A stretch of DNA of 64,000 nucleotides, from NCBI GenBank assembly GCA_021817845.1, contig JAKAFW010000003.1, forward strand, positions 54,586 to 118,585, read 5' to 3'. A program made the translations under genes and the position numbers. Below the pieces are notes generated by a model. It was not told the origin of the DNA. It saw only the letters and a program-made list of their open reading frames with translations, and searched no databases. Origin of the DNA: Bacteroidota bacterium (GTDB taxonomy: Bacteria > Bacteroidota > Ignavibacteria > Ignavibacteriales > Ignavibacteriaceae). Shown in pieces: positions 1 through 64,000 of the stretch; within the stretch, counting starts at the first letter, position 1, and each line of letters starts with the position of its first letter.

Positions 1-203
1 GGAGAATCTTTTAAAGAAACATTAAAACATTTGCTTTCAACTGTGTTGTATGAGTCATTTCATTAAATAGAATTCATTTATTTTTATTATTGAGTTAATT
101 TAAATAACACTAATATTTTAACCTCTGCTTTATTTTAACAAGTTTTTTAGAAGTATCCTTATTACGAACACTGTCTTAAAAAATTAAAACCTAAAGGATT
201 ATT

Positions 204-467
204 TTGACTGGAAATTTATTCGGATATTTTGCTGCAGCTTGCACTACAATAGCTTTTATTCCACAAGCTATTAAAGTGCATAAGACTAAAGAAATTCAGG
301 ACATCTCCCTTGGAATGTTTGCGCTTACTACAATAGGCGTATTGTTGTGGTTCATTTATGGAATTATGATTTCATCACTTCCTGTAATTATCGCAAATTT
401 CATTACATTTATACTCTCACTTTATATTTTTATAATGAAAATTAAACTCGACCACCCCAAAACATAA
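204..467 (+). CDS. SemiSWEET / PQ-loop family small transporter
   Basis: 87-aa ORF (TTG start) with three hydrophobic helices and a PQ motif (FIPQAIK) in the first helix. Confidence 0.7.
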   Translation: MTGNLFGYFAAACTTIAFIPQAIKVHKTKEIQDISLGMFALTTIGVLLWFIYGIMISSLPVIIANFITFILSLYIFIMKIKLDHPKT

Positions 468-781
468 TTAAACTATTTTGTCCAAGTTTCCTCAATGATT
501 AGAACTTACTTTTTTTTAGGCCAGTACAGGATACCTCCGCCTGAATCAATAAATTTTAGGTTATTGTAATGCTTCAAGGGAAAAGTTACATTTTGTAAAA
601 AATAGTATAGATAAAAATTCTCCATAATATAAGCTACTTGATCTATTGATTTCGAAGCAATCAACAATTTAAAGGTCTAACATTGAAAAATATCTTTTAA
701 TAATTCTTAAAGATTCAGTATTTTAGCATTTAATTATAAAACTTATAATATCATTTCTCTAAAAATAGGTGAGTATAACTA

Positions 782-3007
782 ATGGAAACAAAAATAATAT
801 GGACCAAAATCGATGAAGCCCCGGCTCTTGCAACTTATTGTTTGCTGCCTGTAGTAAAATCCTTCTTAAAAGGAACAGGTATCGTAGTTGAGCAAAAAAA
901 TATATCTCTTGCCGGTAGAATCCTTGCGAACTTTCCCGATAACTTAACTTCTGATCAAAAAATACCGGATTATCTAGCTGAATTAGGAGAACTAACACAA
1001 AACCCCGACGCTAACATAATAAAGCTTCCAAACATCAGCGCATCAATTCCTCAACTCCATGCCGCAATAAAAGAATTGCAGGATAAAGGTTATAAGATTC
1101 CTGATTACCCTGAAGATCCAAAAAACGAAGAAGAGAATGCAATTAAGACTAGGTACGCTAAAGTGTTGGGTTCTGCAGTTAATCCGGTTTTAAGAGAAGG
1201 TAATTCGGATAGGCGTGCGGCAGCTTCGGTTAAAGAATTTGCTAAAAAATATCCTAATAAAATGATGAAGCCATGGCCTAAATCAGGTTCAAAAACCCGG
1301 GTTGTGTATATGAGCCAAAAAGATTTTTACGGTACCGAAAAATCTGTTACTTTAACAAAAGAAGATTTAGTTAAGATTGAATACGTTGATCCTAAAGGCA
1401 ATGTGACTGTGTTAAAAGAAAAACTTAAACTTCTTCCCGGTGAAATAATTGATGCTTCGATTATGAATGTTAAGGAGTTAAGAAAATTCTACGCCGAACA
1501 AATTAAGGAAGCAAAAAAAGATAATGTGCTTCTTTCACTGCATCTTAAAGCTACGATGATGAAAATATCCGACCCTATAATGTTCGGTCATGCAGTTTGG
1601 GTTTACTATAAAGATGCGCTCGAAAAACATGAAAATGTTCTTAAAGAAATCGGTGCTAATTTAAACAACGGTCTTATGGATGTACTGGAAAAAATAAAGA
1701 AACTTCCTGAAGAAAAAAGACAAGAAATTGAAGCCGATATTAATAAGGTCTATGAATACCAGCCGCAGCTTGCAATGGTTGATTCTAGGACAGGTAAAAC
1801 TAATCTTCATGTGCCTAATGATGTAATTGTTGATGCTTCAATGCCTAATGTCGTTAGGGACGGCGGAAAGATGTGGAACCGTAAAGATGAGCTTCAAGAT
1901 TGTATTGCAATGATCCCGGACCGGTGCTATGCTACAATTTATGAAGAGATTATTGAGAACGCCAAAGCTAATGGTCAGTTCGATCCGGCAACTATGGGTG
2001 CAGTTTCCAATGTCGGGTTGATGGCGCAGAAAGCTGAAGAATATGGTTCGCATGATAAGACCTTTGAGGCTAAAGGAGATGGAATTATTCGAGTTGTAAG
2101 TTCTTCCGGTGAAACTTTACTTGAGCAGCAAGTTGAATCAGGAGACATTTTCAGAGTGTGTCAAGCTAAAGATGAAGCGATTAAAGATTGGGTAAAGCTT
2201 GCGGTACACCGTGCTAAAGTTTCTTCTACTCCGGCAATTTTCTGGCTTGATGAGAACAGAGCACACGATAGAGAGATTATGGCAAAAGTTAAAAAGTATT
2301 TGCCGGAATATGATACCAAGGGACTTGAAATTAAAATCCTTAATCCTGTAGATGCAATGAAATATACTCTGGAAAGAGTCAGAAAAGGATTAGACACAAT
2401 TTCTGTTACCGGAAATGTGCTTCGCGATTATTTAACTGATTTATTCCCGATCCTTGAATTGGGAACAAGTGCAAGGATGCTTTCTATTATACCATTATTA
2501 AAAGGTGGGGGATTATTTGAAACGGGTGCTGGAGGTTCGGCGCCTAAACATGTTCAGCAATTAATTAAAGAGAACCATTTGAGGTGGGACTCACTAGGCG
2601 AATATTGTGCTCTTGTCCCTTCGTTCGAAATGATTGCTGAAAAAACTGGAAATACCAAAGCCGCACTTTTAGCCGAAACTCTGGATATTGCAATCGGTAA
2701 ATACTTGGAAAACGGCTGCTATCCTTCACGCAAAGCAGGCGAGATTGATAACAGAGGCGGTTCCTTCTATCTTGCCTTATACTGGGCTCAGGCATTAGCC
2801 GAACAAAATAAAGACTCTGAATTAAAATCACGTTTCTCCAAAATGTTCGAAGAGCTGAAAAAATATGATGCGAAAATCATAAATGATATGATTTCTATAC
2901 AAGGAAATCCAGTAGACCTCGGAGGCTATTATTTACTTGATGAAATAAAAACTTCTGCGGTTATGCGCCCCAGCTCAACATTTAATAAAATAATTGAGGA
3001 AATGTAA
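782..3007 (+). CDS. icd: Monomeric NADP-dependent isocitrate dehydrogenase
   Basis: 741-aa ORF. Full-length resemblance to monomeric IDH family (N-terminal [15 protein letters not shown]..., ~740 aa size class). Confidence 0.93.
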
Positions 3008-3046
3008 TTACCCGTTCTAAGTAAGAAGCTGTTTCAAGTTTATTAG

Positions 3047-3077
3047 CGGATGGAGAAATATTCCCCATCCGTTTTTT
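3047..3077 (+). terminator. Rho-independent terminator after icd
   Basis: Stem CGGATGG (3047-3053) / CCATCCG (3065-3071) followed by TTTTTT. Confidence 0.7.
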
Positions 3078-3163
3078 ATTTTTAGAATCAAAAATAATAC
3101 AGGATAATTATAATATCCGAATCTCATTTGTTACAATTATATTAAACAATAAACGAGTTATTC

Positions 3164-3361
3164 CTAAATATTTCTAACTTCTTCAACTTCTTTTTCACTG
3201 TAATTAAATTTTATCTTTAGTTTATTCCGGAGTTCTCCAAGAATAAAATTTGAGGTAAATAAGGTATGATTGTATATGCTCATTTCGAATACTTCATGGC
3301 AAATTCCTTGAGGCGAGATGAATGCCGCTATGAGGACGTTCGTATCAAGAATAATAGTCAT
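3164..3361 (-). CDS. PIN-domain (VapC-like) toxin, N-terminal half only, probably truncated
   Basis: 65 aa starting MTIILDTNVLIAA (PIN N-terminal acidic motif). About half the usual PIN length. 4-nt overlap with the upstream antitoxin ORF. Confidence 0.5.
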   Translation of the reverse strand: MTIILDTNVLIAAFISPQGICHEVFEMSIYNHTLFTSNFILGELRNKLKIKFNYSEKEVEEVRNI

Positions 3362-3576
3362 GAAACTACTTTAAATATGTCATCATCTGTTTTATAACCT
3401 TGTGCTTTTGCGCCTGGCGACAGCTTCTTTCGTAAAGCTCTAAACCGTCTAACGAATAAATAATTTTCTATTGCCTTTTTTATAAGCTCGTTTTTAGATA
3501 AGCCTTCTTCCTCGATTAATAATTCCAATTCATTATTCAGCTTTCCCGGCAGCTCAAACTCAATTCTTTGTTTCAT
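3358..3576 (-). CDS. Ribbon-helix-helix (CopG-like) antitoxin
   Basis: 72-aa ORF. N-terminal beta-strand/helix pattern (RIEFELPGKLNNELELLIEEEGLSKNELIKKAIENYL). ATGA overlap with the PIN ORF. Confidence 0.55.
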   Translation of the reverse strand: MKQRIEFELPGKLNNELELLIEEEGLSKNELIKKAIENYLFVRRFRALRKKLSPGAKAQGYKTDDDIFKVVS

Positions 3577-3846
3577 AATATCTTCCTTTCTTATAATGGA
3601 AAGTTACATAAATTATTGAAAAGTTTCTATGAAGATTATTATTTCACTTCATCAGAACAAACTTCTTTACGATAGCTTTCCCTCAATGAAGAAATATAAA
3701 TCAAAACTAAATGATTAATTCACCTTACGCAAGTTAGCTTATGCTGTAACCTCAGCATTTAGAGGCTGTGTGAAAATTCAGAAGTGATGAATAAATATTT
3801 TAATTATGGATTTAAAATATGACTACATTAATATGTTTTTTTATTG

Positions 3847-3986
3847 CCCCGACATTTAGAGGCTGTGTGAAAATCAGTTCCAAAATTATAAATTTTCATT
3901 GTACTGAATATTAAAGCTTTTAAATGCAAATAATTAAATATTTATTCGCCGATTTTGAATTATCACACAGCCTCTTTATGTCGGGG
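3847..3986. repeat. Long inverted repeat (28-nt arms, ~84-nt AT-rich loop); third arm copy at 3756-3777
   Basis: CCCCGACATTTAGAGGCTGTGTGAAAAT (3847-3874) versus its near reverse complement at 3959-3986. CATTTAGAGGCTGTGTGAAAAT repeated directly at 3756-3777. Confidence 0.75.
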
Positions 3987-4132
3987 TGAAATGAACTCCA
4001 ATAAATACCGGGCTTCAGCCCCATTTGTGCTATTTATGTGGCTAAAGCCATAACTATCTTTTTTACAATAATCCCCGTCATAAACCTGCCTGACCGGTAG
4101 GCAGGTGGCGGGGCAATTAATGAATAAATTTT

Positions 4133-4447
4133 AAGTAATAAAAGCTAAAATGGCTTTTTCAATTTCATGAATTAGTACATTGGACCGGACACAAAAGCCG
4201 CTTAAACCGGCAGCTCACACACGATATAAAAGACGATGATTACAGCTTTGAAGAACTAATCGCAGAAATCGGAAGCTCATATTTATGCGGACTATGCGGA
4301 ATAGAAAACACACTAAACAACAGCGCAGCATATTTGAATGGATGGTCAAAGATAGGGAAGATGGATAAATCATTTATTCCCAAAGCAGCAATTCAGGCAC
4401 AAAAAGCAGTCAACTATTTAATCAACAAAACCGAAGAGGCCGCTTAA
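4133..4447 (+). pseudogene. ArdC-like (antirestriction / zincin metallopeptidase) C-terminal fragment
   Basis: Open frame without start codon: HELVHWTGHKSRLNRQL...FEELIAEIGSSYLCGLCGI...AAYLNGW...AAIQAQKAVNYL. HExxH plus the ArdC C-terminal pattern. The N-terminal DNA-binding domain is absent. Confidence 0.6.
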
Positions 4448-4829
4448 ATGCGGCTCTTCCCGGAGGGCAATAAAATGAACGACCTAAAAACCCTTTTTGA
4501 CGAGTGCGAGAAAAATAATTGGATCCCACAGCACGACTGTAAAAAGAACCTCAAAATAATCTCTCAAACCTGCCTGCCGGTCAGGCAGGCCCACTCAGTA
4601 AATTCAAGTCATAATATAGTTATTGCACAGACCAAACAATGCAAAATTTGCGGAAAGAAATTTGAAGAGACAGACCCAAACGGTATAAAGTAAAATCATC
4701 TCAAAAGGGAAGAGAATAAAATGAAAATCATTAGAATCTTAGATATCATCATAGGGATCAAAAACTCATCCGCCGCGAGTTGTCTCTTTGTTTTTCCCCC
4801 TTGTCACTAAAGTTTTAAGCATTTCCAAT

Positions 4830-5405
4830 TTATAGTGATATAGATATCCCTCCGTTAATTCCAAACCATGAAAATGTTTGGTTAGAGCCGGAATCATTAA
4901 GATTAGATTCTTTAGCGTTGATATCTATTGCAATTATTCCCGGAGGAAGATTATACCTAAATCCAACTATCGGTGAATAAATAAAGTTTGAACCGTAAGT
5001 AGCACCAGCTAAAGTAGAACTTGAAAATACAATACCTGCATCAATTCCGATATAAGGCTCTAAACCAAATCCGGGAATATTTAGAAAGAATTTAGGACCG
5101 AGAGTAACAGGTATTGAATACATATTAATTCCATTACCAAATTCGTGCAGCCCGCTATTGGAATAGCTGTATTGTGTTTTATATGCCCAATTATCATATC
5201 CTATCGATAGCGAAATCCCAACAGGAATTATAGGAATTGAATAATCAATAGACGCTGAGACTCCATAACCATTATTAACAAGATTACTAAAATTACCAAC
5301 CGGGATTTGTATCCCGCCGTTTAATGTAAAGCCAACTTGAGCGAAAGTTAAATTAAAGTTAAACAGAACTGCAGCAAGCAACATAACAGGGAATAATTTT
5401 TTCAT
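4830..5405 (-). CDS. Small outer-membrane beta-barrel protein
   Basis: 191 aa with a signal peptide (MKKLFPVMLLAAVLFNFNLTFAQ), alternating hydrophobic beta pattern and G/Y/S-rich composition. Confidence 0.65.
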   Translation of the reverse strand: MKKLFPVMLLAAVLFNFNLTFAQVGFTLNGGIQIPVGNFSNLVNNGYGVSASIDYSIPIIPVGISLSIGYDNWAYKTQYSYSNSGLHEFGNGINMYSIPVTLGPKFFLNIPGFGLEPYIGIDAGIVFSSSTLAGATYGSNFIYSPIVGFRYNLPPGIIAIDINAKESNLNDSGSNQTFSWFGINGGISISL

Positions 5406-5620
5406 AATGAATCTCCTTCAGATAAGTAATGTTAGTCCCACATAATTTTAGGACACTTCTAAAAACTAAGTAAAATAAAGAAAAAGTCAAAAAAATATTG
5501 TTATATTAATAAACCCAATAACAATAAATGGGCATACTTTAATAAATATAAAATCACCGGTTGAACATTCTTAATTCTTATTTATGAATAAAGATTAAAA
5601 TCTGTTGAAAGTGCATTACT

Positions 5621-8600
5621 CTAATTTTTTTCTACGGATGGAACTGTAAAATAAAATGTACTTCCGATATTTTCCTGGCTCTTAATCCAGATTTTACCGC
5701 CATGATTCTCTACAAATTCTTTGCAAAGTAATAAACCCAAACCGGTACTTGGTTCCCCGTCGGTTCCAGGCTTTCTTACTTTCTCATCTAACTTAAATAA
5801 TTTATTAACATCATTTTCCGATATGCCAATTCCTGTATCCGTTACAGATACTTCAACCATATTATCATTTATTTCTTTAGCTGAAATTGTAACCTTCCCG
5901 TCTGTCGTCGTAAACTTAACTGCATTCGACAATAAATTTCTTACAACTGTATTTAGCATCTTTTCATCTGCATTGACTCTGATGGAATCAGAAATGTTAT
6001 TTTCTAATGTAATCCCTTTTTGACTCGCCCTCTGTGCTATATTTTCATAGCTCTGTCCAACAATTTCCGAAAGCTGCCATTCTTGAGGTGCAAAGTTTAT
6101 AGTTCCTTTTTGCATCTGAGACCATTCTAATAAATTTTGAAGAAGCTTATATAGACTGTTTGCAGATTTATTTAGGTCATTACTAATATTGGTAAGTTCT
6201 GTTTTTGATAAGATATTAATTTCTTCAACCATTATTTCGGTTAACCCAATAAAGCCTTGAAACGGACTGCGTAAATCGTGTGCGATGATAGAGAAGAACT
6301 TATCCTTTTCCGAATTCAATTTTTCAAGCTTTTCAACCAGCATATTTTTTTGAGATAGATTTTCTTCAATCACATCCTTTGATAACTTCAATTCCTCGTT
6401 GAGCTTTACTAGTTCAATTTCAGTTAATTTCTGCTCAGTGATATCAATAATAAAATTCAATGTTGCAGCTTCACCTTTCCATGTAAACTTAACGCTGCCC
6501 ATTTCTACCCAGCATAATGAATTATCTTTTTTCAACATTCTAAATTGATATCGTTGTTCTGCATTTCCCCCGGTTATAGTTTTATTATGATTTGCTAATA
6601 TTAGGTCTCTATCTTTTTGATAAACGAATTCAAAAAAGTTCATATTAAGAAGTTCTTCGTAACTGTACCCAGTAATCTCCAGCATCATAGGATTGAAATA
6701 ACTGAGCTTGCTTTTCTGAATTACAACAATACCTTCCCGCGCTGTTTCGAATAAAAGTCTGTATTGAAGTTCACTCTCATACAAAGCAGCTTCCGCGCGT
6801 TTGCGTTCGTTAATATCGGTGAACATTGCAAATGATCCAGCAAAATTACCGGCGGTATCCAAAATTGTTTTTGCCGAAACAAGCATCCAGTATCTTTGCC
6901 CGTCTTTTCTTTTAAAACATCTTTCATAAACAGTGTCTTTACCAAGCGCACGATTTTTCATTTGAACATAATGCTCGCTTAGTTGATCTTCAGCTAAGAA
7001 AGTTTCAATTTTTTGGCCAAGCATTTCTTCCACAGTATATCCAAGCATTGTTGCCATTTGCCTGTTTATAAAATTTATTCTCGTATCACTGCCAAAAGAT
7101 AAGATACCTTCATTTGCAGTTTCAACAATCCTGCGGTACTTTTCTTCGCTTTCCTGCAATGCTGCTTCCATGTGTTTGCGTTTATTAATATCGGTAAACA
7201 TTCCAAACGATCCTGCAAATTTGCCGTCTGAATCTGTTATTGCTTTTGCAGAGACTAGCATCCAATGCCTCTGCCCATCTTTTCTTAAAAAACATCTCTC
7301 ATATACTGCATTTTTTCCCTGTGCACGTATTTTTGATTGCACTTTGTCATCAGTTAATTGATCTTCAGGCAAGAATGATTCATACTTCCTGCCAAGCATT
7401 TCTTCGACTGTATATCCGAGCATTGTAGCCAATTGCTGGTTTACAAAGATTAGACATCTATCGCTGTCCACTTGCAAAATTCCTTCGATGGCAGTTTCAA
7501 CAATCCTGCGGTATCTTTCTTCACTTTCCTGAAGTGCCGCTTCTGTCTTTTTTCGATCGTTAATATCGGTAAACATTCCGAACGATCCCGCAATCTTGCC
7601 TTCGGAATTTGTTATAGCTTTTGCAGAAACCAGCATCCAGTATCTCTGTCCGTCTTTTCTTAAAAAGCATCTTTCGTAAAAGGCATTTTTTCCCTGAGCA
7701 CGAATTTTCGCCTGCGCTTTGTCTTCCATTAATTGATCTTCAGGCAGGAAAGATTCATACTTTTTACCAAGCATTTCTTCAATCGTATATCCAAGCATTG
7801 TAGCCAATTGCTGGTTTACAAAGTTCAACCGTCTCTCGCTGTCTAAAGATAAAATCCCTTCAATAGCAGTTTCAACAATTCTGCGGTATCTTTCTTCACT
7901 CTCTTGAAGTGCTGCTTCCATCTGTTTGCGTGCGTTAATATCGGTAAACATTCCGAACGAACCTGCAAACTTACCTCCGGAATCTGTTATTGATTTTGCC
8001 GAAACCAGCATCCAATATCTTTGACCGTCTTTTCTTAAAAAACATCTTTCATACACAGCATTTTTTCCCTGTGCGCGAATTTTTGATTGTGATTTGTCTT
8101 CAGTTAATTGATCTTCAGGTAAGAACGATTCATACTTCCTGCCGAGCATTTCTTCAATCGTATATCCAAGCATTGTAGCCAATTGCTGATTTACAAAGGT
8201 TAGCCGTCTATCGCTGTCCAATTGTAAAATACCTTCGTTAGCAGTTTCTACTATCCTGCGGTACCTCTCTTCACTTTCCTGCAGTGCCTCCTCTGCCAGT
8301 TTGCGTTCATTAATATCGGTAAATATTCCGAACGATCCCGCAAATTTACCTTCTGAATCTGTTATTGATTTTGCTGAAACAAGTGTCCAGTGTCTTTGTC
8401 CATCTTTCCTTAAAAAGCATCTTTCATATATTGCATTTTTCCCTTTTGCCCGTATTTGCGACTGCAATTTGTCTTCATTTAATTGATCTTCCGGCATAAA
8501 TGATTCATACTTTTTGTCGAGCATTTCTTCAGCTGAGTATCCAAGCATTGCAGCCATCTGCCGGTTTACAAAGGTTAGCCGTCTATCAGTGTCCAACGAT

Positions 8601-8785
8601 AAAATTCCCTCAATTGCTGTTTCTACAAACTGGCGATACTTTTCCTCACTCTTGCGCAGTGTATCCTCTGACTTCTTTAAATCAGCAATATCTTTTTCAT
8701 AAGTTAACTTCAAATATTCATTTTCTTTTTTCAGTTCATTTAATTCGTATAAAAGTTCATATTCTGATTTTTCAATATTGTTCAT
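5621..8785 (-). CDS. Soluble multi-PAS sensor histidine kinase (6 PAS domains + HisKA + HATPase)
   Basis: 1054 aa. N-terminal coiled coil, 5 near-identical plus 1 divergent PAS units, H-box FSIIAHDLRSPF, N-box NLLSNAVKFT, G-boxes DTGIGI / GLGLLLCKEF. No TM segments and no receiver domain. Confidence 0.9.
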   Translation of the reverse strand: MNNIEKSEYELLYELNELKKENEYLKLTYEKDIADLKKSEDTLRKSEEKYRQFVETAIEGILSLDTDRRLTFVNRQMAAMLGYSAEEMLDKKYESFMPEDQLNEDKLQSQIRAKGKNAIYERCFLRKDGQRHWTLVSAKSITDSEGKFAGSFGIFTDINERKLAEEALQESEERYRRIVETANEGILQLDSDRRLTFVNQQLATMLGYTIEEMLGRKYESFLPEDQLTEDKSQSKIRAQGKNAVYERCFLRKDGQRYWMLVSAKSITDSGGKFAGSFGMFTDINARKQMEAALQESEERYRRIVETAIEGILSLDSERRLNFVNQQLATMLGYTIEEMLGKKYESFLPEDQLMEDKAQAKIRAQGKNAFYERCFLRKDGQRYWMLVSAKAITNSEGKIAGSFGMFTDINDRKKTEAALQESEERYRRIVETAIEGILQVDSDRCLIFVNQQLATMLGYTVEEMLGRKYESFLPEDQLTDDKVQSKIRAQGKNAVYERCFLRKDGQRHWMLVSAKAITDSDGKFAGSFGMFTDINKRKHMEAALQESEEKYRRIVETANEGILSFGSDTRINFINRQMATMLGYTVEEMLGQKIETFLAEDQLSEHYVQMKNRALGKDTVYERCFKRKDGQRYWMLVSAKTILDTAGNFAGSFAMFTDINERKRAEAALYESELQYRLLFETAREGIVVIQKSKLSYFNPMMLEITGYSYEELLNMNFFEFVYQKDRDLILANHNKTITGGNAEQRYQFRMLKKDNSLCWVEMGSVKFTWKGEAATLNFIIDITEQKLTEIELVKLNEELKLSKDVIEENLSQKNMLVEKLEKLNSEKDKFFSIIAHDLRSPFQGFIGLTEIMVEEINILSKTELTNISNDLNKSANSLYKLLQNLLEWSQMQKGTINFAPQEWQLSEIVGQSYENIAQRASQKGITLENNISDSIRVNADEKMLNTVVRNLLSNAVKFTTTDGKVTISAKEINDNMVEVSVTDTGIGISENDVNKLFKLDEKVRKPGTDGEPSTGLGLLLCKEFVENHGGKIWIKSQENIGSTFYFTVPSVEKN
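6785..8659 (-). repeat. Intragenic tandem repeat, 5 x 375 bp (125-aa PAS units)
   Basis: Protein residues 43-667 are five consecutive 125-aa units starting L(R/Q)(K/E)SEE(K/R)YR... The periodic antisense ORFs in the track mirror the repeat. Confidence 0.9.
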
Positions 8786-9166
8786 GGTTTATTCCAAAAA
8801 TATTTTTCACTGTATAATTGATCGAATTATAAAATAATTTTAAATTTTTAGATAGATTGATTTTTATTTGATTATTTTCAAGCATACTGAATATTATTAT
8901 CGGATATTTTCAAATTTATTTTAGATTAACCCAAGCGACCGGATATTTCAGCAAACTTTATTCTTATTCTTAACTTCTTTTATCAGCAGCTGATTGGGAA
9001 ATCTACAGTTTAAGAAAAAAGATGCACAGAATTTCTTTTGTAAGATTGCTAAAGTCATGCAATCTTAATTAAAATATTTTTCCAAGTGATGTCCAATTTC
9101 GAAATCTTACTTTGTTATAAATATGTAATTAAGAAATTTATTCATAATTAAAATTTGGAGTTTAAA

Positions 9167-9438
9167 ATGAACGATTACATGTTAATCTTCAGACACGAAG
9201 ACGGCAATAAAGTTGCTTCACCGGAACAAATCCAAATCAGGATGAAACAAACTATGGATTGGATCGGCGGCATTGTCGCACAAAATAAATTCGGCGGCGG
9301 TAACGGTTTACCTTTGGAGATGCCAAAGTTGTCCGGACTAAGAATTCAAAAAAAAATGTTACCGACGGACCGTTCGGCGATATAAAAGAAACTATCGGCG
9401 GATATATTATTATCCAAGCAGAATATCCCATTATTTGA
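9167..9438 (+). pseudogene. YCII/DGPF-family gene, frameshifted and 3'-truncated
   Basis: Frame 1 gives MNDYMLIFRHED...WIGGIVAQNKFGGGNGL. The family-typical continuation GDAKVVRTKNSKKNVTDGPFGDIKETIGGYIIIQAE lies in another frame (shift near 9305-9320) and stops early at 9436-9438. Confidence 0.6.
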
Positions 9439-9505
9439 AGTGATGCTCAAACTTGGTCATAGTCAATTAAAGACTACGCAATTATATTTACAAATGCTCA
9501 GCTGA
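9437..9505 (+). pseudogene. Tyrosine recombinase (integrase) C-terminal remnant
   Basis: Reads EVMLKLGHSQLKTTQLYLQMLS*. LGHSxxxTTxxY is the conserved C-terminal box holding the catalytic Tyr. Only ~22 codons remain, 80 nt from the tRNA-Asp 3' end. Confidence 0.4.
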
Positions 9506-9549
9506 TCGTAGCCATTTCGTAACTGAAATTTAATCATTTAAAAACAAGA

Positions 9550-9584
9550 AAGCCTGTAAGTAATTTACTCACAGGCTTTTATCT
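9550..9584. terminator. Bidirectional hairpin terminator (tRNA-Asp / upstream plus-strand remnant)
   Basis: AAGCCTGTAAG / CTCACAGGCTT stem (one mismatch), 7-nt loop, T-runs on both strands. Confidence 0.5.
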
Positions 9585-9585
9585 T

Positions 9586-9662
9586 TGGCGGGGCCGACGA
9601 GACTCGAACTCGCGACCTCCTGCGTGACAGGCAGGCGTTCTAACCAACTGAACTACGACCCC
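9586..9662 (-). tRNA. tRNA-Asp (anticodon GTC)
   Basis: Reverse complement folds as a cloverleaf: GGGGTCG acceptor, GTTC/GAAC D-stem, CCTGC-CTGTCAC-GCAGG anticodon arm, GCGAG-TTCGAGT-CTCGT T-arm, CGGCCCC-G-CCA. Confidence 0.93.
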
Positions 9663-9762
9663 GGCTATTCTTAATCATCTTTTCAAATTTGAACATCAAA
9701 TATAATTTTAACACTCTCCAAAATCAACAATCAATATAAAATATTTTTGCCGGATTTTGTTT

Positions 9763-10866
9763 TTATTCCCCAAATGAAATTCCCACTGCCTTTGCTGCAA
9801 ATACTGCTTGGGTGTCCGGCTGCACTAACTTTTGATGCGAAATTGCTTCTTCAATTCTGACATTTTTTACATCGCTGCCTTTTAGAGCAACCATTCTTCC
9901 GAATTTTTTGTTTGCCGCAAGTTGTATCGCAAATGCTCCGAATTTTGTCGAAAGTATCCTGTCAAATGGAGTCGGACTGCCACCGCGCTGCAAATGCCCA
10001 AGTACTGTAACTCTCGTCTCTCTGTTTGTATTTTCTTCAATCCTCTTTGCGACTAATTCGCCTATACCGCCAAGCTGTACCGGGTCATGACGTTTGATGT
10101 CCTGCCCTTTAATAACCATCTCTCCATCCATAGGTTTGGCTCCTTCCGAAACACAAACTAAACTGAATTTTTTCCCCATTAATTCTCTTTTCAATATTTT
10201 GTCGTAAACTCGATCCCATGAAAAAGGAATTTCCGGAATTAATATAATGTCTGCTCCTCCTGCTAAACCGCCGTTTAGTGCAATCCATCCAGCATATCTT
10301 CCCATTACTTCAACAACAATAACACGGTGATGCGAAGAGGCTGTTGTATGAAGTCTGTCAAGCGCTTCAGCAACTACATAAACTGCAGAATCGTGACCGA
10401 ATGTAAGATCGGTAGCTTCAAGATCATTATCTATCGTCTTCGGTACACCAATCATATTCATTCCCATTTCACCAAGCTTTTTGCAAATATGCATTGTCCC
10501 ATCTCCGCCTATTGCAATCAACGCATCCAAATTCCATGCTTGATAGTTTCTTAATGCTGCTTCCGATTTATTTGCTATCTCAATCGCGCCGTCTTTTTGA
10601 ACTGGCCAATGAAATGGGTCGCCTTTGTTCGATGACCCTAAAATTGTGCCGCCTCTCGCTAATATTCCGGAAACATCGTCGTTCTTTAATTCTTTTGCTC
10701 TTCCTTCTACTAATCCTTCAAAACCATCTATAATCCCTAGCACAGACATTCCATAGTCCTGTGCCGGTTTTGTTACTCCCCTTATTACTGCATTTAACCC
10801 GGGGCAGTCTCCACCACCGGTTAATATCCCTATTCTTTTTACTTTTGAACTTGTTGCCATTATCAA
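9763..10866 (-). CDS. pfkA: 6-phosphofructokinase
   Basis: GILTGGGDCPGLNAVIRG, IGGDGT, PKTIDNDL and MGRYAGWIAL motifs. 367 aa. Confidence 0.9.
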   Translation of the reverse strand: MIMATSSKVKRIGILTGGGDCPGLNAVIRGVTKPAQDYGMSVLGIIDGFEGLVEGRAKELKNDDVSGILARGGTILGSSNKGDPFHWPVQKDGAIEIANKSEAALRNYQAWNLDALIAIGGDGTMHICKKLGEMGMNMIGVPKTIDNDLEATDLTFGHDSAVYVVAEALDRLHTTASSHHRVIVVEVMGRYAGWIALNGGLAGGADIILIPEIPFSWDRVYDKILKRELMGKKFSLVCVSEGAKPMDGEMVIKGQDIKRHDPVQLGGIGELVAKRIEENTNRETRVTVLGHLQRGGSPTPFDRILSTKFGAFAIQLAANKKFGRMVALKGSDVKNVRIEEAISHQKLVQPDTQAVFAAKAVGISFGE

Positions 10867-10909
10867 TCCTTATATTTTCTATAATTACCATGCCATCCGT
10901 TTGGCAAAT

Positions 10910-11818
10910 TTACATTAATTTTGCGGTGGTCTTAAAATGTAGCTTAGCTAACTCTCCAAGCTTTGACATGCCGTAAATTTGAATTATCTGTTTGGCTGCT
11001 TCATTGACCGCGTTTGAAGCACCTTTCGGCAATTCTATCTTTAACATCCTATTATGAATATCGAACCATTCCACCATTTTCTCCCTTGCCAATATTGAAG
11101 CCGCAGCTACTGCCGTATATTTTTCGGCTTTAGTAAATTGGTGAAGTACAATACTTCTCCCTTTTTCCTGCAATGAGTTTCTTATTAGGCTTTCATCACC
11201 GAACTTATCACTTATTGCTTCTTGTGCTTCACTGCGAAGTAGTAAATTTTCTAAAACTTTAGCATGACCCCATCCTAAAATTCTATTTACATTTTTTACC
11301 TTACTGTGAAATTCATTATACTTTTTGGGTGTTATTAGTATAATCTCAAAATTATCTTGAACGATCTTTTTTATCTCTTCTGCGATAAGTTTGATTGACT
11401 TATCGGATAATTCCTTACTGTCTTTTACTCCCTTTGCTTTAAGAAGTTTTATATTCTTTTCATCTGCAAATACTCCGGCTATAACAAGCGGACCAAAATA
11501 ATCTCCCTTGCCCGATTCATCCGTGCCTATATAACTCTTAGGTTCTGTAAATTCTTCTCTAAATTCAAAAAGCTTTTCACCGAATAGAAAATCATTTATT
11601 TCCCTGTAAAGTACGGTTTCTTTATTCCCTTGTAACACCGTTTTTACTCCGCTTTTACCGAAGTAAACTAGCAATATTAGCTTTTCTTTCCCTTTGTAGA
11701 TGTTAACTTCATAGTTATATTTCTTTTTTTCTAATTCCGACACATTTACAGATTTTTCAATTAATCTTTTCTTGTATTCTTCAATTAGTTTTAAGGCGGC
11801 GTTTTCTATCGAATTCAC
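10910..11818 (-). CDS. rnhC: Ribonuclease HIII
   Basis: 302 aa. ~85-aa N-terminal extra domain followed by the RNase HII/HIII core (GTDESGKGDYFGPLVIAGV). Confidence 0.8.
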   Translation of the reverse strand: MNSIENAALKLIEEYKKRLIEKSVNVSELEKKKYNYEVNIYKGKEKLILLVYFGKSGVKTVLQGNKETVLYREINDFLFGEKLFEFREEFTEPKSYIGTDESGKGDYFGPLVIAGVFADEKNIKLLKAKGVKDSKELSDKSIKLIAEEIKKIVQDNFEIILITPKKYNEFHSKVKNVNRILGWGHAKVLENLLLRSEAQEAISDKFGDESLIRNSLQEKGRSIVLHQFTKAEKYTAVAAASILAREKMVEWFDIHNRMLKIELPKGASNAVNEAAKQIIQIYGMSKLGELAKLHFKTTAKLM

Positions 11819-12035
11819 ATTAATTATTTATTTTATATTTACAAAAATACTTAATTATTAAGTAATTCTAAAATATAAGTATTATTTTTTTGTTAGATCT
11901 AAAATAACTATACTCTTTGCCAATAATGAGTTAATAAAATAATATCGCTAAATTTATCCCTTTAATAAATAGCATAACCTCAATTTTAAGTATATTTAAA
12001 AAACAAAATATCATCATTTAGGAATAATTTATATT

Positions 12036-12983
12036 ATGGATTTCAATTCAATAGAAACCACCGGCTTGACGAAGGTTTACTCCTCTTCATTTGGCAAAAG
12101 AAAAGTCGCAGCGCTCACCGGCTTAGATCTAACTGTTTCAGCAGGTACCATATTTGGCTTTCTGGGACCAAACGGCGCTGGCAAAACTACTCTTATTAAA
12201 TTGCTTTTAGGAATAACCTTTCCTACCTCCGGAAGCGCTAGAATTTTAGGAGAAGATATTTCAGGTTATAAAATAAAGTCCAGGATTGGATATTTGCCTG
12301 AAAATCATAAATATCCTCCTTACCTAACAGGCGGAGAAGTGCTTGACTTTTTCGGTAAGCTTTCCGGAATGGAAGGGGATTTATTAAAGAAAAAAATAGA
12401 TGAGCTTTTGGAGCTGGTTAATCTTTCTCAGTGGAAGAAAACGAAAGTGAAAAATTATTCCAAAGGAATGATGCAAAGATTAGGGCTTGCTCAGGCTTTG
12501 CTTAACGATCCGGAATTAATTTTCCTTGATGAACCTACCGATGGTGTTGATCCAATCGGACGAAAAGATATTCGCGATATTCTGACTGAATTAAAATCAC
12601 GCTCTAAAACTATTTTCCTTAATAGCCACCTTTTGTCTGAAGTCGAATTAATTACTGACCGCGTAGGAATTCTAAATAGAGGAAAGTTAATCCGTGAAGG
12701 CACTGTAAAGGAATTAACTCAAAAAAATGAAGAGTATAAATTAAACCTGGAAGGAAGCAATGTTGATAGTTTTATCAAACAATACCAGGGTATTTTTCAA
12801 ATATCAAAATTAAATGACGGTTATTGTAATCTGAAGGTATCGGATGCTAATGAGCTGAATAATATTTTGGATAAGCTCCGCGGTGACGGTATAATGGTAA
12901 AGGAAATTGTTCAACAAAAAAACTCTCTCGAAGAAATATTTATATCACTTATTAGCGAATCTGAAAAAGGCGGTCTTAAATGA
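12036..12983 (+). CDS. ABC transporter ATP-binding protein
   Basis: Walker A GPNGAGKTT, signature YSKGMMQRL, Walker B LIFLDEPT. Confidence 0.9.
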   Translation: MDFNSIETTGLTKVYSSSFGKRKVAALTGLDLTVSAGTIFGFLGPNGAGKTTLIKLLLGITFPTSGSARILGEDISGYKIKSRIGYLPENHKYPPYLTGGEVLDFFGKLSGMEGDLLKKKIDELLELVNLSQWKKTKVKNYSKGMMQRLGLAQALLNDPELIFLDEPTDGVDPIGRKDIRDILTELKSRSKTIFLNSHLLSEVELITDRVGILNRGKLIREGTVKELTQKNEEYKLNLEGSNVDSFIKQYQGIFQISKLNDGYCNLKVSDANELNNILDKLRGDGIMVKEIVQQKNSLEEIFISLISESEKGGLK

Positions 12984-13789
12984 AAAATATTATAACGGTA
13001 ACTTGGTACTCCCTTCGCGAAGCCTTAGCAAGAAAAGTTTTTATTTTCTTTTTTGTAATTTCAATACTGACTATAATATTTGTTGGTCTGATTCTATATC
13101 TAACCGGAATTGAAAAGATGTTTGCCCCGGGAATGCAGCCGGATGTATTTACTGCGGTAAATTCACTTGAAATGATGTTCGTTTCACCCATTACTCTGAT
13201 TTGTCTGTTACTCTCAATATTTTCAAGCGCAAGTTTTATCCCTATTATGCTCGAAAAAGGAAATATCGATTTGCTCTTATCAAAACCCATTTCCCGGGAA
13301 CAACTGCTTCTTGGAAAATTCTTCGGCGGAATTCTTGTTGTGTTTCTAAATATCGCCTTCTTAATTCTTGGCGTGTGGCTGATCTTTTCCCTTAAATTTT
13401 CAATTTGGAACTTTGAATTTCTTTTAACCATTTTTACAATTACTTTTATATTTTCAATTCTTTACTCAATAATTGTATTATTCGGTATCATCACCAAAAG
13501 TTCTACCCTTGGCATGATGATTGCGTACCTATTATTCTTGATTGTTAGCCCGGCATTGTACACGGCAAAATATACGCTAAGCGTTTTGATTCAGAGTAGT
13601 TTTATAAAAGGTTTGATTGACTTCGCTTATTATATCTTACCAAAAACTTCCGAGTTAATGGGAAAAATAAATTATGATCTGGCTTCCGGACATGGTATTA
13701 CTAATTACCAACCGATATTAACTTCGTTGTTATTCTTAGTTTTAACTTTGGGAATTACGGTTGCTATATTTAGGAAAAAAGATTTCTAA
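12980..13789 (+). CDS. ABC-2 type transporter permease
   Basis: 269 aa, ~6 TM helices, 4-nt overlap with the upstream ATPase gene. Confidence 0.7.
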   Translation: MKNIITVTWYSLREALARKVFIFFFVISILTIIFVGLILYLTGIEKMFAPGMQPDVFTAVNSLEMMFVSPITLICLLLSIFSSASFIPIMLEKGNIDLLLSKPISREQLLLGKFFGGILVVFLNIAFLILGVWLIFSLKFSIWNFEFLLTIFTITFIFSILYSIIVLFGIITKSSTLGMMIAYLLFLIVSPALYTAKYTLSVLIQSSFIKGLIDFAYYILPKTSELMGKINYDLASGHGITNYQPILTSLLFLVLTLGITVAIFRKKDF

Positions 13790-13837
13790 ATTATAAAGTT
13801 ATTTAATTCAAAGTGGAATTATTGAGGGTTAATTTTA

Positions 13838-14791
13838 ATGCAAAATGAAAATATTAGATTAGAGGATCTTTTAAGTAAAACCAAATCGGTTCAATCTGAT
13901 TTTGGTAACATCAATAGTGTTGCAATTATCGGCGCAGGAGTCATGGGGCAGGGAATTGCTCATACTATCGCTGCTGCTGGGATGGATGTCCTGATTATTG
14001 AAAAGGATGCGGAGCATTTGCAAAAGTCTAAGGAAGACCTAGCCGAATCAATCGACAGGGAAATAAAACGATGGGCTATAACTAAGTCAGAAAAAAAATC
14101 AATCCTTGGGCGTATTAAATGGGAGCTATCATTAAATTCAGTTAATGAATATGACTTGATTATTGAAGCAGTTGACGAAGACTTTAATCTGAAACAATTA
14201 ATTTTTATGGAACTTGATTCTATTGCGAAAAAAGATACTATTTTTGTTTCAAATACGTCTACTTTAAGTCTTACAAAGCTAGCTGAAACTACAAGCCGAC
14301 CTGAAAAAATAATCGGTATGCACTTTCTTCATCCTGTTCCCAAAATACCTATGGTCGAATTGGTTAAATGCTTGCATACTTCTAATAGAACTGTTGAATT
14401 AGTAAAAGCTTTCGCCGCAAAAATAGGGAAGACCCCTGTCGAAGTTTATGAATATCCCGGATTTGTTACTACTCGTGCTATTGTCCCCCTGCTTAATGAA
14501 GCAATGTATATTTTACTTGAAGGCGTTGCTACTGCTCCTGATATTGATACTGCAATGAGGCTTGGATATAATTTCCAATATGGACCTCTTGAAATGGCTG
14601 ATATGATGGGTCTAGATGAAGTCCTTGCGTGGATGGAAACTCTTTGGAAAACTCTCGGCGAACCCCGTTACCGTGCTTGCCCTATTCTTAGAAAATTAGT
14701 TAGAGAAAGAAAGCTTGGTAAAAAAACCGGTGAAGGTTTCTATAAGTACGATGAAAATGGAAAGATTATTCCGGAAATAATTGTAGCATAA
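13838..14791 (+). CDS. 3-hydroxyacyl/3-hydroxybutyryl-CoA dehydrogenase
   Basis: NAD-binding IIGAGVMGQGIA, conserved SNTS and HF(L)HP segments, 317 aa. Confidence 0.85.
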   Translation: MQNENIRLEDLLSKTKSVQSDFGNINSVAIIGAGVMGQGIAHTIAAAGMDVLIIEKDAEHLQKSKEDLAESIDREIKRWAITKSEKKSILGRIKWELSLNSVNEYDLIIEAVDEDFNLKQLIFMELDSIAKKDTIFVSNTSTLSLTKLAETTSRPEKIIGMHFLHPVPKIPMVELVKCLHTSNRTVELVKAFAAKIGKTPVEVYEYPGFVTTRAIVPLLNEAMYILLEGVATAPDIDTAMRLGYNFQYGPLEMADMMGLDEVLAWMETLWKTLGEPRYRACPILRKLVRERKLGKKTGEGFYKYDENGKIIPEIIVA

Positions 14792-14824
14792 AGTAATCAA
14801 CTAAAAATTTGTAAAGAAAATAAC

Positions 14825-16030
14825 ATGAAAATTCTTGTCCTAAACTGCGGCAGTTCATCTATTAAATATCAATTTATTGACACAAAAGAGAAAATTGCTC
14901 TTGCAAAAGGCGTTGTAGAAAGAATCGGAATGAGCAGCGCAGTGCTCTCACATTCTCGCTATGACGGAGATGGAATAAAAATAGTCGGAGAAATATTAGA
15001 TCATACTATTGCTATTGAATATGTGCTGGGAGTAATCCTTAGTAAAAATCATGGCGTTATTGATTCCAAGGATGATATTGAAGCAGTTGGTCACAGAGTT
15101 GTTCATGGCGGTGAAACTTTTTCAGATTCTGTTTTGATTAATGATGAAGTTATGCAAGTACTGCAGGATAATATTGAACTAGCACCATTACATAACCCAC
15201 CTAACATTAAGGGTATTCAAGCTGTAAAAAGAATTTTACCTAACGTTCCTCAATGTGCTGTATTTGATACAGCATTTCATACCAAAATGCCGCCTAAATC
15301 TTTTTTGTATGGAATTCCATACGAACTGTACAAGAAGCATAAAATTAGGAAATATGGTTTCCACGGGACATCTCACTCTTATGTTGCTCATAAAGCCGCA
15401 GAGCTTTTGGGAAAGAATATAAATGATCTCAAAATTGTTACCGCTCATCTTGGAAACGGTTGCAGTATGTCGGCTGTTCAAAACGGAATATCGGTCGATA
15501 CGTCTATGGGCTTTACACCACTTGAGGGGTTGATTATGGGAACCAGAAGTGGTGACGCAGACCCATCACTGATTCTTTATATAATGGGGAAGGAAGGTCT
15601 TTCTTTAAGCGAAGCCGGCACTCTCCTTAATAAACATAGCGGTTTGATTGGAATTAGCGGCGTTAGCAGCGATATGCGGGAATTAATTGCCGCCGTAAAA
15701 GAAGGAAATAAGCGAGCTAAATATGCTTTTGATATTTTCTGTTATAAAATCAAAAAATATCTTGGCTCCTATGCTGCGGCAATGGGCGGATTGGATGCTT
15801 TTGTATTTACCGGCGGTATAGGTGAAAATTCTTCCGAAGTAAGAGCAGAAGTGTGCAGCAATTTGGAATTCCTTGGAATTGAACTTGATGAAGAAAGAAA
15901 TAATTCAAACAACGAAATTATTTCTAAGTCCTCTTCCAAAGTTCCGGTATTACGAATCCCTACAAATGAAGAGCTTGTCATTGCATTAGATACCGGTAGA
16001 ATAGTTGGAGCTATGAAATCCGTCAATTAA
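14825..16030 (+). CDS. ackA: Acetate kinase
   Basis: MKILVLNCGSSSIKYQ N-terminus, HRVVHGG, FDTAFH. 401 aa. Confidence 0.95.
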   Translation: MKILVLNCGSSSIKYQFIDTKEKIALAKGVVERIGMSSAVLSHSRYDGDGIKIVGEILDHTIAIEYVLGVILSKNHGVIDSKDDIEAVGHRVVHGGETFSDSVLINDEVMQVLQDNIELAPLHNPPNIKGIQAVKRILPNVPQCAVFDTAFHTKMPPKSFLYGIPYELYKKHKIRKYGFHGTSHSYVAHKAAELLGKNINDLKIVTAHLGNGCSMSAVQNGISVDTSMGFTPLEGLIMGTRSGDADPSLILYIMGKEGLSLSEAGTLLNKHSGLIGISGVSSDMRELIAAVKEGNKRAKYAFDIFCYKIKKYLGSYAAAMGGLDAFVFTGGIGENSSEVRAEVCSNLEFLGIELDEERNNSNNEIISKSSSKVPVLRIPTNEELVIALDTGRIVGAMKSVN

Positions 16031-16093
16031 TTAGCTAAAAAAATGTATTATATTTCTTAAAACATTTTTGAATTCTATTTTAAACGGATATTT

Positions 16094-16684
16094 ATGAACC
16101 TTCAGGTCTTTCTTCTTTCTTTTATCCCATTATTTGTGGCAATTGATATAATCGGTACTGTCCCTATTTTCCTTGGCTACACACATGGTATTGAAGGAAA
16201 AAAAATAAGGAAATTGGTTCTTGAAGCCCTTATAACTGCATTTATAGTTGCAAATCTTTTCCTAATTAGCGGAAATTTAATACTCACCTTTTTAGGTATT
16301 ACTATTGATGATTTTAGAATTGCGGGTGGAATTATTTTGCTTATTCTTTCTATTACAGATATCCTTTCCTCTGCAGAAAGCAGAAGAAACCCTAATACCG
16401 ACATAGGAATAGTTCCTTTAGGAGTTCCTCTAATTATGGGTCCCGCCGCTTTAACAACGATAATAATTTTGGTTAATAATTATGGGTACTTTGCCACTAT
16501 TATATCAATGGCTTTGAACCTTTTTATTGTAGGCGTCATTTTATTCAATGCACGATGGCTGATTAAACTAATTGGAGATGGTGGCGCCAAAGCCTACGCC
16601 AAATTGTCATCTCTGTTTCTCGCTGCTATTGCTGTTATGATGATCCGTGTTGGAGTTGTTCACATAATCAGTCTTATGAAATAG
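16094..16684 (+). CDS. MarC family (UPF0056) integral membrane protein
   Basis: 196 aa, 6 TM helices, N-terminal FIPLFVAIDIIGTVPIFL pattern. Confidence 0.75.
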   Translation: MNLQVFLLSFIPLFVAIDIIGTVPIFLGYTHGIEGKKIRKLVLEALITAFIVANLFLISGNLILTFLGITIDDFRIAGGIILLILSITDILSSAESRRNPNTDIGIVPLGVPLIMGPAALTTIIILVNNYGYFATIISMALNLFIVGVILFNARWLIKLIGDGGAKAYAKLSSLFLAAIAVMMIRVGVVHIISLMK

Positions 16685-16863
16685 TCTCATTGGCAAGCGC
16701 ATATTTTATTGATTGAAATATTTTTATACTTTGCATGCCTGCAAGGCATGAATATTTCGATACTCCTGGCTTCTGACCGCTGGCTTCTTTCCTCCTTTCC
16801 TTTTCTAAAGATTTTTAGATATTTAATTTTTATCTTTCAAGTAATAATATTCTGAGGAATGAA

Positions 16864-17652
16864 ATGGACTTAGGTATCAAAGGAAAAGTTGCTTTAGTAA
16901 CGGCTTCAAGCAAGGGAATAGGCAAAGCTGTAGCAGAAGATTTGGCAAGCGAAGGATGTATTGTCGCTATTTGTTCGCGGAATAAGGAAGATTTAATTAA
17001 CGCTGCATCGGATATAAAAAGAAAATTCAATGTTGAACCATTTTGGGCGGTATGCGATCTTAACAAACAAAAAGATATTGAAAATACTGTTGATTCAGTT
17101 ACGAGACAGTTTGGAAAGATAGATATCTTAGTAAATAACTGCGGCGGCCCGGAAGCGGGAAACTTTCGTGATCTTAACGATGTTAACTGGCAATCAGCAT
17201 TTGAGCAAGTTCTTTTAAGCGCAATTAGATTCTGTAATCTTATTGTTCCCGAAATGATTCTTCGTGAATGGGGAAGGGTTATAAATATTACTTCCCTGAC
17301 GGTATTGCAGCCGGCTGATAATTTGATGCTTTCTAATTCATTGCGTAACGGCTTAATTGGCTTTGCTAAATCACTAAGCAACGAAGTTGCAAAATTTAAT
17401 ATTACCGTCAATAACATTGCGCCGGGCTATACTTTGACGAACCGTCTTTATGATCTGGCTGTACATAATGGAAAGAAGAGCGGCAAATCCCATGAAGAAA
17501 TCCTTGCTGAAATGGCTAAGGAAATTCCGATGAACAGACTAGCTAGTCCTGATGAAATCGCTTCGAGCGTTCTGTTTCTTGCTTCAAAACAAGCAAGTTA
17601 TATAACCGGTAACACAATTCATGTTGACGGTGGTTTGATTAAAGGAATATGA
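16864..17652 (+). CDS. SDR family oxidoreductase
   Basis: Rossmann motif VTASSKGIGKA, NNCGG, 262 aa. Confidence 0.85.
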   Translation: MDLGIKGKVALVTASSKGIGKAVAEDLASEGCIVAICSRNKEDLINAASDIKRKFNVEPFWAVCDLNKQKDIENTVDSVTRQFGKIDILVNNCGGPEAGNFRDLNDVNWQSAFEQVLLSAIRFCNLIVPEMILREWGRVINITSLTVLQPADNLMLSNSLRNGLIGFAKSLSNEVAKFNITVNNIAPGYTLTNRLYDLAVHNGKKSGKSHEEILAEMAKEIPMNRLASPDEIASSVLFLASKQASYITGNTIHVDGGLIKGI

Positions 17653-17706
17653 AATAACATCATCAATTGAATTATAATTAAAAACCTCCACATAAAAGAA
17701 AACTAA

Positions 17707-19260
17707 ATGATAGTCAGGCGCGATTTATCTATACCTCCCGAATTTATAAATGATAAGGAATTTCTTTATAAAGCTGCTGCCGAAAAGATTGGTTTAGCAG
17801 TCGAAGAAATATCGGCAGTAATAATTTTGCGCCGTTCTATAGATGCACGTAAACGGGGACCGACGTTTTTTATCCAGGCTGATATTTTCATAAATGAATT
17901 CCCATCGGAAGTAAAAGAAGAAATTTCTTATTCTTCATTAAAGAGTGATAAAGAGGCAATAATTATAGGCTCGGGACCTGCCGGAATGTTTGCCGCCCTA
18001 AGATTAATTGAATTAGGAATTAAACCTGTTATCTTTGAACGCGGTAAAGATGTTCAAGAAAGACGCAGAGACCTTCGAGCTATTCAGCAAAACCACACTG
18101 TTGATCCTGATTCAAATTATTGCTTCGGTGAAGGTGGGGCAGGTACTTATAGCGATGGAAAACTTTACACAAGAGCAACCAAAAGAGGCAATGTTAAAAA
18201 AATATTAAACGTATTTGTTTATCACGGAGCGGATGCCGATATCCTTATCGACGCTCATCCTCATATTGGCTCTAATAAGCTTCCTGATATTGTTAAAGCT
18301 ATGCGTGAAACAATTATAAAATGTGGGGGTATAATATATTTCAATTCTCGTGTTACTGATTTGATTGTTAAAGATTCCGAAATACAAGGTGTCCGGGTTA
18401 ATGATCTAAATGAATTTTATGCTAAGGCAGTTATTCTTGCTACCGGGCACTCCGCGCGCGATATTTATTCCCTGCTTCATAAAAAAAATATATTAATTGA
18501 ACCTAAGTCTTTTGCTATGGGCGTTCGGATCGAACATCCTCAATCTTTGATTAACGAGATTCAATATCATTCGAAGAATAAGAATGAAAATTTACCTCCG
18601 GCATCCTATAATGCTGCTTGTAACATTGGGGAAAGGGGAGTGTACTCTTTCTGCATGTGTCCCGGTGGAATAATTGTACCTGCTGCAACTGCTCCCGGGG
18701 AAATTGTTTTAAATGGAATGTCGCTTTCAAGAAGAGATTCTCCTTTTGCCAATTCAGGATTCGTTGTTACTGTCGGTCCAAATGATTGGAAAAATTATGA
18801 AAAATATTCCCCGTTATCTGCTTTAATGTTCCAAAAAGAGTTGGAGGTGTTGGCATTCAAATTAGGAAATAGTTCTCAATCAGCACCTGCTCAAAGAGTA
18901 ACCGATTTTGTCAATAAAAAAGCTTCTTCAACTTTACCAAAGACATCTTATATACCAGGGATAATTTCGATTCCGCTTCATGAAGCCCTTCCTGATTTTA
19001 TGACTCATGCTTTACGAAATGGAATTCGTGAGTTTGAAAAGAAAATGAGAGGATACTATTCGGAAGAAGCTGTTATGCTTGCTGTGGAAAGTAGAACAAG
19101 CTCGCCGGTTAAAATTCCCCGTGAAAGTGAAAGCCTAATGCATCTTCAAATTAAAGGCTTATTCCCATCTGGAGAAGGTGCCGGTTATGCAGGCGGAATT
19201 GTTTCAGCCGCACTCGATGGCGAGAATTGTGCAGATGCTGTTGCCAAATATATTTCTTAA
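17707..19260 (+). CDS. FAD-dependent oxidoreductase (COG2509-like)
   Basis: IIIGSGPAGMFAA dinucleotide-binding motif, C-terminal GEGAGYAGGI. 517 aa. Confidence 0.75.
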   Translation: MIVRRDLSIPPEFINDKEFLYKAAAEKIGLAVEEISAVIILRRSIDARKRGPTFFIQADIFINEFPSEVKEEISYSSLKSDKEAIIIGSGPAGMFAALRLIELGIKPVIFERGKDVQERRRDLRAIQQNHTVDPDSNYCFGEGGAGTYSDGKLYTRATKRGNVKKILNVFVYHGADADILIDAHPHIGSNKLPDIVKAMRETIIKCGGIIYFNSRVTDLIVKDSEIQGVRVNDLNEFYAKAVILATGHSARDIYSLLHKKNILIEPKSFAMGVRIEHPQSLINEIQYHSKNKNENLPPASYNAACNIGERGVYSFCMCPGGIIVPAATAPGEIVLNGMSLSRRDSPFANSGFVVTVGPNDWKNYEKYSPLSALMFQKELEVLAFKLGNSSQSAPAQRVTDFVNKKASSTLPKTSYIPGIISIPLHEALPDFMTHALRNGIREFEKKMRGYYSEEAVMLAVESRTSSPVKIPRESESLMHLQIKGLFPSGEGAGYAGGIVSAALDGENCADAVAKYIS

Positions 19261-19290
19261 TTTAGCATCAACCTTCAAAGATATCCAGTC

Positions 19291-19326
19291 AACCTTCGAG
19301 GTTTTCCTGAACCTCGAAGGTTTTGA
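19291..19326. terminator. Bidirectional terminator between convergent genes
   Basis: 13-bp stem AACCTTCGAGGTT / AACCTCGAAGGTT, 6-nt loop, followed by TTTT. Confidence 0.75.
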
Positions 19327-19375
19327 TTTATAGTAATACTTTTATAATGTTAATCTCCTAATCTCCCTATAGTCT

Positions 19376-22300
19376 TTATTTCGATTTCTTCCTACTTGTT
19401 TTATTAGACTTATTTGAAATTTTCTTAATATTCTTTCTCTTTACCGGCGCATTATCTTCAACCCCTTTTGTGGACAACAACTCCGTTAAAGTAATTAATC
19501 TATAACCTGATTCATCCGATTTTTCTTTTATTAGATTCAGTGTTTCTAGCTTTATTCCTAATTCACTTCTAAAAGCATTGTCATTACCTTTTTCCTTATT
19601 CCGTGATGACTTATGCTTTAATTTTGAATGTCCGGTAGCTTCTTTTTGTCCCATCAAATCTTTAGAAATAAAAGAAATAATGAAAATCCAGTTAACAATA
19701 TTCTCAAACCGCTCTTTATTAAAGTAAATAATTTTTTCAAATTCATTTAATAAAAGATAATCCAAAACTTCCCGGTTATTTATCAGCTCCGAAACGAAAA
19801 TATATTCTTTCCCCTTAACAAAAAGTTCTTTACTCTGAGTAAGATTATTTTTCGATAGCAATGCTTTTATTAATGAAGTTTCTTCAAACATATTTTCCAC
19901 ACTTCGTCCGGCATCTTTGAATATATCAATCAATGTTGTTTGCAGTAACAATTCTTCAAACAATATTTCAGGTCTGTTATTCATTTGGTAAAAGCTTAGA
20001 CTGTGTTTCAAAATTATATAAGTGAAAAGAATTTCCTTCTCATTTGGAATCTTTGGATCTTCAAGAATTAAGTTTGCAAAAGGTGACTCTAATTGTTTGT
20101 CTTGTTTCTCTAACTCGATCATATGCTTACATACGGATTTGATCCCCGTCAAATCCCTTTCAATCCCTCTTATTACTGCATCATTATCAATGCTAATGTT
20201 TTTCAGCATTTTAATTTCATTTAGTACTTTATAAATCTTTTCTCTTATAACCTTCGAAACCTTTGTCCCGGAATCATCGGCTTTAACATTCTCAAAACAA
20301 GCTTGGGTAAGATTATCGAATGTCTCTTTACAAAGCAGATAATTCAGAGAATCATGCAGGGGTGCAAGTTTCATTTCTTCTAACTTCTTTGAGACCGAAT
20401 AAACGCCCTCTCCTTTGATCATTTGAAATAGTTTCGCATAATCCCCGGTAGCATCGTATATCTCATTAAAATTAATAAGGACTCTGTATTCATAGCCCGA
20501 TAGCGAGAAGTAAATTCCGTGCTCATTAATTTCATAACCCGATAATAAATATTCCAATCCCGTTTTATGGTCTTTACATGAATAAAAAAATGAATGCCCC
20601 GTATTAAGTTGTAAAGCTTCGGAGAGCTTCACTATTCTCTTGTTATCCGTATGCGTATTATTGTTTTTAATTACAGAATGATTTATCGTGCCGCTGCATT
20701 GCGCATAAGCATTGTTATATACGACAAGTGCTCTTTCACTCCCATCGCGGTTTGTATATGCAAAAACATTTTCATTAATACCGCCGGTATCTACATTAAA
20801 ATCATAAAACTCAAAGTTAGCAACCTGACTGAATAACGATCTTCTTTTCATTAACGGAAATATCTCTGCTTCATGTCGTCTAATTAAATTCTCATCTGAA
20901 TACTCATCGTAATATGCACGCTTATATTCCATTCCGTATTTTTCTGAAAATCCTTCTATTTGGCCGTGCGCAAACATTGGAAGCCCGGGAAGGGTTATCA
21001 TTAATATTACAACGCCGAAATATTTATCTCCTTTTCCAAATTGATTAACTGCTGTTTCTTCATCAGGGTTGCTCATAAAGTTAACGTAACGTTTTAGAAT
21101 TTCAGGATTAAAATCTAAAGTGTTTTTTATCAGCTCACGGTATTTATTGTTTTCTTCCTTCATCAGCATGTGCATGAATGCGCTGTTATATACGCGGTGC
21201 ATTCCGAGTGTACGGACAAAATAACCTTCCATTAGCCAAAAAGCTTCCGCAAGCAACAGCGTGTTTGGCATCTCAGAATTGATACGGTCAACTACTTCAC
21301 GCCAGAATTCCTCCGGCATTGCTTCATCAAAAGCGTGCCGTGTCATTCCATAATCAGAACGCGACGGAATTGCACCGCCGGTTCCTGGCTCCGGAAACCA
21401 TAATCGTTGATAATGCTTTTTTGATAAAGTCATCGCTGCATCAAACCTTATGATCGGGAATTTCCTTGCAACATGAAGAATAGTTTGAATCAATGACTCT
21501 CTAACTTCAGGATTAAGCAGGTTAAGTTGTGCAGTATCGTTCCAGGGCATGTGTGTCCCGTCGTTACCGTGATAAATGTATCTTACGGATCCTGTCATTG
21601 TATCACGTCTTTGGAATACTACTGCGGCATCTTCTCGTGTATAATATCTGTCTTCAATTCTTATCTCAACTCGACTGTCATCTGAAAGATTGGGACTGTA
21701 AAAAGTATAATTGGGAAATGGCGGCATATCAGTTTGAATAAAATACCCGGGCTTCTCAATCACCCACTTTGAATAGGCGCCCGTATGGTTCGGTACCATG
21801 TCGCTGGCTAATCTAATTCCTCGTTGTCCGGCGCGATGTTTAAGATTTTCAAATGCTTCTTCTCCTCCAAGTTCGCTTGCAATTATATAATCAAATAATG
21901 AATATGCTGAGGGAGCAGCGTCTGGATTACCCGTTAGTTGTTTTATTTTGCGCGATGCGCTGCTGCGTTCCCAAATTCCTATTAACCAAAGTGCAGTAAA
22001 ATTCCAATTTGCTAATTTATCTAATTCTTCATCCGGTATTTGATCCAACCTGTTAATCAGACGTCTATATTTTTTAGAAAGTTGATCTAACCATACATAA
22101 CTGTTCTTGGCAATCATTACAACCTTCGGCATCCAATCAATGTCTTGAGTAAATTTTTCAATTTCCGAATTATAATATTGCCTTTCTATTTCTGATAAAG
22201 TTTCACCCGAAGCAAGTCTTGATTTAAGCTTATTAAAATAGTCACTATCATAGACAGGGACAGGAGGGGTCGGCTTATCGAATCCGCCGTGTTGTAGAAA

Positions 22301-23101
22301 TAAACGGAAGTCTTCAATTATTAAATCTTTACCGCTTAACAAGCGATCTAAAAATTTCTCTTTAATATAAATGCCCCATCGTTCCCGTATGAATTCCAAT
22401 TGTCCTTCAATGCTATGCGGGCTTTCAAGTATCGGTTTTTTAAGAAATGAAATAAGTGAAAGGTTTTCCTTCCCAAATGGTTTTTCATTTGAAAAAAAAA
22501 GCTCCGTAAATTGAACGAATGTTAGGTACTTTGTTTTTTCAATTAAGGTTTTATTAGAATAAAGTTCTTCAAGTGCCGCCGTTGCTGGATTGCTATTTTC
22601 CAAATAAAGCAGAAGTAGTTCTTCGAATATAATTTCTTTGTTGGATTTATTCCCGGTGTAACTTTCAAGATATTTCTCCGCAGAAATTTCTCGATTGTAC
22701 ACCTGAAGCGGTGAAAATTCTTTCGTAAATTGAAGAAGTATCTCATTTAAGCCTTGACTGCCTAATTTTTGAGAGAGATAATTGATGCCGCGTGAGAATA
22801 CACCGGGGTTTTCATTCTCCTCATATATTCGAATTAAATAATGAAATATTTCGTGAATCAAACCAAGAGCATTTAGCTGCCCAGCTGATGTTAGATGATT
22901 ATGTAGGTCTTCTCTTTTCCTTGTCTCGTTTATTTTAGACGCAATAATTCTTGCCTGGTGAAAATTAGCAATAATCAAGTCGCCTGTAATTGAGAAGAGA
23001 GATCCTTCAATTTGATATTTGCTTCTGGATTTATTAGAAACATGAAAATCATACTTGATATTTTCACAAAACAAAGCATTCAAGGAATTCTTATTATTCA
23101 T
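19376..23101 (-). CDS. Large GH13-like alpha-amylase family protein with long N- and C-terminal extensions
   Basis: 1241 aa. GH13 regions DMVPNHTG (I), IIRFDAAMTL (II), LLAEAFW (III), FMSNPDEE (IV). Lys-rich C-terminal tail. Confidence 0.7.
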   Translation of the reverse strand: MNNKNSLNALFCENIKYDFHVSNKSRSKYQIEGSLFSITGDLIIANFHQARIIASKINETRKREDLHNHLTSAGQLNALGLIHEIFHYLIRIYEENENPGVFSRGINYLSQKLGSQGLNEILLQFTKEFSPLQVYNREISAEKYLESYTGNKSNKEIIFEELLLLYLENSNPATAALEELYSNKTLIEKTKYLTFVQFTELFFSNEKPFGKENLSLISFLKKPILESPHSIEGQLEFIRERWGIYIKEKFLDRLLSGKDLIIEDFRLFLQHGGFDKPTPPVPVYDSDYFNKLKSRLASGETLSEIERQYYNSEIEKFTQDIDWMPKVVMIAKNSYVWLDQLSKKYRRLINRLDQIPDEELDKLANWNFTALWLIGIWERSSASRKIKQLTGNPDAAPSAYSLFDYIIASELGGEEAFENLKHRAGQRGIRLASDMVPNHTGAYSKWVIEKPGYFIQTDMPPFPNYTFYSPNLSDDSRVEIRIEDRYYTREDAAVVFQRRDTMTGSVRYIYHGNDGTHMPWNDTAQLNLLNPEVRESLIQTILHVARKFPIIRFDAAMTLSKKHYQRLWFPEPGTGGAIPSRSDYGMTRHAFDEAMPEEFWREVVDRINSEMPNTLLLAEAFWLMEGYFVRTLGMHRVYNSAFMHMLMKEENNKYRELIKNTLDFNPEILKRYVNFMSNPDEETAVNQFGKGDKYFGVVILMITLPGLPMFAHGQIEGFSEKYGMEYKRAYYDEYSDENLIRRHEAEIFPLMKRRSLFSQVANFEFYDFNVDTGGINENVFAYTNRDGSERALVVYNNAYAQCSGTINHSVIKNNNTHTDNKRIVKLSEALQLNTGHSFFYSCKDHKTGLEYLLSGYEINEHGIYFSLSGYEYRVLINFNEIYDATGDYAKLFQMIKGEGVYSVSKKLEEMKLAPLHDSLNYLLCKETFDNLTQACFENVKADDSGTKVSKVIREKIYKVLNEIKMLKNISIDNDAVIRGIERDLTGIKSVCKHMIELEKQDKQLESPFANLILEDPKIPNEKEILFTYIILKHSLSFYQMNNRPEILFEELLLQTTLIDIFKDAGRSVENMFEETSLIKALLSKNNLTQSKELFVKGKEYIFVSELINNREVLDYLLLNEFEKIIYFNKERFENIVNWIFIISFISKDLMGQKEATGHSKLKHKSSRNKEKGNDNAFRSELGIKLETLNLIKEKSDESGYRLITLTELLSTKGVEDNAPVKRKNIKKISNKSNKTSRKKSK

Positions 23102-23140
23102 GTATTGTAGACAGATTTTCTTAATTCATTCAAAATTCAT

Positions 23141-23166
23141 CCCCAAAAACATCCGCCGAAGGCGGA
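23141..23166 (-). terminator. Rho-independent terminator downstream of the ligase operon
   Basis: Minus strand TCCGCC-TTCG-GGCGGA followed by TGTTTTTGGGG. Confidence 0.6.
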
Positions 23167-23213
23167 CTCCTAATTCATAATTCAAAATTCATCCGCCGCG
23201 GCGGATTCAAAAT

Positions 23214-24398
23214 TCAATATACTATCGGGTGATAAGCTAAACTAGAGCCAACCCAGGTTTTGTCCTTGTTATGATCAACGCCCATCATTTTCCCTTTACC
23301 TAGTCTGACAAGATTATTAACGAGAATCGGGATATCCTGCCAAACAAACATCATCCTAATTTCTGCCTTAGAAAATCCGTCCGGAGTTTTTATTATCGGT
23401 GCATATTCAACTTTCGCTTGAAGAATATAATTTGATCGATCTTCAATTTGATCAAGCAAATCAGCAGTTAAATCTAGCTCAACACCGTGTCCCGCAAAGG
23501 AATAAAGGGGCTTTAGAATAAAATTTTCAAGGTCAGCTGGGTATTCGTCCAATTCATTCAAAAAATAAGTTTCAGGGACATATTCACCTGTAAGGAAGGG
23601 TAGAGAATATTTACTGATTCTATAAAACCAATTAGGATGGCTGACCCATTCAACATCTAAATCGGATTGATACTTAAAACTGAAATTAGTCGTACTTCTT
23701 TTTAGTTCGTCCAAAATAATCCTGTTGTAAATCCTTTTGATAGGAATTTCACGATTGCCGGATTTATAGAAAAGTTTATTCTTTTTCTGTATGACCTTAG
23801 AAATGCAAACTGTATTAATCCCTAATAATTTTTCTGTTGCAGCAAAGTCAATCCTTGTCTTTTGTTTTTCAGGCTCAATATCAATTAGTACAACATTCTC
23901 AGGGTCGCAATCGTGAACTATTGTGTCTTTTAGAATTGTTACGTAAGATTCTCTGTCTATTCCATTAAAGTAAGTTGAATAATTCTTGGGAATCTTTGAA
24001 TGTTTCCTGGTTAATTTATCCAGGTAATATTGAAATCCGTAAAGTGTAGGGAAACCTTGGAGTTCAATTAACATTGGGATAAATCTACCATCATCATCTT
24101 TCGCAATTGCGAAATCAACTTGCAGAAAAGTAGGATGATCGCCTTCATTTGGTATCTTTAAATTAGCCGGTATTGCCCCTTGAGAAATTTCAAGAAAATC
24201 TGGAGTCATTACCTGATTGACAATTTCATGAGAGTAATTAATTAAATCAATGGTCAATGATTCGGTAAGGAATACAGGAGTTTCTGCGATTCGGAAGTCT
24301 GCAGGATATTTTAATACTGAATTAATATCTTCTAAAAAAGAATTGTAATTCCCCTCTGTAAACTCCGCGTTATATCTTTCTCTTAGTTTTGTGTTCAT
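23214..24398 (-). CDS. Hypothetical protein, tentatively a GspS-like / circularly permuted ATP-grasp amidoligase
   Basis: 394 aa. FILKPLYSFAGHGVEL resembles the ATP-grasp phosphate-binding strand-loop. DFAIAKDDDGRFIPMLIELQGFP resembles the pre-ATP-grasp RxDF...lElN segment. Motif-level evidence only. Confidence 0.4.
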   Translation of the reverse strand: MNTKLRERYNAEFTEGNYNSFLEDINSVLKYPADFRIAETPVFLTESLTIDLINYSHEIVNQVMTPDFLEISQGAIPANLKIPNEGDHPTFLQVDFAIAKDDDGRFIPMLIELQGFPTLYGFQYYLDKLTRKHSKIPKNYSTYFNGIDRESYVTILKDTIVHDCDPENVVLIDIEPEKQKTRIDFAATEKLLGINTVCISKVIQKKNKLFYKSGNREIPIKRIYNRIILDELKRSTTNFSFKYQSDLDVEWVSHPNWFYRISKYSLPFLTGEYVPETYFLNELDEYPADLENFILKPLYSFAGHGVELDLTADLLDQIEDRSNYILQAKVEYAPIIKTPDGFSKAEIRMMFVWQDIPILVNNLVRLGKGKMMGVDHNKDKTWVGSSLAYHPIVY

Positions 24399-24425
24399 TT
24401 TATCTCTTCTTTTCTAATCAATTAT

Positions 24426-25262
24426 TTATGCATACTTTGCGCTTAGTTCTTCTATAGCTAAATCTAAAAATGCCGGCAATACTGTTTTCCGGGTAAGTTT
24501 TAACTTATCGGGATCTTCGAGATATGACAGCATTTCCAAATATTTCCCTTCATCTGATTTCCCGATTATATCATTTTTGCGTTCATCCTGTTTGAGATGG
24601 TATAACATACTCATCGGATCAGCTTCAGGATGAAATTGTGTGCCGACAATTTCATTAGAAATCCTTACTGCCATAATTGCGCTTTCATATTTCTTTTCTT
24701 TATCCTCAAGTTCAAGCGCCAATATTTTCCCTCCAAGTTCATCCAAAACTCTTTGATTTTTTTGAACAACCTGGAACTGTCTAAAATCAGCAGCGTAAAA
24801 AGGATCTAACAATTGCTTCATTATCGGGTCATTTATCCCTGCGTCTGTTCTGCGAAAGGGAAGTACACCGAAAGATTTTTCATGCCGTCTATTTACTTCT
24901 GCAAATTTAAAATATCTTGCCATCATTTGAAATGAATGACAAATAAAGAAAATATATTTCTTTTTCTCCGGACGTCTCTGATTATAATTCCATATTTTAT
25001 TAACTAAGGAAAAGTAATCATGTTCCCACTTTTGTTCAACACCTTCAAAAGGACTGCCGGGACCGCCTGAGGAAATAAAAATATCATATCCTAAATCCGG
25101 GACTTCATCTTTATACCTCGTCTCAAATCTGTCATAGTTAACCGGGACAAGATTTTTATTGCGATTAGACTCGGAAACTATCTCTTTTAAGCATCTTATA
25201 CCTTCATTTACTTCGTTGTTATAAAGGTCAATAATTGCAACTTTAATTTCCTTTTTTACCAT
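24426..25262 (-). CDS. Class I glutamine amidotransferase-like protein
   Basis: Nucleophile elbow FFICHSFQ and GTQFHPE His/Glu motif. 278 aa. Confidence 0.8.
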   Translation of the reverse strand: MVKKEIKVAIIDLYNNEVNEGIRCLKEIVSESNRNKNLVPVNYDRFETRYKDEVPDLGYDIFISSGGPGSPFEGVEQKWEHDYFSLVNKIWNYNQRRPEKKKYIFFICHSFQMMARYFKFAEVNRRHEKSFGVLPFRRTDAGINDPIMKQLLDPFYAADFRQFQVVQKNQRVLDELGGKILALELEDKEKKYESAIMAVRISNEIVGTQFHPEADPMSMLYHLKQDERKNDIIGKSDEGKYLEMLSYLEDPDKLKLTRKTVLPAFLDLAIEELSAKYA

Positions 25263-25273
25263 AAAAGCTCATT

Positions 25274-26386
25274 TCAAATATTTAATCCATGTTGTGTCTC
25301 TTCAATAATATAATCTACAACCTTTTTCAAATCGTCCGTTTGCTCCCATACCTTCAATTGACGATCGGCGCCTGTGCCCATTTCCATTATTCTGTTAATA
25401 TAATTTATTTCCGTGCGTGAGCCTAATTCATCAACAACATCATCAACAAATTCAATTAACTCTTGTGCCAAAATAGGGTAATCAACTTCTTCCTGTTTCC
25501 CGAAATCTATTAGTTTACCGCTTATCCCATAACGGGCTGCGCGCCACTTATTTTCGGAGATTAGAAGTCTCCGGTAAAGTCTGAAGCCAAGATTTTGTTT
25601 TAGAAGTTTATATAGCTTAGCAACGACAGCCTGGCATAAAGCTGCGAGCGCTATTGTTTCATCAACCCGCATCGGGATATCGCATATCCTAAATTCAAGT
25701 GTTTCGAAAAAAGGATGTACTCTTATGTCCCACCATACTTTTTTTGCGTTGTCTATGCAATTTGTTTTAACAAGTAGATTAATGTAGTTATCATATTCCG
25801 ATACACTACCAAAGTGATCCGGAATTCCTGTGCGCGGAAAACGGTCAAATACTTTGCTGCGATAAGATTTAAACCCCGTATTTCTTCCAAGCCAAAAAGG
25901 AGAATTTGTCGATAATGCAAAGATATGTGGAAGGAAATACCGGGCTGCATTCATTATGTGGATTGCAGTTTCTCTGTCGTCAACTCCTACGTGAACATGC
26001 AGTCCAAAAATTAAATTTGCTCTTGCTACTTGCTGCATATCCGTCACAATTTCTTTGTAGCGGGAAAGCTCTGTAATCTTTTGATCATTCCAATGCGAAA
26101 ACGGATGCGTTCCCGAAGCTGCAATTTTTAAATTATTCTTTATTGCAAGCCTGGTTAGGTTTGTTCTTAATTCCGTTACTTCATCTCTGGCTTCTTGTAT
26201 ATTCCCACAAACTCCGGTACCCATTTCAACAACAGATTGGTGCATCTCCGGTCTAACATTTTCTGCTAATATCGATTTACCGTCCTCTAATATTTGCTGT
26301 ATATGGGATTTTAACTCACGGGTTTCCGGATCAATTATCTGGAATTCTTCTTCAATGCCAAGTGTGAATAAATTTTTCTTTTCCAT
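25274..26386 (-). CDS. Carboxylate-amine ligase, GCS2 / YbdK family
   Basis: FTLGIEEEFQIIDPET N-terminus, GLHVHVGV. 370 aa. Confidence 0.85.
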   Translation of the reverse strand: MEKKNLFTLGIEEEFQIIDPETRELKSHIQQILEDGKSILAENVRPEMHQSVVEMGTGVCGNIQEARDEVTELRTNLTRLAIKNNLKIAASGTHPFSHWNDQKITELSRYKEIVTDMQQVARANLIFGLHVHVGVDDRETAIHIMNAARYFLPHIFALSTNSPFWLGRNTGFKSYRSKVFDRFPRTGIPDHFGSVSEYDNYINLLVKTNCIDNAKKVWWDIRVHPFFETLEFRICDIPMRVDETIALAALCQAVVAKLYKLLKQNLGFRLYRRLLISENKWRAARYGISGKLIDFGKQEEVDYPILAQELIEFVDDVVDELGSRTEINYINRIMEMGTGADRQLKVWEQTDDLKKVVDYIIEETQHGLNI

Positions 26387-27339
26387 TATAAGGCTTCATT
26401 CTTTACAAATGAATTTATAAATGTTCCCCATGTAAGATTATTCTTCCCCGGTAGATGATTTTCAGCTTTTCTTATTGCCATTCCCGAAGCTGCTTCAACA
26501 ATCCATTCAAAATTTTCTTCACCAACCGAATTTATATCGGCATCGGGTGCCGGGTTGCAAAAATCAATTGCGTATGGAACTCCGTCACGAACTGCAAATT
26601 CTACAGTGTTAAAATCATATCCGAGTCCTCTATTTAGTTCTAAAACTCCATGTTTTATTTTCTGAAATAATTTCTTCTCAACTTCCGGTGGATTCTTAAC
26701 ATATCGTAAATGATGTGGTTGCCTGGGATCGTACTGCATAATATGAACGTCCTTTCTATCGATGCAATAGCAGCGAAAGTAATCCGTAAAAATAATTTCT
26801 TCCTGAAGCATCATAACTAATTGCCCAGTTTCATTGTATGCTTTAAAAAATTCATCAGCGTTATTCAACTTGTATACGTTCTTCCAACCGCCTCCGGAAA
26901 AAGGTTTGAAGTATGCAGGGAATCCGATGTAAGAAAATATTCCCTCCCAGTCTAATGGGTATGCAAGATTTCTGAAAGAATTTGAATTTGTATCCGTTGG
27001 ATGCTGATTTGATGGCAGTAAAACTGTTTTAGGTACGTCAACATTAAGCTTAGTCGCCAATGCGTTATTAAAAAACTTTTCATCAGCGCTCCACCAAAAT
27101 GGATTATTAATAACAGCAGTTCCGTTTAATGCAGCATTCTTTAAATAGCTGCGATAAAATGAAACGTCCTGGGAAATCCTGTCAATAATAATATCGTATT
27201 CGCAAGGCTCCCCTTGAATGACTTTGTCAATTTTAACAAACTCTGCTGAAATATCCCTCTTCTTTTTTGAATTGATGCGGTCTACAAAAGCATGTGGAAA
27301 TGTATTTTCTTGCCCGAACAGAATTCCAATCTTTTTCAT
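26386..27339 (-). CDS. ATP-grasp domain protein (RimK / glutathione-synthetase-like)
   Basis: 317 aa. FPAYFKPFSGGGWKNVYK (K-P...G-G loop) and C-terminal NTVEFAV...AIDFCNPAPD pattern. Stop overlaps the GCS2 start (TAATG). Confidence 0.65.
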   Translation of the reverse strand: MKKIGILFGQENTFPHAFVDRINSKKKRDISAEFVKIDKVIQGEPCEYDIIIDRISQDVSFYRSYLKNAALNGTAVINNPFWWSADEKFFNNALATKLNVDVPKTVLLPSNQHPTDTNSNSFRNLAYPLDWEGIFSYIGFPAYFKPFSGGGWKNVYKLNNADEFFKAYNETGQLVMMLQEEIIFTDYFRCYCIDRKDVHIMQYDPRQPHHLRYVKNPPEVEKKLFQKIKHGVLELNRGLGYDFNTVEFAVRDGVPYAIDFCNPAPDADINSVGEENFEWIVEAASGMAIRKAENHLPGKNNLTWGTFINSFVKNEAL

Positions 27340-27490
27340 GCAATGCTCTAAATATTATTAATTCATGTTTTATATGTTGTGTTATGCTTGAACCCAAATT
27401 AAACTAATTACCTGAGCATTAGCCATGAATAAACTTGAGAAATCTTTAAGGTTTCAATGAAAGCTTAAAACGTATATTTTATTATGTTCC

Positions 27491-27521
27491 AAAAAAGCAG
27501 CCCACGACTTCAAGTCGTGGG
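27491..27521 (-). terminator. Putative terminator after the esterase gene
   Basis: Minus strand CCCACGACT-TGA-AGTCGTGGG then CTGCTTTTTT. Confidence 0.55.
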
Positions 27522-27575
27522 TTACATAACATAAAACTTTCTTTCCTAACCGTTTCAACGGTTTTAAACCCTAAA

Positions 27576-28298
27576 TTATTCATGAATCTTTTCAAGATAA
27601 ACAGGAAACATTTCTCGCCACCATTGCCAATCATGTCCTGCACCCTGACGAATATCAAGCCAATGATTTATTCCTTTTTGATTTAGAATATTTGATAATC
27701 TCTTCGTTTCATCCAAACACATATCCCATTCTCCGGCACCAAGTATAATTCCCATCTCCTTAATTCTATCAAGGAACCATTTATCCTCTAAGTTGGGTAA
27801 ATAATCAGGAGGATTATTGAAATAGCAATTATCGTCATAATAACCAGATATAAATTGTTTGATATCGAAGCAGCCTCCCATACTTAATAAATAACCAATT
27901 TTCGCCGGATATCTGAATGCTAAATTTGCTGCATGATATCCGCCCAAACTGCATCCTGCAAGCGCTACTTTTTCCCTTCCGGTCTCATGTTTTGCAAACT
28001 CAATTACATCATATAAAATCACATGCTCGTAACCGATGTATGATTTTACTCTATCTGCAGGATGAATTGAATAATTGTACCAGCTTTCCGAATCAATGCT
28101 ATCGGGACAATAAATTTTAATTCTTCCTTCATTAAGAAGTTTTTCCGCTGAACTAATTAATCCAAAATCTTTAGTCTCATAAAATCTTCCTTTGGACGTT
28201 GGAAATAAAATTACCGGGTATCCGTCATGCCCGAAGACAAGCATTTCAAATTCACGTTCAAAATACTGGGAGTGCCATTTATGGTATTCTTCTTTCAC
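27576..28298 (-). CDS. Esterase family (alpha/beta hydrolase) protein
   Basis: 240 aa. GCSLGG nucleophile elbow and C-terminal GHDW His motif. Confidence 0.75.
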   Translation of the reverse strand: MKEEYHKWHSQYFEREFEMLVFGHDGYPVILFPTSKGRFYETKDFGLISSAEKLLNEGRIKIYCPDSIDSESWYNYSIHPADRVKSYIGYEHVILYDVIEFAKHETGREKVALAGCSLGGYHAANLAFRYPAKIGYLLSMGGCFDIKQFISGYYDDNCYFNNPPDYLPNLEDKWFLDRIKEMGIILGAGEWDMCLDETKRLSNILNQKGINHWLDIRQGAGHDWQWWREMFPVYLEKIHE

Positions 28299-28438
28299 TT
28301 TTGCAACTCAATTAGTTATTAAATTGAACTAAATATAGCCAGCTTAATGCGGGTTCTTGAATGCAAATATAAAAAATTAAATACTCTTTACAAGTATCAA
28401 CTCGATTCTAAAATTAGCAATACCTTCCCTCCGAGAGT

Positions 28439-28600
28439 GTTGCACAACTCCGAAATGTCATTTCGATCGGAGGGTCTACCCCGTTTGCGGGGAGAAATCC
28501 CATGTATAACTTAAGTATACAAGTTGAACGTGGGATATCTCAGTCGATTACCTGCCTGCCGGTAGACAAGCTCCTTCGCTATGAAATCTGGAAGTTCTGC
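28439..28600. repeat. Hairpin-repeat cluster, TGTCATTTCGA...GAGAAATCCC family (two inverted units)
   Basis: GTTGCACAACTCCGAAATGTCATTTCGA-[GC hairpin CCCCGTTTGCGGGG]-GAGAAATCCC, then the inverted unit GGGATATCTC...TTCGCTATGA. Homologous to 40352-40430 and 46129-46328. Confidence 0.7.
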
Positions 28601-28611
28601 ATCACTCTCTT

Positions 28612-28686
28612 CCTACAGGCAGGTTCTCTGCGAAAGTTGCGCTCTCAGCGTTAAATTTTTCTAAAAGATAGTTTTTAGAAGTGCCC
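28612..28686 (-). repeat. Half copy of the MITE-like element seen at 45941-46048
   Basis: Its reverse complement GGGCACTTCTAAAAACTATCTTTTAGAAAAATTTAACGCTGAGAGCGCAACTTTCGCAGAGAACCTGCCTGTAGG aligns almost base-for-base with 45941-46017. Confidence 0.75.
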
Positions 28687-28712
28687 TAAACTCACTTATA
28701 GTTCATACGCAC

Positions 28713-31094
28713 TTATTCAATCCTAAGGCTCTTAATCGGATTATTAATAGTTATTTTTATTGCTTGAAAACTTACTGTCATAATAACAATTAAAATTGCT
28801 ATGCAAGAACCAAGTATAAATATCCAAATATTTATTGAAATTCTATAAGCGAAATTTTGAAGCCAATTAGTTATAAAATAATATGCTATCGGGAATGCTA
28901 TTACAACTGAAAGTGCTGTTACTAAGAAAAATTCTTTTGTAACTGTAAAATATACGTTTGCAATTGTTGCCCCCAATACTTTCCTTATACCGATTTCTTT
29001 TGTACGTTGATTTATAACAAACAATGACATGCCGAATAAACCAAGTGAAGCAACAAATATTGTAATGAAAGTAAAGAATCCAATAATCTTAGCAAAATTT
29101 CTTTCATCATTATAAAACGATCCAAGTCTATCACTCATGAATTTATAATCCATAGCAGTACCTTGATTAAACTCTTTTGATATTTTCTCAATATATGCAA
29201 TAGTACCAGGCTTATTTTCTTTGCCTATCCTGATAGCAATTTCTCTTATATAATCAGGGTTTTTCTTAATCATTACAGGAATAATTTTTTTATAGAGTGA
29301 ATGAATGTTAAAATCCTTAACCACACCTATTATTTCCATATCCGATATTTTTTGACCTATTGGGTTTAAAATTCCTAATTCCTTTACAGTCGTTTCATTT
29401 ATAATACAAACTTTTGAAGAATCGCTGAGACCGCTTTGAACAAATGACTTACCGGCTATCATTTTCATCCCAAGTGTCTCAATAAAATCTTTGTCGACAT
29501 ACAGGTTTTCCGCATCTATAAATTTAGTTGGGTCCTGTTTGCTTGGATAGCTTGTTAATGTTTCTGAATCAGTACCGGGTAACAAATTTCCGCCGGAAAC
29601 ATCAATGATATTTGGATTCTTTTTCAATTCACTTCTAAAAACGTCAAATCTTTTGCCAATATCTTTGTTATCAGGATAAAAGACTACAAGTCCTTCTTTA
29701 TTAAAGCCGGGGTTCTTGTTTAATAAATAATTTAACTGACTGTATATAATTATTGAGCAAAAAATTAGAACAGCGAAAATTACCGTTTGCGAACCAATCA
29801 TTATTCTTCTAAAAACTGATCGATTTTTCCCCGTATTTAATTTATTCCTTATAATATCAACCGGTTTCTGCCTGTAGATGTATAATGAAATATATATCCC
29901 TGAAGCTATTCCTACAAAACATGATACCAACCAAAAGACAAGAAAGTAATTCCAATGATGAAAAAAGCTGTCCGAGACCTTTTCTCCTATTAATAAACTA
30001 ATTTGAGGAAGAAATATCTCAGTTAACATTATTGCTAAAGGTAAAGCTAAAAAGCATATCGTTAATGATTCTACAATATTCTGTTTTAATAAATCTATTT
30101 TACCTGCGCCAATTACTTTTCTTACACCAAATTCCTTACCCCTAAGACTTGCTCTGCCAATACTTAACATAAAAAAAGTTATTACAGATATAAGCAGAAT
30201 CAAAAAAGCAACAGAAGAATAGATGTAAACATTTGAAATACTTCCTACAGGGAAATAATTACTCTGCATAAAAGATGAATAGTAATAGATATTCTTTACA
30301 GGGAATAAATGATAAAGCACCTTGCATCTTCCCATTGTACGCTCAGGACTATCGGAAAATACCGCAAGTTTTTTTTGAAATGCTTTAGGATTGGCAAAAG
30401 GCGAAAGAATTACATATGTATTAACAGTAGGAAAATCCCAGTTTGTAAACATACCATGTGGTAAGGTAGCAAATTTAATTCCCCACACCTTCTTCCAAAT
30501 ATCTAATGGTGCAATAAAATTTGTCGTGAATGTCGAAGATCTGGGAATATCTTTCATTATTGCAACTATTTTAAGAGTAAAATTTTCCTTCCTGTAGTTG
30601 ATTGTAATGGATTTGCCAATGGGGTCTTTTTTTCCAAAATATTTTTTAGCTGCGAACTCACTAATAATTATTGAATTCCTATCACTTTTAAAAGATTTTA
30701 TATCTCCAAGTTTAATTGGCAACGTTAGTATATCAAAAATAGCTGGATCAGACAGAATTAGATCTTCATCGAATGTTGAATTATTTATTTTTATACTTCC
30801 ATTAATATATTTCCATCTTGCAAAATCCTTAATATCAGGGAATTGTTCCTTTAATGTTGGACCAAGAATTAAAGGTGTGGTTGCTTCGGAAAAATTAGGA
30901 ACTAATTCATCGACATATATTAAATATAAATTGTCAATATTTTTATTATAATCATCGAAGCTTAATTGATATGACACATATAAATAAATTGTGAAGCATG
31001 CAGCTAAACCGATTGCTAAACCAATTATATTAATTAAAGAATAAGTCTTAAATAATCTTAACTGTCTCAATGCTAATTTAATATAGCTTTTCAT
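28713..31094 (-). CDS. FtsX/MacB-like ABC transporter permease (two FtsX domains)
   Basis: 793 aa. N-terminal TM, large periplasmic domains, two 3-TM FtsX-type modules. No adjacent ATPase gene. Confidence 0.8.
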   Translation of the reverse strand: MKSYIKLALRQLRLFKTYSLINIIGLAIGLAACFTIYLYVSYQLSFDDYNKNIDNLYLIYVDELVPNFSEATTPLILGPTLKEQFPDIKDFARWKYINGSIKINNSTFDEDLILSDPAIFDILTLPIKLGDIKSFKSDRNSIIISEFAAKKYFGKKDPIGKSITINYRKENFTLKIVAIMKDIPRSSTFTTNFIAPLDIWKKVWGIKFATLPHGMFTNWDFPTVNTYVILSPFANPKAFQKKLAVFSDSPERTMGRCKVLYHLFPVKNIYYYSSFMQSNYFPVGSISNVYIYSSVAFLILLISVITFFMLSIGRASLRGKEFGVRKVIGAGKIDLLKQNIVESLTICFLALPLAIMLTEIFLPQISLLIGEKVSDSFFHHWNYFLVFWLVSCFVGIASGIYISLYIYRQKPVDIIRNKLNTGKNRSVFRRIMIGSQTVIFAVLIFCSIIIYSQLNYLLNKNPGFNKEGLVVFYPDNKDIGKRFDVFRSELKKNPNIIDVSGGNLLPGTDSETLTSYPSKQDPTKFIDAENLYVDKDFIETLGMKMIAGKSFVQSGLSDSSKVCIINETTVKELGILNPIGQKISDMEIIGVVKDFNIHSLYKKIIPVMIKKNPDYIREIAIRIGKENKPGTIAYIEKISKEFNQGTAMDYKFMSDRLGSFYNDERNFAKIIGFFTFITIFVASLGLFGMSLFVINQRTKEIGIRKVLGATIANVYFTVTKEFFLVTALSVVIAFPIAYYFITNWLQNFAYRISINIWIFILGSCIAILIVIMTVSFQAIKITINNPIKSLRIE

Positions 31095-31520
31095 ATCAAT
31101 GCCCCGGATGTTATATCAATACAAATAAAAATTCCCACAAATAATTTTCTAAGAGACTATTCCTTCGGAATCACTACCGGCATAATCACAATCCTCTTAT
31201 TCTTCCTTTTCATCAACTAACCATTTCACTTAAAATTGACATTTTCAAAGACACCATACTTAAGCATATGCAGTGAACTGCTATAATCCCATGCTTTAGC
31301 ATGAGGAAGAAACACCAACCAACCAAACCGGGCTTTAGCCCTGATTCTATTTTCCCAGACCTCCAGGTTTCAGCATAATGTCATAATTTATAAAAATGTT
31401 TTTTTAGAACTACCTACTTGAAAGAACAACTTGGTTTTAATAACCAATAGAATAATCAGAATATTCCGTAATGAATATCGAAGTCCGATTAGTTCGCTTT
31501 CGGTCAGTCGGCTCTCGTCT

Positions 31521-32267
31521 TCACTTCTCGAATACCATTCTCATTAGTCTTGTATCCGTCCTCAATGGCTCTTTTTTGAAATTGGAATAACCACCTATAA
31601 ATCTAAATCCAATGTCTTCTAATATATTTTTTATCTCGTGTGCGGAATACAATCTCCATGAACCGCTTTTGGTAACAACCCCATCTTTCTCGTATCTTTT
31701 AATAATAAAATTGTTCCTGCTGGTTAGATTATCAAAATCTCTTTTATCAACCACACGTATACAGTTAACCTCGGTATCTTGAATTTTTATATAGTTTTTC
31801 AAGATCCAATCCCTGTTTAATATTTCTATAAAAAATCTGCCTCTTGGTTTCAAGGCTTTAAAAGCTTTCCTTAAAATCAACTTATCCTCAATATCGCTAA
31901 AATAACCAAAGCTTTGAAACATAATAATAACCGCATCGTACCCTTTGCCATAATAAATTTTACGAACGTCACCTAGAATGAAATTCGGAGTATTAATTGT
32001 TTCTTTACATAATTGCTTTGCCAATTCTAAATAATTAACGTTCAAATCTATCCCGGTTGCTAAGTATCCTCTTCTTGCAAGTTCACGCGAATGTCTGCCG
32101 GCGCCACAGAATAGGTCAAGTACTTTATCTCCTTCATTTAATTCAAGAACATCGCAAATGAAATCGATATCTTTCCGTGTCTGCTTAGCAGGCACTCTAC
32201 CAAAGCCTGTCCTCATTCTAAATTCGTCATATAAATCCGAAAACCATTCCATATGTTTACACTCCAT
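31521..32267 (-). CDS. Class I SAM-dependent methyltransferase
   Basis: Motif I VLDLFCGAGRHSRELARRG. 248 aa. Confidence 0.8.
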   Translation of the reverse strand: MECKHMEWFSDLYDEFRMRTGFGRVPAKQTRKDIDFICDVLELNEGDKVLDLFCGAGRHSRELARRGYLATGIDLNVNYLELAKQLCKETINTPNFILGDVRKIYYGKGYDAVIIMFQSFGYFSDIEDKLILRKAFKALKPRGRFFIEILNRDWILKNYIKIQDTEVNCIRVVDKRDFDNLTSRNNFIIKRYEKDGVVTKSGSWRLYSAHEIKNILEDIGFRFIGGYSNFKKEPLRTDTRLMRMVFEK

Positions 32268-32357
32268 ATATAATGATCGTTAATAGCTAAAAATAAAGAA
32301 TCATCAAACGGTTTTATCCCAAGCCGAAAAGGGAAAATATGCTTTTATATTAAACAC

Positions 32358-32413
32358 ATGCCAAATGCGAAATGGCTTTCGTGTTGAGCTGCAGGTCAGC
32401 TCACATTATTATT
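32358..32413 (-). repeat. Partial (5'-half) copy of the attC-like element family
   Basis: Minus strand AATAATAATGT...CATTTCGCATTTGGCAT shares the leader and the TTTCGCATTYGGCAT core with E1 and E2. The 3' half is not recognisable. Confidence 0.45.
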
Positions 32414-32434
32414 TCAAACTTTCCTTAAATATTC

Positions 32435-33178
32435 TTACTTATTTTTCTCAATAAATAGCTCTCCCTTTCCATATTCTCCCGTTTCTTTTGAATGAAGAAT
32501 TATAGTAATCTTATCATATTTATCGGTAACTTTTTTTTCTTTTGGTTTCAATATTTGAACAAGATACCCATAAAGATAAGAACCACGGGCATATTCTACT
32601 ACTTTCTGAACAGATAGTATTTTAACTTTTATTTCATTTATTTTTATAAGCAATTCATTAGTAGAAATACTTTTAGGAGCGATATTTATTGTGTCATGAA
32701 GTTCGACCGCTTTTTTTTCAAACTCTTTTTTATTTCTATTATTTGTTAACATTAAGAATTTTGTTAAACTCATAGGTCTGAAGAAAACAAAATAAGTATT
32801 AAATGGAGACACTCGAGGTTCAAAAGCATTAATTCCATAAATTTCCATTTTATCATATTGCGGGTTTATCTTAAGGTCTTTATAAACAGGAATATTCCAA
32901 GCCCAATATTCAAGTTTTGTCTTTCCATATTCATTAGGTCTTATAGCATAAAGACAATAATATGTACCCTCCGCAACTTGCATTGAATAATTTCCATCTT
33001 TATCAGTAATTGTTTTATAAATGTCTTTAAAATCTCTGTCTTTTAATATTACTTTAGCGCTATCAATAGGATTTGAATTAAAATCAGTGACTTTGCCATA
33101 TAATTTAAAAGTCTCTTGTGCAAATAAGAAGTTACTGATATTTATAATTATTAATAATAGTATTAATGTTTTATTCAT
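32435..33178 (-). CDS. Secreted protein with N-terminal carboxypeptidase-regulatory-like domain
   Basis: Signal peptide, then YGKVTDFNSNPIDSAKVILKD...TDKDGNYSMQVAEGTY (CarboxypepD_reg-like beta-sandwich pattern). Confidence 0.55.
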   Translation of the reverse strand: MNKTLILLLIIINISNFLFAQETFKLYGKVTDFNSNPIDSAKVILKDRDFKDIYKTITDKDGNYSMQVAEGTYYCLYAIRPNEYGKTKLEYWAWNIPVYKDLKINPQYDKMEIYGINAFEPRVSPFNTYFVFFRPMSLTKFLMLTNNRNKKEFEKKAVELHDTINIAPKSISTNELLIKINEIKVKILSVQKVVEYARGSYLYGYLVQILKPKEKKVTDKYDKITIILHSKETGEYGKGELFIEKNK

Positions 33179-33233
33179 TCCTGATTACACTTTTGTGTTA
33201 TAAAGGTTTAGTTTATAATGTATTATACCAATG

Positions 33234-35858
33234 CTAAAAATTAAATTGAATCAACCATCTAAAATCAAATTTTTTACCGTTATTAACCGGTTGATTTATG
33301 TATAAAGGGAAATCAATTTTTATATATCCTAAAAGATTAAATCCGATTCCTAAATCATATTTGAGAGAACCAAAAGATTTATCCCAAACATTACCTACAT
33401 CGCAAAACATATTTACGAATGTTAAATTTGGAATTGAAACTTCCAGGTTAGCTCCCAATCCGTTTGAACCTCTTAAATGCTGCCCGATATAACCTCTCAA
33501 GTTAGCATCACCTTGTACATGTAAATTTCTTTGAGTAGAAATAGAATTACCTGGGTCAACAAACCAATATGCAAAGCTTGAAGGATATACGCTGCCCGAT
33601 AAAAATACAGATTCCTGGGTTGGGTAATTACCTCTTACAATTCCCCCGAATAATCTGTAATTAAGCCAATCGATAGAAGCAGGAAGAAAGTTCTCAAGCT
33701 CCATAGAAATTCTTGAATAAGAAAAATCGCCCCCCATCATCTTACTGCCAAACTTAGCTGTTATATTTTCCTTTTCACTCTGTAGTTTCTTATCCCAATT
33801 TAATGATAATGTATTGTTTGTTCCATGCTGAAAATCTTCATTATCATAATAAGCTATATCATAAATCAAGTTTCTGTTAATTGTTAAAGTCAGGATGTTA
33901 TGTTTACCATATCTTCCGTCTTTTTGAAAAATATAATTTAGATTTAATCCGTAATTCTCGGTGCCGCGGTAATTACTTAAATTCATTCCCCAATTCCATC
34001 TGTAAGAAGGCATACCAAGTATTGTTTTAAAATCAAGAGAGTATCCTGCTCTTTTAGTACCGAAACCATAAAATAAACCTGTTCTCCATTTTATGAGCTC
34101 CAGGTTTCTTGAAACAGATTCCTGCTTTACGGGATATATATTTGAAAGCCATAGCCCTAAACGTAAATGATCTCTTTCACCATAGGTAAATGAAGGATAG
34201 TAAAAATATTGTTCCTCGGACAAATTTAAATCCGAAATCAAAAAAGAAAATCTCTTTTGGCGGGGATAGTAATTATTTATCCGGTTAGCGTCTAATAAAT
34301 ACCAATTAGGGTCTATTTCCGTTTTAACAACTTTTTCATCTGAAAGAAATTCAACATTAGCAATGCCGTTTTGCAAGTTACCGACTTTTTCAATTAGTTT
34401 TTTATTATTGCTTGTTACAGCCATAACCTGGAACGGAACAAACATATCACCGTTATTTTTTATTTGAACTGTGGTTTTATAATTTCCGGCTGCGGTTTTC
34501 TCACTCTCAACATCACAAATATCATAATCTATAATTTTGTTGGTGTTAACCCAATCATTAACCTGTTTGCTTATATCTTTACCGCTTACATCTTCAAGAT
34601 ATTTTGTAAAATCATTTTGTGAAATACTATCTTTTTTGTCATTTTCAATTAAGTTTTTTATTGCATTGTCAAAAGTATTGATGCCCATAGTAAATGCAAG
34701 ACTGCTTAAAAAATAGTAACCTTTATCATAAGCTGCCCATGCATAGAGACTGCCATCCCCTAATGTGATTTTTGAAATTGGTTTTTCTTCGTAAACACTA
34801 CCGAATACTAATCTAAGTAGATCACCAAAATTACCTTCAATACCTAAAGATATGAATAAAAACTTTTTACTAAGATTAATGTCTTTGTCATACATTTTTA
34901 AAATTGTTCTGCAATATGAACTCGCGGTATATTGGGCAAACGACTCATTCAGATACCAATCGTGATAATTAAACATTATTTTGTGCGGAAACCATTGATG
35001 TGCAGCCTCATGAGCAATTATAAAACGGGTTAAATCATCGTTTTCATTTATTATGCTTGAGCTTAAAAGCATCAGTCCTTTTGGTGAATATCCACTAAAC
35101 TGATTAGAAGGAACTGCAACTTCCACAATTTTAAAATCCGGCAAAGGAAATTTTCCAAATCGTTCTTGATAATAAGATAATATTTCGCCAACGTAATTAA
35201 TAAGAGTATCACTTTTTTCTTTATGTTCCGGGAAAAGAAAAGTTTCAATATTTATATTGTCTCTGGTTTGTTCATGAACGGAATAGACTGCTGCACATAC
35301 GCTAAAAAGGATTATTGCTTCGGGCGTTTTGTAATGATAAGTCAATTTGTCTTTTAGTGTATCAACTGCTATTAAATTTCCGGAACTGATAACCGTCAAA
35401 CTATCCGGTACGGTAACTTTAGTGTTAAAAGTAGCTTTATTACTAAAATTTTGGCTTTCCAATTGGGGGTAAAATTCTGATTCAGATAAAAGCATTATTC
35501 TGCTTGATGCCCAGTCAGAGTATTTTGCTTGATAGTTAATCCTCAAGGATACAATATCATTTGGTTTAATTGGTTTGTTTAGATCTATAATTAATTTTCC
35601 ATCAACATCTATAAAATCATATCTATTCCCATGTAAATCGGAAACCAAATCAATTTTATCGTAATCGAGATTAAAGGTTAACGTATTAACAGAACTAGAA
35701 TCAAGCGATTTTATTGTAACTATAGATTCCGCATTCAGTTTTTCTTGTTTTGGGAATAATTCAAGATTTAAATCATAATGAGTTATTTTTAGATTTTGTG
35801 ATAATGACGTGGAGGTAATAAATATTAGAAAAATAAAGAATTGTAGAAGTGATTTCAT
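33234..35858 (-). CDS. M1-family zinc metallopeptidase fused to a C-terminal Omp85-type beta-barrel
   Basis: 874 aa. Signal peptide; HEAAHQWF...YLNESFA (HExxH + downstream E, M1 pattern). C-terminal FCDVGNVWDKS...YDLGIGFNLLGYIKIDFPLYIN...FDFRWLIQFNF matches the Omp85/BamA-family terminal strands. Confidence 0.65.
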   Translation of the reverse strand: MKSLLQFFIFLIFITSTSLSQNLKITHYDLNLELFPKQEKLNAESIVTIKSLDSSSVNTLTFNLDYDKIDLVSDLHGNRYDFIDVDGKLIIDLNKPIKPNDIVSLRINYQAKYSDWASSRIMLLSESEFYPQLESQNFSNKATFNTKVTVPDSLTVISSGNLIAVDTLKDKLTYHYKTPEAIILFSVCAAVYSVHEQTRDNINIETFLFPEHKEKSDTLINYVGEILSYYQERFGKFPLPDFKIVEVAVPSNQFSGYSPKGLMLLSSSIINENDDLTRFIIAHEAAHQWFPHKIMFNYHDWYLNESFAQYTASSYCRTILKMYDKDINLSKKFLFISLGIEGNFGDLLRLVFGSVYEEKPISKITLGDGSLYAWAAYDKGYYFLSSLAFTMGINTFDNAIKNLIENDKKDSISQNDFTKYLEDVSGKDISKQVNDWVNTNKIIDYDICDVESEKTAAGNYKTTVQIKNNGDMFVPFQVMAVTSNNKKLIEKVGNLQNGIANVEFLSDEKVVKTEIDPNWYLLDANRINNYYPRQKRFSFLISDLNLSEEQYFYYPSFTYGERDHLRLGLWLSNIYPVKQESVSRNLELIKWRTGLFYGFGTKRAGYSLDFKTILGMPSYRWNWGMNLSNYRGTENYGLNLNYIFQKDGRYGKHNILTLTINRNLIYDIAYYDNEDFQHGTNNTLSLNWDKKLQSEKENITAKFGSKMMGGDFSYSRISMELENFLPASIDWLNYRLFGGIVRGNYPTQESVFLSGSVYPSSFAYWFVDPGNSISTQRNLHVQGDANLRGYIGQHLRGSNGLGANLEVSIPNLTFVNMFCDVGNVWDKSFGSLKYDLGIGFNLLGYIKIDFPLYINQPVNNGKKFDFRWLIQFNF

Positions 35859-35885
35859 AAATACTCCAACTTATTAATTTTAACT

Positions 35886-36040
35886 TTATAACAGTGATGG
35901 ACTTTGAAAGCAAATGCCAATGTTTTATAAAAAACTTTGTTACCTAATTTATTTCAAGAGCATCAAACATTGACAACACAACTTTTATTATCACTAATGC
36001 AAAACAGTTTAAAGTTGTAGCCTTGGCAGCCACTTTATGC
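35886..36040 (-). repeat. Degenerate attC-like element E0
   Basis: Minus strand GCATAAAGTGGCTGCCAAGGC...AAACTGTTTTGCATTAGTG...TTGGCATTTGC...GTTATAA is collinear with E1 and E2, but the arm pairing is decayed. Confidence 0.4.
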
Positions 36041-36043
36041 TAT

Positions 36044-36871
36044 TTATTTTTTAGCAATACATTTTTTAATAAAATTTGACAGTTTATTTATATATTCCTC
36101 TGGCTCTACCTTGTAAGTATCGCAATGAGTTCCTTTTTCTACCAGCCAATATTGTTTATTATTATGACTTATCGAATTATAAAGCTTCAATGACATTGAC
36201 TCAGGTAAATTGTCATGTTTACCGTGTATTATAAGTATTGGACATTTTACTTTTTGAATTTCTAAAGAGTTATCGAATTCTAAATCTTTATCATATTTTA
36301 TTTTAATAAAATAAAGAAACCAAAAATGGGACTTCGTCGCAGCAACAAAATCCTTAGTTGAACTTATTAATCCTTCCAATATAAGACCCGATACACCTTT
36401 TCTTGTCGCAACCTTAACCGCAGGTATACTCCCCATTGATAACCCGTATATTATTATCGGCTTATTCTCAGGATTATGTTTCTCCAAATAATCCAATGCT
36501 CCTTCGGCATCTTGGTATATTCCTTTGAACGATGGTTCCCCGGTACTTCTCCCGTATCCTCTATAATCAATTGCAAACACATCTGCATTCAGCTTAGATA
36601 ACGAATTGATTATATTTGTCCAGGGATAGCTGTATAGATTTCTAGTATTTCCATGTAATAATAATATTATCGCATCGGAGTTTTCTTTTGTTAAATACCA
36701 TCCGTTAAGTGAAATGCTATCTTCAACAGAGAAATAAACATCATTGAATTTATAATCGCTGGAAAGCCTTTCTAATTTTACAGGCTGGAAAAACATACTT
36801 TCTTCAATTGTATAACAACCTTGGGAAAGAAGCGAAAGGGAAAATATTAATATTAATATTTTGTTTTTCAT
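36044..36871 (-). CDS. Alpha/beta hydrolase (lipoprotein-like signal)
   Basis: 275 aa. LLLHGN oxyanion region, GLSMGS nucleophile elbow, C-terminal GTHCD. Confidence 0.8.
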   Translation of the reverse strand: MKNKILILIFSLSLLSQGCYTIEESMFFQPVKLERLSSDYKFNDVYFSVEDSISLNGWYLTKENSDAIILLLHGNTRNLYSYPWTNIINSLSKLNADVFAIDYRGYGRSTGEPSFKGIYQDAEGALDYLEKHNPENKPIIIYGLSMGSIPAVKVATRKGVSGLILEGLISSTKDFVAATKSHFWFLYFIKIKYDKDLEFDNSLEIQKVKCPILIIHGKHDNLPESMSLKLYNSISHNNKQYWLVEKGTHCDTYKVEPEEYINKLSNFIKKCIAKK

Positions 36872-36884
36872 TTTACTCTCAACA

Positions 36885-37074
36885 GGCTAACGGGGTTGCC
36901 AATAAGCGGCGCCCCAACACTACAATGCCGAACTTGTTAAATAATTTTATAATTATAAAAATCTTTCATAGCCCAACTACCTTGAACAAGAAACCTGAAA
37001 CGGAATAACTAACCCGAGAATTATGAAAATGCCAAATGCGAAAACGGCGTCCGCCTTGATTGGCTTGGTTATGT
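36885..37074 (-). repeat. attC-like structured element E1
   Basis: Minus strand ACATAAC-CAA-GCCAAT[C]AAG[G]CGG[A]CGCC ... GGCGCCGCTTATTGGC-AACCCC-GTTAGCC. TAAC/GTTA pairing, internal loop, 16-bp stem with 3 bulges all on the ORF-proximal arm. Central ~130 nt is ~80% identical to E2. Confidence 0.6.
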
Positions 37075-37083
37075 ACGTTATTA

Positions 37084-37821
37084 TTATAAAAGCATCGGTA
37101 TTAAAACCATTATTACATTTGATATGTTATGAATTATTATTGGAAATACTATACTTTTGCTTTTTACAAATACCCAGCCCATAACGAAGCCCATACTGAA
37201 CATCTGCAGGAACATTATTAAATCGAAACTTATATTAAAATTCTTATTCAAATTTAATGCGTGTAATAAACCGAAAAGTATTGAAGTTATTAAAACACTT
37301 GGATTAATGAATTTCAAATTTTTTATTTTGATGTTATCAACCAGTATCTGACTTAATAATCCAATCATTATTCCCCTAAAAGCTAATTCTTCATCTATGC
37401 CTGGGATTGTAAGCTGGAACATCAAAGTCTCTAAGTTAAAGTTAGCTTTATTAGATGCAAAGAAGCCAATTGAAATTGTAGCGAAGGCAAACACAGATAA
37501 AACAATAAGAGAAAATCGAATCGAATTAGGTTTTTGATGAAGTGTTATACCATATTCACTAATGGGATATTTCTTATAAAAAATTAGAAATATAATAGAC
37601 CCTAAAATAGCTAAGAATTTACCAGACCAATTCCAATTTTGCTTAAAGAAATGGAATACATCCAACGAATAAGAAAATAACAATATATGATGAATAATTA
37701 CAAAGAGAGTAAAAGCAATTATAGTATAATATGTATCACGATTTTTATTTTTAATAGTAAAAAAAACAACAGGGCTTATAATAAGCAATTGCAGCAAAAC
37801 AAGAATTATTTGTCGGTACAA
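37084..37821 (-). CDS. CPBP family intramembrane glutamic endopeptidase (CAAX protease-like)
   Basis: 245 aa, multi-TM. EELAFRG, FGLLH and HNISN motifs. TTG start. Confidence 0.8.
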   Translation of the reverse strand: MYRQIILVLLQLLIISPVVFFTIKNKNRDTYYTIIAFTLFVIIHHILLFSYSLDVFHFFKQNWNWSGKFLAILGSIIFLIFYKKYPISEYGITLHQKPNSIRFSLIVLSVFAFATISIGFFASNKANFNLETLMFQLTIPGIDEELAFRGIMIGLLSQILVDNIKIKNLKFINPSVLITSILFGLLHALNLNKNFNISFDLIMFLQMFSMGFVMGWVFVKSKSIVFPIIIHNISNVIMVLIPMLL

Positions 37822-37861
37822 AATCTCACCTTATTTTATTAATAAATGTTCAAATTGTTTA

Positions 37862-38074
37862 GCACATAACGTCGTTGTGGCTAAGGCGCAGCCCAAAACT
37901 ACAATGCCGAACTTGTTAATAGTTTTTATAATTAAAAAATATTTCATAGCAAAACTACCTTGAATAAGAAACTTGAAATGGAATGACCAACACTATAATT
38001 TGTAAAATGCCGAATGCGAAAACAGTTTACCACGATTTAATCGGGGCTGTCGCCTTGAGCTACTTGTTATATGC
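37862..38074 (-). repeat. attC-like structured element E2
   Basis: Minus strand GCATATAAC-AAGTA-GCT[C]AAGGCG[A]CAGCCC ... GGGCTGCGCCTTAGC-CACAACGAC-GTTATGTGC. 9-bp terminal pairing, 5x9 internal loop, 15-bp stem with 2 bulges on the ORF-proximal arm. Confidence 0.6.
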
Positions 38075-38099
38075 GATTTTACTTTTATGATATTATTTT

Positions 38100-39227
38100 C
38101 TATGCAATAATAGCGATGCATTTTATTTCATCCCAAATTGGCTCTTTGAAATATTTTGGGAACCATAATTCGTCAGGATAAGAGTCCATTGAATGCAAAA
38201 AAAATGGAATATTATTTTCGCTATTTAATAATACAATCCCCAGCAATAATTTTCTTAGTGGTGGACATTGTATTAATAAAGTTGTGAGTAATTGGTGTGA
38301 AATAGTTTTATCAACAGCAATCCTATTATAAAAAGCAAATACACCATTACCATTGTTGAATTTATCATAATTTTTCTTGCAAGTAAGTTTTTGGATTATG
38401 TTTCCGATAGATGCAATCCTTTTTGCTTGAGGCATTTCTATTTTGATTGGGAAATCATTTTCTTCGATTTTACCAATAGATATTATTTCTATATCAGAAG
38501 AAAGTTTTGCAGTTTGAAAATTATGCTTGTATTTTTGTTCATAAATGATTTGGCTAGCTTGGTTCACTAAAGACATAATAGAGCTATGCAAAGCCCACGA
38601 AACATTTTCTATTTTAGGATTTATCGAGCACGCAGAAGCAATACCACCAACCCAAGACTCGCCAAAACGAATAATTCGTTTAATTCCGTCGTTTGGTAAC
38701 ATCTTTTCTATACTGCCACGGATCCAACCATCAAACTTATCCAAACCAATTTCAAAATCAGTTTCTGAACTACCTTTAACTTCGACATAAAAAGAATGAT
38801 TTCCGGTCACTATCTCATAATCTGGTTGTTTAATATCTTTTTCAAGAATTAGGTTAACATTATTTGTGGCAGTTCTTATTCTAGAACCAACATATATTTC
38901 TGCTAATGCTCCATTAAAGCCAAATGGATTTTTCAAATCTTTTAACACTTTTTCATAATTCGTAATATTCTTAACAATAGATATTTCGAGACATATTTTA
39001 AACAAAGTATGCAATGATTTTCCGGAAGTATCTATCAACATCCATACAATGGGATGAATATTTTGAGGATTTGCAAATTCTTCATCTTCTGGCATTTCAA
39101 CTTCTTCAAAGGTTTCTTCTAATACTTTAAATAGGAAATCAGCTTTATTAGAAGTCAAACCAGATTTAATTAATTTTGATGATTCTAATACAACGTCACG
39201 AGTAAGTATATTTTTTTTCTTGGACAT
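38100..39227 (-). CDS. Hypothetical protein with a possible PD-(D/E)xK nuclease motif
   Basis: 375 aa with no recognisable family. KQPDYEIVTGNHSFYVEVKG fits PD-x(n)-ExK spacing. Motif-level evidence only. Confidence 0.35.
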   Translation of the reverse strand: MSKKKNILTRDVVLESSKLIKSGLTSNKADFLFKVLEETFEEVEMPEDEEFANPQNIHPIVWMLIDTSGKSLHTLFKICLEISIVKNITNYEKVLKDLKNPFGFNGALAEIYVGSRIRTATNNVNLILEKDIKQPDYEIVTGNHSFYVEVKGSSETDFEIGLDKFDGWIRGSIEKMLPNDGIKRIIRFGESWVGGIASACSINPKIENVSWALHSSIMSLVNQASQIIYEQKYKHNFQTAKLSSDIEIISIGKIEENDFPIKIEMPQAKRIASIGNIIQKLTCKKNYDKFNNGNGVFAFYNRIAVDKTISHQLLTTLLIQCPPLRKLLLGIVLLNSENNIPFFLHSMDSYPDELWFPKYFKEPIWDEIKCIAIIA

Positions 39228-39461
39228 AAGATTTAATTCAGACTTTTAAACTTTCTTAAGCATATACTATTAATTGAGAAAATTAATCCTTACCTCAATT
39301 GTCGTATTAGCAAGATTTATTTCCCTGCTAACTCTCCTATTAAATATTAGCCCAATCTCCATAACTCGTTTATTCTATATATTGATAACATTTCATTTTA
39401 ATTGCTTCAATTTATTAAACGGAATAATTCTTCCGCCTAATAAATATCACACTTTCTCAGT

Positions 39462-39728
39462 CTAATGGGCTATATTTACACCGGCTCCTAAATTTGCTAC
39501 ATAAGTATTCGCCCAGTGAGATAAAATTCCTTTATCATATCTCTGTAAAACATGTACAGAATATCTCACGGGGGAAATCATCATAGTCTTTACCGAACCA
39601 TGTTCTAATAATTCTTGTATTGGTTTATTTTCTTGAAATGTCTTCGCAATCCCTTCTCCCGGAATAACAATCTGAATGTTCTGTGAGGTAGTATTTATAT
39701 TTGTTTGCAACCCTGCATCTCCCCACAC
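39462..39728 (-). CDS. Hypothetical ORF, possibly a gene fragment
   Basis: 88 codons with a GTG start and no recognisable motif. Lies in a decayed region between the cassette-like array and mutS. Confidence 0.25.
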   Translation of the reverse strand: MWGDAGLQTNINTTSQNIQIVIPGEGIAKTFQENKPIQELLEHGSVKTMMISPVRYSVHVLQRYDKGILSHWANTYVANLGAGVNIAH

Positions 39729-40351
39729 AAATCAATTTGAAATTTATTTCTAGTATCCATCTTTAAGTTAAATACCTTATCCCAATAAATTTATAAATGA
39801 ATCTAAATATTTTATTCCCAAATTACAAGAAAATTATTGTAACGTTTTGTCCACACATTGGATCAAATATAAGATAACCGAAGCAGGCTTGTAAAAATGT
39901 CGTTAGGTCATAATAAAGGTAACCCCGAATTATGAATTCAATTTTTTCCCCTTTTGTTAATGGGGAGGACAAAGGAGGGGGTCGAAATAATAACATGACT
40001 AAAATCTTTGTCTACTAGACAGGTATGTCTGCCTGCTGAGGCTAAGTCGAAGGCAGAATGTTTTTCCTGACTTTTATCTTTTTTCCCCCTTGCGGCTAGT
40101 CGCCCCAGGACATTTCTATTTCTTTCTTGATTCACATATTGCAATTCAATATGTTTGATATAGTCAAATATTAGTCCTTTTTCCCTGCATCTTATAACTT
40201 TATAGCTGTTACCTTTTAATTCTTCCAATTCCATTCAAAAAAGGAAAAGCAAATCAAAACTAACCCACAAAACATTATGAATGCACTGTGAATACACTCT
40301 GAATGCCTTCTAATAGCCTTATCTTGTTCAGAAATCACACTTGCCGATGCT

Positions 40352-40430
40352 GTTGCATAACTCCAAAATGTAATTTCAACCCTGCCGTAAGGCAGGTGGA
40401 GGGCCTGCCCCGTTTGCGGGGAGAAATCTC
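40352..40430 (+). repeat. Hairpin repeat, TGTCATTTCGA...GAGAAATCCC family
   Basis: GTTGCATAACTCCAAAATGTAATTTCAA-[CCTGCCGTAAGGCAGG]-GGAGGGCCTGCCCCGTTTGCGGGGAGAAATCTC. Matches 28439-28503 apart from an inserted palindrome. Confidence 0.7.
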
Positions 40431-40518
40431 TTTATACTAAATGACACCAATTGTTAAAAAAAACAAAATTGATATTCTTTTCATATTACGGTATTTTTAA
40501 TTTCTTAAAATTATAGAT

Positions 40519-43137
40519 ATGCAACAAACTCCATTAATGTCGCAATACAGTAAGATTAAAGCCGCACATCCTGATACTATTTTGCTCTTTAGGATGGGCG
40601 ACTTCTTTGAAACATTTGAAGAAGATGCAAAAATTGCTTCAAAAGTTTTAGGGATTACTTTGACCAAACGTGCAAATGGCGCAGCCGGAGAGGTTCCCCT
40701 TGCAGGCTTTCCGCACCATGCTCTTGACGCTTACCTGCCAAAATTAGTCCGCGCTGGTTACCGGGTCGCTGTCTGCGAGCAAATGGAAAATCCAAAATTT
40801 GCTAAAGGAATCGTTAAACGCGAGGTAATAGAAATTATTACACCCGGCGTTGCATTTTCTGATAAGCTTCTGGATCATAAAAAGAATAATTACTTGTTAA
40901 GCATTTATGTCAAAGATAATATCGCAGGTATTTCTTTCTGTGATATTTCTACCGGCGAGTTTTATTCTTTTGAAATCCCGTCTGATAATATTAGCCAACA
41001 AATAGAATCGATTTCTCCTTCCGAAGTTTTAATCCAAAAGAAAGATAAAGATTGGCTTACTCAAGCAATTCAAAAAGTAAATCCATCAATAAGAGTTACT
41101 AAAGTAGACGACTGGATATTTAATTACGAGTACGCAAAAGAACTTTTAGTAATGCAGTTCAAAACTGTAAACTTAAAAGGATTCGGAATTGACAACTTAG
41201 TCTCCGGCATAACCGCTGCAGGTGCTGTCTTGAGTTACTTGCAGGAAACTCAAAAACAAAATCTTTCTCATTTAAATAAAATTTCAGAATATAATCCGTC
41301 GGATTATATGTCACTCGACTATTCTACTAAAAGAAATTTAGAGATTACTTTTTCTATGAATGACGGCGCAAGGGAAGGCTCACTTATTTCTTTTCTTGAT
41401 AAAACCGAGACTGCTATGGGCGGTAGATTATTAAAGAAGTGGATTTCTACTCCGCTTAGAAGATTAGACCAGATTCAGAAAAGACAAGACAGCGTCGAAG
41501 AACTTTTCCAAAATAAATCTTTAAGAAAAAATCTTTTAACTGAATTAAAGGAAATCGGCGACCTGGAAAGATTGATCTCAAAGATTTGCACCGGCAGAGC
41601 AAATCCCCGCGAAGTTGTTGCTCTAAAATATTCCTTAATGAAGCTGCCTGTTATAAAAGAAAAATTATCTAACGTTACTGTCAATACCTTATTGCAAATA
41701 AAGGACAATTTATCCCCGCTTGAAAATCTTGTCCTAAAGATTCATAATTCAATTGTAGATTCACCTCCACTTAGCTTAAACGACGGCGGCATAATAAAAA
41801 ACGGTTTTAGTGCGGAACTGGACGAGCTTAGAAATATTTCCCTACACGGTAAAGATTGGATCGCTAATCTTCAAAAATCAGAACGGGAAAGAACGGGCAT
41901 TTCTTCGCTTAAGGTCAGCTACAATAGGGTATTTGGTTACTATATCGAAATAAGTCACGCTAATAAGGATAAAGTGCCCGCTGATTATCTTCGCAAACAA
42001 ACTTTGGTTAACTCAGAAAGATTTATTACTCCGGATTTGAAAGATTATGAAGATAAAATCTTAAATGCAGAAGAAAAAATTTATGAGCTTGAATCACAGT
42101 TATTTAATGAAGTACGATTGCTTATAGCCCACGAAGCCGAAGCTATTCAACAAAATGCAAAAATGATTGGAATGCTTGACTGCTTCTTATCTTTTGCCGA
42201 ATGTGCGGAGGATTATAACTATGTTAAGCCCATTATAAGCGAAGATAATGAAATTGCAATTGTTGATGGAAGACATCCGGTAGTTGAAAGAATATTACCC
42301 CCGGGTGAAAAATATACTTCAAATAATTGCATTCTCGACGGCGATAAAAACCAAATAATTATTTTAACCGGTCCTAATATGGCTGGCAAATCCGTTTACC
42401 TTAGACAAATTGGATTGATAGTCTTGCTTGCGCAAATCGGCTCTTTCATTCCTGCAAAGAATGCAAAGATCGGTTTAGTAGATCGAATTTTTACAAGAGT
42501 CGGCGCTAGCGATAATATCTCTGCCGGAGAAAGCACTTTTCTCGTCGAAATGCAGGAAGCGGCAAATATCCTTAATAATGCTACTTCTAAAAGCCTAATC
42601 CTCCTTGATGAAATCGGTAGAGGTACTAGCACCTTTGACGGAATATCAATCGCCTGGGCTATAACTGAATTTCTTCATGAAAATCCTAAAGTACGAGCTA
42701 AAACTTTGTTTGCAACTCATTACCATGAACTAAACGAAATGGCTGAAATTTTCCCACGTATTAAAAATTATAAGGTTGAAGTAAGGGAAATTGAAGATAA
42801 GGTAATTTTTCTTCATAAAGTCTCTCAAGGCGGTGCAGATCATAGTTACGGAATTCAAGTAGCGCAAATGGCTGGACTTCCTCTTTTTGTCACTAACCGC
42901 GCTAAAGAAATCTTGCAGAATCTCGAAAGCAAAGAATTAACTCCGTATGAAATCAAAAAGGAAAAACTAAAAAAAATTAAAGATGAAAATGATTCTCAAA
43001 TAAGTATGTTTGAGTTTAGAGATGATAAAATCAGAAAAGAGATTGACGATATTCAGTTGAATAATCTTACTCCTATTGAAGCATTAAATATGTTAAACGA
43101 TCTTAAGAAAAAAGTGAAAGACGATGCGAAAGTCTAA
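40519..43137 (+). CDS. mutS: DNA mismatch repair protein MutS
   Basis: 872 aa. TPLMSQY...HPD N-terminus, Walker A GPNMAGKS, ST(F)LVEM, DEIGRGTST. Confidence 0.97.
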   Translation: MQQTPLMSQYSKIKAAHPDTILLFRMGDFFETFEEDAKIASKVLGITLTKRANGAAGEVPLAGFPHHALDAYLPKLVRAGYRVAVCEQMENPKFAKGIVKREVIEIITPGVAFSDKLLDHKKNNYLLSIYVKDNIAGISFCDISTGEFYSFEIPSDNISQQIESISPSEVLIQKKDKDWLTQAIQKVNPSIRVTKVDDWIFNYEYAKELLVMQFKTVNLKGFGIDNLVSGITAAGAVLSYLQETQKQNLSHLNKISEYNPSDYMSLDYSTKRNLEITFSMNDGAREGSLISFLDKTETAMGGRLLKKWISTPLRRLDQIQKRQDSVEELFQNKSLRKNLLTELKEIGDLERLISKICTGRANPREVVALKYSLMKLPVIKEKLSNVTVNTLLQIKDNLSPLENLVLKIHNSIVDSPPLSLNDGGIIKNGFSAELDELRNISLHGKDWIANLQKSERERTGISSLKVSYNRVFGYYIEISHANKDKVPADYLRKQTLVNSERFITPDLKDYEDKILNAEEKIYELESQLFNEVRLLIAHEAEAIQQNAKMIGMLDCFLSFAECAEDYNYVKPIISEDNEIAIVDGRHPVVERILPPGEKYTSNNCILDGDKNQIIILTGPNMAGKSVYLRQIGLIVLLAQIGSFIPAKNAKIGLVDRIFTRVGASDNISAGESTFLVEMQEAANILNNATSKSLILLDEIGRGTSTFDGISIAWAITEFLHENPKVRAKTLFATHYHELNEMAEIFPRIKNYKVEVREIEDKVIFLHKVSQGGADHSYGIQVAQMAGLPLFVTNRAKEILQNLESKELTPYEIKKEKLKKIKDENDSQISMFEFRDDKIRKEIDDIQLNNLTPIEALNMLNDLKKKVKDDAKV

Positions 43138-43762
43138 GTTCAAAGCTTCAGAATATCTTTTATTTGCTGTCTTGCTGGTACTCCAATTAGCTTTCAATTC
43201 ATGCGGCAAGAAATATTCACCTGAACAGCTAACCTATATTAAAGGAATCGAAAAATTGAGGCATGAGAAAGATTATTCTATGAAAAACGATTCCGATTCA
43301 CCTTTCCAACGCGATAAGAATGTTCCATTTCATCCCTTAAATTATTATCCTGTTGACCCCGCTTATGTTTTCCATAGTAAGCTTTATGAGTATGATAAAA
43401 AAGATACGGTATCAGTTTTTGGAACTAAAGGTGAAGAAAGGAAAATTATTCGATACGGTTACGTTACCTTTAATATGAATAATATTAATTACAAGCTGAA
43501 TGTTTATCAAGGCAAGGCTGGCAGCGGAGAAGAATATTATACGATTTGGTTCACCGATAAAACTACCGGAGATCAAACATACGGCGTTGGACGCTATCTT
43601 GATTTTGATTTGAGCCGTGATACAAATTATATTTATACTATCGATTTTAATATGGCTTACAATCCTTACTGCGCATATACTCCAATGTATTCCTGTGCTA
43701 TACCGCGAAAAGAGGATCATGTCGATGCAGCAATTGAAGCCGGAGAAAAAAAATATCATTAA
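43124..43762 (+). CDS. DUF1684-like lipoprotein
   Basis: 212 aa with a lipoprotein-like signal (LAFNSCG) and C-terminal NPYCAY...CAIP pattern. 14-nt overlap with mutS. Confidence 0.6.
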   Translation: MRKSKFKASEYLLFAVLLVLQLAFNSCGKKYSPEQLTYIKGIEKLRHEKDYSMKNDSDSPFQRDKNVPFHPLNYYPVDPAYVFHSKLYEYDKKDTVSVFGTKGEERKIIRYGYVTFNMNNINYKLNVYQGKAGSGEEYYTIWFTDKTTGDQTYGVGRYLDFDLSRDTNYIYTIDFNMAYNPYCAYTPMYSCAIPRKEDHVDAAIEAGEKKYH

Positions 43763-43777
43763 TTAGAAGGAGCTAAA

Positions 43778-44791
43778 GTGGTAGTAGTACTTGAGAAAAA
43801 TGTTTCCGATAAACAATTAGAAAATGTAATTAAACACCTGGAAGATTTTGGATTTGCAGTCCATAAATCAACCGGCGTTGAACAAATTATCCTCGGTGCT
43901 ATCGGAGTTAAGCCTGATTTTGACACTAGAAATATTAAAGTACTTGCAGGTGTTGCAGAGGTTTACCGTATTACTGAGCCTTTTAAGCTTGCAAGCAGGA
44001 CATTCAAAAATGATGATACCCAGATTATGATTAAGGATGTTGTAATCGGTGGAAATGAAGTAGTAATGATGGCAGGACCTTGCTCTGTTGAAAATGAAGA
44101 TCAAATATTTACTATTGCAGAGATTGTCGCGAAATCCGGAGCAAAAATATTAAGGGGCGGCGCTTTCAAACCAAGAACTTCTCCTTACTCCTTTCAAGGC
44201 CTTGGCGAAGAAGGTCTAAAGCTATTAAGAAAAGCTGCAGATAAATATAATCTTTTGGTAATTACTGAAGTTATGGAATCTGCCCAAATAAAATTGATTG
44301 AGGAGTATACAGATATCTTTCAGGTTGGCGCTCGTAATATGCAAAACTTTTCTTTACTCCGGGATTTAGGAAAAACATCTACTCCGATTATGCTGAAGCG
44401 AGGTTTATCTGCGACTGTTGAAGATTGGTTGATGTCTGCTGAGTATATTTTAGCAAACGGGAATAAAGAAGTAATGTTATGCGAAAGAGGTATACGCACT
44501 TTTGAAACCTTTACCCGGAACACTTTTGATCTTTCGGCAATTCCTGTGGTGCATAAAAGAAGCCATTTACCTGTAATTGCTGATCCATCTCACGCAACAG
44601 GACTACGGGATAAAGTTTTACCAATGGCGCGCGCTGCTGTTGCTGCTGGTGCGGACGGTTTAATGGTTGAAGTTCATAATGATCCTGAAAAAGCATTATC
44701 CGATGGTCCGCAAGCTTTATTACCGGAACAATTTGTCGATCTTATGAAGCAGGTAAAACTAATTGCAGAAGTCATCGGTAGAAAGATGTAA
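43778..44791 (+). CDS. aroF: 3-deoxy-7-phosphoheptulonate (DAHP) synthase, type I-beta with N-terminal regulatory domain
   Basis: GTG start. GPCSVEN, KPRTSPYSFQGLG, DPSHATG motifs. 337 aa. Confidence 0.88.
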   Translation: MVVVLEKNVSDKQLENVIKHLEDFGFAVHKSTGVEQIILGAIGVKPDFDTRNIKVLAGVAEVYRITEPFKLASRTFKNDDTQIMIKDVVIGGNEVVMMAGPCSVENEDQIFTIAEIVAKSGAKILRGGAFKPRTSPYSFQGLGEEGLKLLRKAADKYNLLVITEVMESAQIKLIEEYTDIFQVGARNMQNFSLLRDLGKTSTPIMLKRGLSATVEDWLMSAEYILANGNKEVMLCERGIRTFETFTRNTFDLSAIPVVHKRSHLPVIADPSHATGLRDKVLPMARAAVAAGADGLMVEVHNDPEKALSDGPQALLPEQFVDLMKQVKLIAEVIGRKM

Positions 44792-44858
44792 TTCTTAATT
44801 CGTGTAACTCTGAGCTTTATCCTAAGAAAAATCACGAAGAAATAAATAAAGGACTAAC

Positions 44859-45935
44859 TTGGATTCAAATAAAATATCGATAATCGGTTTAGGCTTAATA
44901 GGCGGCTCTATTGCCAAGTCATTAAAAAATAGTGACCCATCATTATTTATAAATGCTTTTGATAAGAAGGATGTGTTAACCGCAGCAAGAAAGTTAAATG
45001 TCATTGATGAAGAATTAAATTCCCTAAAAGAAGCCGCTGACTCAGATTTTATTTTCCTTTGCCTACCGACTGACCTTTCTTTGAAAGCACTTATGGAATT
45101 AGCCCCTCTTATTAAAGATAAAACAATTATCACTGACGTTGCTGGAGTTAAAAATATCTTTGAAAAAAGATGGAAAAAGCTAAAGAGTAAAGGAATTTAT
45201 ATCGGTGGGCACCCGATGACTGGAAAAGAACAAGGTGGCTTTCAAAATTCTGACCCTCTTTTATTTGAGAATTCAACTTATATCTTATCCGATTCATATA
45301 AAGAGAATTCCGAACCATTGGTTGAAATAATTAAAACCCTTGGTGTACGCATCAAGTTTCTAAACCCAAAACTTCACGATAAAATTGTTGCCAAAGTAAG
45401 TCATTTACCGCAACTTTTAGCCGTGAATCTTGTTAATTCACTACCCAATCAGACTAAGAAAATAAATTACCTGGATTTTGCAGCCGGTGGTTTCAGAGAT
45501 ATGACCCGGATAGCCTCAAGTAATTTTGATATTTGGAAACCGGTAGTTGAATTTAACAAAGAAAATATTCTTACAGCGATTAAGGTCATCCAGAATAAAT
45601 TATCGGATATAGAAAAGTCCATAAAAAAAAGAGATTGGAAAAAATTAGAAAATCTATTTGAGAACGCACGTATAAAACGAGATGAAATCCCAAAGACTAA
45701 CAAAGGTTTCATAAATCCGCTTTATGATATTTATGTTTATGTTAATGACAAGCCTGGAGTACTGAGTAATTTAACAACTCTACTTTTCAAAGAGGGAATA
45801 AATATTAAAGATATTGAACTACTAAAAATACGCGAAGGCACGGGCGGCACTTTTAGAATTTCTTTCGACTCCGAAGCATCTTCTAAAAAAGCTCAATCAC
45901 TTATTGAAAAATCAGGATTTGCCGTCAAAAATTAA
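44859..45935 (+). CDS. tyrA: Prephenate dehydrogenase with C-terminal ACT-like domain
   Basis: IIGLGLIGGSIA NAD motif, GGHPMTG, SHLPQLLA. 358 aa. Confidence 0.85.
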   Translation: MDSNKISIIGLGLIGGSIAKSLKNSDPSLFINAFDKKDVLTAARKLNVIDEELNSLKEAADSDFIFLCLPTDLSLKALMELAPLIKDKTIITDVAGVKNIFEKRWKKLKSKGIYIGGHPMTGKEQGGFQNSDPLLFENSTYILSDSYKENSEPLVEIIKTLGVRIKFLNPKLHDKIVAKVSHLPQLLAVNLVNSLPNQTKKINYLDFAAGGFRDMTRIASSNFDIWKPVVEFNKENILTAIKVIQNKLSDIEKSIKKRDWKKLENLFENARIKRDEIPKTNKGFINPLYDIYVYVNDKPGVLSNLTTLLFKEGINIKDIELLKIREGTGGTFRISFDSEASSKKAQSLIEKSGFAVKN

Positions 45936-45940
45936 ATATG

Positions 45941-46048
45941 GGGCACTTCTAAAAACTAACTTTTATAAAAATTTAACGCAAAGAATACGCAACATTCGCA
46001 GAGAATCTGCCTATCGGCAGGCAGGTATTGAAGTTTTTAGAAGTGCCC
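45941..46048. mobile_element. MITE-like element with ~18-bp terminal inverted repeats
   Basis: GGGCACTTCTAAAAACTA (45941-45958) versus AGTTTTTAGAAGTGCCC (46032-46048). Internal CTGCC-TATC-GGCAG palindrome. Related copy at 28612-28686 and solo terminus at 5451-5468. Confidence 0.7.
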
Positions 46049-46128
46049 TATATAATGTACCCTATAAAGCTAAAATCCTGTTCACAATAATGGCATAACC
46101 ATTATTCAACTTAGGTACAACCCCCAAA

Positions 46129-46328
46129 CTGTCATTTCGAATCCGGCTTTAGCCGGTGAGAAATCCCAAGAGTAGCTTAGATACACGAGTAGATCATGGG
46201 ATATCTCAGTCGCAAAGCTCCTTCGATATGACATACAAATAGTTGTCATTAGTACCGGAGGGTCTACCTCAACGACCCTGCCGGCAAGGTTTAGCCGGAG
46301 CTTGTCCCGTATGCGGGAAGAAATCCCT
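46129..46328. repeat. Hairpin-repeat cluster, three units of the TGTCATTTCGA...GAGAAATCCC family
   Basis: Unit 1 is CTGTCATTTCGAA-[TCCGGCTTTAGCCGG]-TGAGAAATCCC. Unit 2 is inverted: GGGATATCTC...TTCGATATGACA. Unit 3 is TTGTCATT...GGAGGGTCTACC...CCCGTATGCGGGAAGAAATCCC. Confidence 0.7.
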
Positions 46329-46671
46329 TAGAATACTTTTCCTCAAAAACGCATTTCTCAAATAGTGGTCATTATTTCATCGACAAGTAGTCTTCCTCTC
46401 GATTCCAATGTTTCTCAAAATATCCTACACTAATATTCTATTAATGTTTATATGTTGGCTTGCAACTGTTATAAATAGAACAAGATACACCTATTACTAT
46501 AATCTAATTCCGATTATGGAAATTTACGCTTCGATTTAAGTTTCCCTGTAGTGTTTATATTTTACATATCCCAATCTGATCACGTGAAATAATTATTTGT
46601 ATCTTAATTAAATCGTATGCTTTTAATTAGTCTTAAAATTAAATATATTCACCTCAAAATTTTAGGAAAAT

Positions 46672-47472
46672 ATGATCCCACTTAATGTTCTTTTTGTCGG
46701 TGATATTATCGGCAAACCCGGATTAAATATTGTCCAAACTTGGCTACCGGGACTGATTCAAAAATATAAGGCTGATTTTGTTATTGCGAATGGGGAAAAT
46801 GCAGCAGATGGTAAAGGATGTACAGAAAAAGAAGGCTCTATTCTTTTTAATTTAGGCGTTAATGTTATTACCGGAGGAAATCATACGTGGGATAAACATC
46901 AGTCGCAAGATTATCTGCGCGCTGAACCGCGAGCACTCAGACCATTAAACTATCCCAAAGGAACTTACGGAAACGGTTATATTATCACGGAAACGAAGAA
47001 GGGGAAAGTAGCGGTGCTAAATTTACAGGGAAGAACTTTTATGGCCTCAATTGACTGCCCGTTTAGAATTGCCGAATGGGCTTTGGCTAAATTAAAAAAT
47101 GAAACCAACATGATCTTTATCGATTTTCATGCTGAAGCAACTGCCGAAAAAATAGCAATGGGAATTTTCCTTGATGGCAAAATTACTGCACTAGTTGGAA
47201 CTCATACCCATATTCAGACAGCCGACGAAAGAATCTTGCCGAACGGTACAGGCTATATTTCCGATGTCGGTATGACGGGTCCTTATGAATCCGTTATAGG
47301 TATGAAAAGTCAGGCTGCAATAAATAGGTTCATTTTTCAAACTCCTCAAAAATATGAAACAGCGGAAAATGACGTGCACCTGAGCGCAATGTATTTCAAA
47401 ATTGATACTGAGACGGGAAAAACAATTGAGATTGAAAGAATAACTTTTCCCGAATTCGTAAAAAAGATTTAG
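46672..47472 (+). CDS. ymdB: YmdB-family metallophosphoesterase (TIGR00282-like)
   Basis: LFVGDIIGKPG, ANGENAADGKG, GNHTWD, DFHAEATAEK motifs. 266 aa. Confidence 0.85.
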   Translation: MIPLNVLFVGDIIGKPGLNIVQTWLPGLIQKYKADFVIANGENAADGKGCTEKEGSILFNLGVNVITGGNHTWDKHQSQDYLRAEPRALRPLNYPKGTYGNGYIITETKKGKVAVLNLQGRTFMASIDCPFRIAEWALAKLKNETNMIFIDFHAEATAEKIAMGIFLDGKITALVGTHTHIQTADERILPNGTGYISDVGMTGPYESVIGMKSQAAINRFIFQTPQKYETAENDVHLSAMYFKIDTETGKTIEIERITFPEFVKKI

Positions 47473-47477
47473 CTTTC

Positions 47478-48467
47478 ATGCAAAACTTTCCACTGCCGAG
47501 AATTGATTCGGATGAAGATTTACAAAAGCTTTTACTCCCTTATTGCAGATTAAAAAAGGGTGACCTTTGGATTGACCCAACTGGCAAACATAAAATCGGC
47601 TGCCTTGACGCCGGAAATGCTTCTGAAATAAACCAACTCATGAATGGGGGATCTGCCTCGCTTGCTGTGCAAGATCCTCCCTATAATTTTGTCGCTTTTG
47701 AAGAAATGGAAGAGAAGAGATTTGTCGACTGGTGCGTGAATTGGATTAAAAATTCCTTTAATTCATTAAGCGAAAATTCCTCCTTGTACGTTTGGCTTGG
47801 CGCTGATCAGAAAAATCATCTTCAACCGCTTCCCGATTTTCTTCTAATGATGCAAAATAGCGGATTTCATTCCCGTAGCTTTATCACCATGCGAAACCAG
47901 CGAGGTTACGGCACGCAAAAAAATTGGATGTCTGTTAGACAGGAACTTTTATACTATACAAAGGGCGACCCTGTTTTTAATGTTAATGCGGAATACACTG
48001 ATATTCCTAAAATATTAAAAGGATACTATAAGTTAGTTGCTGGAGAAGTAAAGGAGAATTCCGAAAGAAGTAAATCTGAATTTATTCGTGCTGGAAATGT
48101 CTGGGTTGATATTCAACAAGTGTTTTATAGGATGGAAGAAAATGTTAACGGGTGTTATGCTCAAAAACCTCTCAAAGCTATCGAAAGAATAATAAATGCG
48201 AGTAGTGATCAGAATGATATAGTCCTGGATTTGTTTTCGCATTCTGGCACTACATTATTAGCGGCTGAAATAAATAATAGAAGATGCTTTACCTCTGATT
48301 TAAACCCTGTATTCTGTGAAATTACTCTGCGTCGCCTGGAAAATTATAGGAGCAATCGTAAGACCGGTTGGCAGAATTCTAATCCCTTTGCCGAAGAAAT
48401 ATTAGGAGATAAAAAGTTAAAAGAATATTTGGATAGTTGTTTAGATTTGAATTCAAATAATCATTAA
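47478..48467 (+). CDS. DNA methyltransferase, N6-adenine/N4-cytosine, beta-class motif order
   Basis: Catalytic DPPY (LAVQDPPYNF) precedes the SAM motif VLDLFSHSGTTLLAA. 329 aa. 5-nt gap after ymdB. Confidence 0.75.
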   Translation: MQNFPLPRIDSDEDLQKLLLPYCRLKKGDLWIDPTGKHKIGCLDAGNASEINQLMNGGSASLAVQDPPYNFVAFEEMEEKRFVDWCVNWIKNSFNSLSENSSLYVWLGADQKNHLQPLPDFLLMMQNSGFHSRSFITMRNQRGYGTQKNWMSVRQELLYYTKGDPVFNVNAEYTDIPKILKGYYKLVAGEVKENSERSKSEFIRAGNVWVDIQQVFYRMEENVNGCYAQKPLKAIERIINASSDQNDIVLDLFSHSGTTLLAAEINNRRCFTSDLNPVFCEITLRRLENYRSNRKTGWQNSNPFAEEILGDKKLKEYLDSCLDLNSNNH

Positions 48468-48501
48468 ATTTGTTTATAAAAATTATCAACGAAAAGAAGA
48501 A

Positions 48502-49380
48502 ATGATTTTAATTGATGGTAAAAAAACTGCCTCTGAAATTAGAAATGAACTGAAGATTGAAATTTCAAGGCTTGTCGAATTAGGAAAAAATATCCCCGGT
48601 TTAGTCGCAATATTGGTTGGCGAAAACCCTGCATCGGAAATTTATGTGCGAAGTAAGGCTAAGGCTTGCGAGGAGATTGGAATGAGGAGTAAGGTTGAAA
48701 AGCTAGGCGCAAACATTGATGAAGAGGAGCTTCTTGCCCTTGTGAGTAAATATAATAACGATAATAATTACCATGGAATCTTAGTCCAACTTCCGCTCCC
48801 GAAACATATCAGTGAAGATAAAGTTATTGAAGCAATTTCTCCCAGGAAAGATGTCGACGGCTTTCATCCCATAAGCATTGGCAATTTGGTAATCGGTAAA
48901 GATACTTTTGTCTCTTGTACTCCCGCGGGCATACAAGAGCTCTTAATACGATATAAAATTGAAACAAAAGGAAAGCATGTTGTTGTTTTAGGTAGAAGTA
49001 ATATTGTCGGCAAACCTATCGCTAATATTATGCTTCAAAAAAAAGAGGGAGCAAATTCAATTGTTACTGTCTGCCATTCTGCTACAAAAAATATTTCCTA
49101 CTTTACCCGGCAAGCCGATATACTAATCGCTGCGATCGGCAGTCCAAATTTTGTCAAATCTGATATGGTCAAAGAAGGCGTGGTCGTAATTGATGTAGGT
49201 ATAAATCGTGTCGAAGATAAAAATTCTAAAAAAGGATACAGAGTTGTTGGTGATGTTGACTTTGAGTCGGTTGCTCCGTTGTCATCTTTTATTACCCCCG
49301 TTCCCGGAGGTGTGGGACCAATGACCATTGCGATGCTTCTCAAAAATACTTTTAAAGCCTATCTGAAAATTGGAGGGTAA
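48502..49380 (+). CDS. folD: Bifunctional methylenetetrahydrofolate dehydrogenase/cyclohydrolase
   Basis: YVRSKAKACEEIGM, LVQLPLP, GRSNIVGKP, PGGVGPMT motifs. Confidence 0.95.
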   Translation: MILIDGKKTASEIRNELKIEISRLVELGKNIPGLVAILVGENPASEIYVRSKAKACEEIGMRSKVEKLGANIDEEELLALVSKYNNDNNYHGILVQLPLPKHISEDKVIEAISPRKDVDGFHPISIGNLVIGKDTFVSCTPAGIQELLIRYKIETKGKHVVVLGRSNIVGKPIANIMLQKKEGANSIVTVCHSATKNISYFTRQADILIAAIGSPNFVKSDMVKEGVVVIDVGINRVEDKNSKKGYRVVGDVDFESVAPLSSFITPVPGGVGPMTIAMLLKNTFKAYLKIGG

Positions 49381-50217
49381 ATGGAAAATGAATTAAAATA
49401 TCAACAAGCATCGTTCACGGATGTAGAAAAAATTTATTTGGATTTTCTTGGATCGGATGAGACTTTCTTAAAGTGGCTATCGGCTGATAGTACTGAATTC
49501 CTTATTGATAAAAACTCACAACAAGTTTTCTCGGACCACAAATCAAAATATGAACCTCTTAATAATTCCGTTTTGGCAAAAGCTATAGATCATACTTTGT
49601 TAAAACCGGATGCTACTTCTGACGAAGTTCAAATCCTTTGTTCGGAAGCGAAACAATTTCAGTTTGCTTCTGTTTGTATAAATCCTTGTTTTGTGGACTT
49701 CTGTTCGCATGAATTAGCTGGATCGAGTGTTAAAGTTTGTACTGTTATTGGTTTTCCACTTGGCGCAAATATAACTTCTATAAAGAGAAAAGAAGCTGAA
49801 ACTGCTATTGAAGCAGGCGCTCAGGAAGTTGATATGGTAATAAATATTGGCAGTCTTAAGAGCAGAAATTACGATTATGTACTTAAAGATATAGCTGAAG
49901 TAGTCTATGCTGCAAAAACTAAAAATGTTTTAATCAAGGTTATAATTGAAACTGCTTTACTTTCTGATGATGAAAAAATCAAAGCTTGTATGATCTCAAA
50001 AAAAGCAGGAGCTGACTTTGTCAAAACTTCTACCGGATTTAGCAAAGGGGGAGCAACTGTTCACGATGTTGCCTTGATGAAATTTGTCGTGGGAAATCTT
50101 CTCGGCGTAAAAGCTTCGGGCGGTATTAAAAATCGTGAAGATGCAATTTCAATGCTAATGAACGGCGCCTCAAGAATCGGAACAAGTTCCGGATTAAAAA
50201 TAGTTAACAATTCTTAA
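49381..50217 (+). CDS. deoC: Deoxyribose-phosphate aldolase (with ~60-aa N-terminal extension if the annotated start is used)
   Basis: [28 protein letters not shown] (Schiff-base Lys), VKASGGI. Confidence 0.85.
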
Positions 50218-50334
50218 CATATTATTTTATAAATCTGTTGTTGTGTGATTTCCAAATTTGCTCCAGTGTTAAGAGAATAATAAAATGATGATCATAAAAA
50301 TAATATTTTGAAATTGCTATTTAGGATTAAGTAG

Positions 50335-50565
50335 ATGGTCTTGGATGTTATCCTTATAAAAACCGATGATGGCTTTACTGCTGAGATTCCAAGTTTAAAT
50401 GGTTGTGAATGCTGGGCGCATGAAGAGGACGTAGCGCTTGAGAAAATAATCGAGCTTGCTTCTTATTATCTTAAAGTTGAGTTAAAAAAATTTAAACTCG
50501 ACAGGGCAAGAAGGAATAATAGCCAAACAATTTATAAATTAGTATTTGACAAAGTTGTATTGTGA
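50335..50565 (+). CDS. HicB-like / UPF0150 small protein
   Basis: 76 aa. DVILIKTDDGFTAEIPSLNGCECWAHEEDVALEKIIE fits the HicB N-terminal fold pattern. No HicA partner. 4-nt overlap with the next gene. Confidence 0.45.
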   Translation: MVLDVILIKTDDGFTAEIPSLNGCECWAHEEDVALEKIIELASYYLKVELKKFKLDRARRNNSQTIYKLVFDKVVL

Positions 50566-51152
50566 AATCTTTTAAGACTGATCACAGAGAAAAGAAAATT
50601 ATTTCGGTTGCAAATACACGCCAGAAATATTTAAGAGTGGTCCTTGAAAATATTCATGACCCGCATAATGTGAGTGCCATATTTAGAACCTGCGACGCAG
50701 CCGGAGTTCCTAAAGTATCATTGATCTATACACAAGAAAAATTCCCAAAGATTGGTAGAAAAACTTCCGGTTCCGCTTTTAAGTGGGTCGAAAGAGATAA
50801 ATTTACAAGTGTAAAGGATTGCTTTGACGATCTTCACAAAGACGGTTTTAGAATTTATGCTTCATCACTTTCCGAAGATTCAAAAAATTTCTACGATCTT
50901 GATTTTACTGAAAGATCAGCAATCGTTTTGGGAAATGAACACCGTGGAGTATCGGAAGAAGCAGCTAATTTGGCTGATGAAAAATTTTTAATCCCAATGT
51001 ACGGTATGGTACAAAGTCTAAATGTCTCGGTTGCCGCAGCTGTTATCCTTTACGAAGCGGTAAGGCAAAGAAGCAAAAAAAATCTTTATCAAAAGAGTGA
51101 ATACACCGTAGAAGAACTTAACAAACTAATTGAATTGTGGTGTAAAAAATAA
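50562..51152 (+). CDS. SpoU/TrmH family RNA 2'-O-methyltransferase
   Basis: NVSAIFRTCDAAG, LGNEHRGVS, IPMYGMVQSLNVSVAAAV motifs. Confidence 0.8.
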   Translation: MKSFKTDHREKKIISVANTRQKYLRVVLENIHDPHNVSAIFRTCDAAGVPKVSLIYTQEKFPKIGRKTSGSAFKWVERDKFTSVKDCFDDLHKDGFRIYASSLSEDSKNFYDLDFTERSAIVLGNEHRGVSEEAANLADEKFLIPMYGMVQSLNVSVAAAVILYEAVRQRSKKNLYQKSEYTVEELNKLIELWCKK

Positions 51153-51165
51153 ACAAAGTAATTAA

Positions 51166-52446
51166 ATGACTCAAGAATTTAATCCTATAAATAAAATCGA
51201 AGGCACACTTGAATTACCTGGTGATAAATCAATTTCCCACAGAGCAGTGATGTTTGCTTCTCTTGCAAAAGGGAAGTCCCATATCTATAATCTATCTAAC
51301 GGAGAAGACGTAAATTCAACTCAGAAGTGTTTTGAATCTTTAGGTATCAAGATAAAAATACAAAGTAATTTTACTGAAATTATCGGAAATGGTTATATGG
51401 GATTGCGCAAGTCCTCACATGATCTTGACGCAGGAAATTCCGGAACTACAACAAGATTAATAAGTGGAATTCTTGTTGCTCAAAATTTCAAATCAAAGAT
51501 TATTGGCGATGAGTCGCTATCAAAACGCCCAATGAAAAGAATTATCGAGCCGCTTTCATTAATGGGAGGAAAAATTCAAGGTTCTGCCAATTTTACATTA
51601 CCAATTGAAGTTTTCCCGGTTAAAGAAATTCATCCCATAAATTATGAAATGCCGGTTGCAAGCGCTCAGGTTAAAAGCGCAATAATTCTGGCAGGTCTGC
51701 ACTGCAATGGTATTATTTCTATAACTGAAAAACTTCCTTCAAGAGATCATACCGAAAGAATGCTTGGTCTTAAATCAAAAATTATTTCTACAGGTAAAAC
51801 TGTCTTCGTTTCTAAAGAAAATTATCCAGAGCCAAATGATTATTTCATCCCCTCAGATATATCAACCTCTGCTTTTTTTATTGTCCTGACGTTACTTTCA
51901 AAAAACTCTCAACTGAAAGTTAAAAATGTTTCTCTTAATGAAACGAGGACTGGAGTACTTAAAGTTTTGACAGCAATGGGAGGTAAAATTGAAATAGATA
52001 ATATAAAACAAAGCTCAGGGGAAGATTACGGAGATATAATTGCAAGCAGTAGTGAGCTAAAAAATATTGTAATCGACCAAAAAATAATTCCCAATATCAT
52101 TGATGAAATCCCCATTCTGTCAATTGCCGGAATATTTGCTGATGGGAAGTTTGAAATTAAAAATGCTTCTGAGTTAAGAGGCAAGGAAACTGATAGGATA
52201 AAATCTATTTGCCATAATCTAACAAATCTCGGATTATTCGTTGAAGAATATGAAGACGGTTTTTCTTGCTCAGGCTCAATTTCAAATTTCTATCCTGCTT
52301 TTGAAAGTTTTGGAGATCACCGGATTGCGATGGCTTTTGGGATTTTGTCCCTGCTTCTAAAAGGAGGAGGCAAGGTAGATAATTTTAACTGCGTAAATAT
52401 TTCAAACCCAAATTTTTTGACTCAGTTAAAAAGCATAACCAATTAA
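51166..52446 (+). CDS. aroA: 3-phosphoshikimate 1-carboxyvinyltransferase (EPSP synthase)
   Basis: LPGDKSISHRA, GNSGTTTRL, LRGKETDRI, DHRIAMAF motifs. 426 aa. Confidence 0.93.
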   Translation: MTQEFNPINKIEGTLELPGDKSISHRAVMFASLAKGKSHIYNLSNGEDVNSTQKCFESLGIKIKIQSNFTEIIGNGYMGLRKSSHDLDAGNSGTTTRLISGILVAQNFKSKIIGDESLSKRPMKRIIEPLSLMGGKIQGSANFTLPIEVFPVKEIHPINYEMPVASAQVKSAIILAGLHCNGIISITEKLPSRDHTERMLGLKSKIISTGKTVFVSKENYPEPNDYFIPSDISTSAFFIVLTLLSKNSQLKVKNVSLNETRTGVLKVLTAMGGKIEIDNIKQSSGEDYGDIIASSSELKNIVIDQKIIPNIIDEIPILSIAGIFADGKFEIKNASELRGKETDRIKSICHNLTNLGLFVEEYEDGFSCSGSISNFYPAFESFGDHRIAMAFGILSLLLKGGGKVDNFNCVNISNPNFLTQLKSITN

Positions 52447-52528
52447 TCTTGTTTCCGAAAATATTTAATATTTCTCGAAAAAGAAGTCTTTAACGTCATA
52501 TATCTAACTCGGAAAGTACGGCTTGTAA

Positions 52529-54163
52529 TTACAAAATAATTATCTGGTGTTCAAATTTATTTATTGCTAATTCATCGAAAACTTGGTCCAAGAATCCTTC
52601 ACCGTATTTATTCAAGAAGTATATAAAATTTATCTCTCTTTCCTGCAAAGTTGAGTGAGGATATGTAATATTTATTATTTTATCTATTTGCCGCAATGTG
52701 GTTTCATGTTTTCTCTTTTGGGCTTCAATCGATTTTAATTTGAACTCGTTTAAATACTGAGATACCTTTTGTTTGTATTTTGAACTTGCATCGCTCAGAG
52801 TTTTGTCAAAGTCAAATAGTTTCTCTTTCAAGTGATCAAATGCTGTTTCTATTGTATTAGATGTCTCTGTAAAAATATCATCAAGTGTTGTTTCAGAGAT
52901 TGAGTTGATTACTTTTTGCTTAAGTTCTTCCGGGTTGCGAAAGACATCTTGGATATTCAAAACATATTTTTCCAAAAGCAAGGTAATGTTTTTTTCAATA
53001 ATTGTAACTGAAGAACGAGGATAAATGAACGGTGCTTCTACATTGAAAAATTCATAAAGCGGCATTACTTGTGCAAAATAAGCTATCTCACTTGGTCCAC
53101 CGACGTAAAAAGCAGTCGATAAAATGTAATCCTGACAAATGGGGCGAAGCAATACGTTAGGACTGAAATTTTCAGGCTCTTTTTCTATCGTTTCAGATAA
53201 TTCATCATAAGTGAATTTTTTCCTTTTTCTCTTCAATCGGAAATCATTCTCAACCGGTTCTATCAAATATCTACCGTCCTCATTACTGTAAAATAAATTT
53301 ACCGCCTGCACCTTTACCTGAGCATGAAAAGTTTCTTCAAGTTTGGCGCTAATATTTACTATTTTCTCAGCGTGCTGGCGGAAGTCCGTAATTTCCTTTT
53401 TGAAAATTGGTTTTAATAGATTCTTTATTTTTATATCTTGAGGATCAAAAAGTATTAGCCCGTATTTATCAAAAAGCCAAAACATTAATTCTTTAAAGGA
53501 TTGTTTGAAAGACTTCCCGGTAGAGTAAAATGTCTTTAGTCTCTCTAATAAAGGTTGGGAAAATTCTGTATTTCGGAGATTCCCGGTAAGCTCTTCTAAA
53601 AAAGTATTAATTGTATCCTTGAAAATTTGGTTCCCCACACTACCATTATTTTCGTCTTCTGCTATTCCTTCTATCCCTAAATTATAAGAAATCTTTTTAA
53701 TTTCATTTGCATCATTTACCAAGCTTATCGATCTTACTTCTTCAATGTCATGGTCATCTCCTTCAAGCCAAAATACAGGGACAAAATGGAAATCATCGTA
53801 ACGATCCGAAAGAAAATTACTTAGTTTTATGGCTGTTATTATTTTATAGAAAGTATAAAGAGGTCCGCCTAAAATTCCTAATTGCTGTCCAGTGACAATA
53901 GTTAAAGTTTTTTTATCAGAAAGCAACGAGATGTTTTTTTGTGTTTTTGCCGAAGGGTTTAGTCCTTTGTATTGTCCTGTCAGGATGTTAGGCAAATCGA
54001 TTTTAAAATCTTTCTGTTGATCAGATATATTTTTGAATTTTGTTAAATATTCATCTTTGTTGTGAAAGTTGGTCTGGTAAAAATCTTTAACGTTCTCAAA
54101 TTCATAAAGATAGTCAAGAAATAGGTTTTGGCTTCCGGGAATATCACCAAAGTTAATAAACAT
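52529..54163 (-). CDS. bshC: Bacillithiol biosynthesis cysteine-adding enzyme BshC
   Basis: 544 aa. Hallmark TGQQLGILGGPLYTFYKIITAIKL segment and typical length. Confidence 0.75.
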   Translation of the reverse strand: MFINFGDIPGSQNLFLDYLYEFENVKDFYQTNFHNKDEYLTKFKNISDQQKDFKIDLPNILTGQYKGLNPSAKTQKNISLLSDKKTLTIVTGQQLGILGGPLYTFYKIITAIKLSNFLSDRYDDFHFVPVFWLEGDDHDIEEVRSISLVNDANEIKKISYNLGIEGIAEDENNGSVGNQIFKDTINTFLEELTGNLRNTEFSQPLLERLKTFYSTGKSFKQSFKELMFWLFDKYGLILFDPQDIKIKNLLKPIFKKEITDFRQHAEKIVNISAKLEETFHAQVKVQAVNLFYSNEDGRYLIEPVENDFRLKRKRKKFTYDELSETIEKEPENFSPNVLLRPICQDYILSTAFYVGGPSEIAYFAQVMPLYEFFNVEAPFIYPRSSVTIIEKNITLLLEKYVLNIQDVFRNPEELKQKVINSISETTLDDIFTETSNTIETAFDHLKEKLFDFDKTLSDASSKYKQKVSQYLNEFKLKSIEAQKRKHETTLRQIDKIINITYPHSTLQEREINFIYFLNKYGEGFLDQVFDELAINKFEHQIIIL

Positions 54164-54462
54164 TATTTCTCCAAAATTTTATATTCTTTTTAACAAACTA
54201 AGTAAAAGTTTTTTTGATAACAAATACAAATGTAGTTAAAAATGAATCTTTGAATGTATAATTATTGGTAATTCTTATCACATATTTTTCCTCCCTCTTC
54301 AATTATTTCAATGGCGAGACAGGGAAGGGTTATAAGATTCCGCATCAATGCCCGAAATAATACGGATTATTGATAACTGGAAAAGAAATCTATTTCGTAT
54401 ATTATAAAATTAAATATTAATTATTTTAACTTGACTAAATTCCGCAATAATCTTAATTAACA

Positions 54463-55347
54463 ATGAAAAGAAAAATTACTTTATTTATTTTTTTCCTACT
54501 TTGCCAGGTGAACATTGCCCAAACTAAAGATTCATCTAATTACCATTTTATATTTTTGCCAGCAGGATTAAATTTTATGCCGCTAAAAGCTGGTATAGAT
54601 GAACCAAGAATGGGTTTGTTGTATTACGCAGGTGACAAAAATATGAAAGTCGATATCGGGAATTCCGTAGATGTCTTTGCTTTTGATTTCCCTAAATCGT
54701 TAAGCCGGATAACTATAGGCGCAGACTTTATGGCTTATGCTCTTGTTACTTCTTACCTCCAATATAGACTACAAATAGATGCCATTGATGGATTCTTTGG
54801 CGGTAATATTATCTATTCTAAAAAACATTCCGGAGGAAGATTTGTTACAAGATTTCGTTATCTCCACAGCAGCGGTCATTTGGTTGACGGTCACTGGAAT
54901 AGCGAAACGGAAAGTTGGCTTAATAACCAACTACCTACTGCATACGGGAATAATTATGCTGATATTCTTTTAGCCGAAGAAAATGTTTTATCGTTTGGAG
55001 AGCTTAGATATTATGGCGGCTTCACAATGTCTACTGGCAAAAATACCGGGTATAAGTCTTTGAAGAAATATTTATACAAGGCAGGTTTTGAATTCTCGTA
55101 TAAAAATCTTTTGGGGAAGATATTTAACGGGGATGAGAATCTTTTTGTCGCTGTCAATTTAGACGTTAAAGGAATTCCGGAATATGTCGTCAACCAAAAC
55201 TATATGGCAGGCATTAAATTTGGGAGTTGGAATAATAAAGGAATAGTGTTTTATTTTTCTTATTATAATGGAGGTGATGTCTTTAGTCAATATTTTACAC
55301 AAAGGGTGTCCCGTATCGGCTTCGGCTTTATGTTTGATTTTATTTAG
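54463..55347 (+). CDS. Putative outer-membrane beta-barrel protein
   Basis: Signal peptide MKRKITLFIFFLLCQVNIAQ, alternating beta pattern, C-terminal GFGFMFDFI. Confidence 0.5.
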   Translation: MKRKITLFIFFLLCQVNIAQTKDSSNYHFIFLPAGLNFMPLKAGIDEPRMGLLYYAGDKNMKVDIGNSVDVFAFDFPKSLSRITIGADFMAYALVTSYLQYRLQIDAIDGFFGGNIIYSKKHSGGRFVTRFRYLHSSGHLVDGHWNSETESWLNNQLPTAYGNNYADILLAEENVLSFGELRYYGGFTMSTGKNTGYKSLKKYLYKAGFEFSYKNLLGKIFNGDENLFVAVNLDVKGIPEYVVNQNYMAGIKFGSWNNKGIVFYFSYYNGGDVFSQYFTQRVSRIGFGFMFDFI

Positions 55348-55370
55348 ATCACAACTGAAATTATTTCTTA

Positions 55371-56360
55371 ATGGACACAATAATAAGTTCTGTCAAAAAT
55401 TTTTATGATAAAAGAAAGCTAAAAAAGTCAGCTTTCCTTGTAATAGTCAAATTGCTGATTGCAATCGGTTTAATTTCATATATGGTTTATCATGTTAACC
55501 TAAAGGAGATTGCTACAGCATTCGAGAAAGCAGATTATAGATTTATAATTATAGCAATACTTCTCACCCTTGTAAATATTTCACTTCAATATTTCAAATG
55601 GGAGCTTACTTGTAATGCAATTCTTAAAGAATATAACAGGAAAAAGATTTTCTATTCTTTATTCTATGGATTTGCTGCAGGTCCTTTTACCCCAGCCCGT
55701 ATAGGCGAATATTTTGGGCGGGCATTGGAATTTAAAGATAAACCAATGATTCAAGTTACGGTTGCAACCCTTGTCGATAAATTTTTCCTTCTTATCATGA
55801 TAGCCTTTTTTGGTTCAATTGGCAGTATATTATTTCTTAAAGATTATTATCATGTAAACTCTTATATAATTTTCTCATTATTCGTATTAATATTCGTTTT
55901 GTCCTACTTCCTAATTATGCTAATAATAAATCCAAAGCTATGGCACAACTTTTTGACCAACCGGATGAGAAACTCTAAAAGATTTCATAATTTTTTTTCG
56001 GAAGTTCTTCTTCTAAAAGAATTAGATGGAAAGTTTTTGACTAAAATATCTTTGATTTCTTTTCTTTTTTATTCTTGTTTTGTCATCCAATTTGCTGTCC
56101 TCGCCGTCGGATTTTCACAGCACGGAAGTTTCGTCAATTTTATCTGGGCTGGAAATATGGTAATGTTTGCTAAGACAATTATCCCGCAAATTTCATTTGG
56201 CGATTTGGGTGTTAGGGAGGGTGCTTCTATCTTTTTTTTAACCAAAATGGGGCAGACGAGTTCTATCGGTTTCGATTCCGGAATTTCTTTATTCGGCATA
56301 AATGTTTTGCTGCCAGCTTTAATAGGTTTGATTTTGCTAATCAAAAAAAACAATGCTTAA
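55371..56360 (+). CDS. Flippase-like (lysylphosphatidylglycerol-synthase TM region / UPF0104) membrane protein
   Basis: 329 aa, ~8 TM. GEYFGRALE and GDLGVREG patterns typical of the family. 8-nt overlap with the downstream GT2. Confidence 0.65.
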   Translation: MDTIISSVKNFYDKRKLKKSAFLVIVKLLIAIGLISYMVYHVNLKEIATAFEKADYRFIIIAILLTLVNISLQYFKWELTCNAILKEYNRKKIFYSLFYGFAAGPFTPARIGEYFGRALEFKDKPMIQVTVATLVDKFFLLIMIAFFGSIGSILFLKDYYHVNSYIIFSLFVLIFVLSYFLIMLIINPKLWHNFLTNRMRNSKRFHNFFSEVLLLKELDGKFLTKISLISFLFYSCFVIQFAVLAVGFSQHGSFVNFIWAGNMVMFAKTIIPQISFGDLGVREGASIFFLTKMGQTSSIGFDSGISLFGINVLLPALIGLILLIKKNNA

Positions 56361-57486
56361 TATATTATTGGGATTAATATTCCTTCTCCTTTTAATGTAC
56401 TATTCATTTTTTTTGTTAGAAATATTATCCGGTCTGGATAAATTAACTTCGACAAAAGGCATATCAATCCCGGAAGAATTTATTTCCATAATTATACCTT
56501 TCAGAAATGAATCTGAAAATATTCTCGGAAGTTTGAGAAGCCTGGAAAGTCAAAATTATCCAAAAGGAAAATATGAAGTCATTTATGTCAATGATTCTTC
56601 TGATGATGATTCGCTTCAGAAAATATTATCAGCACAAAAGTCTTCAAACATTAAAGTAATTTCTGTCCCTGATGACTCGACTTATGCCCATAAAAAAAGA
56701 GCAATAAGATTCGGCATTTCTAATTCAACCGGCAGTATTATCATTACTACCGATTCCGATTGTGTACACAATAAGAAGTGGATACAACAAATGGTTTCTT
56801 GTTTTGATAAGGAAACAGGTTTTGTATCTGGCCCGGTAGAATTTATTGAAGAGAAAACTCTCTTTGAAAAATTGCAAAAGCTTGAATTCTCCGGATTGGT
56901 TTTAACCGGCGCGGGTTTGATTGGAATTAACAAGCCTGTAATTTGCAATGCTGCTAATATCGCCTATAGAAAGAATGCCTATGAAACGGTAAATGGATTT
57001 AATGACCAACTAAATCTTTCTTCCGGTGACGATGAGTTATTAATGCAAAAAATTTGGTCCAGCGGCAAATACAGGATTAAATTTTGTTGGAATCGGGAAG
57101 CAATTGTTTTAACAAAAGGCAATGATTCACTTCAAAAATTTTATCATCAGCGAAAACGATGGGCGAGTAAAGGTCTATTTTATGCCAACAAATTTTTAAT
57201 AATTAAATTGATTTTAATATTTCTGTTTTATCTAGGTCTAATCACACAAATATTTCTCTCCGTCATTCTATCACCAATTTTTCTTGTTTCCTTCATTATT
57301 AGTTTTCTTATCAAAATATCTTTTGAATATCTTATCCTCAAAAAGGGATTGAACTTTATCTTCTCAAAAAAGGTATTAAGATACCTTCCATTAGCGGAAT
57401 TATTTCAGATCCCTTATATAATTATTGCTGGTATAGCCGGTACCTTCGGAAACTATATCTGGAAGGATCGCCGAATAAAAAGATAA
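56353..57486 (+). CDS. Family 2 glycosyltransferase with C-terminal TM helices
   Basis: IIIPFRNES, VNDSSDD, TDSDC (DxD), QRKRWA (QxxRW) motifs. Confidence 0.85.
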   Translation: MLNILLGLIFLLLLMYYSFFLLEILSGLDKLTSTKGISIPEEFISIIIPFRNESENILGSLRSLESQNYPKGKYEVIYVNDSSDDDSLQKILSAQKSSNIKVISVPDDSTYAHKKRAIRFGISNSTGSIIITTDSDCVHNKKWIQQMVSCFDKETGFVSGPVEFIEEKTLFEKLQKLEFSGLVLTGAGLIGINKPVICNAANIAYRKNAYETVNGFNDQLNLSSGDDELLMQKIWSSGKYRIKFCWNREAIVLTKGNDSLQKFYHQRKRWASKGLFYANKFLIIKLILIFLFYLGLITQIFLSVILSPIFLVSFIISFLIKISFEYLILKKGLNFIFSKKVLRYLPLAELFQIPYIIIAGIAGTFGNYIWKDRRIKR

Positions 57487-57633
57487 TGTCCATTTTCCGC
57501 CTAGAAACGTGTCTATATTTCGGTTCAGATTGTTCATTTTATTATACAAAATATCTTTCTTATTCCTCATAAATCATTTAAAATCAATTGTTTTTAATGG
57601 CACAACTGTTGAGTATTCTAATTCAGTCATTCA

Positions 57634-58875
57634 ATGAGGTGTGAAATGAAAAAGTTAGTAATTGCGTCGATTTTTATAATAATTGGATTATCAACTCAAC
57701 TAAAAGCTGATGCCGGTTTTTTATCCGGCGGAGAGTTTGGATTTTTTTACTCTTCTCTTTCTCCATACGGAAGCTGGATTCAGATAAACGGCGGAGTAAA
57801 TGTATGGCACCCGGAAAATGTAGGTTATGGTTGGTCTCCTTATTATTATGGTCATTGGGTTTGGACAAACGATGGCTGGTATTGGGATTCTGATGAACCT
57901 TTCGGTAGTATTGTTTATCATTATGGCAGATGGTATAATGATGAAACTTATGGTTGGATTTGGGTCCCCGATTATCAGTGGGCACCCGCTTGGGTTGAAT
58001 GGAGATACGATAACGATTATATCGGTTGGGCACCGCTTCCTCCTTATGCCTCTTTTTCAGTTGATTTCGGCATTAGATTTACGGCTTCCTATTATATGCC
58101 TTATCAATATTATTCTTTCGTTAGTTACAGGTATATGTGTAACCCACATGTTTATAATTATTATCTCGATAATAATTTTAAGTATAGAATTTATTCGGCT
58201 ACTAAATATAGAACCAATTATGGTTTTTCAGATGGCAGGGTAATCAATCGCGGAGTTGACGTCGATTATGTTAGACAAAGAAGTGGCGAAAGAATAGTTG
58301 AAAGTAGGATCCAAGGTGTTTCTAATCCTCGTAACTTAGCAACCGGCAGGAACTCAAACTCTACAGTCAGAGCTTTGATTTTGCAAAAAGATCAAATTGA
58401 TAGAAGCACAGGTAGAAGTTTTCGGATTCAAAAAACAAATAGAGCAACTTCTCTTGATGTGTCAAGAATGGCAGTCGGTAATCGAGGTCAAATTAACAGA
58501 AATCCAAGTATTGAGAATCGCAATGGTTCAAATTTCAATCAAAATGATAGAGTAAATAGCTGGAATAATAATAGAATTCAGGAAAACAATAATAATAGAC
58601 CGCTTAATAATAGACAATATAATTATTCTAATCCCAATAGGAATAATGTTGATCGACAGACGCCTCAAAATATTAGACCAAGAAATAATGCCGGCTATTT
58701 TAATAACCAGAACAGAAATGAGTCAAAGCCGCAATCTATTGAAAACCGTCAGCAAATAAGAAGAGATGCTCCTCAAAGGAATTCTCCTCAAATTCAAAGA
58801 GGCAACGCCGGTAGAAATGAAGGTAATCGAGGCAGTAACAACAGAGGTAATTCAGATAACCAAAGGCATAGATAA
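57634..58875 (+). CDS. Secreted Trp/Tyr-rich repeat protein with Asn/Arg/Gln-rich low-complexity tail
   Basis: Likely start at 57646 (MKKLVIASIF... signal). YGWSPYYYGHWVWTNDGWYWDSDEPFG / GRWYNDETYGWIWVPDYQWAPAWVEWRY repeats. The last ~170 aa are N/R/Q-dominated. Confidence 0.6.
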   Translation: MRCEMKKLVIASIFIIIGLSTQLKADAGFLSGGEFGFFYSSLSPYGSWIQINGGVNVWHPENVGYGWSPYYYGHWVWTNDGWYWDSDEPFGSIVYHYGRWYNDETYGWIWVPDYQWAPAWVEWRYDNDYIGWAPLPPYASFSVDFGIRFTASYYMPYQYYSFVSYRYMCNPHVYNYYLDNNFKYRIYSATKYRTNYGFSDGRVINRGVDVDYVRQRSGERIVESRIQGVSNPRNLATGRNSNSTVRALILQKDQIDRSTGRSFRIQKTNRATSLDVSRMAVGNRGQINRNPSIENRNGSNFNQNDRVNSWNNNRIQENNNNRPLNNRQYNYSNPNRNNVDRQTPQNIRPRNNAGYFNNQNRNESKPQSIENRQQIRRDAPQRNSPQIQRGNAGRNEGNRGSNNRGNSDNQRHR

Positions 58876-58893
58876 TTTTTCTATCTCTCTCCT

Positions 58894-58930
58894 AAAACGG
58901 CGCCGGATTTTAATTTGACGCCGTTTTTTT
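58894..58930. terminator. Bidirectional terminator between convergent genes
   Basis: AAAACGGCG (58894-58902) / CGCCGTTTT (58919-58927) followed by a T-run. Confidence 0.7.
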
Positions 58931-60033
58931 TATTTCTTCTTTTGGAAGAAATTAGAAATCTCTTCGGCAATAAACTCAATATTATCTTGTGATAAACCGG
59001 GCCAGCTCGGCATATTAATGCCGTGCCATCCGAGATATTCAGCCACAGGCAGTTTTTGGAATTTATGAGAGAACATCGGCATAGTATGTACCGGGAAAAA
59101 TGTCGGACGAGTTTCTATTCCTCTATCTTTTAAGTATTCTCTTAAATCTTCTCTGATTTTAGGTGATTCAACGAGAATAGAATACATCCAATATGAATGA
59201 AAAACTTCACCATATTCACCGTGATGTTTTACCGGCAAATCTTTTAAAGCATCATTATACCATTTTGCTATTTGTCGCTTCTTAAGAATTTTCTCATTAG
59301 CTTTTTCGATTTGTGCTAATCCAATTGCGGCGCAAATATTAGTCATCCTGTAATTGAAACCAAGAACATCATGCCAGTATTGCCGGTATTTAGCAAGTCC
59401 GTGCATCTTTAAATGATATGCTCTATCGTAAAGAGTTTCGTCATTTGTCACAACCATTCCTCCTTCACCGGTAGTTATGGTTTTATTTCCATAAAAGCTA
59501 AATGTGGCTAAATCACCAAATGTACCGACATGCTTTTTCTTATAAGTCGAACCAAATGCCTCTGCGCAATCTTCAATTAAAAAAAGGTTATTTTCCTTTG
59601 CAATTTTTACAAGCTCATCCATTTCGCACGGATGCCCGTAGAGATGGACAGCCATAATAGCTTTAGTATGGATCGTTATTTTTCTTTTCACATCTTGGGG
59701 ATCCATTTGCCATGTGTCTTCAAGTGAGTCTACAAAAACAGGGGTTGCTCCGGTAATAGCAATTGTGCTTACAGAAGCAATATAAGTAAATGAAGGGACG
59801 ATAACTTCATCACCAGGACCAATACCAAGCGTCACAATGGCTAAGTGCAACGCAACCGTTCCGTTGCTTACCGCAGTTGCATGCTCAACTCCGATAAATT
59901 TCCTGAAGTCGTTTTCAAATCTCGGTATAAATTCTCCTCGTGATGAAATCCATGATGTATCTAAACATTCATTCACGTATTTCTTTTCATTGCCGTCAAG
60001 CGTAGGTTGGTATATAGGAATTTTGTAGCTCAT
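58930..60033 (-). CDS. DegT/DnrJ/EryC1/StrS family sugar aminotransferase
   Basis: 367 aa. AVSNGTVALHLA and FSFYGNKTITTGEGG (PLP Lys) motifs. Confidence 0.9.
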   Translation of the reverse strand: MSYKIPIYQPTLDGNEKKYVNECLDTSWISSRGEFIPRFENDFRKFIGVEHATAVSNGTVALHLAIVTLGIGPGDEVIVPSFTYIASVSTIAITGATPVFVDSLEDTWQMDPQDVKRKITIHTKAIMAVHLYGHPCEMDELVKIAKENNLFLIEDCAEAFGSTYKKKHVGTFGDLATFSFYGNKTITTGEGGMVVTNDETLYDRAYHLKMHGLAKYRQYWHDVLGFNYRMTNICAAIGLAQIEKANEKILKKRQIAKWYNDALKDLPVKHHGEYGEVFHSYWMYSILVESPKIREDLREYLKDRGIETRPTFFPVHTMPMFSHKFQKLPVAEYLGWHGINMPSWPGLSQDNIEFIAEEISNFFQKKK

Positions 60034-60058
60034 GTTTTTTCCTTTCTAGTTAGGCGGT

Positions 60059-61210
60059 TTACTTTTTTTCTCCAAATTCTTTAGTTAATCGTATTATCTT
60101 TTCCAAATCAATCATTTGAATACATTCAAGATTGTAGGGACATACTTTCTTCCAACAAGGGGAACATTCTAATTCTACCGGAATAAGTTTTTCTCCTCTT
60201 CCGTATAATTCTATCTCTGCTGCACAAGATAATCCGAACCAAACGATTACATATTTCTTCAAACCGATAGCCATGTGCATACCGAAAGAATCTCCTGTTA
60301 TTACTACATCGCAAATATCCATAAAGCAAGCACCGCGGCGTAAGCCTAAAGTAGTGGGCGTTGAAATTACTTTTGCTCTTGTTTCCTCATTAAGCGTTTC
60401 CATAATATTATCGTTTCTCTCGGTATCTTCTTTCCCACCAAGTAGAACAATTTTTAGATTCTTTTCTACTGCAAGAGAATTAATCAATTTAACGTGTTGT
60501 TCAATGGTCATTTTCTTATTTGGAAATAGATTTGAACATCCCGTGTTAAATCCTACATAAGTTTTTGTTTTGTCATAATTAATTTCTTTTTTATAGTTTT
60601 CAATGAATTCTTTTTCTTCTTCGGATAAATTAAAAACGTAAGGATCGCGTTTATATTCAAGCTCAAATACTTCGTGAATAATATCTACGCCGCTTCGAGT
60701 GTTTTCTCTAAACTTCTTTTGATCATCATTGCCTAGAATATAGCTGTAAATTGCTCCTTCATTTGTAGGTATAATTTTCCCGTCGTCGTTCAATAAAAAG
60801 CCAAGCTTCTTTTTTGCATTTACTTCATTTGCAAATGCACAGGCGTAATCGGATTTGTCTGCATTCATTACATAGTCAAATTCAATTTGCCTTAATATCA
60901 TTCTTTGTTCGTCCGTCCAGGTAAAAATTTTGTAGATATAAGGATTATAAAGCAGAATCTTATCCGCACCCGGCATGGTTATCCAATAAATTGTGCTGAC
61001 TGGAAATTTCCTTTTAATTGCGTGGAGGATAGGTGTATTATCCAAAACATTTCCGAGTGCATCAAGGGAAATAATTAATATCTTTACTCCCATTTTTGTT
61101 TGGTCGTTTTCATGTTGGCAGCCGTTCTCCAAACAATTTTCATAAGAGAAGCATGGCTTATAGCCGTTAAAATTTTTACACTTCGGTATATTTAATTCTG
61201 AAATGTTCAT
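60059..61210 (-). CDS. Glycosyltransferase family 9 (heptosyltransferase-like) with Cys-rich termini
   Basis: 383 aa. GT9 pattern (VITGDSFGMHMA) and Cys clusters at the N- and C-termini (CSPCWKKVCP). Confidence 0.7.
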   Translation of the reverse strand: MNISELNIPKCKNFNGYKPCFSYENCLENGCQHENDQTKMGVKILIISLDALGNVLDNTPILHAIKRKFPVSTIYWITMPGADKILLYNPYIYKIFTWTDEQRMILRQIEFDYVMNADKSDYACAFANEVNAKKKLGFLLNDDGKIIPTNEGAIYSYILGNDDQKKFRENTRSGVDIIHEVFELEYKRDPYVFNLSEEEKEFIENYKKEINYDKTKTYVGFNTGCSNLFPNKKMTIEQHVKLINSLAVEKNLKIVLLGGKEDTERNDNIMETLNEETRAKVISTPTTLGLRRGACFMDICDVVITGDSFGMHMAIGLKKYVIVWFGLSCAAEIELYGRGEKLIPVELECSPCWKKVCPYNLECIQMIDLEKIIRLTKEFGEKK

Positions 61211-61289
61211 CCTTAATCCGTTATAGTTTTCATTAAAGTTGTTTTATCAGTCTCGATGATGCAAAAGATTCAGTTGCTAAACAATAAAG

Positions 61290-62321
61290 TTAATATTGTT
61301 TCTTCAATTTAATTATGCTATCAATGACTTCTTCGACAGAAATTCCTTTTTCTATTCCGCAAGTATTTTGATCGGCACTGCATAATTTCGTACAATTCTC
61401 TGCTGTTACTTCAAGATTGATGGAATATTTATTAATAATCCCTTGATGTACCTGGCAGCTCATTGGGCGGTGACAATGGAGCCCAATACATTTTATCTCA
61501 AGAGCGTCCGCAATATGGAGTGGGCCGGTAGATGGACTAAGGAATATATCAGCCTGACCGATTACCTTTATTAAATCTCTTAGGTCTATCAATTTTTCTG
61601 AAAGATTGCAAATCCGGTTAGAACCTAAGTTGTGGATATTTGATAAGAACTCTTTGCTCATTTCCCGGGAAGTTAAAATAAGTTTTGTCTTTTTATCCGG
61701 GAAAGTTTCTAAGACCGTTCTAATAAGTTGAAGATATTTATCTTCAGACCAGTTTGGAGCTGAGCCCAGCGAACCGGTGTGAATAAAAATCTTAAAATCT
61801 TCGTTACCTATTCCATATTGACTTAGAATTATTTGTGCTTCTGATTTCTCACGTTCAGTAAGGTAAATTTGTAAAGTTAAGTCTGATGTTTCTACTCCGA
61901 TTTTTCGCGCAAGGTCCATGCAGTAGTCCGCTTCGTGACGAAGGGGAGTGTAATTATTCCTTGAAACGCTTTTCATTCCGGTTATTACTTCATAAAGCTT
62001 ATGCCCAACACCGATACGCGTATTAATCCCTGCCCAGAACATCTGGAATGCAGCTCGCTCGGTGGGCATCATCAAAAGTCCGTGTGTAAATTTATGCCTT
62101 CTTAATTCTCTTACGACTTTCCAAAAGGATTTCTTGTCCAAGTCATCCGTTAATGTTTCATTTAAGTTTGGATTGTTTATTAAAAGATTCTTTGTATGTG
62201 GCTGTGTTAATGTCGCAATAAAAGCATCAGGAAAGGCTTTTCGTATTTCTCTTATCATGGGAGTAATAAAAACCACATCTCCAACTCTATCCGTTCTTAC
62301 AAGCAGAATTCTTTTCATCAA
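61290..62321 (-). CDS. Glycosyltransferase family 9 (LPS heptosyltransferase-like)
   Basis: ILLVRTDRVGDVVFITP N-terminus, SPSTGPLHIA. 343 aa. Confidence 0.8.
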   Translation of the reverse strand: MMKRILLVRTDRVGDVVFITPMIREIRKAFPDAFIATLTQPHTKNLLINNPNLNETLTDDLDKKSFWKVVRELRRHKFTHGLLMMPTERAAFQMFWAGINTRIGVGHKLYEVITGMKSVSRNNYTPLRHEADYCMDLARKIGVETSDLTLQIYLTEREKSEAQIILSQYGIGNEDFKIFIHTGSLGSAPNWSEDKYLQLIRTVLETFPDKKTKLILTSREMSKEFLSNIHNLGSNRICNLSEKLIDLRDLIKVIGQADIFLSPSTGPLHIADALEIKCIGLHCHRPMSCQVHQGIINKYSINLEVTAENCTKLCSADQNTCGIEKGISVEEVIDSIIKLKKQY

Positions 62322-62411
62322 TACTTTTATTATAAAAAATGTTGTTCAAAAATAGCAATTCTAAATGAAATATCACTAACAAACCCACTACTCTATTACA
62401 GCCCACCCCAA

Positions 62412-62437
62412 TTGTCATTCCGGCGGAAGCCGGAATC
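62412..62437 (+). repeat. Minimal unit of the TGTCATT...hairpin repeat family
   Basis: TTGTCATTCC-GGCGGAAGCCGG-AATC. Confidence 0.4.
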
Positions 62438-62621
62438 TGCCTTACAAGCAGCGTATTGCTGAAATGAAATATTCCCTTACTTATTTGACAACCTCCTAAT
62501 CATTAACAAATTTTGAATTAGATAATTTAAGAAGCATTACTATTTGACCTTAAATTAATAAGAAATATTTTTAATTTCATTCCGTTATTAATATGACTAT
62601 CTCAAAAAGAAGGGAACCAAA

Positions 62622-63251
62622 ATGAAGAAACTGATCATCCTATTCGCACTTGTTATCTCTTTTTCTGTAAATCTGCTTGCTCAAAACAAATTTTCATTAC
62701 AATTAAACGGAGGCTATTTATCTCCGGTCAATAATAGTTCAAATGGGCTGCTTGGCTCAATCCAAATTGATTACAATTCTACAGGTGACATTTATTTCTA
62801 TTTGTATTCCGGAATAGGTGCGTGGGATAAAACATATTTCTTATACCATGATTCTAAAATGATTGTTGACAAAAAAGCCTATTCTGAGGGTAGCCATACT
62901 ATGGTGCCGCTATATGCCGGTGCTAGGTTTATCATAAATAGAAATAAAATATTAGACCTTTTCATAGACGGCGAAGCAGGTATTGTCTTTTTGAATTATA
63001 CAAATTATAATTTGAAACTGTTTACCAATCCGGATGGTTCAATCAACTATTTACCTGTATCGAATTCTAAAGAATCGGAAGCTTTATTTGGAATAGGAAC
63101 AGGAGTTGGAATATCTCATACTCTTGAGAATAAAGTTTTACTTCTTTTAGAATTAAAAATTAACACAATGACCAACTCTGCTTTTAGCAATTTATTTGAC
63201 GCAGCTGGGACTTCAACATCGATTCAATTTGGGATTGAGTTCAATATCTAA
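62622..63251 (+). CDS. Small outer-membrane beta-barrel protein
   Basis: Signal peptide MKKLIILFALVISFSVNLLAQ, beta-strand periodicity, C-terminal FGIEFNI. Resembles the 4830-5405 product in architecture. Confidence 0.6.
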   Translation: MKKLIILFALVISFSVNLLAQNKFSLQLNGGYLSPVNNSSNGLLGSIQIDYNSTGDIYFYLYSGIGAWDKTYFLYHDSKMIVDKKAYSEGSHTMVPLYAGARFIINRNKILDLFIDGEAGIVFLNYTNYNLKLFTNPDGSINYLPVSNSKESEALFGIGTGVGISHTLENKVLLLLELKINTMTNSAFSNLFDAAGTSTSIQFGIEFNI

Positions 63252-63316
63252 TTTGCCTTATTATCTTTTTATTTGGAAATTTATAAGGAAATTCTATTAT
63301 ATTTAAATAGTCATTT

Positions 63317-63961
63317 TTGGGTAAAAGCTCATTAAGCATGTCTGTCTCGAAGAATAAGTTTTTCTCCGGATTTGTTCTACGAAAATATTTTAGTAAAAAA
63401 TGCGGGATTGTCATGAATTCTAAAATCAACCGGATGGTTACTTCGATAGTAATAGAAGCAGCTTGTTTTTTGCTAATAGGCTGGCTGTTTGCCGGTAATT
63501 ATATTTTTAATATTCATTCAACAACATTCACTTATCTAATCTTTGGAACTGCATCCATCCTGTTAATCAATATCCTTGAATATTATTCACTTAGGAATTT
63601 CATTTTCTCAGCGATTCTATTCGCATTTATTTTTATAATTGCATATTATAAATACTATGACCCAGTGTCATTAGTGCGAAACTTTTTATGGTTTGCGGTA
63701 ATAAGTTTTTCAATTTATGTTTCCTCAAAATTTCTTACTCAAGAAAAATATAAGACTAGGAAATTTCTTGGGGTAGCTGTCTGGATGATAAACTTTGCGG
63801 TTGTTTATTTGGTCATGCTTTTGGTTAATACTTATATATTTAATTTTTACCCTGTTGCGGCAATAAATCAATTGTTAATTATCGCGTTCAACATGGGAAC
63901 ATCAATGGGATTAGGAATTGGTATAGGCTATGAAATTTCTAAGAAATATGTGAAAATATGA
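63317..63961 (+). CDS. Integral membrane protein of unknown function
   Basis: ~6 TM helices. The true start may be the internal ATG (MNSKINRM...) near 63404. Confidence 0.45.
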   Translation: MGKSSLSMSVSKNKFFSGFVLRKYFSKKCGIVMNSKINRMVTSIVIEAACFLLIGWLFAGNYIFNIHSTTFTYLIFGTASILLINILEYYSLRNFIFSAILFAFIFIIAYYKYYDPVSLVRNFLWFAVISFSIYVSSKFLTQEKYKTRKFLGVAVWMINFAVVYLVMLLVNTYIFNFYPVAAINQLLIIAFNMGTSMGLGIGIGYEISKKYVKI

Positions 63962-64000
63962 AATGCATAATACTTAAATGAAAAATATAGACCAGGTAAA

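Follow-up and report, generated by a model that had tools for sequence, protein, structure and literature searches.

Classical attC sites are roughly 57-141 nt long and are not known to carry a conserved loop of the kind described below. Integrons with an 'inverted integrase', the Treponema denticola type, were reportedly described by Boucher et al. in 2007. Such 'inverted integrase' integrons are discussed in PMC4889954, the attC loop size has been given as 20-100 nt (Cury et al., PMC4889954), and CALIN elements are defined by IntegronFinder (PMC4889954, PMC9024848). That integrons occur in Ignavibacteriae has already been reported.

Here, we have analysed a 64-kb stretch of DNA (the window) and argue that the region listed in Table 1 is very probably the cassette array of a sedentary chromosomal integron of an Ignavibacteriaceae host that has lost its integrase. 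It resembles sedentary chromosomal integrons (with the Vibrio cholerae repeats as example) in having co-oriented ORFs that look promoterless, with an attC after each one, and in a lineage-specific attC family whose copies are highly similar. The resemblance extends to the R''/R' boxes, the unpaired spacer, the extrahelical bases on one arm of the L stem and the G↓TT crossover (the arrow marks the cut), and to cassettes of the toxin-antitoxin kind, with a nucleotidyltransferase/HEPN-like pair in locus L004 and a PIN protein in L030/L031. Unlike those integrons, the window array has just two or three cassettes; unlike their repeat families, the present one is distributed over several families and orders within the FCB group rather than confined to one genus, and its arms are diverse, with the loop sometimes more conserved than the arms. 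The anatomy of the family, its link to integrases and the polymorphism of its cassettes are all favourable to the integron-array reading proposed in the earlier note.

Table 1. Features of the array, in minus-strand order, with positions in the window
Feature	Position	Strand	Basis
Integron-integrase C-terminus remnant (box II), QENKPIQELLEHGSVKTMMI	39576..39635	-	weak; inside 88-aa ORF 39462-39728
attI-like core CAATTAATAG↓T, proximal boundary of the array	39266..39276	-	core match and homology break
Cassette 1 gene, 375-aa protein of no known family	38100..39227	-	no Pfam/PADLOC family
attC site E2 (209 nt)	37864..38072	-	model R1 213.6 bits; anatomy and fold
Cassette 2 gene, CPBP/Rce1-like intramembrane protease	37084..37821	-	PF02517, 61.5 bits
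attC site E1 (190 nt)	36885..37074	-	model R1 192.9 bits; stem pairing and fold
Cassette 3 gene, alpha/beta hydrolase with lipoprotein-like signal peptide	36044..36871	-	PF12146, PF00561
E0, possible eroded terminal attC	35886..36040	-	without statistical support

Anatomy and folding of E1 and E2

E1 and E2 are true attC sites and belong to a family of long sites that is typical of integrons of the Ignavibacteriales type. The boxes of E2 are R'' ATATAAC (38072-38066) and R' GTTATGT (37870-37864, crossover G↓TTATGT), and those of E1 are R'' ACATAAC (37074-37068) and R' GTTAGCC (36891-36885, crossover G↓TTAGCC). In E2, GT(A)GCT[C]AAGGCG[A]CAGCCC forms a stem with GGGCTGCGCCTTAGCCAC that has 16 positions, one of them an A.C mismatch; a C and an A are bulged, and the loop measures 153 nt. 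In E1, GCCAAT[C]AAG[G]CGG[A]CGCC forms its stem with GGCGCCGCTTATTGGC; this stem is of a different sequence type and fully compensated, with C, G and A bulges and a 132-nt loop, and although its arms are only 50% identical to the family consensus arms, all 16 of its 16 positions are paired. The two elements are 79% identical over 106 nt without gaps and can also be aligned end to end, which, together with their scores with model R1, bears out the earlier view of them as related copies. Besides E1 and E2, model R1 had no match with E<0.1 in the 64-kb window.

The stems and bulges that had been drawn for both elements were recovered when the centre was replaced with a GAAA loop: the long stem formed in E2 at -18 kcal/mol (z -5.2) and in E1 at -15 kcal/mol (z -3.7). 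At full length, the long-range stem is present in the minimum-energy fold of E2 (z -1.9) and absent from that of E1 (z -0.3). Following the established integron mechanism, the bottom strand of attC would fold, R'' being paired to R' and L'' to L', and the extrahelical G and T, which appear as C and A when the coding strand is read, would mark this strand. IntI would then cut R' between G and TT, and could exchange a complete cassette with attI or with a second attC.

A family of long attC sites

An invariant 20-mer from E1/E2 led to 20 loci in genomes of Ignavibacteriales and their allies, and to 49 metagenome contigs, in which model R1 identified 46 copies (alignment A4, E1 and E2 included) and 84 copies (alignment A7). 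The compensatory stem changes that had been noted between E1 and E2 are thereby seen across ~130 further copies of the family from Ignavibacteriales, related genomes and metagenomes. The arms pair by Watson-Crick rules in 89% of cells, with 30 distinct 5' arms among 55 copies. Compensatory changes are found at 14/16 arm pairs in A4 and 12/16 in A7, and 91-92% of cells are paired, both alignments having been fitted to the model, which somewhat favours the structure. None of 500 shuffles reached the observed covariation scores, and slid controls paired in only 29-48%.

The C bulge is present in 97 of 101 copies (44/46 in A4, 53/55 in A7), as is the A bulge (43/46 and 54/55), and the distance between the two, on the ORF-proximal arm, is always six pairs. 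The box consensus, from 46 + 55 copies, is R-Y-(A/C)-TAAC for R'' (TAAC in ~90%) and GTTA-(T/G)-(A/G)-Y for R', each deviating at one position from the textbook consensus (R'' RYYYAAC, R' GTTRRRY). The spacer between R box and stem is asymmetric, with 2 nt on the 5' side (C/A, A) and 6 nt on the 3' side (AACGCC-like), and is unpaired in all folds. Copies are co-oriented within every multi-copy locus and typically 0.7-1.6 kb apart (median gap 817 nt; six copies in L013, seven in L015), and the longest ORF in the interval between two adjacent sites is encoded on the attC strand in 28 of 35 cases. As the attC reading had predicted, the other copies thus sit at the 3' ends of ORFs, in same-strand arrays, with their terminal pairing kept.

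Inverted-repeat termini, a length of 170-290 nt, an intergenic position, several copies per genome and assemblies that often break inside the elements could also be expected of non-autonomous MITE/REP-type repeats that lie between genes by chance. We find this scarcely credible, since the 30 arm types are complementary through compensatory changes, unlike recently transposed copies, and there is no target-site duplication beyond the shared GTTA crossover. Moreover, each locus has one orientation and cassette-sized spacing, and no transposase is associated, the associated enzyme being an integron integrase.

As attC sites, the elements are unusual in size. Whole sites are 170-291 nt long, compared with ~57-141 nt for classical sites, and their loops measure 106-227 nt in A4 and 77-227 nt in A7 (median 132 nt), so that the family departs from the usual sizes (site ~57-141 nt, variable terminal structure ~3-100 nt). 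The attC size is a habit of known sites and not a mechanistic requirement. The attC of aadA1 (class 1 integron In2, plasmid R100) reads TCTAAC-AATTC-GTT[C]AAGCCG[A]CGCCGC...GCGGCGCGGCTTAAC-TCAAGC-GTTAGA, and the present family, in register with it, ATAAC-CA-GTGGCT[C]AAGGCG[A]CAGC...GCTGCGCCTTAGCCAC-AACGCC-GTTAT. Both have C and A bulges six pairs apart and a 6-nt 3' spacer. Ahead of the C bulge, the stem has 3 bp in the aadA1 attC and 6 bp in the present family, which therefore has the shorter 5' unpaired spacer, and the aadA1 site is only 60 nt long with a 4-nt loop, whereas loops of the family span 77-227 nt. Model R2, built solely from the R boxes and arms of the family, finds the aadA1 attC in R100 and in pSE08-00436-1 (36 bits, E ~1e-8, in register) as its sole match in 19 kb; the attC of dfrA1 was not detected by R2.

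Integrase, attI-like core and cassettes

The arrays of the family adjoin integron integrases in relatives. With 412.9 bits, the IntI of L004 lies above the cut-off of 265 for TIGR02249 'integron integrase', and its whole length can be aligned to VchIntIA (2a3v), the integron-specific stretch included. Four loci (L004, L009, L014, L077) have intI upstream of attC sites on the same strand, and an intact intI adjoining attI and cassettes is present in the relatives L004, L030-L033 and L077 and absent from the window. A search for intI genes with the integron-specific segment, as had been suggested, therefore succeeds in relatives. As in the Treponema denticola type, transcription of intI runs toward attI and the cassettes, all on one strand (L004, L009, L014, L030, L033, L077), and the window remnant is oriented the same way; unlike it, the host clade is another one, and Melioribacter has attC-like sites upstream of intI too. 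In integrons of the Ignavibacteriales type, intI points in the same direction as the cassettes.

Cassette insertion was seen in Melioribacter, where L030 and L031 encode identical IntI proteins and L030 has one extra 1015-bp cassette. This cassette sits between ...AATAATAGTTA↓ and ↓TACCGC, and its attC ends ...CAACGTTA↓; GTTA is found at both junctions and the crossover lies inside it. The single-cassette polymorphism with GTTA junctions that the earlier note proposed to look for is therefore found in this genus.

These observations bear on a further explanation, that the elements are structured RNA genes or leaders (sRNA, or a cis-regulatory 5' UTR of the downstream ORF) and that the stem is an RNA helix. 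Sharp boundaries, a covarying closing stem and variable-length hairpins inserted at fixed points (E2, L005, L015; L002, L008) are typical of structured RNAs, an ORF with a ribosome-binding site usually begins 5-45 nt downstream, and G.T pairs that would work on the sense strand only occur in some of the predicted internal helices. Yet the arrays adjoin integron integrases, the L030 cassette was inserted with a GTTA crossover, and the arms model R2 recognises a class 1 attC. In addition, the downstream genes are mutually unrelated, the centre decays in many copies with perfect arms (e.g. L009:4981, with 16/16 arm pairs and a centre only 37% identical), and Rfam has no match in E1/E2 even at E<=10, one tRNA alone reaching the gathering score in the window. 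We consider the RNA explanation very improbable and retain the elements as attC sites, whose centre may have an RNA role as well.

The earlier note had reported no intI in the window. This holds for an intact gene, which was found in the 64-kb window neither by tblastn nor with an IntI profile built from 80 Ignavibacteriales IntI, but does not hold for a weak C-terminal fragment of ~20-30 aa, which is suggestive of an intI remnant. It is the best six-frame fragment of the window against the profile (10.9 bits, E 0.024), and with the intact L004 IntI as tblastn query 11 of 20 residues are identical (E = 0.33 across all loci compared, 0.001 within the 1.36-kb region). On the cassette strand it lies ~195 nt upstream of the attI-like core; in intact relatives, the matching intI stop is 96-161 nt ahead of the start of the attI core. 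The window core CAATTAATAG↓T matches the core TAAnTAATAGTTA, which is found after the intact intI of L004, L009, L014, L030, L032 and L033. The window site was missed by a profile covering all ~78 nt of the attI region, so only the 11-nt core is conserved there. Read on the minus strand, the locus would thus run from a putative intI remnant through the attI-like core to the 375-aa gene with E2, the CPBP gene with E1 and the hydrolase gene, possibly with E0.

The protein assignments made from the sequence, an Rce1-like/CPBP protease, an alpha/beta hydrolase and a 375-aa protein that matches no family in Pfam or PADLOC, were all confirmed. A 54%-identical homologue of the 375-aa protein is itself a cassette in array L039, with attC on both sides. 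The polarity of ORF then element was likewise seen, the stops of the 375-aa and CPBP ORFs lying 27 nt and 9 nt ahead of E2 and E1, and the next ORF follows closely as described, the CPBP ORF starting 42 nt after E2 and the hydrolase ORF 13 nt after the R' box of E1. Cassette 2 extends over 36891-37869 (979 bp), and the GTTA boxes have the cassette-sized spacing claimed for them, from G to G 979 nt between E2 and E1 and 999 nt on to the putative E0 box.

The view of E0 as a decayed element of the family has no statistical support. It scores ~4 bits with model R1 even with filters off, and its Smith-Waterman score against E2 of 28 (shuffles 20.2 +/- 3.1) was equalled or bettered by 14 of 500 shuffles and reached by control windows. 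By eye, GCATAAAGTGGCTGCCAAGGCTACAAC looks like the family 5' arm and GTTATAA like an R' box. The terminal attC of the hydrolase gene would at best be an eroded one.

Strain differences and the conserved centre

Among strains with 99% identical MutS, 375-CPBP-ABH is found in the window and 375-ABH in L035, L041 has two unrelated cassettes that bring their own attCs, and the array is lacking in L042. The CPBP gene is missing from the same-species strains L035, L036 and L037. The homology between window and L041 (84-97%) ends exactly at 39266, the G↓T of the attI-like core. Polymorphism of cassettes among relatives, expected of an array, is therefore seen at this very locus.

There is nearly, though not quite, an even chance that the array of attC sites is a dead fossil, in which strains differ through homologous recombination or transformation-driven replacement over conserved flanks and attC centres. 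The window, L035 and L041 have the decayed intI remnant in common. The breakpoints between window and L035 lie after R'' and inside the loop/3' arm and not at the canonical G↓TT, and the CPBP difference does not fit one G↓TT event. L004:5620 is a hybrid attC with unmatched arms (10/16 pairs), which together with the decoupled identities of arm and centre suggests that sites have exchanged sequence by way of the conserved centre. In L042, 8.5 kb has been lost, attI included, and all ten contigs with proteins identical to those of the window have one fixed gene order. Against a fossil, the break with L041 falls exactly at the attI-like G↓T, as integrase-mediated insertion predicts, and arms, bulges and R boxes are intact in both E1 and E2, which would still be recombination-competent. 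Recent turnover here, if any, would involve IntI acting in trans or homologous exchange.

E1 and E2 lie 979 nt apart on the minus strand with no intact IntI in the 64 kb, which places the locus within the definition of a CALIN, a cluster of two or more neighbouring attC sites on one strand that lacks an integron integrase, and as in CALIN elements, clusters of attC occur without an integrase. With its traces of intI and attI, the locus is better called a decayed integron than a bare CALIN. The two sites kept are genuine though unusually long, and the locus is a well-behaved member of a known system. The points that speak against the integron-array reading are the long sites, the conserved loop, the full-length fold of E1, the missing intact intI with its short remnant, the attI region missed by the profile, the non-canonical L035 breakpoints and the fixed gene order of the ten contigs.

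Many copies share a ~130-nt centre, a large portion of the loop, that is 85-93% identical between genera. It was compared among Ignavibacteriaceae, Melioribacteraceae, 'Bacteroidetes' MAGs, a Chlorobiaceae MAG and Ohtaekwangia, and contains TTCGGCATT twice. It is conceivable, though we think it unlikely, that the centre is a second functional module within the recombination site and not inherited filler. Such a module could be a sense-strand RNA element acting on cassette transcripts, or it could bind a host or integrase accessory factor that aids the folding of long sites. If this were true, the attCs of the FCB group would be two-part elements, and the second module could account for the reassortment of arms and centres.

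Folded elements of the window array

The three ORFs of the array are arranged head to tail on the minus strand (see the table). The 375-aa and CPBP ORFs are each followed, 9-27 nt after the stop codon, by a folded element (E2 and E1, respectively), with gaps of 42 nt (E2) and 13 nt (E1) between the element and the following ORF. The two elements align end to end, with 79% identity over an ungapped central 106 nt, and their termini have kept complementarity despite sequence divergence. When the centre was replaced by a GAAA loop and both strands were tried, E2 folded with -18 kcal/mol (z -5.2) and E1 with -15 kcal/mol (z -3.7), matching the structure drawn in the earlier note. In full-length minimum-energy folds, the long-range stem is found in E2 only and is absent from E1. 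The earlier note had recognised an integron-like array here from sequence alone, without tools, and this identification was correct. Its proposal of a third, decayed element, E0 (35886-36040), is not supported: E0 scored about 4 bits with R1, our covariance model of the full element, with filters off, and its local alignment score with E2 was attained by 14 of 500 shuffles.

In a scan of 35800-39500 for sigma-70 promoters and terminators, the number of sites was not above that in shuffles and none was conserved in the family; inspection of the same region by eye showed no Bacteroidetes-type TAnnTTTG promoter motif.

Features of the array and other observations in the window
Feature	Position	Strand	Remark
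375-aa ORF	38100-39227	minus	no family
E2	38072-37864	minus	directly after 375-aa ORF
Rce1-like/CPBP protease ORF	37084-37821	minus	
E1	37074-36885	minus	directly after CPBP ORF
alpha/beta hydrolase ORF	36044-36871	minus	
88-aa ORF with QENKPIQELLEHGSVKTMMI	39462-39728	minus	putative intI remnant, upstream of 375-aa ORF
attI-core-like CAATTAATAG/T	39276-39266	minus	about 195 nt past the QENKPIQELLEHGSVKTMMI fragment
Box-II-like fragment VMLKLGHSQLKTTQLYLQML	9386-9502	plus	weak, tyrosine-recombinase type
tRNA	9589-9662	minus	only one in the window
1054-aa ORF	5621-8785	minus	
Five tandem 375-nt repeats	6770-8650		within the 1054-aa ORF
Hairpin repeat copies	28469-28546, 40398-40428, 46154-46212, 46295-46325, 47646-47676		intergenic

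An attC family linked to integron integrases

A 20-mer common to E1 and E2, AACAAGTTCGGCATTGTAGT, is present in 20 species-representative genomes, including Rosettibacter, Melioribacter, Ignavibacteriaceae/Ignavibacteriales MAGs, 'Bacteroidetes' MAGs, a Chlorobiaceae MAG and an Ohtaekwangia MAG, and in 49 metagenome contigs. The elements have sharp boundaries, with ..TAAC at one end and GTTA.. at the other. R1, built from 16 of them, matched 46 copies in the window and genome loci and 84 in the metagenome loci. The copies form co-oriented arrays: in multi-copy loci all elements lie on a single strand, with neighbours typically 0.7-1.6 kb apart and with six copies in one locus (L013) and seven in another (L015). 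Of the 35 inter-element gaps (median 817 nt), 28 have their longest ORF on the strand of the elements. The cassettes of the window do not occur in the other loci, and CPBP homologues (~70% identity) have no detectable attC adjoining. In L039, a homologue with 54% identity to the 375-aa protein is a cassette with attC on both sides.

Short-read contigs (L025-L029 and many of L046-L094) often begin or end inside an attC. The attC repeats break assemblies, and the arrays are therefore probably under-represented in MAGs.

The anatomy of the family was counted in 46 copies from the window and genome loci (alignment A4) and 55 complete copies from metagenomes (A7). The terminal boxes have the consensus R-Y-(A/C)-TAAC (R'') and GTTA-(T/G)-(A/G)-Y (R'). 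A bulged C is found in 44/46 and 53/55 copies and a bulged A, six pairs from it, in 43/46 and 54/55, both always on the ORF-proximal arm. The 16 arm pairs are Watson-Crick in 89% of cells (A4), and 30 distinct 5'-arm sequences occur among the 55 copies of A7. The compensatory stem changes claimed by the earlier note extend to 14 of the 16 arm pairs in A4 and 12 in A7, with observed scores attained by 0/500 shuffles; 91-92% of arm cells are paired, compared with 29-48% of cells for slid controls of the whole structure, although fitting of both alignments to the model favours the structure somewhat. Of the R-box pairs, the outer three form in only about half of the copies, as expected if the distal TTRRRY derives from the neighbouring cassette.

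R2, a model of the R boxes and arms alone, was searched against two class 1 integron regions (plasmids R100 and pSE08-00436-1). It matched only the attC of aadA1, a site of 60 nt, in register (36 bits, E about 1e-8); the attC of dfrA1 gave no match there.

Integrase genes were sought by tblastn with an IntI1 query that its matches validated, followed by a search with the first match, and were found in L004, L009 (fragmented), L014 and L077. An intI with the integron-specific insertion lies beside family arrays in relatives: with NCBIfam TIGR02249 'integron integrase', whose cut-off is 265, the L004 protein reaches 412.9 bits, and it aligns over its full length with Vibrio cholerae IntIA (PDB 2a3v), its segment LPYALAKKYVNADKDFGWQYVFP corresponding to the insertion. 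It has thousands of relatives, many titled 'integron integrase' (Ignavibacteriales, Melioribacter roseus, Stygiobacter electus). In every intI-bearing case, intI is upstream of the elements and on the same strand, the layout of 'inverted integrase' integrons. The stop codon of intI is followed, at 96-161 nt, by a conserved core, TAAnTAATAGTTA.

Two Melioribacter assemblies with identical IntI proteins, L030 and L031, differ by a single 1015-bp insert immediately after a TAAnTAATAGTTA-type core, containing a cytochrome-b-like ORF and a family element (107 bits). The empty site reads ..AATAATAGTTA/TACCGC.. and the filled site ..AATAATAGTTA/GGCAAAT....CAACGTTA/TACCGC.., where slashes mark the junctions; the first bases of the cassette are TTAGGC and its last base is the G of its R' box. 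These junctions place the crossover within GTTA. The presence or absence of a single cassette with a GTTA junction is the mark left by integration of the attI x attC type.

In L031 (Melioribacter roseus P3M-2, CP003557), four attC-like sites at 3377-8845 precede intI on its strand and separate small ORFs, including one for a PIN-domain protein, so that cassettes lie on both sides of the integrase.

These observations bear on two other readings. That the elements are structured RNAs or leaders is contradicted by the unrelated genes downstream, the array layout, the integrase link in relatives, the insertion junction in GTTA and the Rfam search, which gave no match either at the gathering score or at E<=10. 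That they are MITE or REP sequences is contradicted by the covarying arms, by all copies of a locus having one orientation and by the absence of target duplications. The centre of these attC sites may have an RNA role in addition.

Decay and array variation at the window locus

The names in the MutS cluster indicate an Ignavibacteriaceae bacterium as the host. Two traces of the integron platform lie upstream of the 375-aa ORF. The putative intI remnant, QENKPIQELLEHGSVKTMMI, has a weak match to IntI box II (E 0.33 over all loci, 0.001 in a local search), and is the best six-frame fragment in the whole window by a profile built from 80 Ignavibacteriales IntI (E 0.024). The second trace is the attI-like core CAATTAATAG/T. 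Another attI candidate, AATAGGAGAGTTAGCAGG (about 39330), was rejected, since it is missed by a profile built from six real attI regions and homology between strains continues through it to 39266.

Cassette polymorphism among relatives was found as four array states. All contigs with proteins identical to those of the window have the order 375-aa ORF, CPBP, hydrolase; L035, L036 and L037 lack the CPBP cassette; L041 shares the platform from mutS to attI, with two unrelated cassettes after it, both of which have a family attC of their own (147 and 84 bits); and L042 has no array, another gene replacing window 31127-39633. In MutS, strains L035, L041 and L042 have 99% identity with the window. 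Homology between the window and L041 ends exactly at 39266, the G/T of the attI-like core.

The 375-aa gene is followed by E2 in the window strain and by a different attC, 'X', in L035, whose arms are of the E1 type and whose centre resembles that of E1 at only roughly 70%. The breakpoints lie after R'' and within the loop/3' arm. Neither one bottom-strand (G/TT) nor one top-strand (AA/C) integrase event predicts the observed attC 'X'. Since strains with different arrays share the putative intI remnant, turnover would need either an integrase acting in trans or homologous exchange. That the window array is a fossil, its differences having arisen by homologous exchange rather than by integrase, has in our judgement slightly less than an even chance. 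We conclude that the window locus is a decayed integron with an array variable between strains.

Beyond the array, an M1-peptidase-like gene (window 33234-35858, L035 12373-14997) has 88% protein identity, compared with 99% for both MutS and the hydrolase; exchange may also have affected the DNA distal to the array. L035 further contains, at 19470-20077, a second copy (94% identical) of its counterpart of window 39621-40228, the ORF98/ORF88 region with the putative intI remnant. This second copy lies beside a GerE-family gene, about 10 kb away from the first, and has no equivalent in the window.

Elsewhere in the window, the VMLKLGHSQLKTTQLYLQML fragment (E 0.79 with the IntI profile) adjoins the tRNA and may be what is left of an integrated element. 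The tandem repeats, 70-75% identical to the first, suggest that the 1054-aa ORF encodes a repetitive domain protein. Another repeat, a small G+C-rich hairpin with the sequence GGAGGGyCTrCCCCGTTTGCGGGGAGAAATC, recurs in this AT-rich genome, some copies sharing a longer tail, and has no Rfam match; one copy lies between mutS and the integron remnant.

Site length, conserved centre and significance

The loop between the arms is 77-227 nt long (median 132 nt), compared with the 20-100 nt that Cury et al. report for attC sites (PMC4889954). Its identity across genera is 85-93% in many copies and falls to 17-50% in others; as the arms there are perfect, an element can belong to the family without a conserved centre. 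Arm type is decoupled from loop identity. At L004 5620-5814, an E1-type 5' arm (GCCAATCAAGCGGACGC) is joined with a 3' arm of another type (GCTGCGGCTTAGTTGC), with Watson-Crick pairs at just 10 of 16 positions and two further G.T pairs, which suggests attC-attC exchange via the conserved centre. Examination of the centre for function gave no promoter, conserved ORF or strongly supported internal helix; a small ORF considered on either strand has its frame shifted by 1-2-nt indels between copies.

Integrons in Chlorobi and Ignavibacteriae have been reported and CALIN elements defined (PMC4889954, PMC9024848), and the integrases of this clade carry the NCBI annotation 'integron integrase'. We found no paper on this attC family or on Melioribacter integrons. 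The unusually long, partly conserved attC type is the sole noteworthy feature of the finding, which leaves the general understanding of integrons unaffected.

IntegronFinder has a default upper attC size limit of 200 nt. With sites of 170-291 nt, arrays in Ignavibacteriota/FCB genomes may therefore be partly undercounted, in which case cassette-diversity surveys of sediments and bioreactors would miss such arrays. The array is non-proteobacterial, from a phylum whose integrons are known only through automated surveys, and the locus offers a small natural test case for the fate of a cassette array once its integrase decays.
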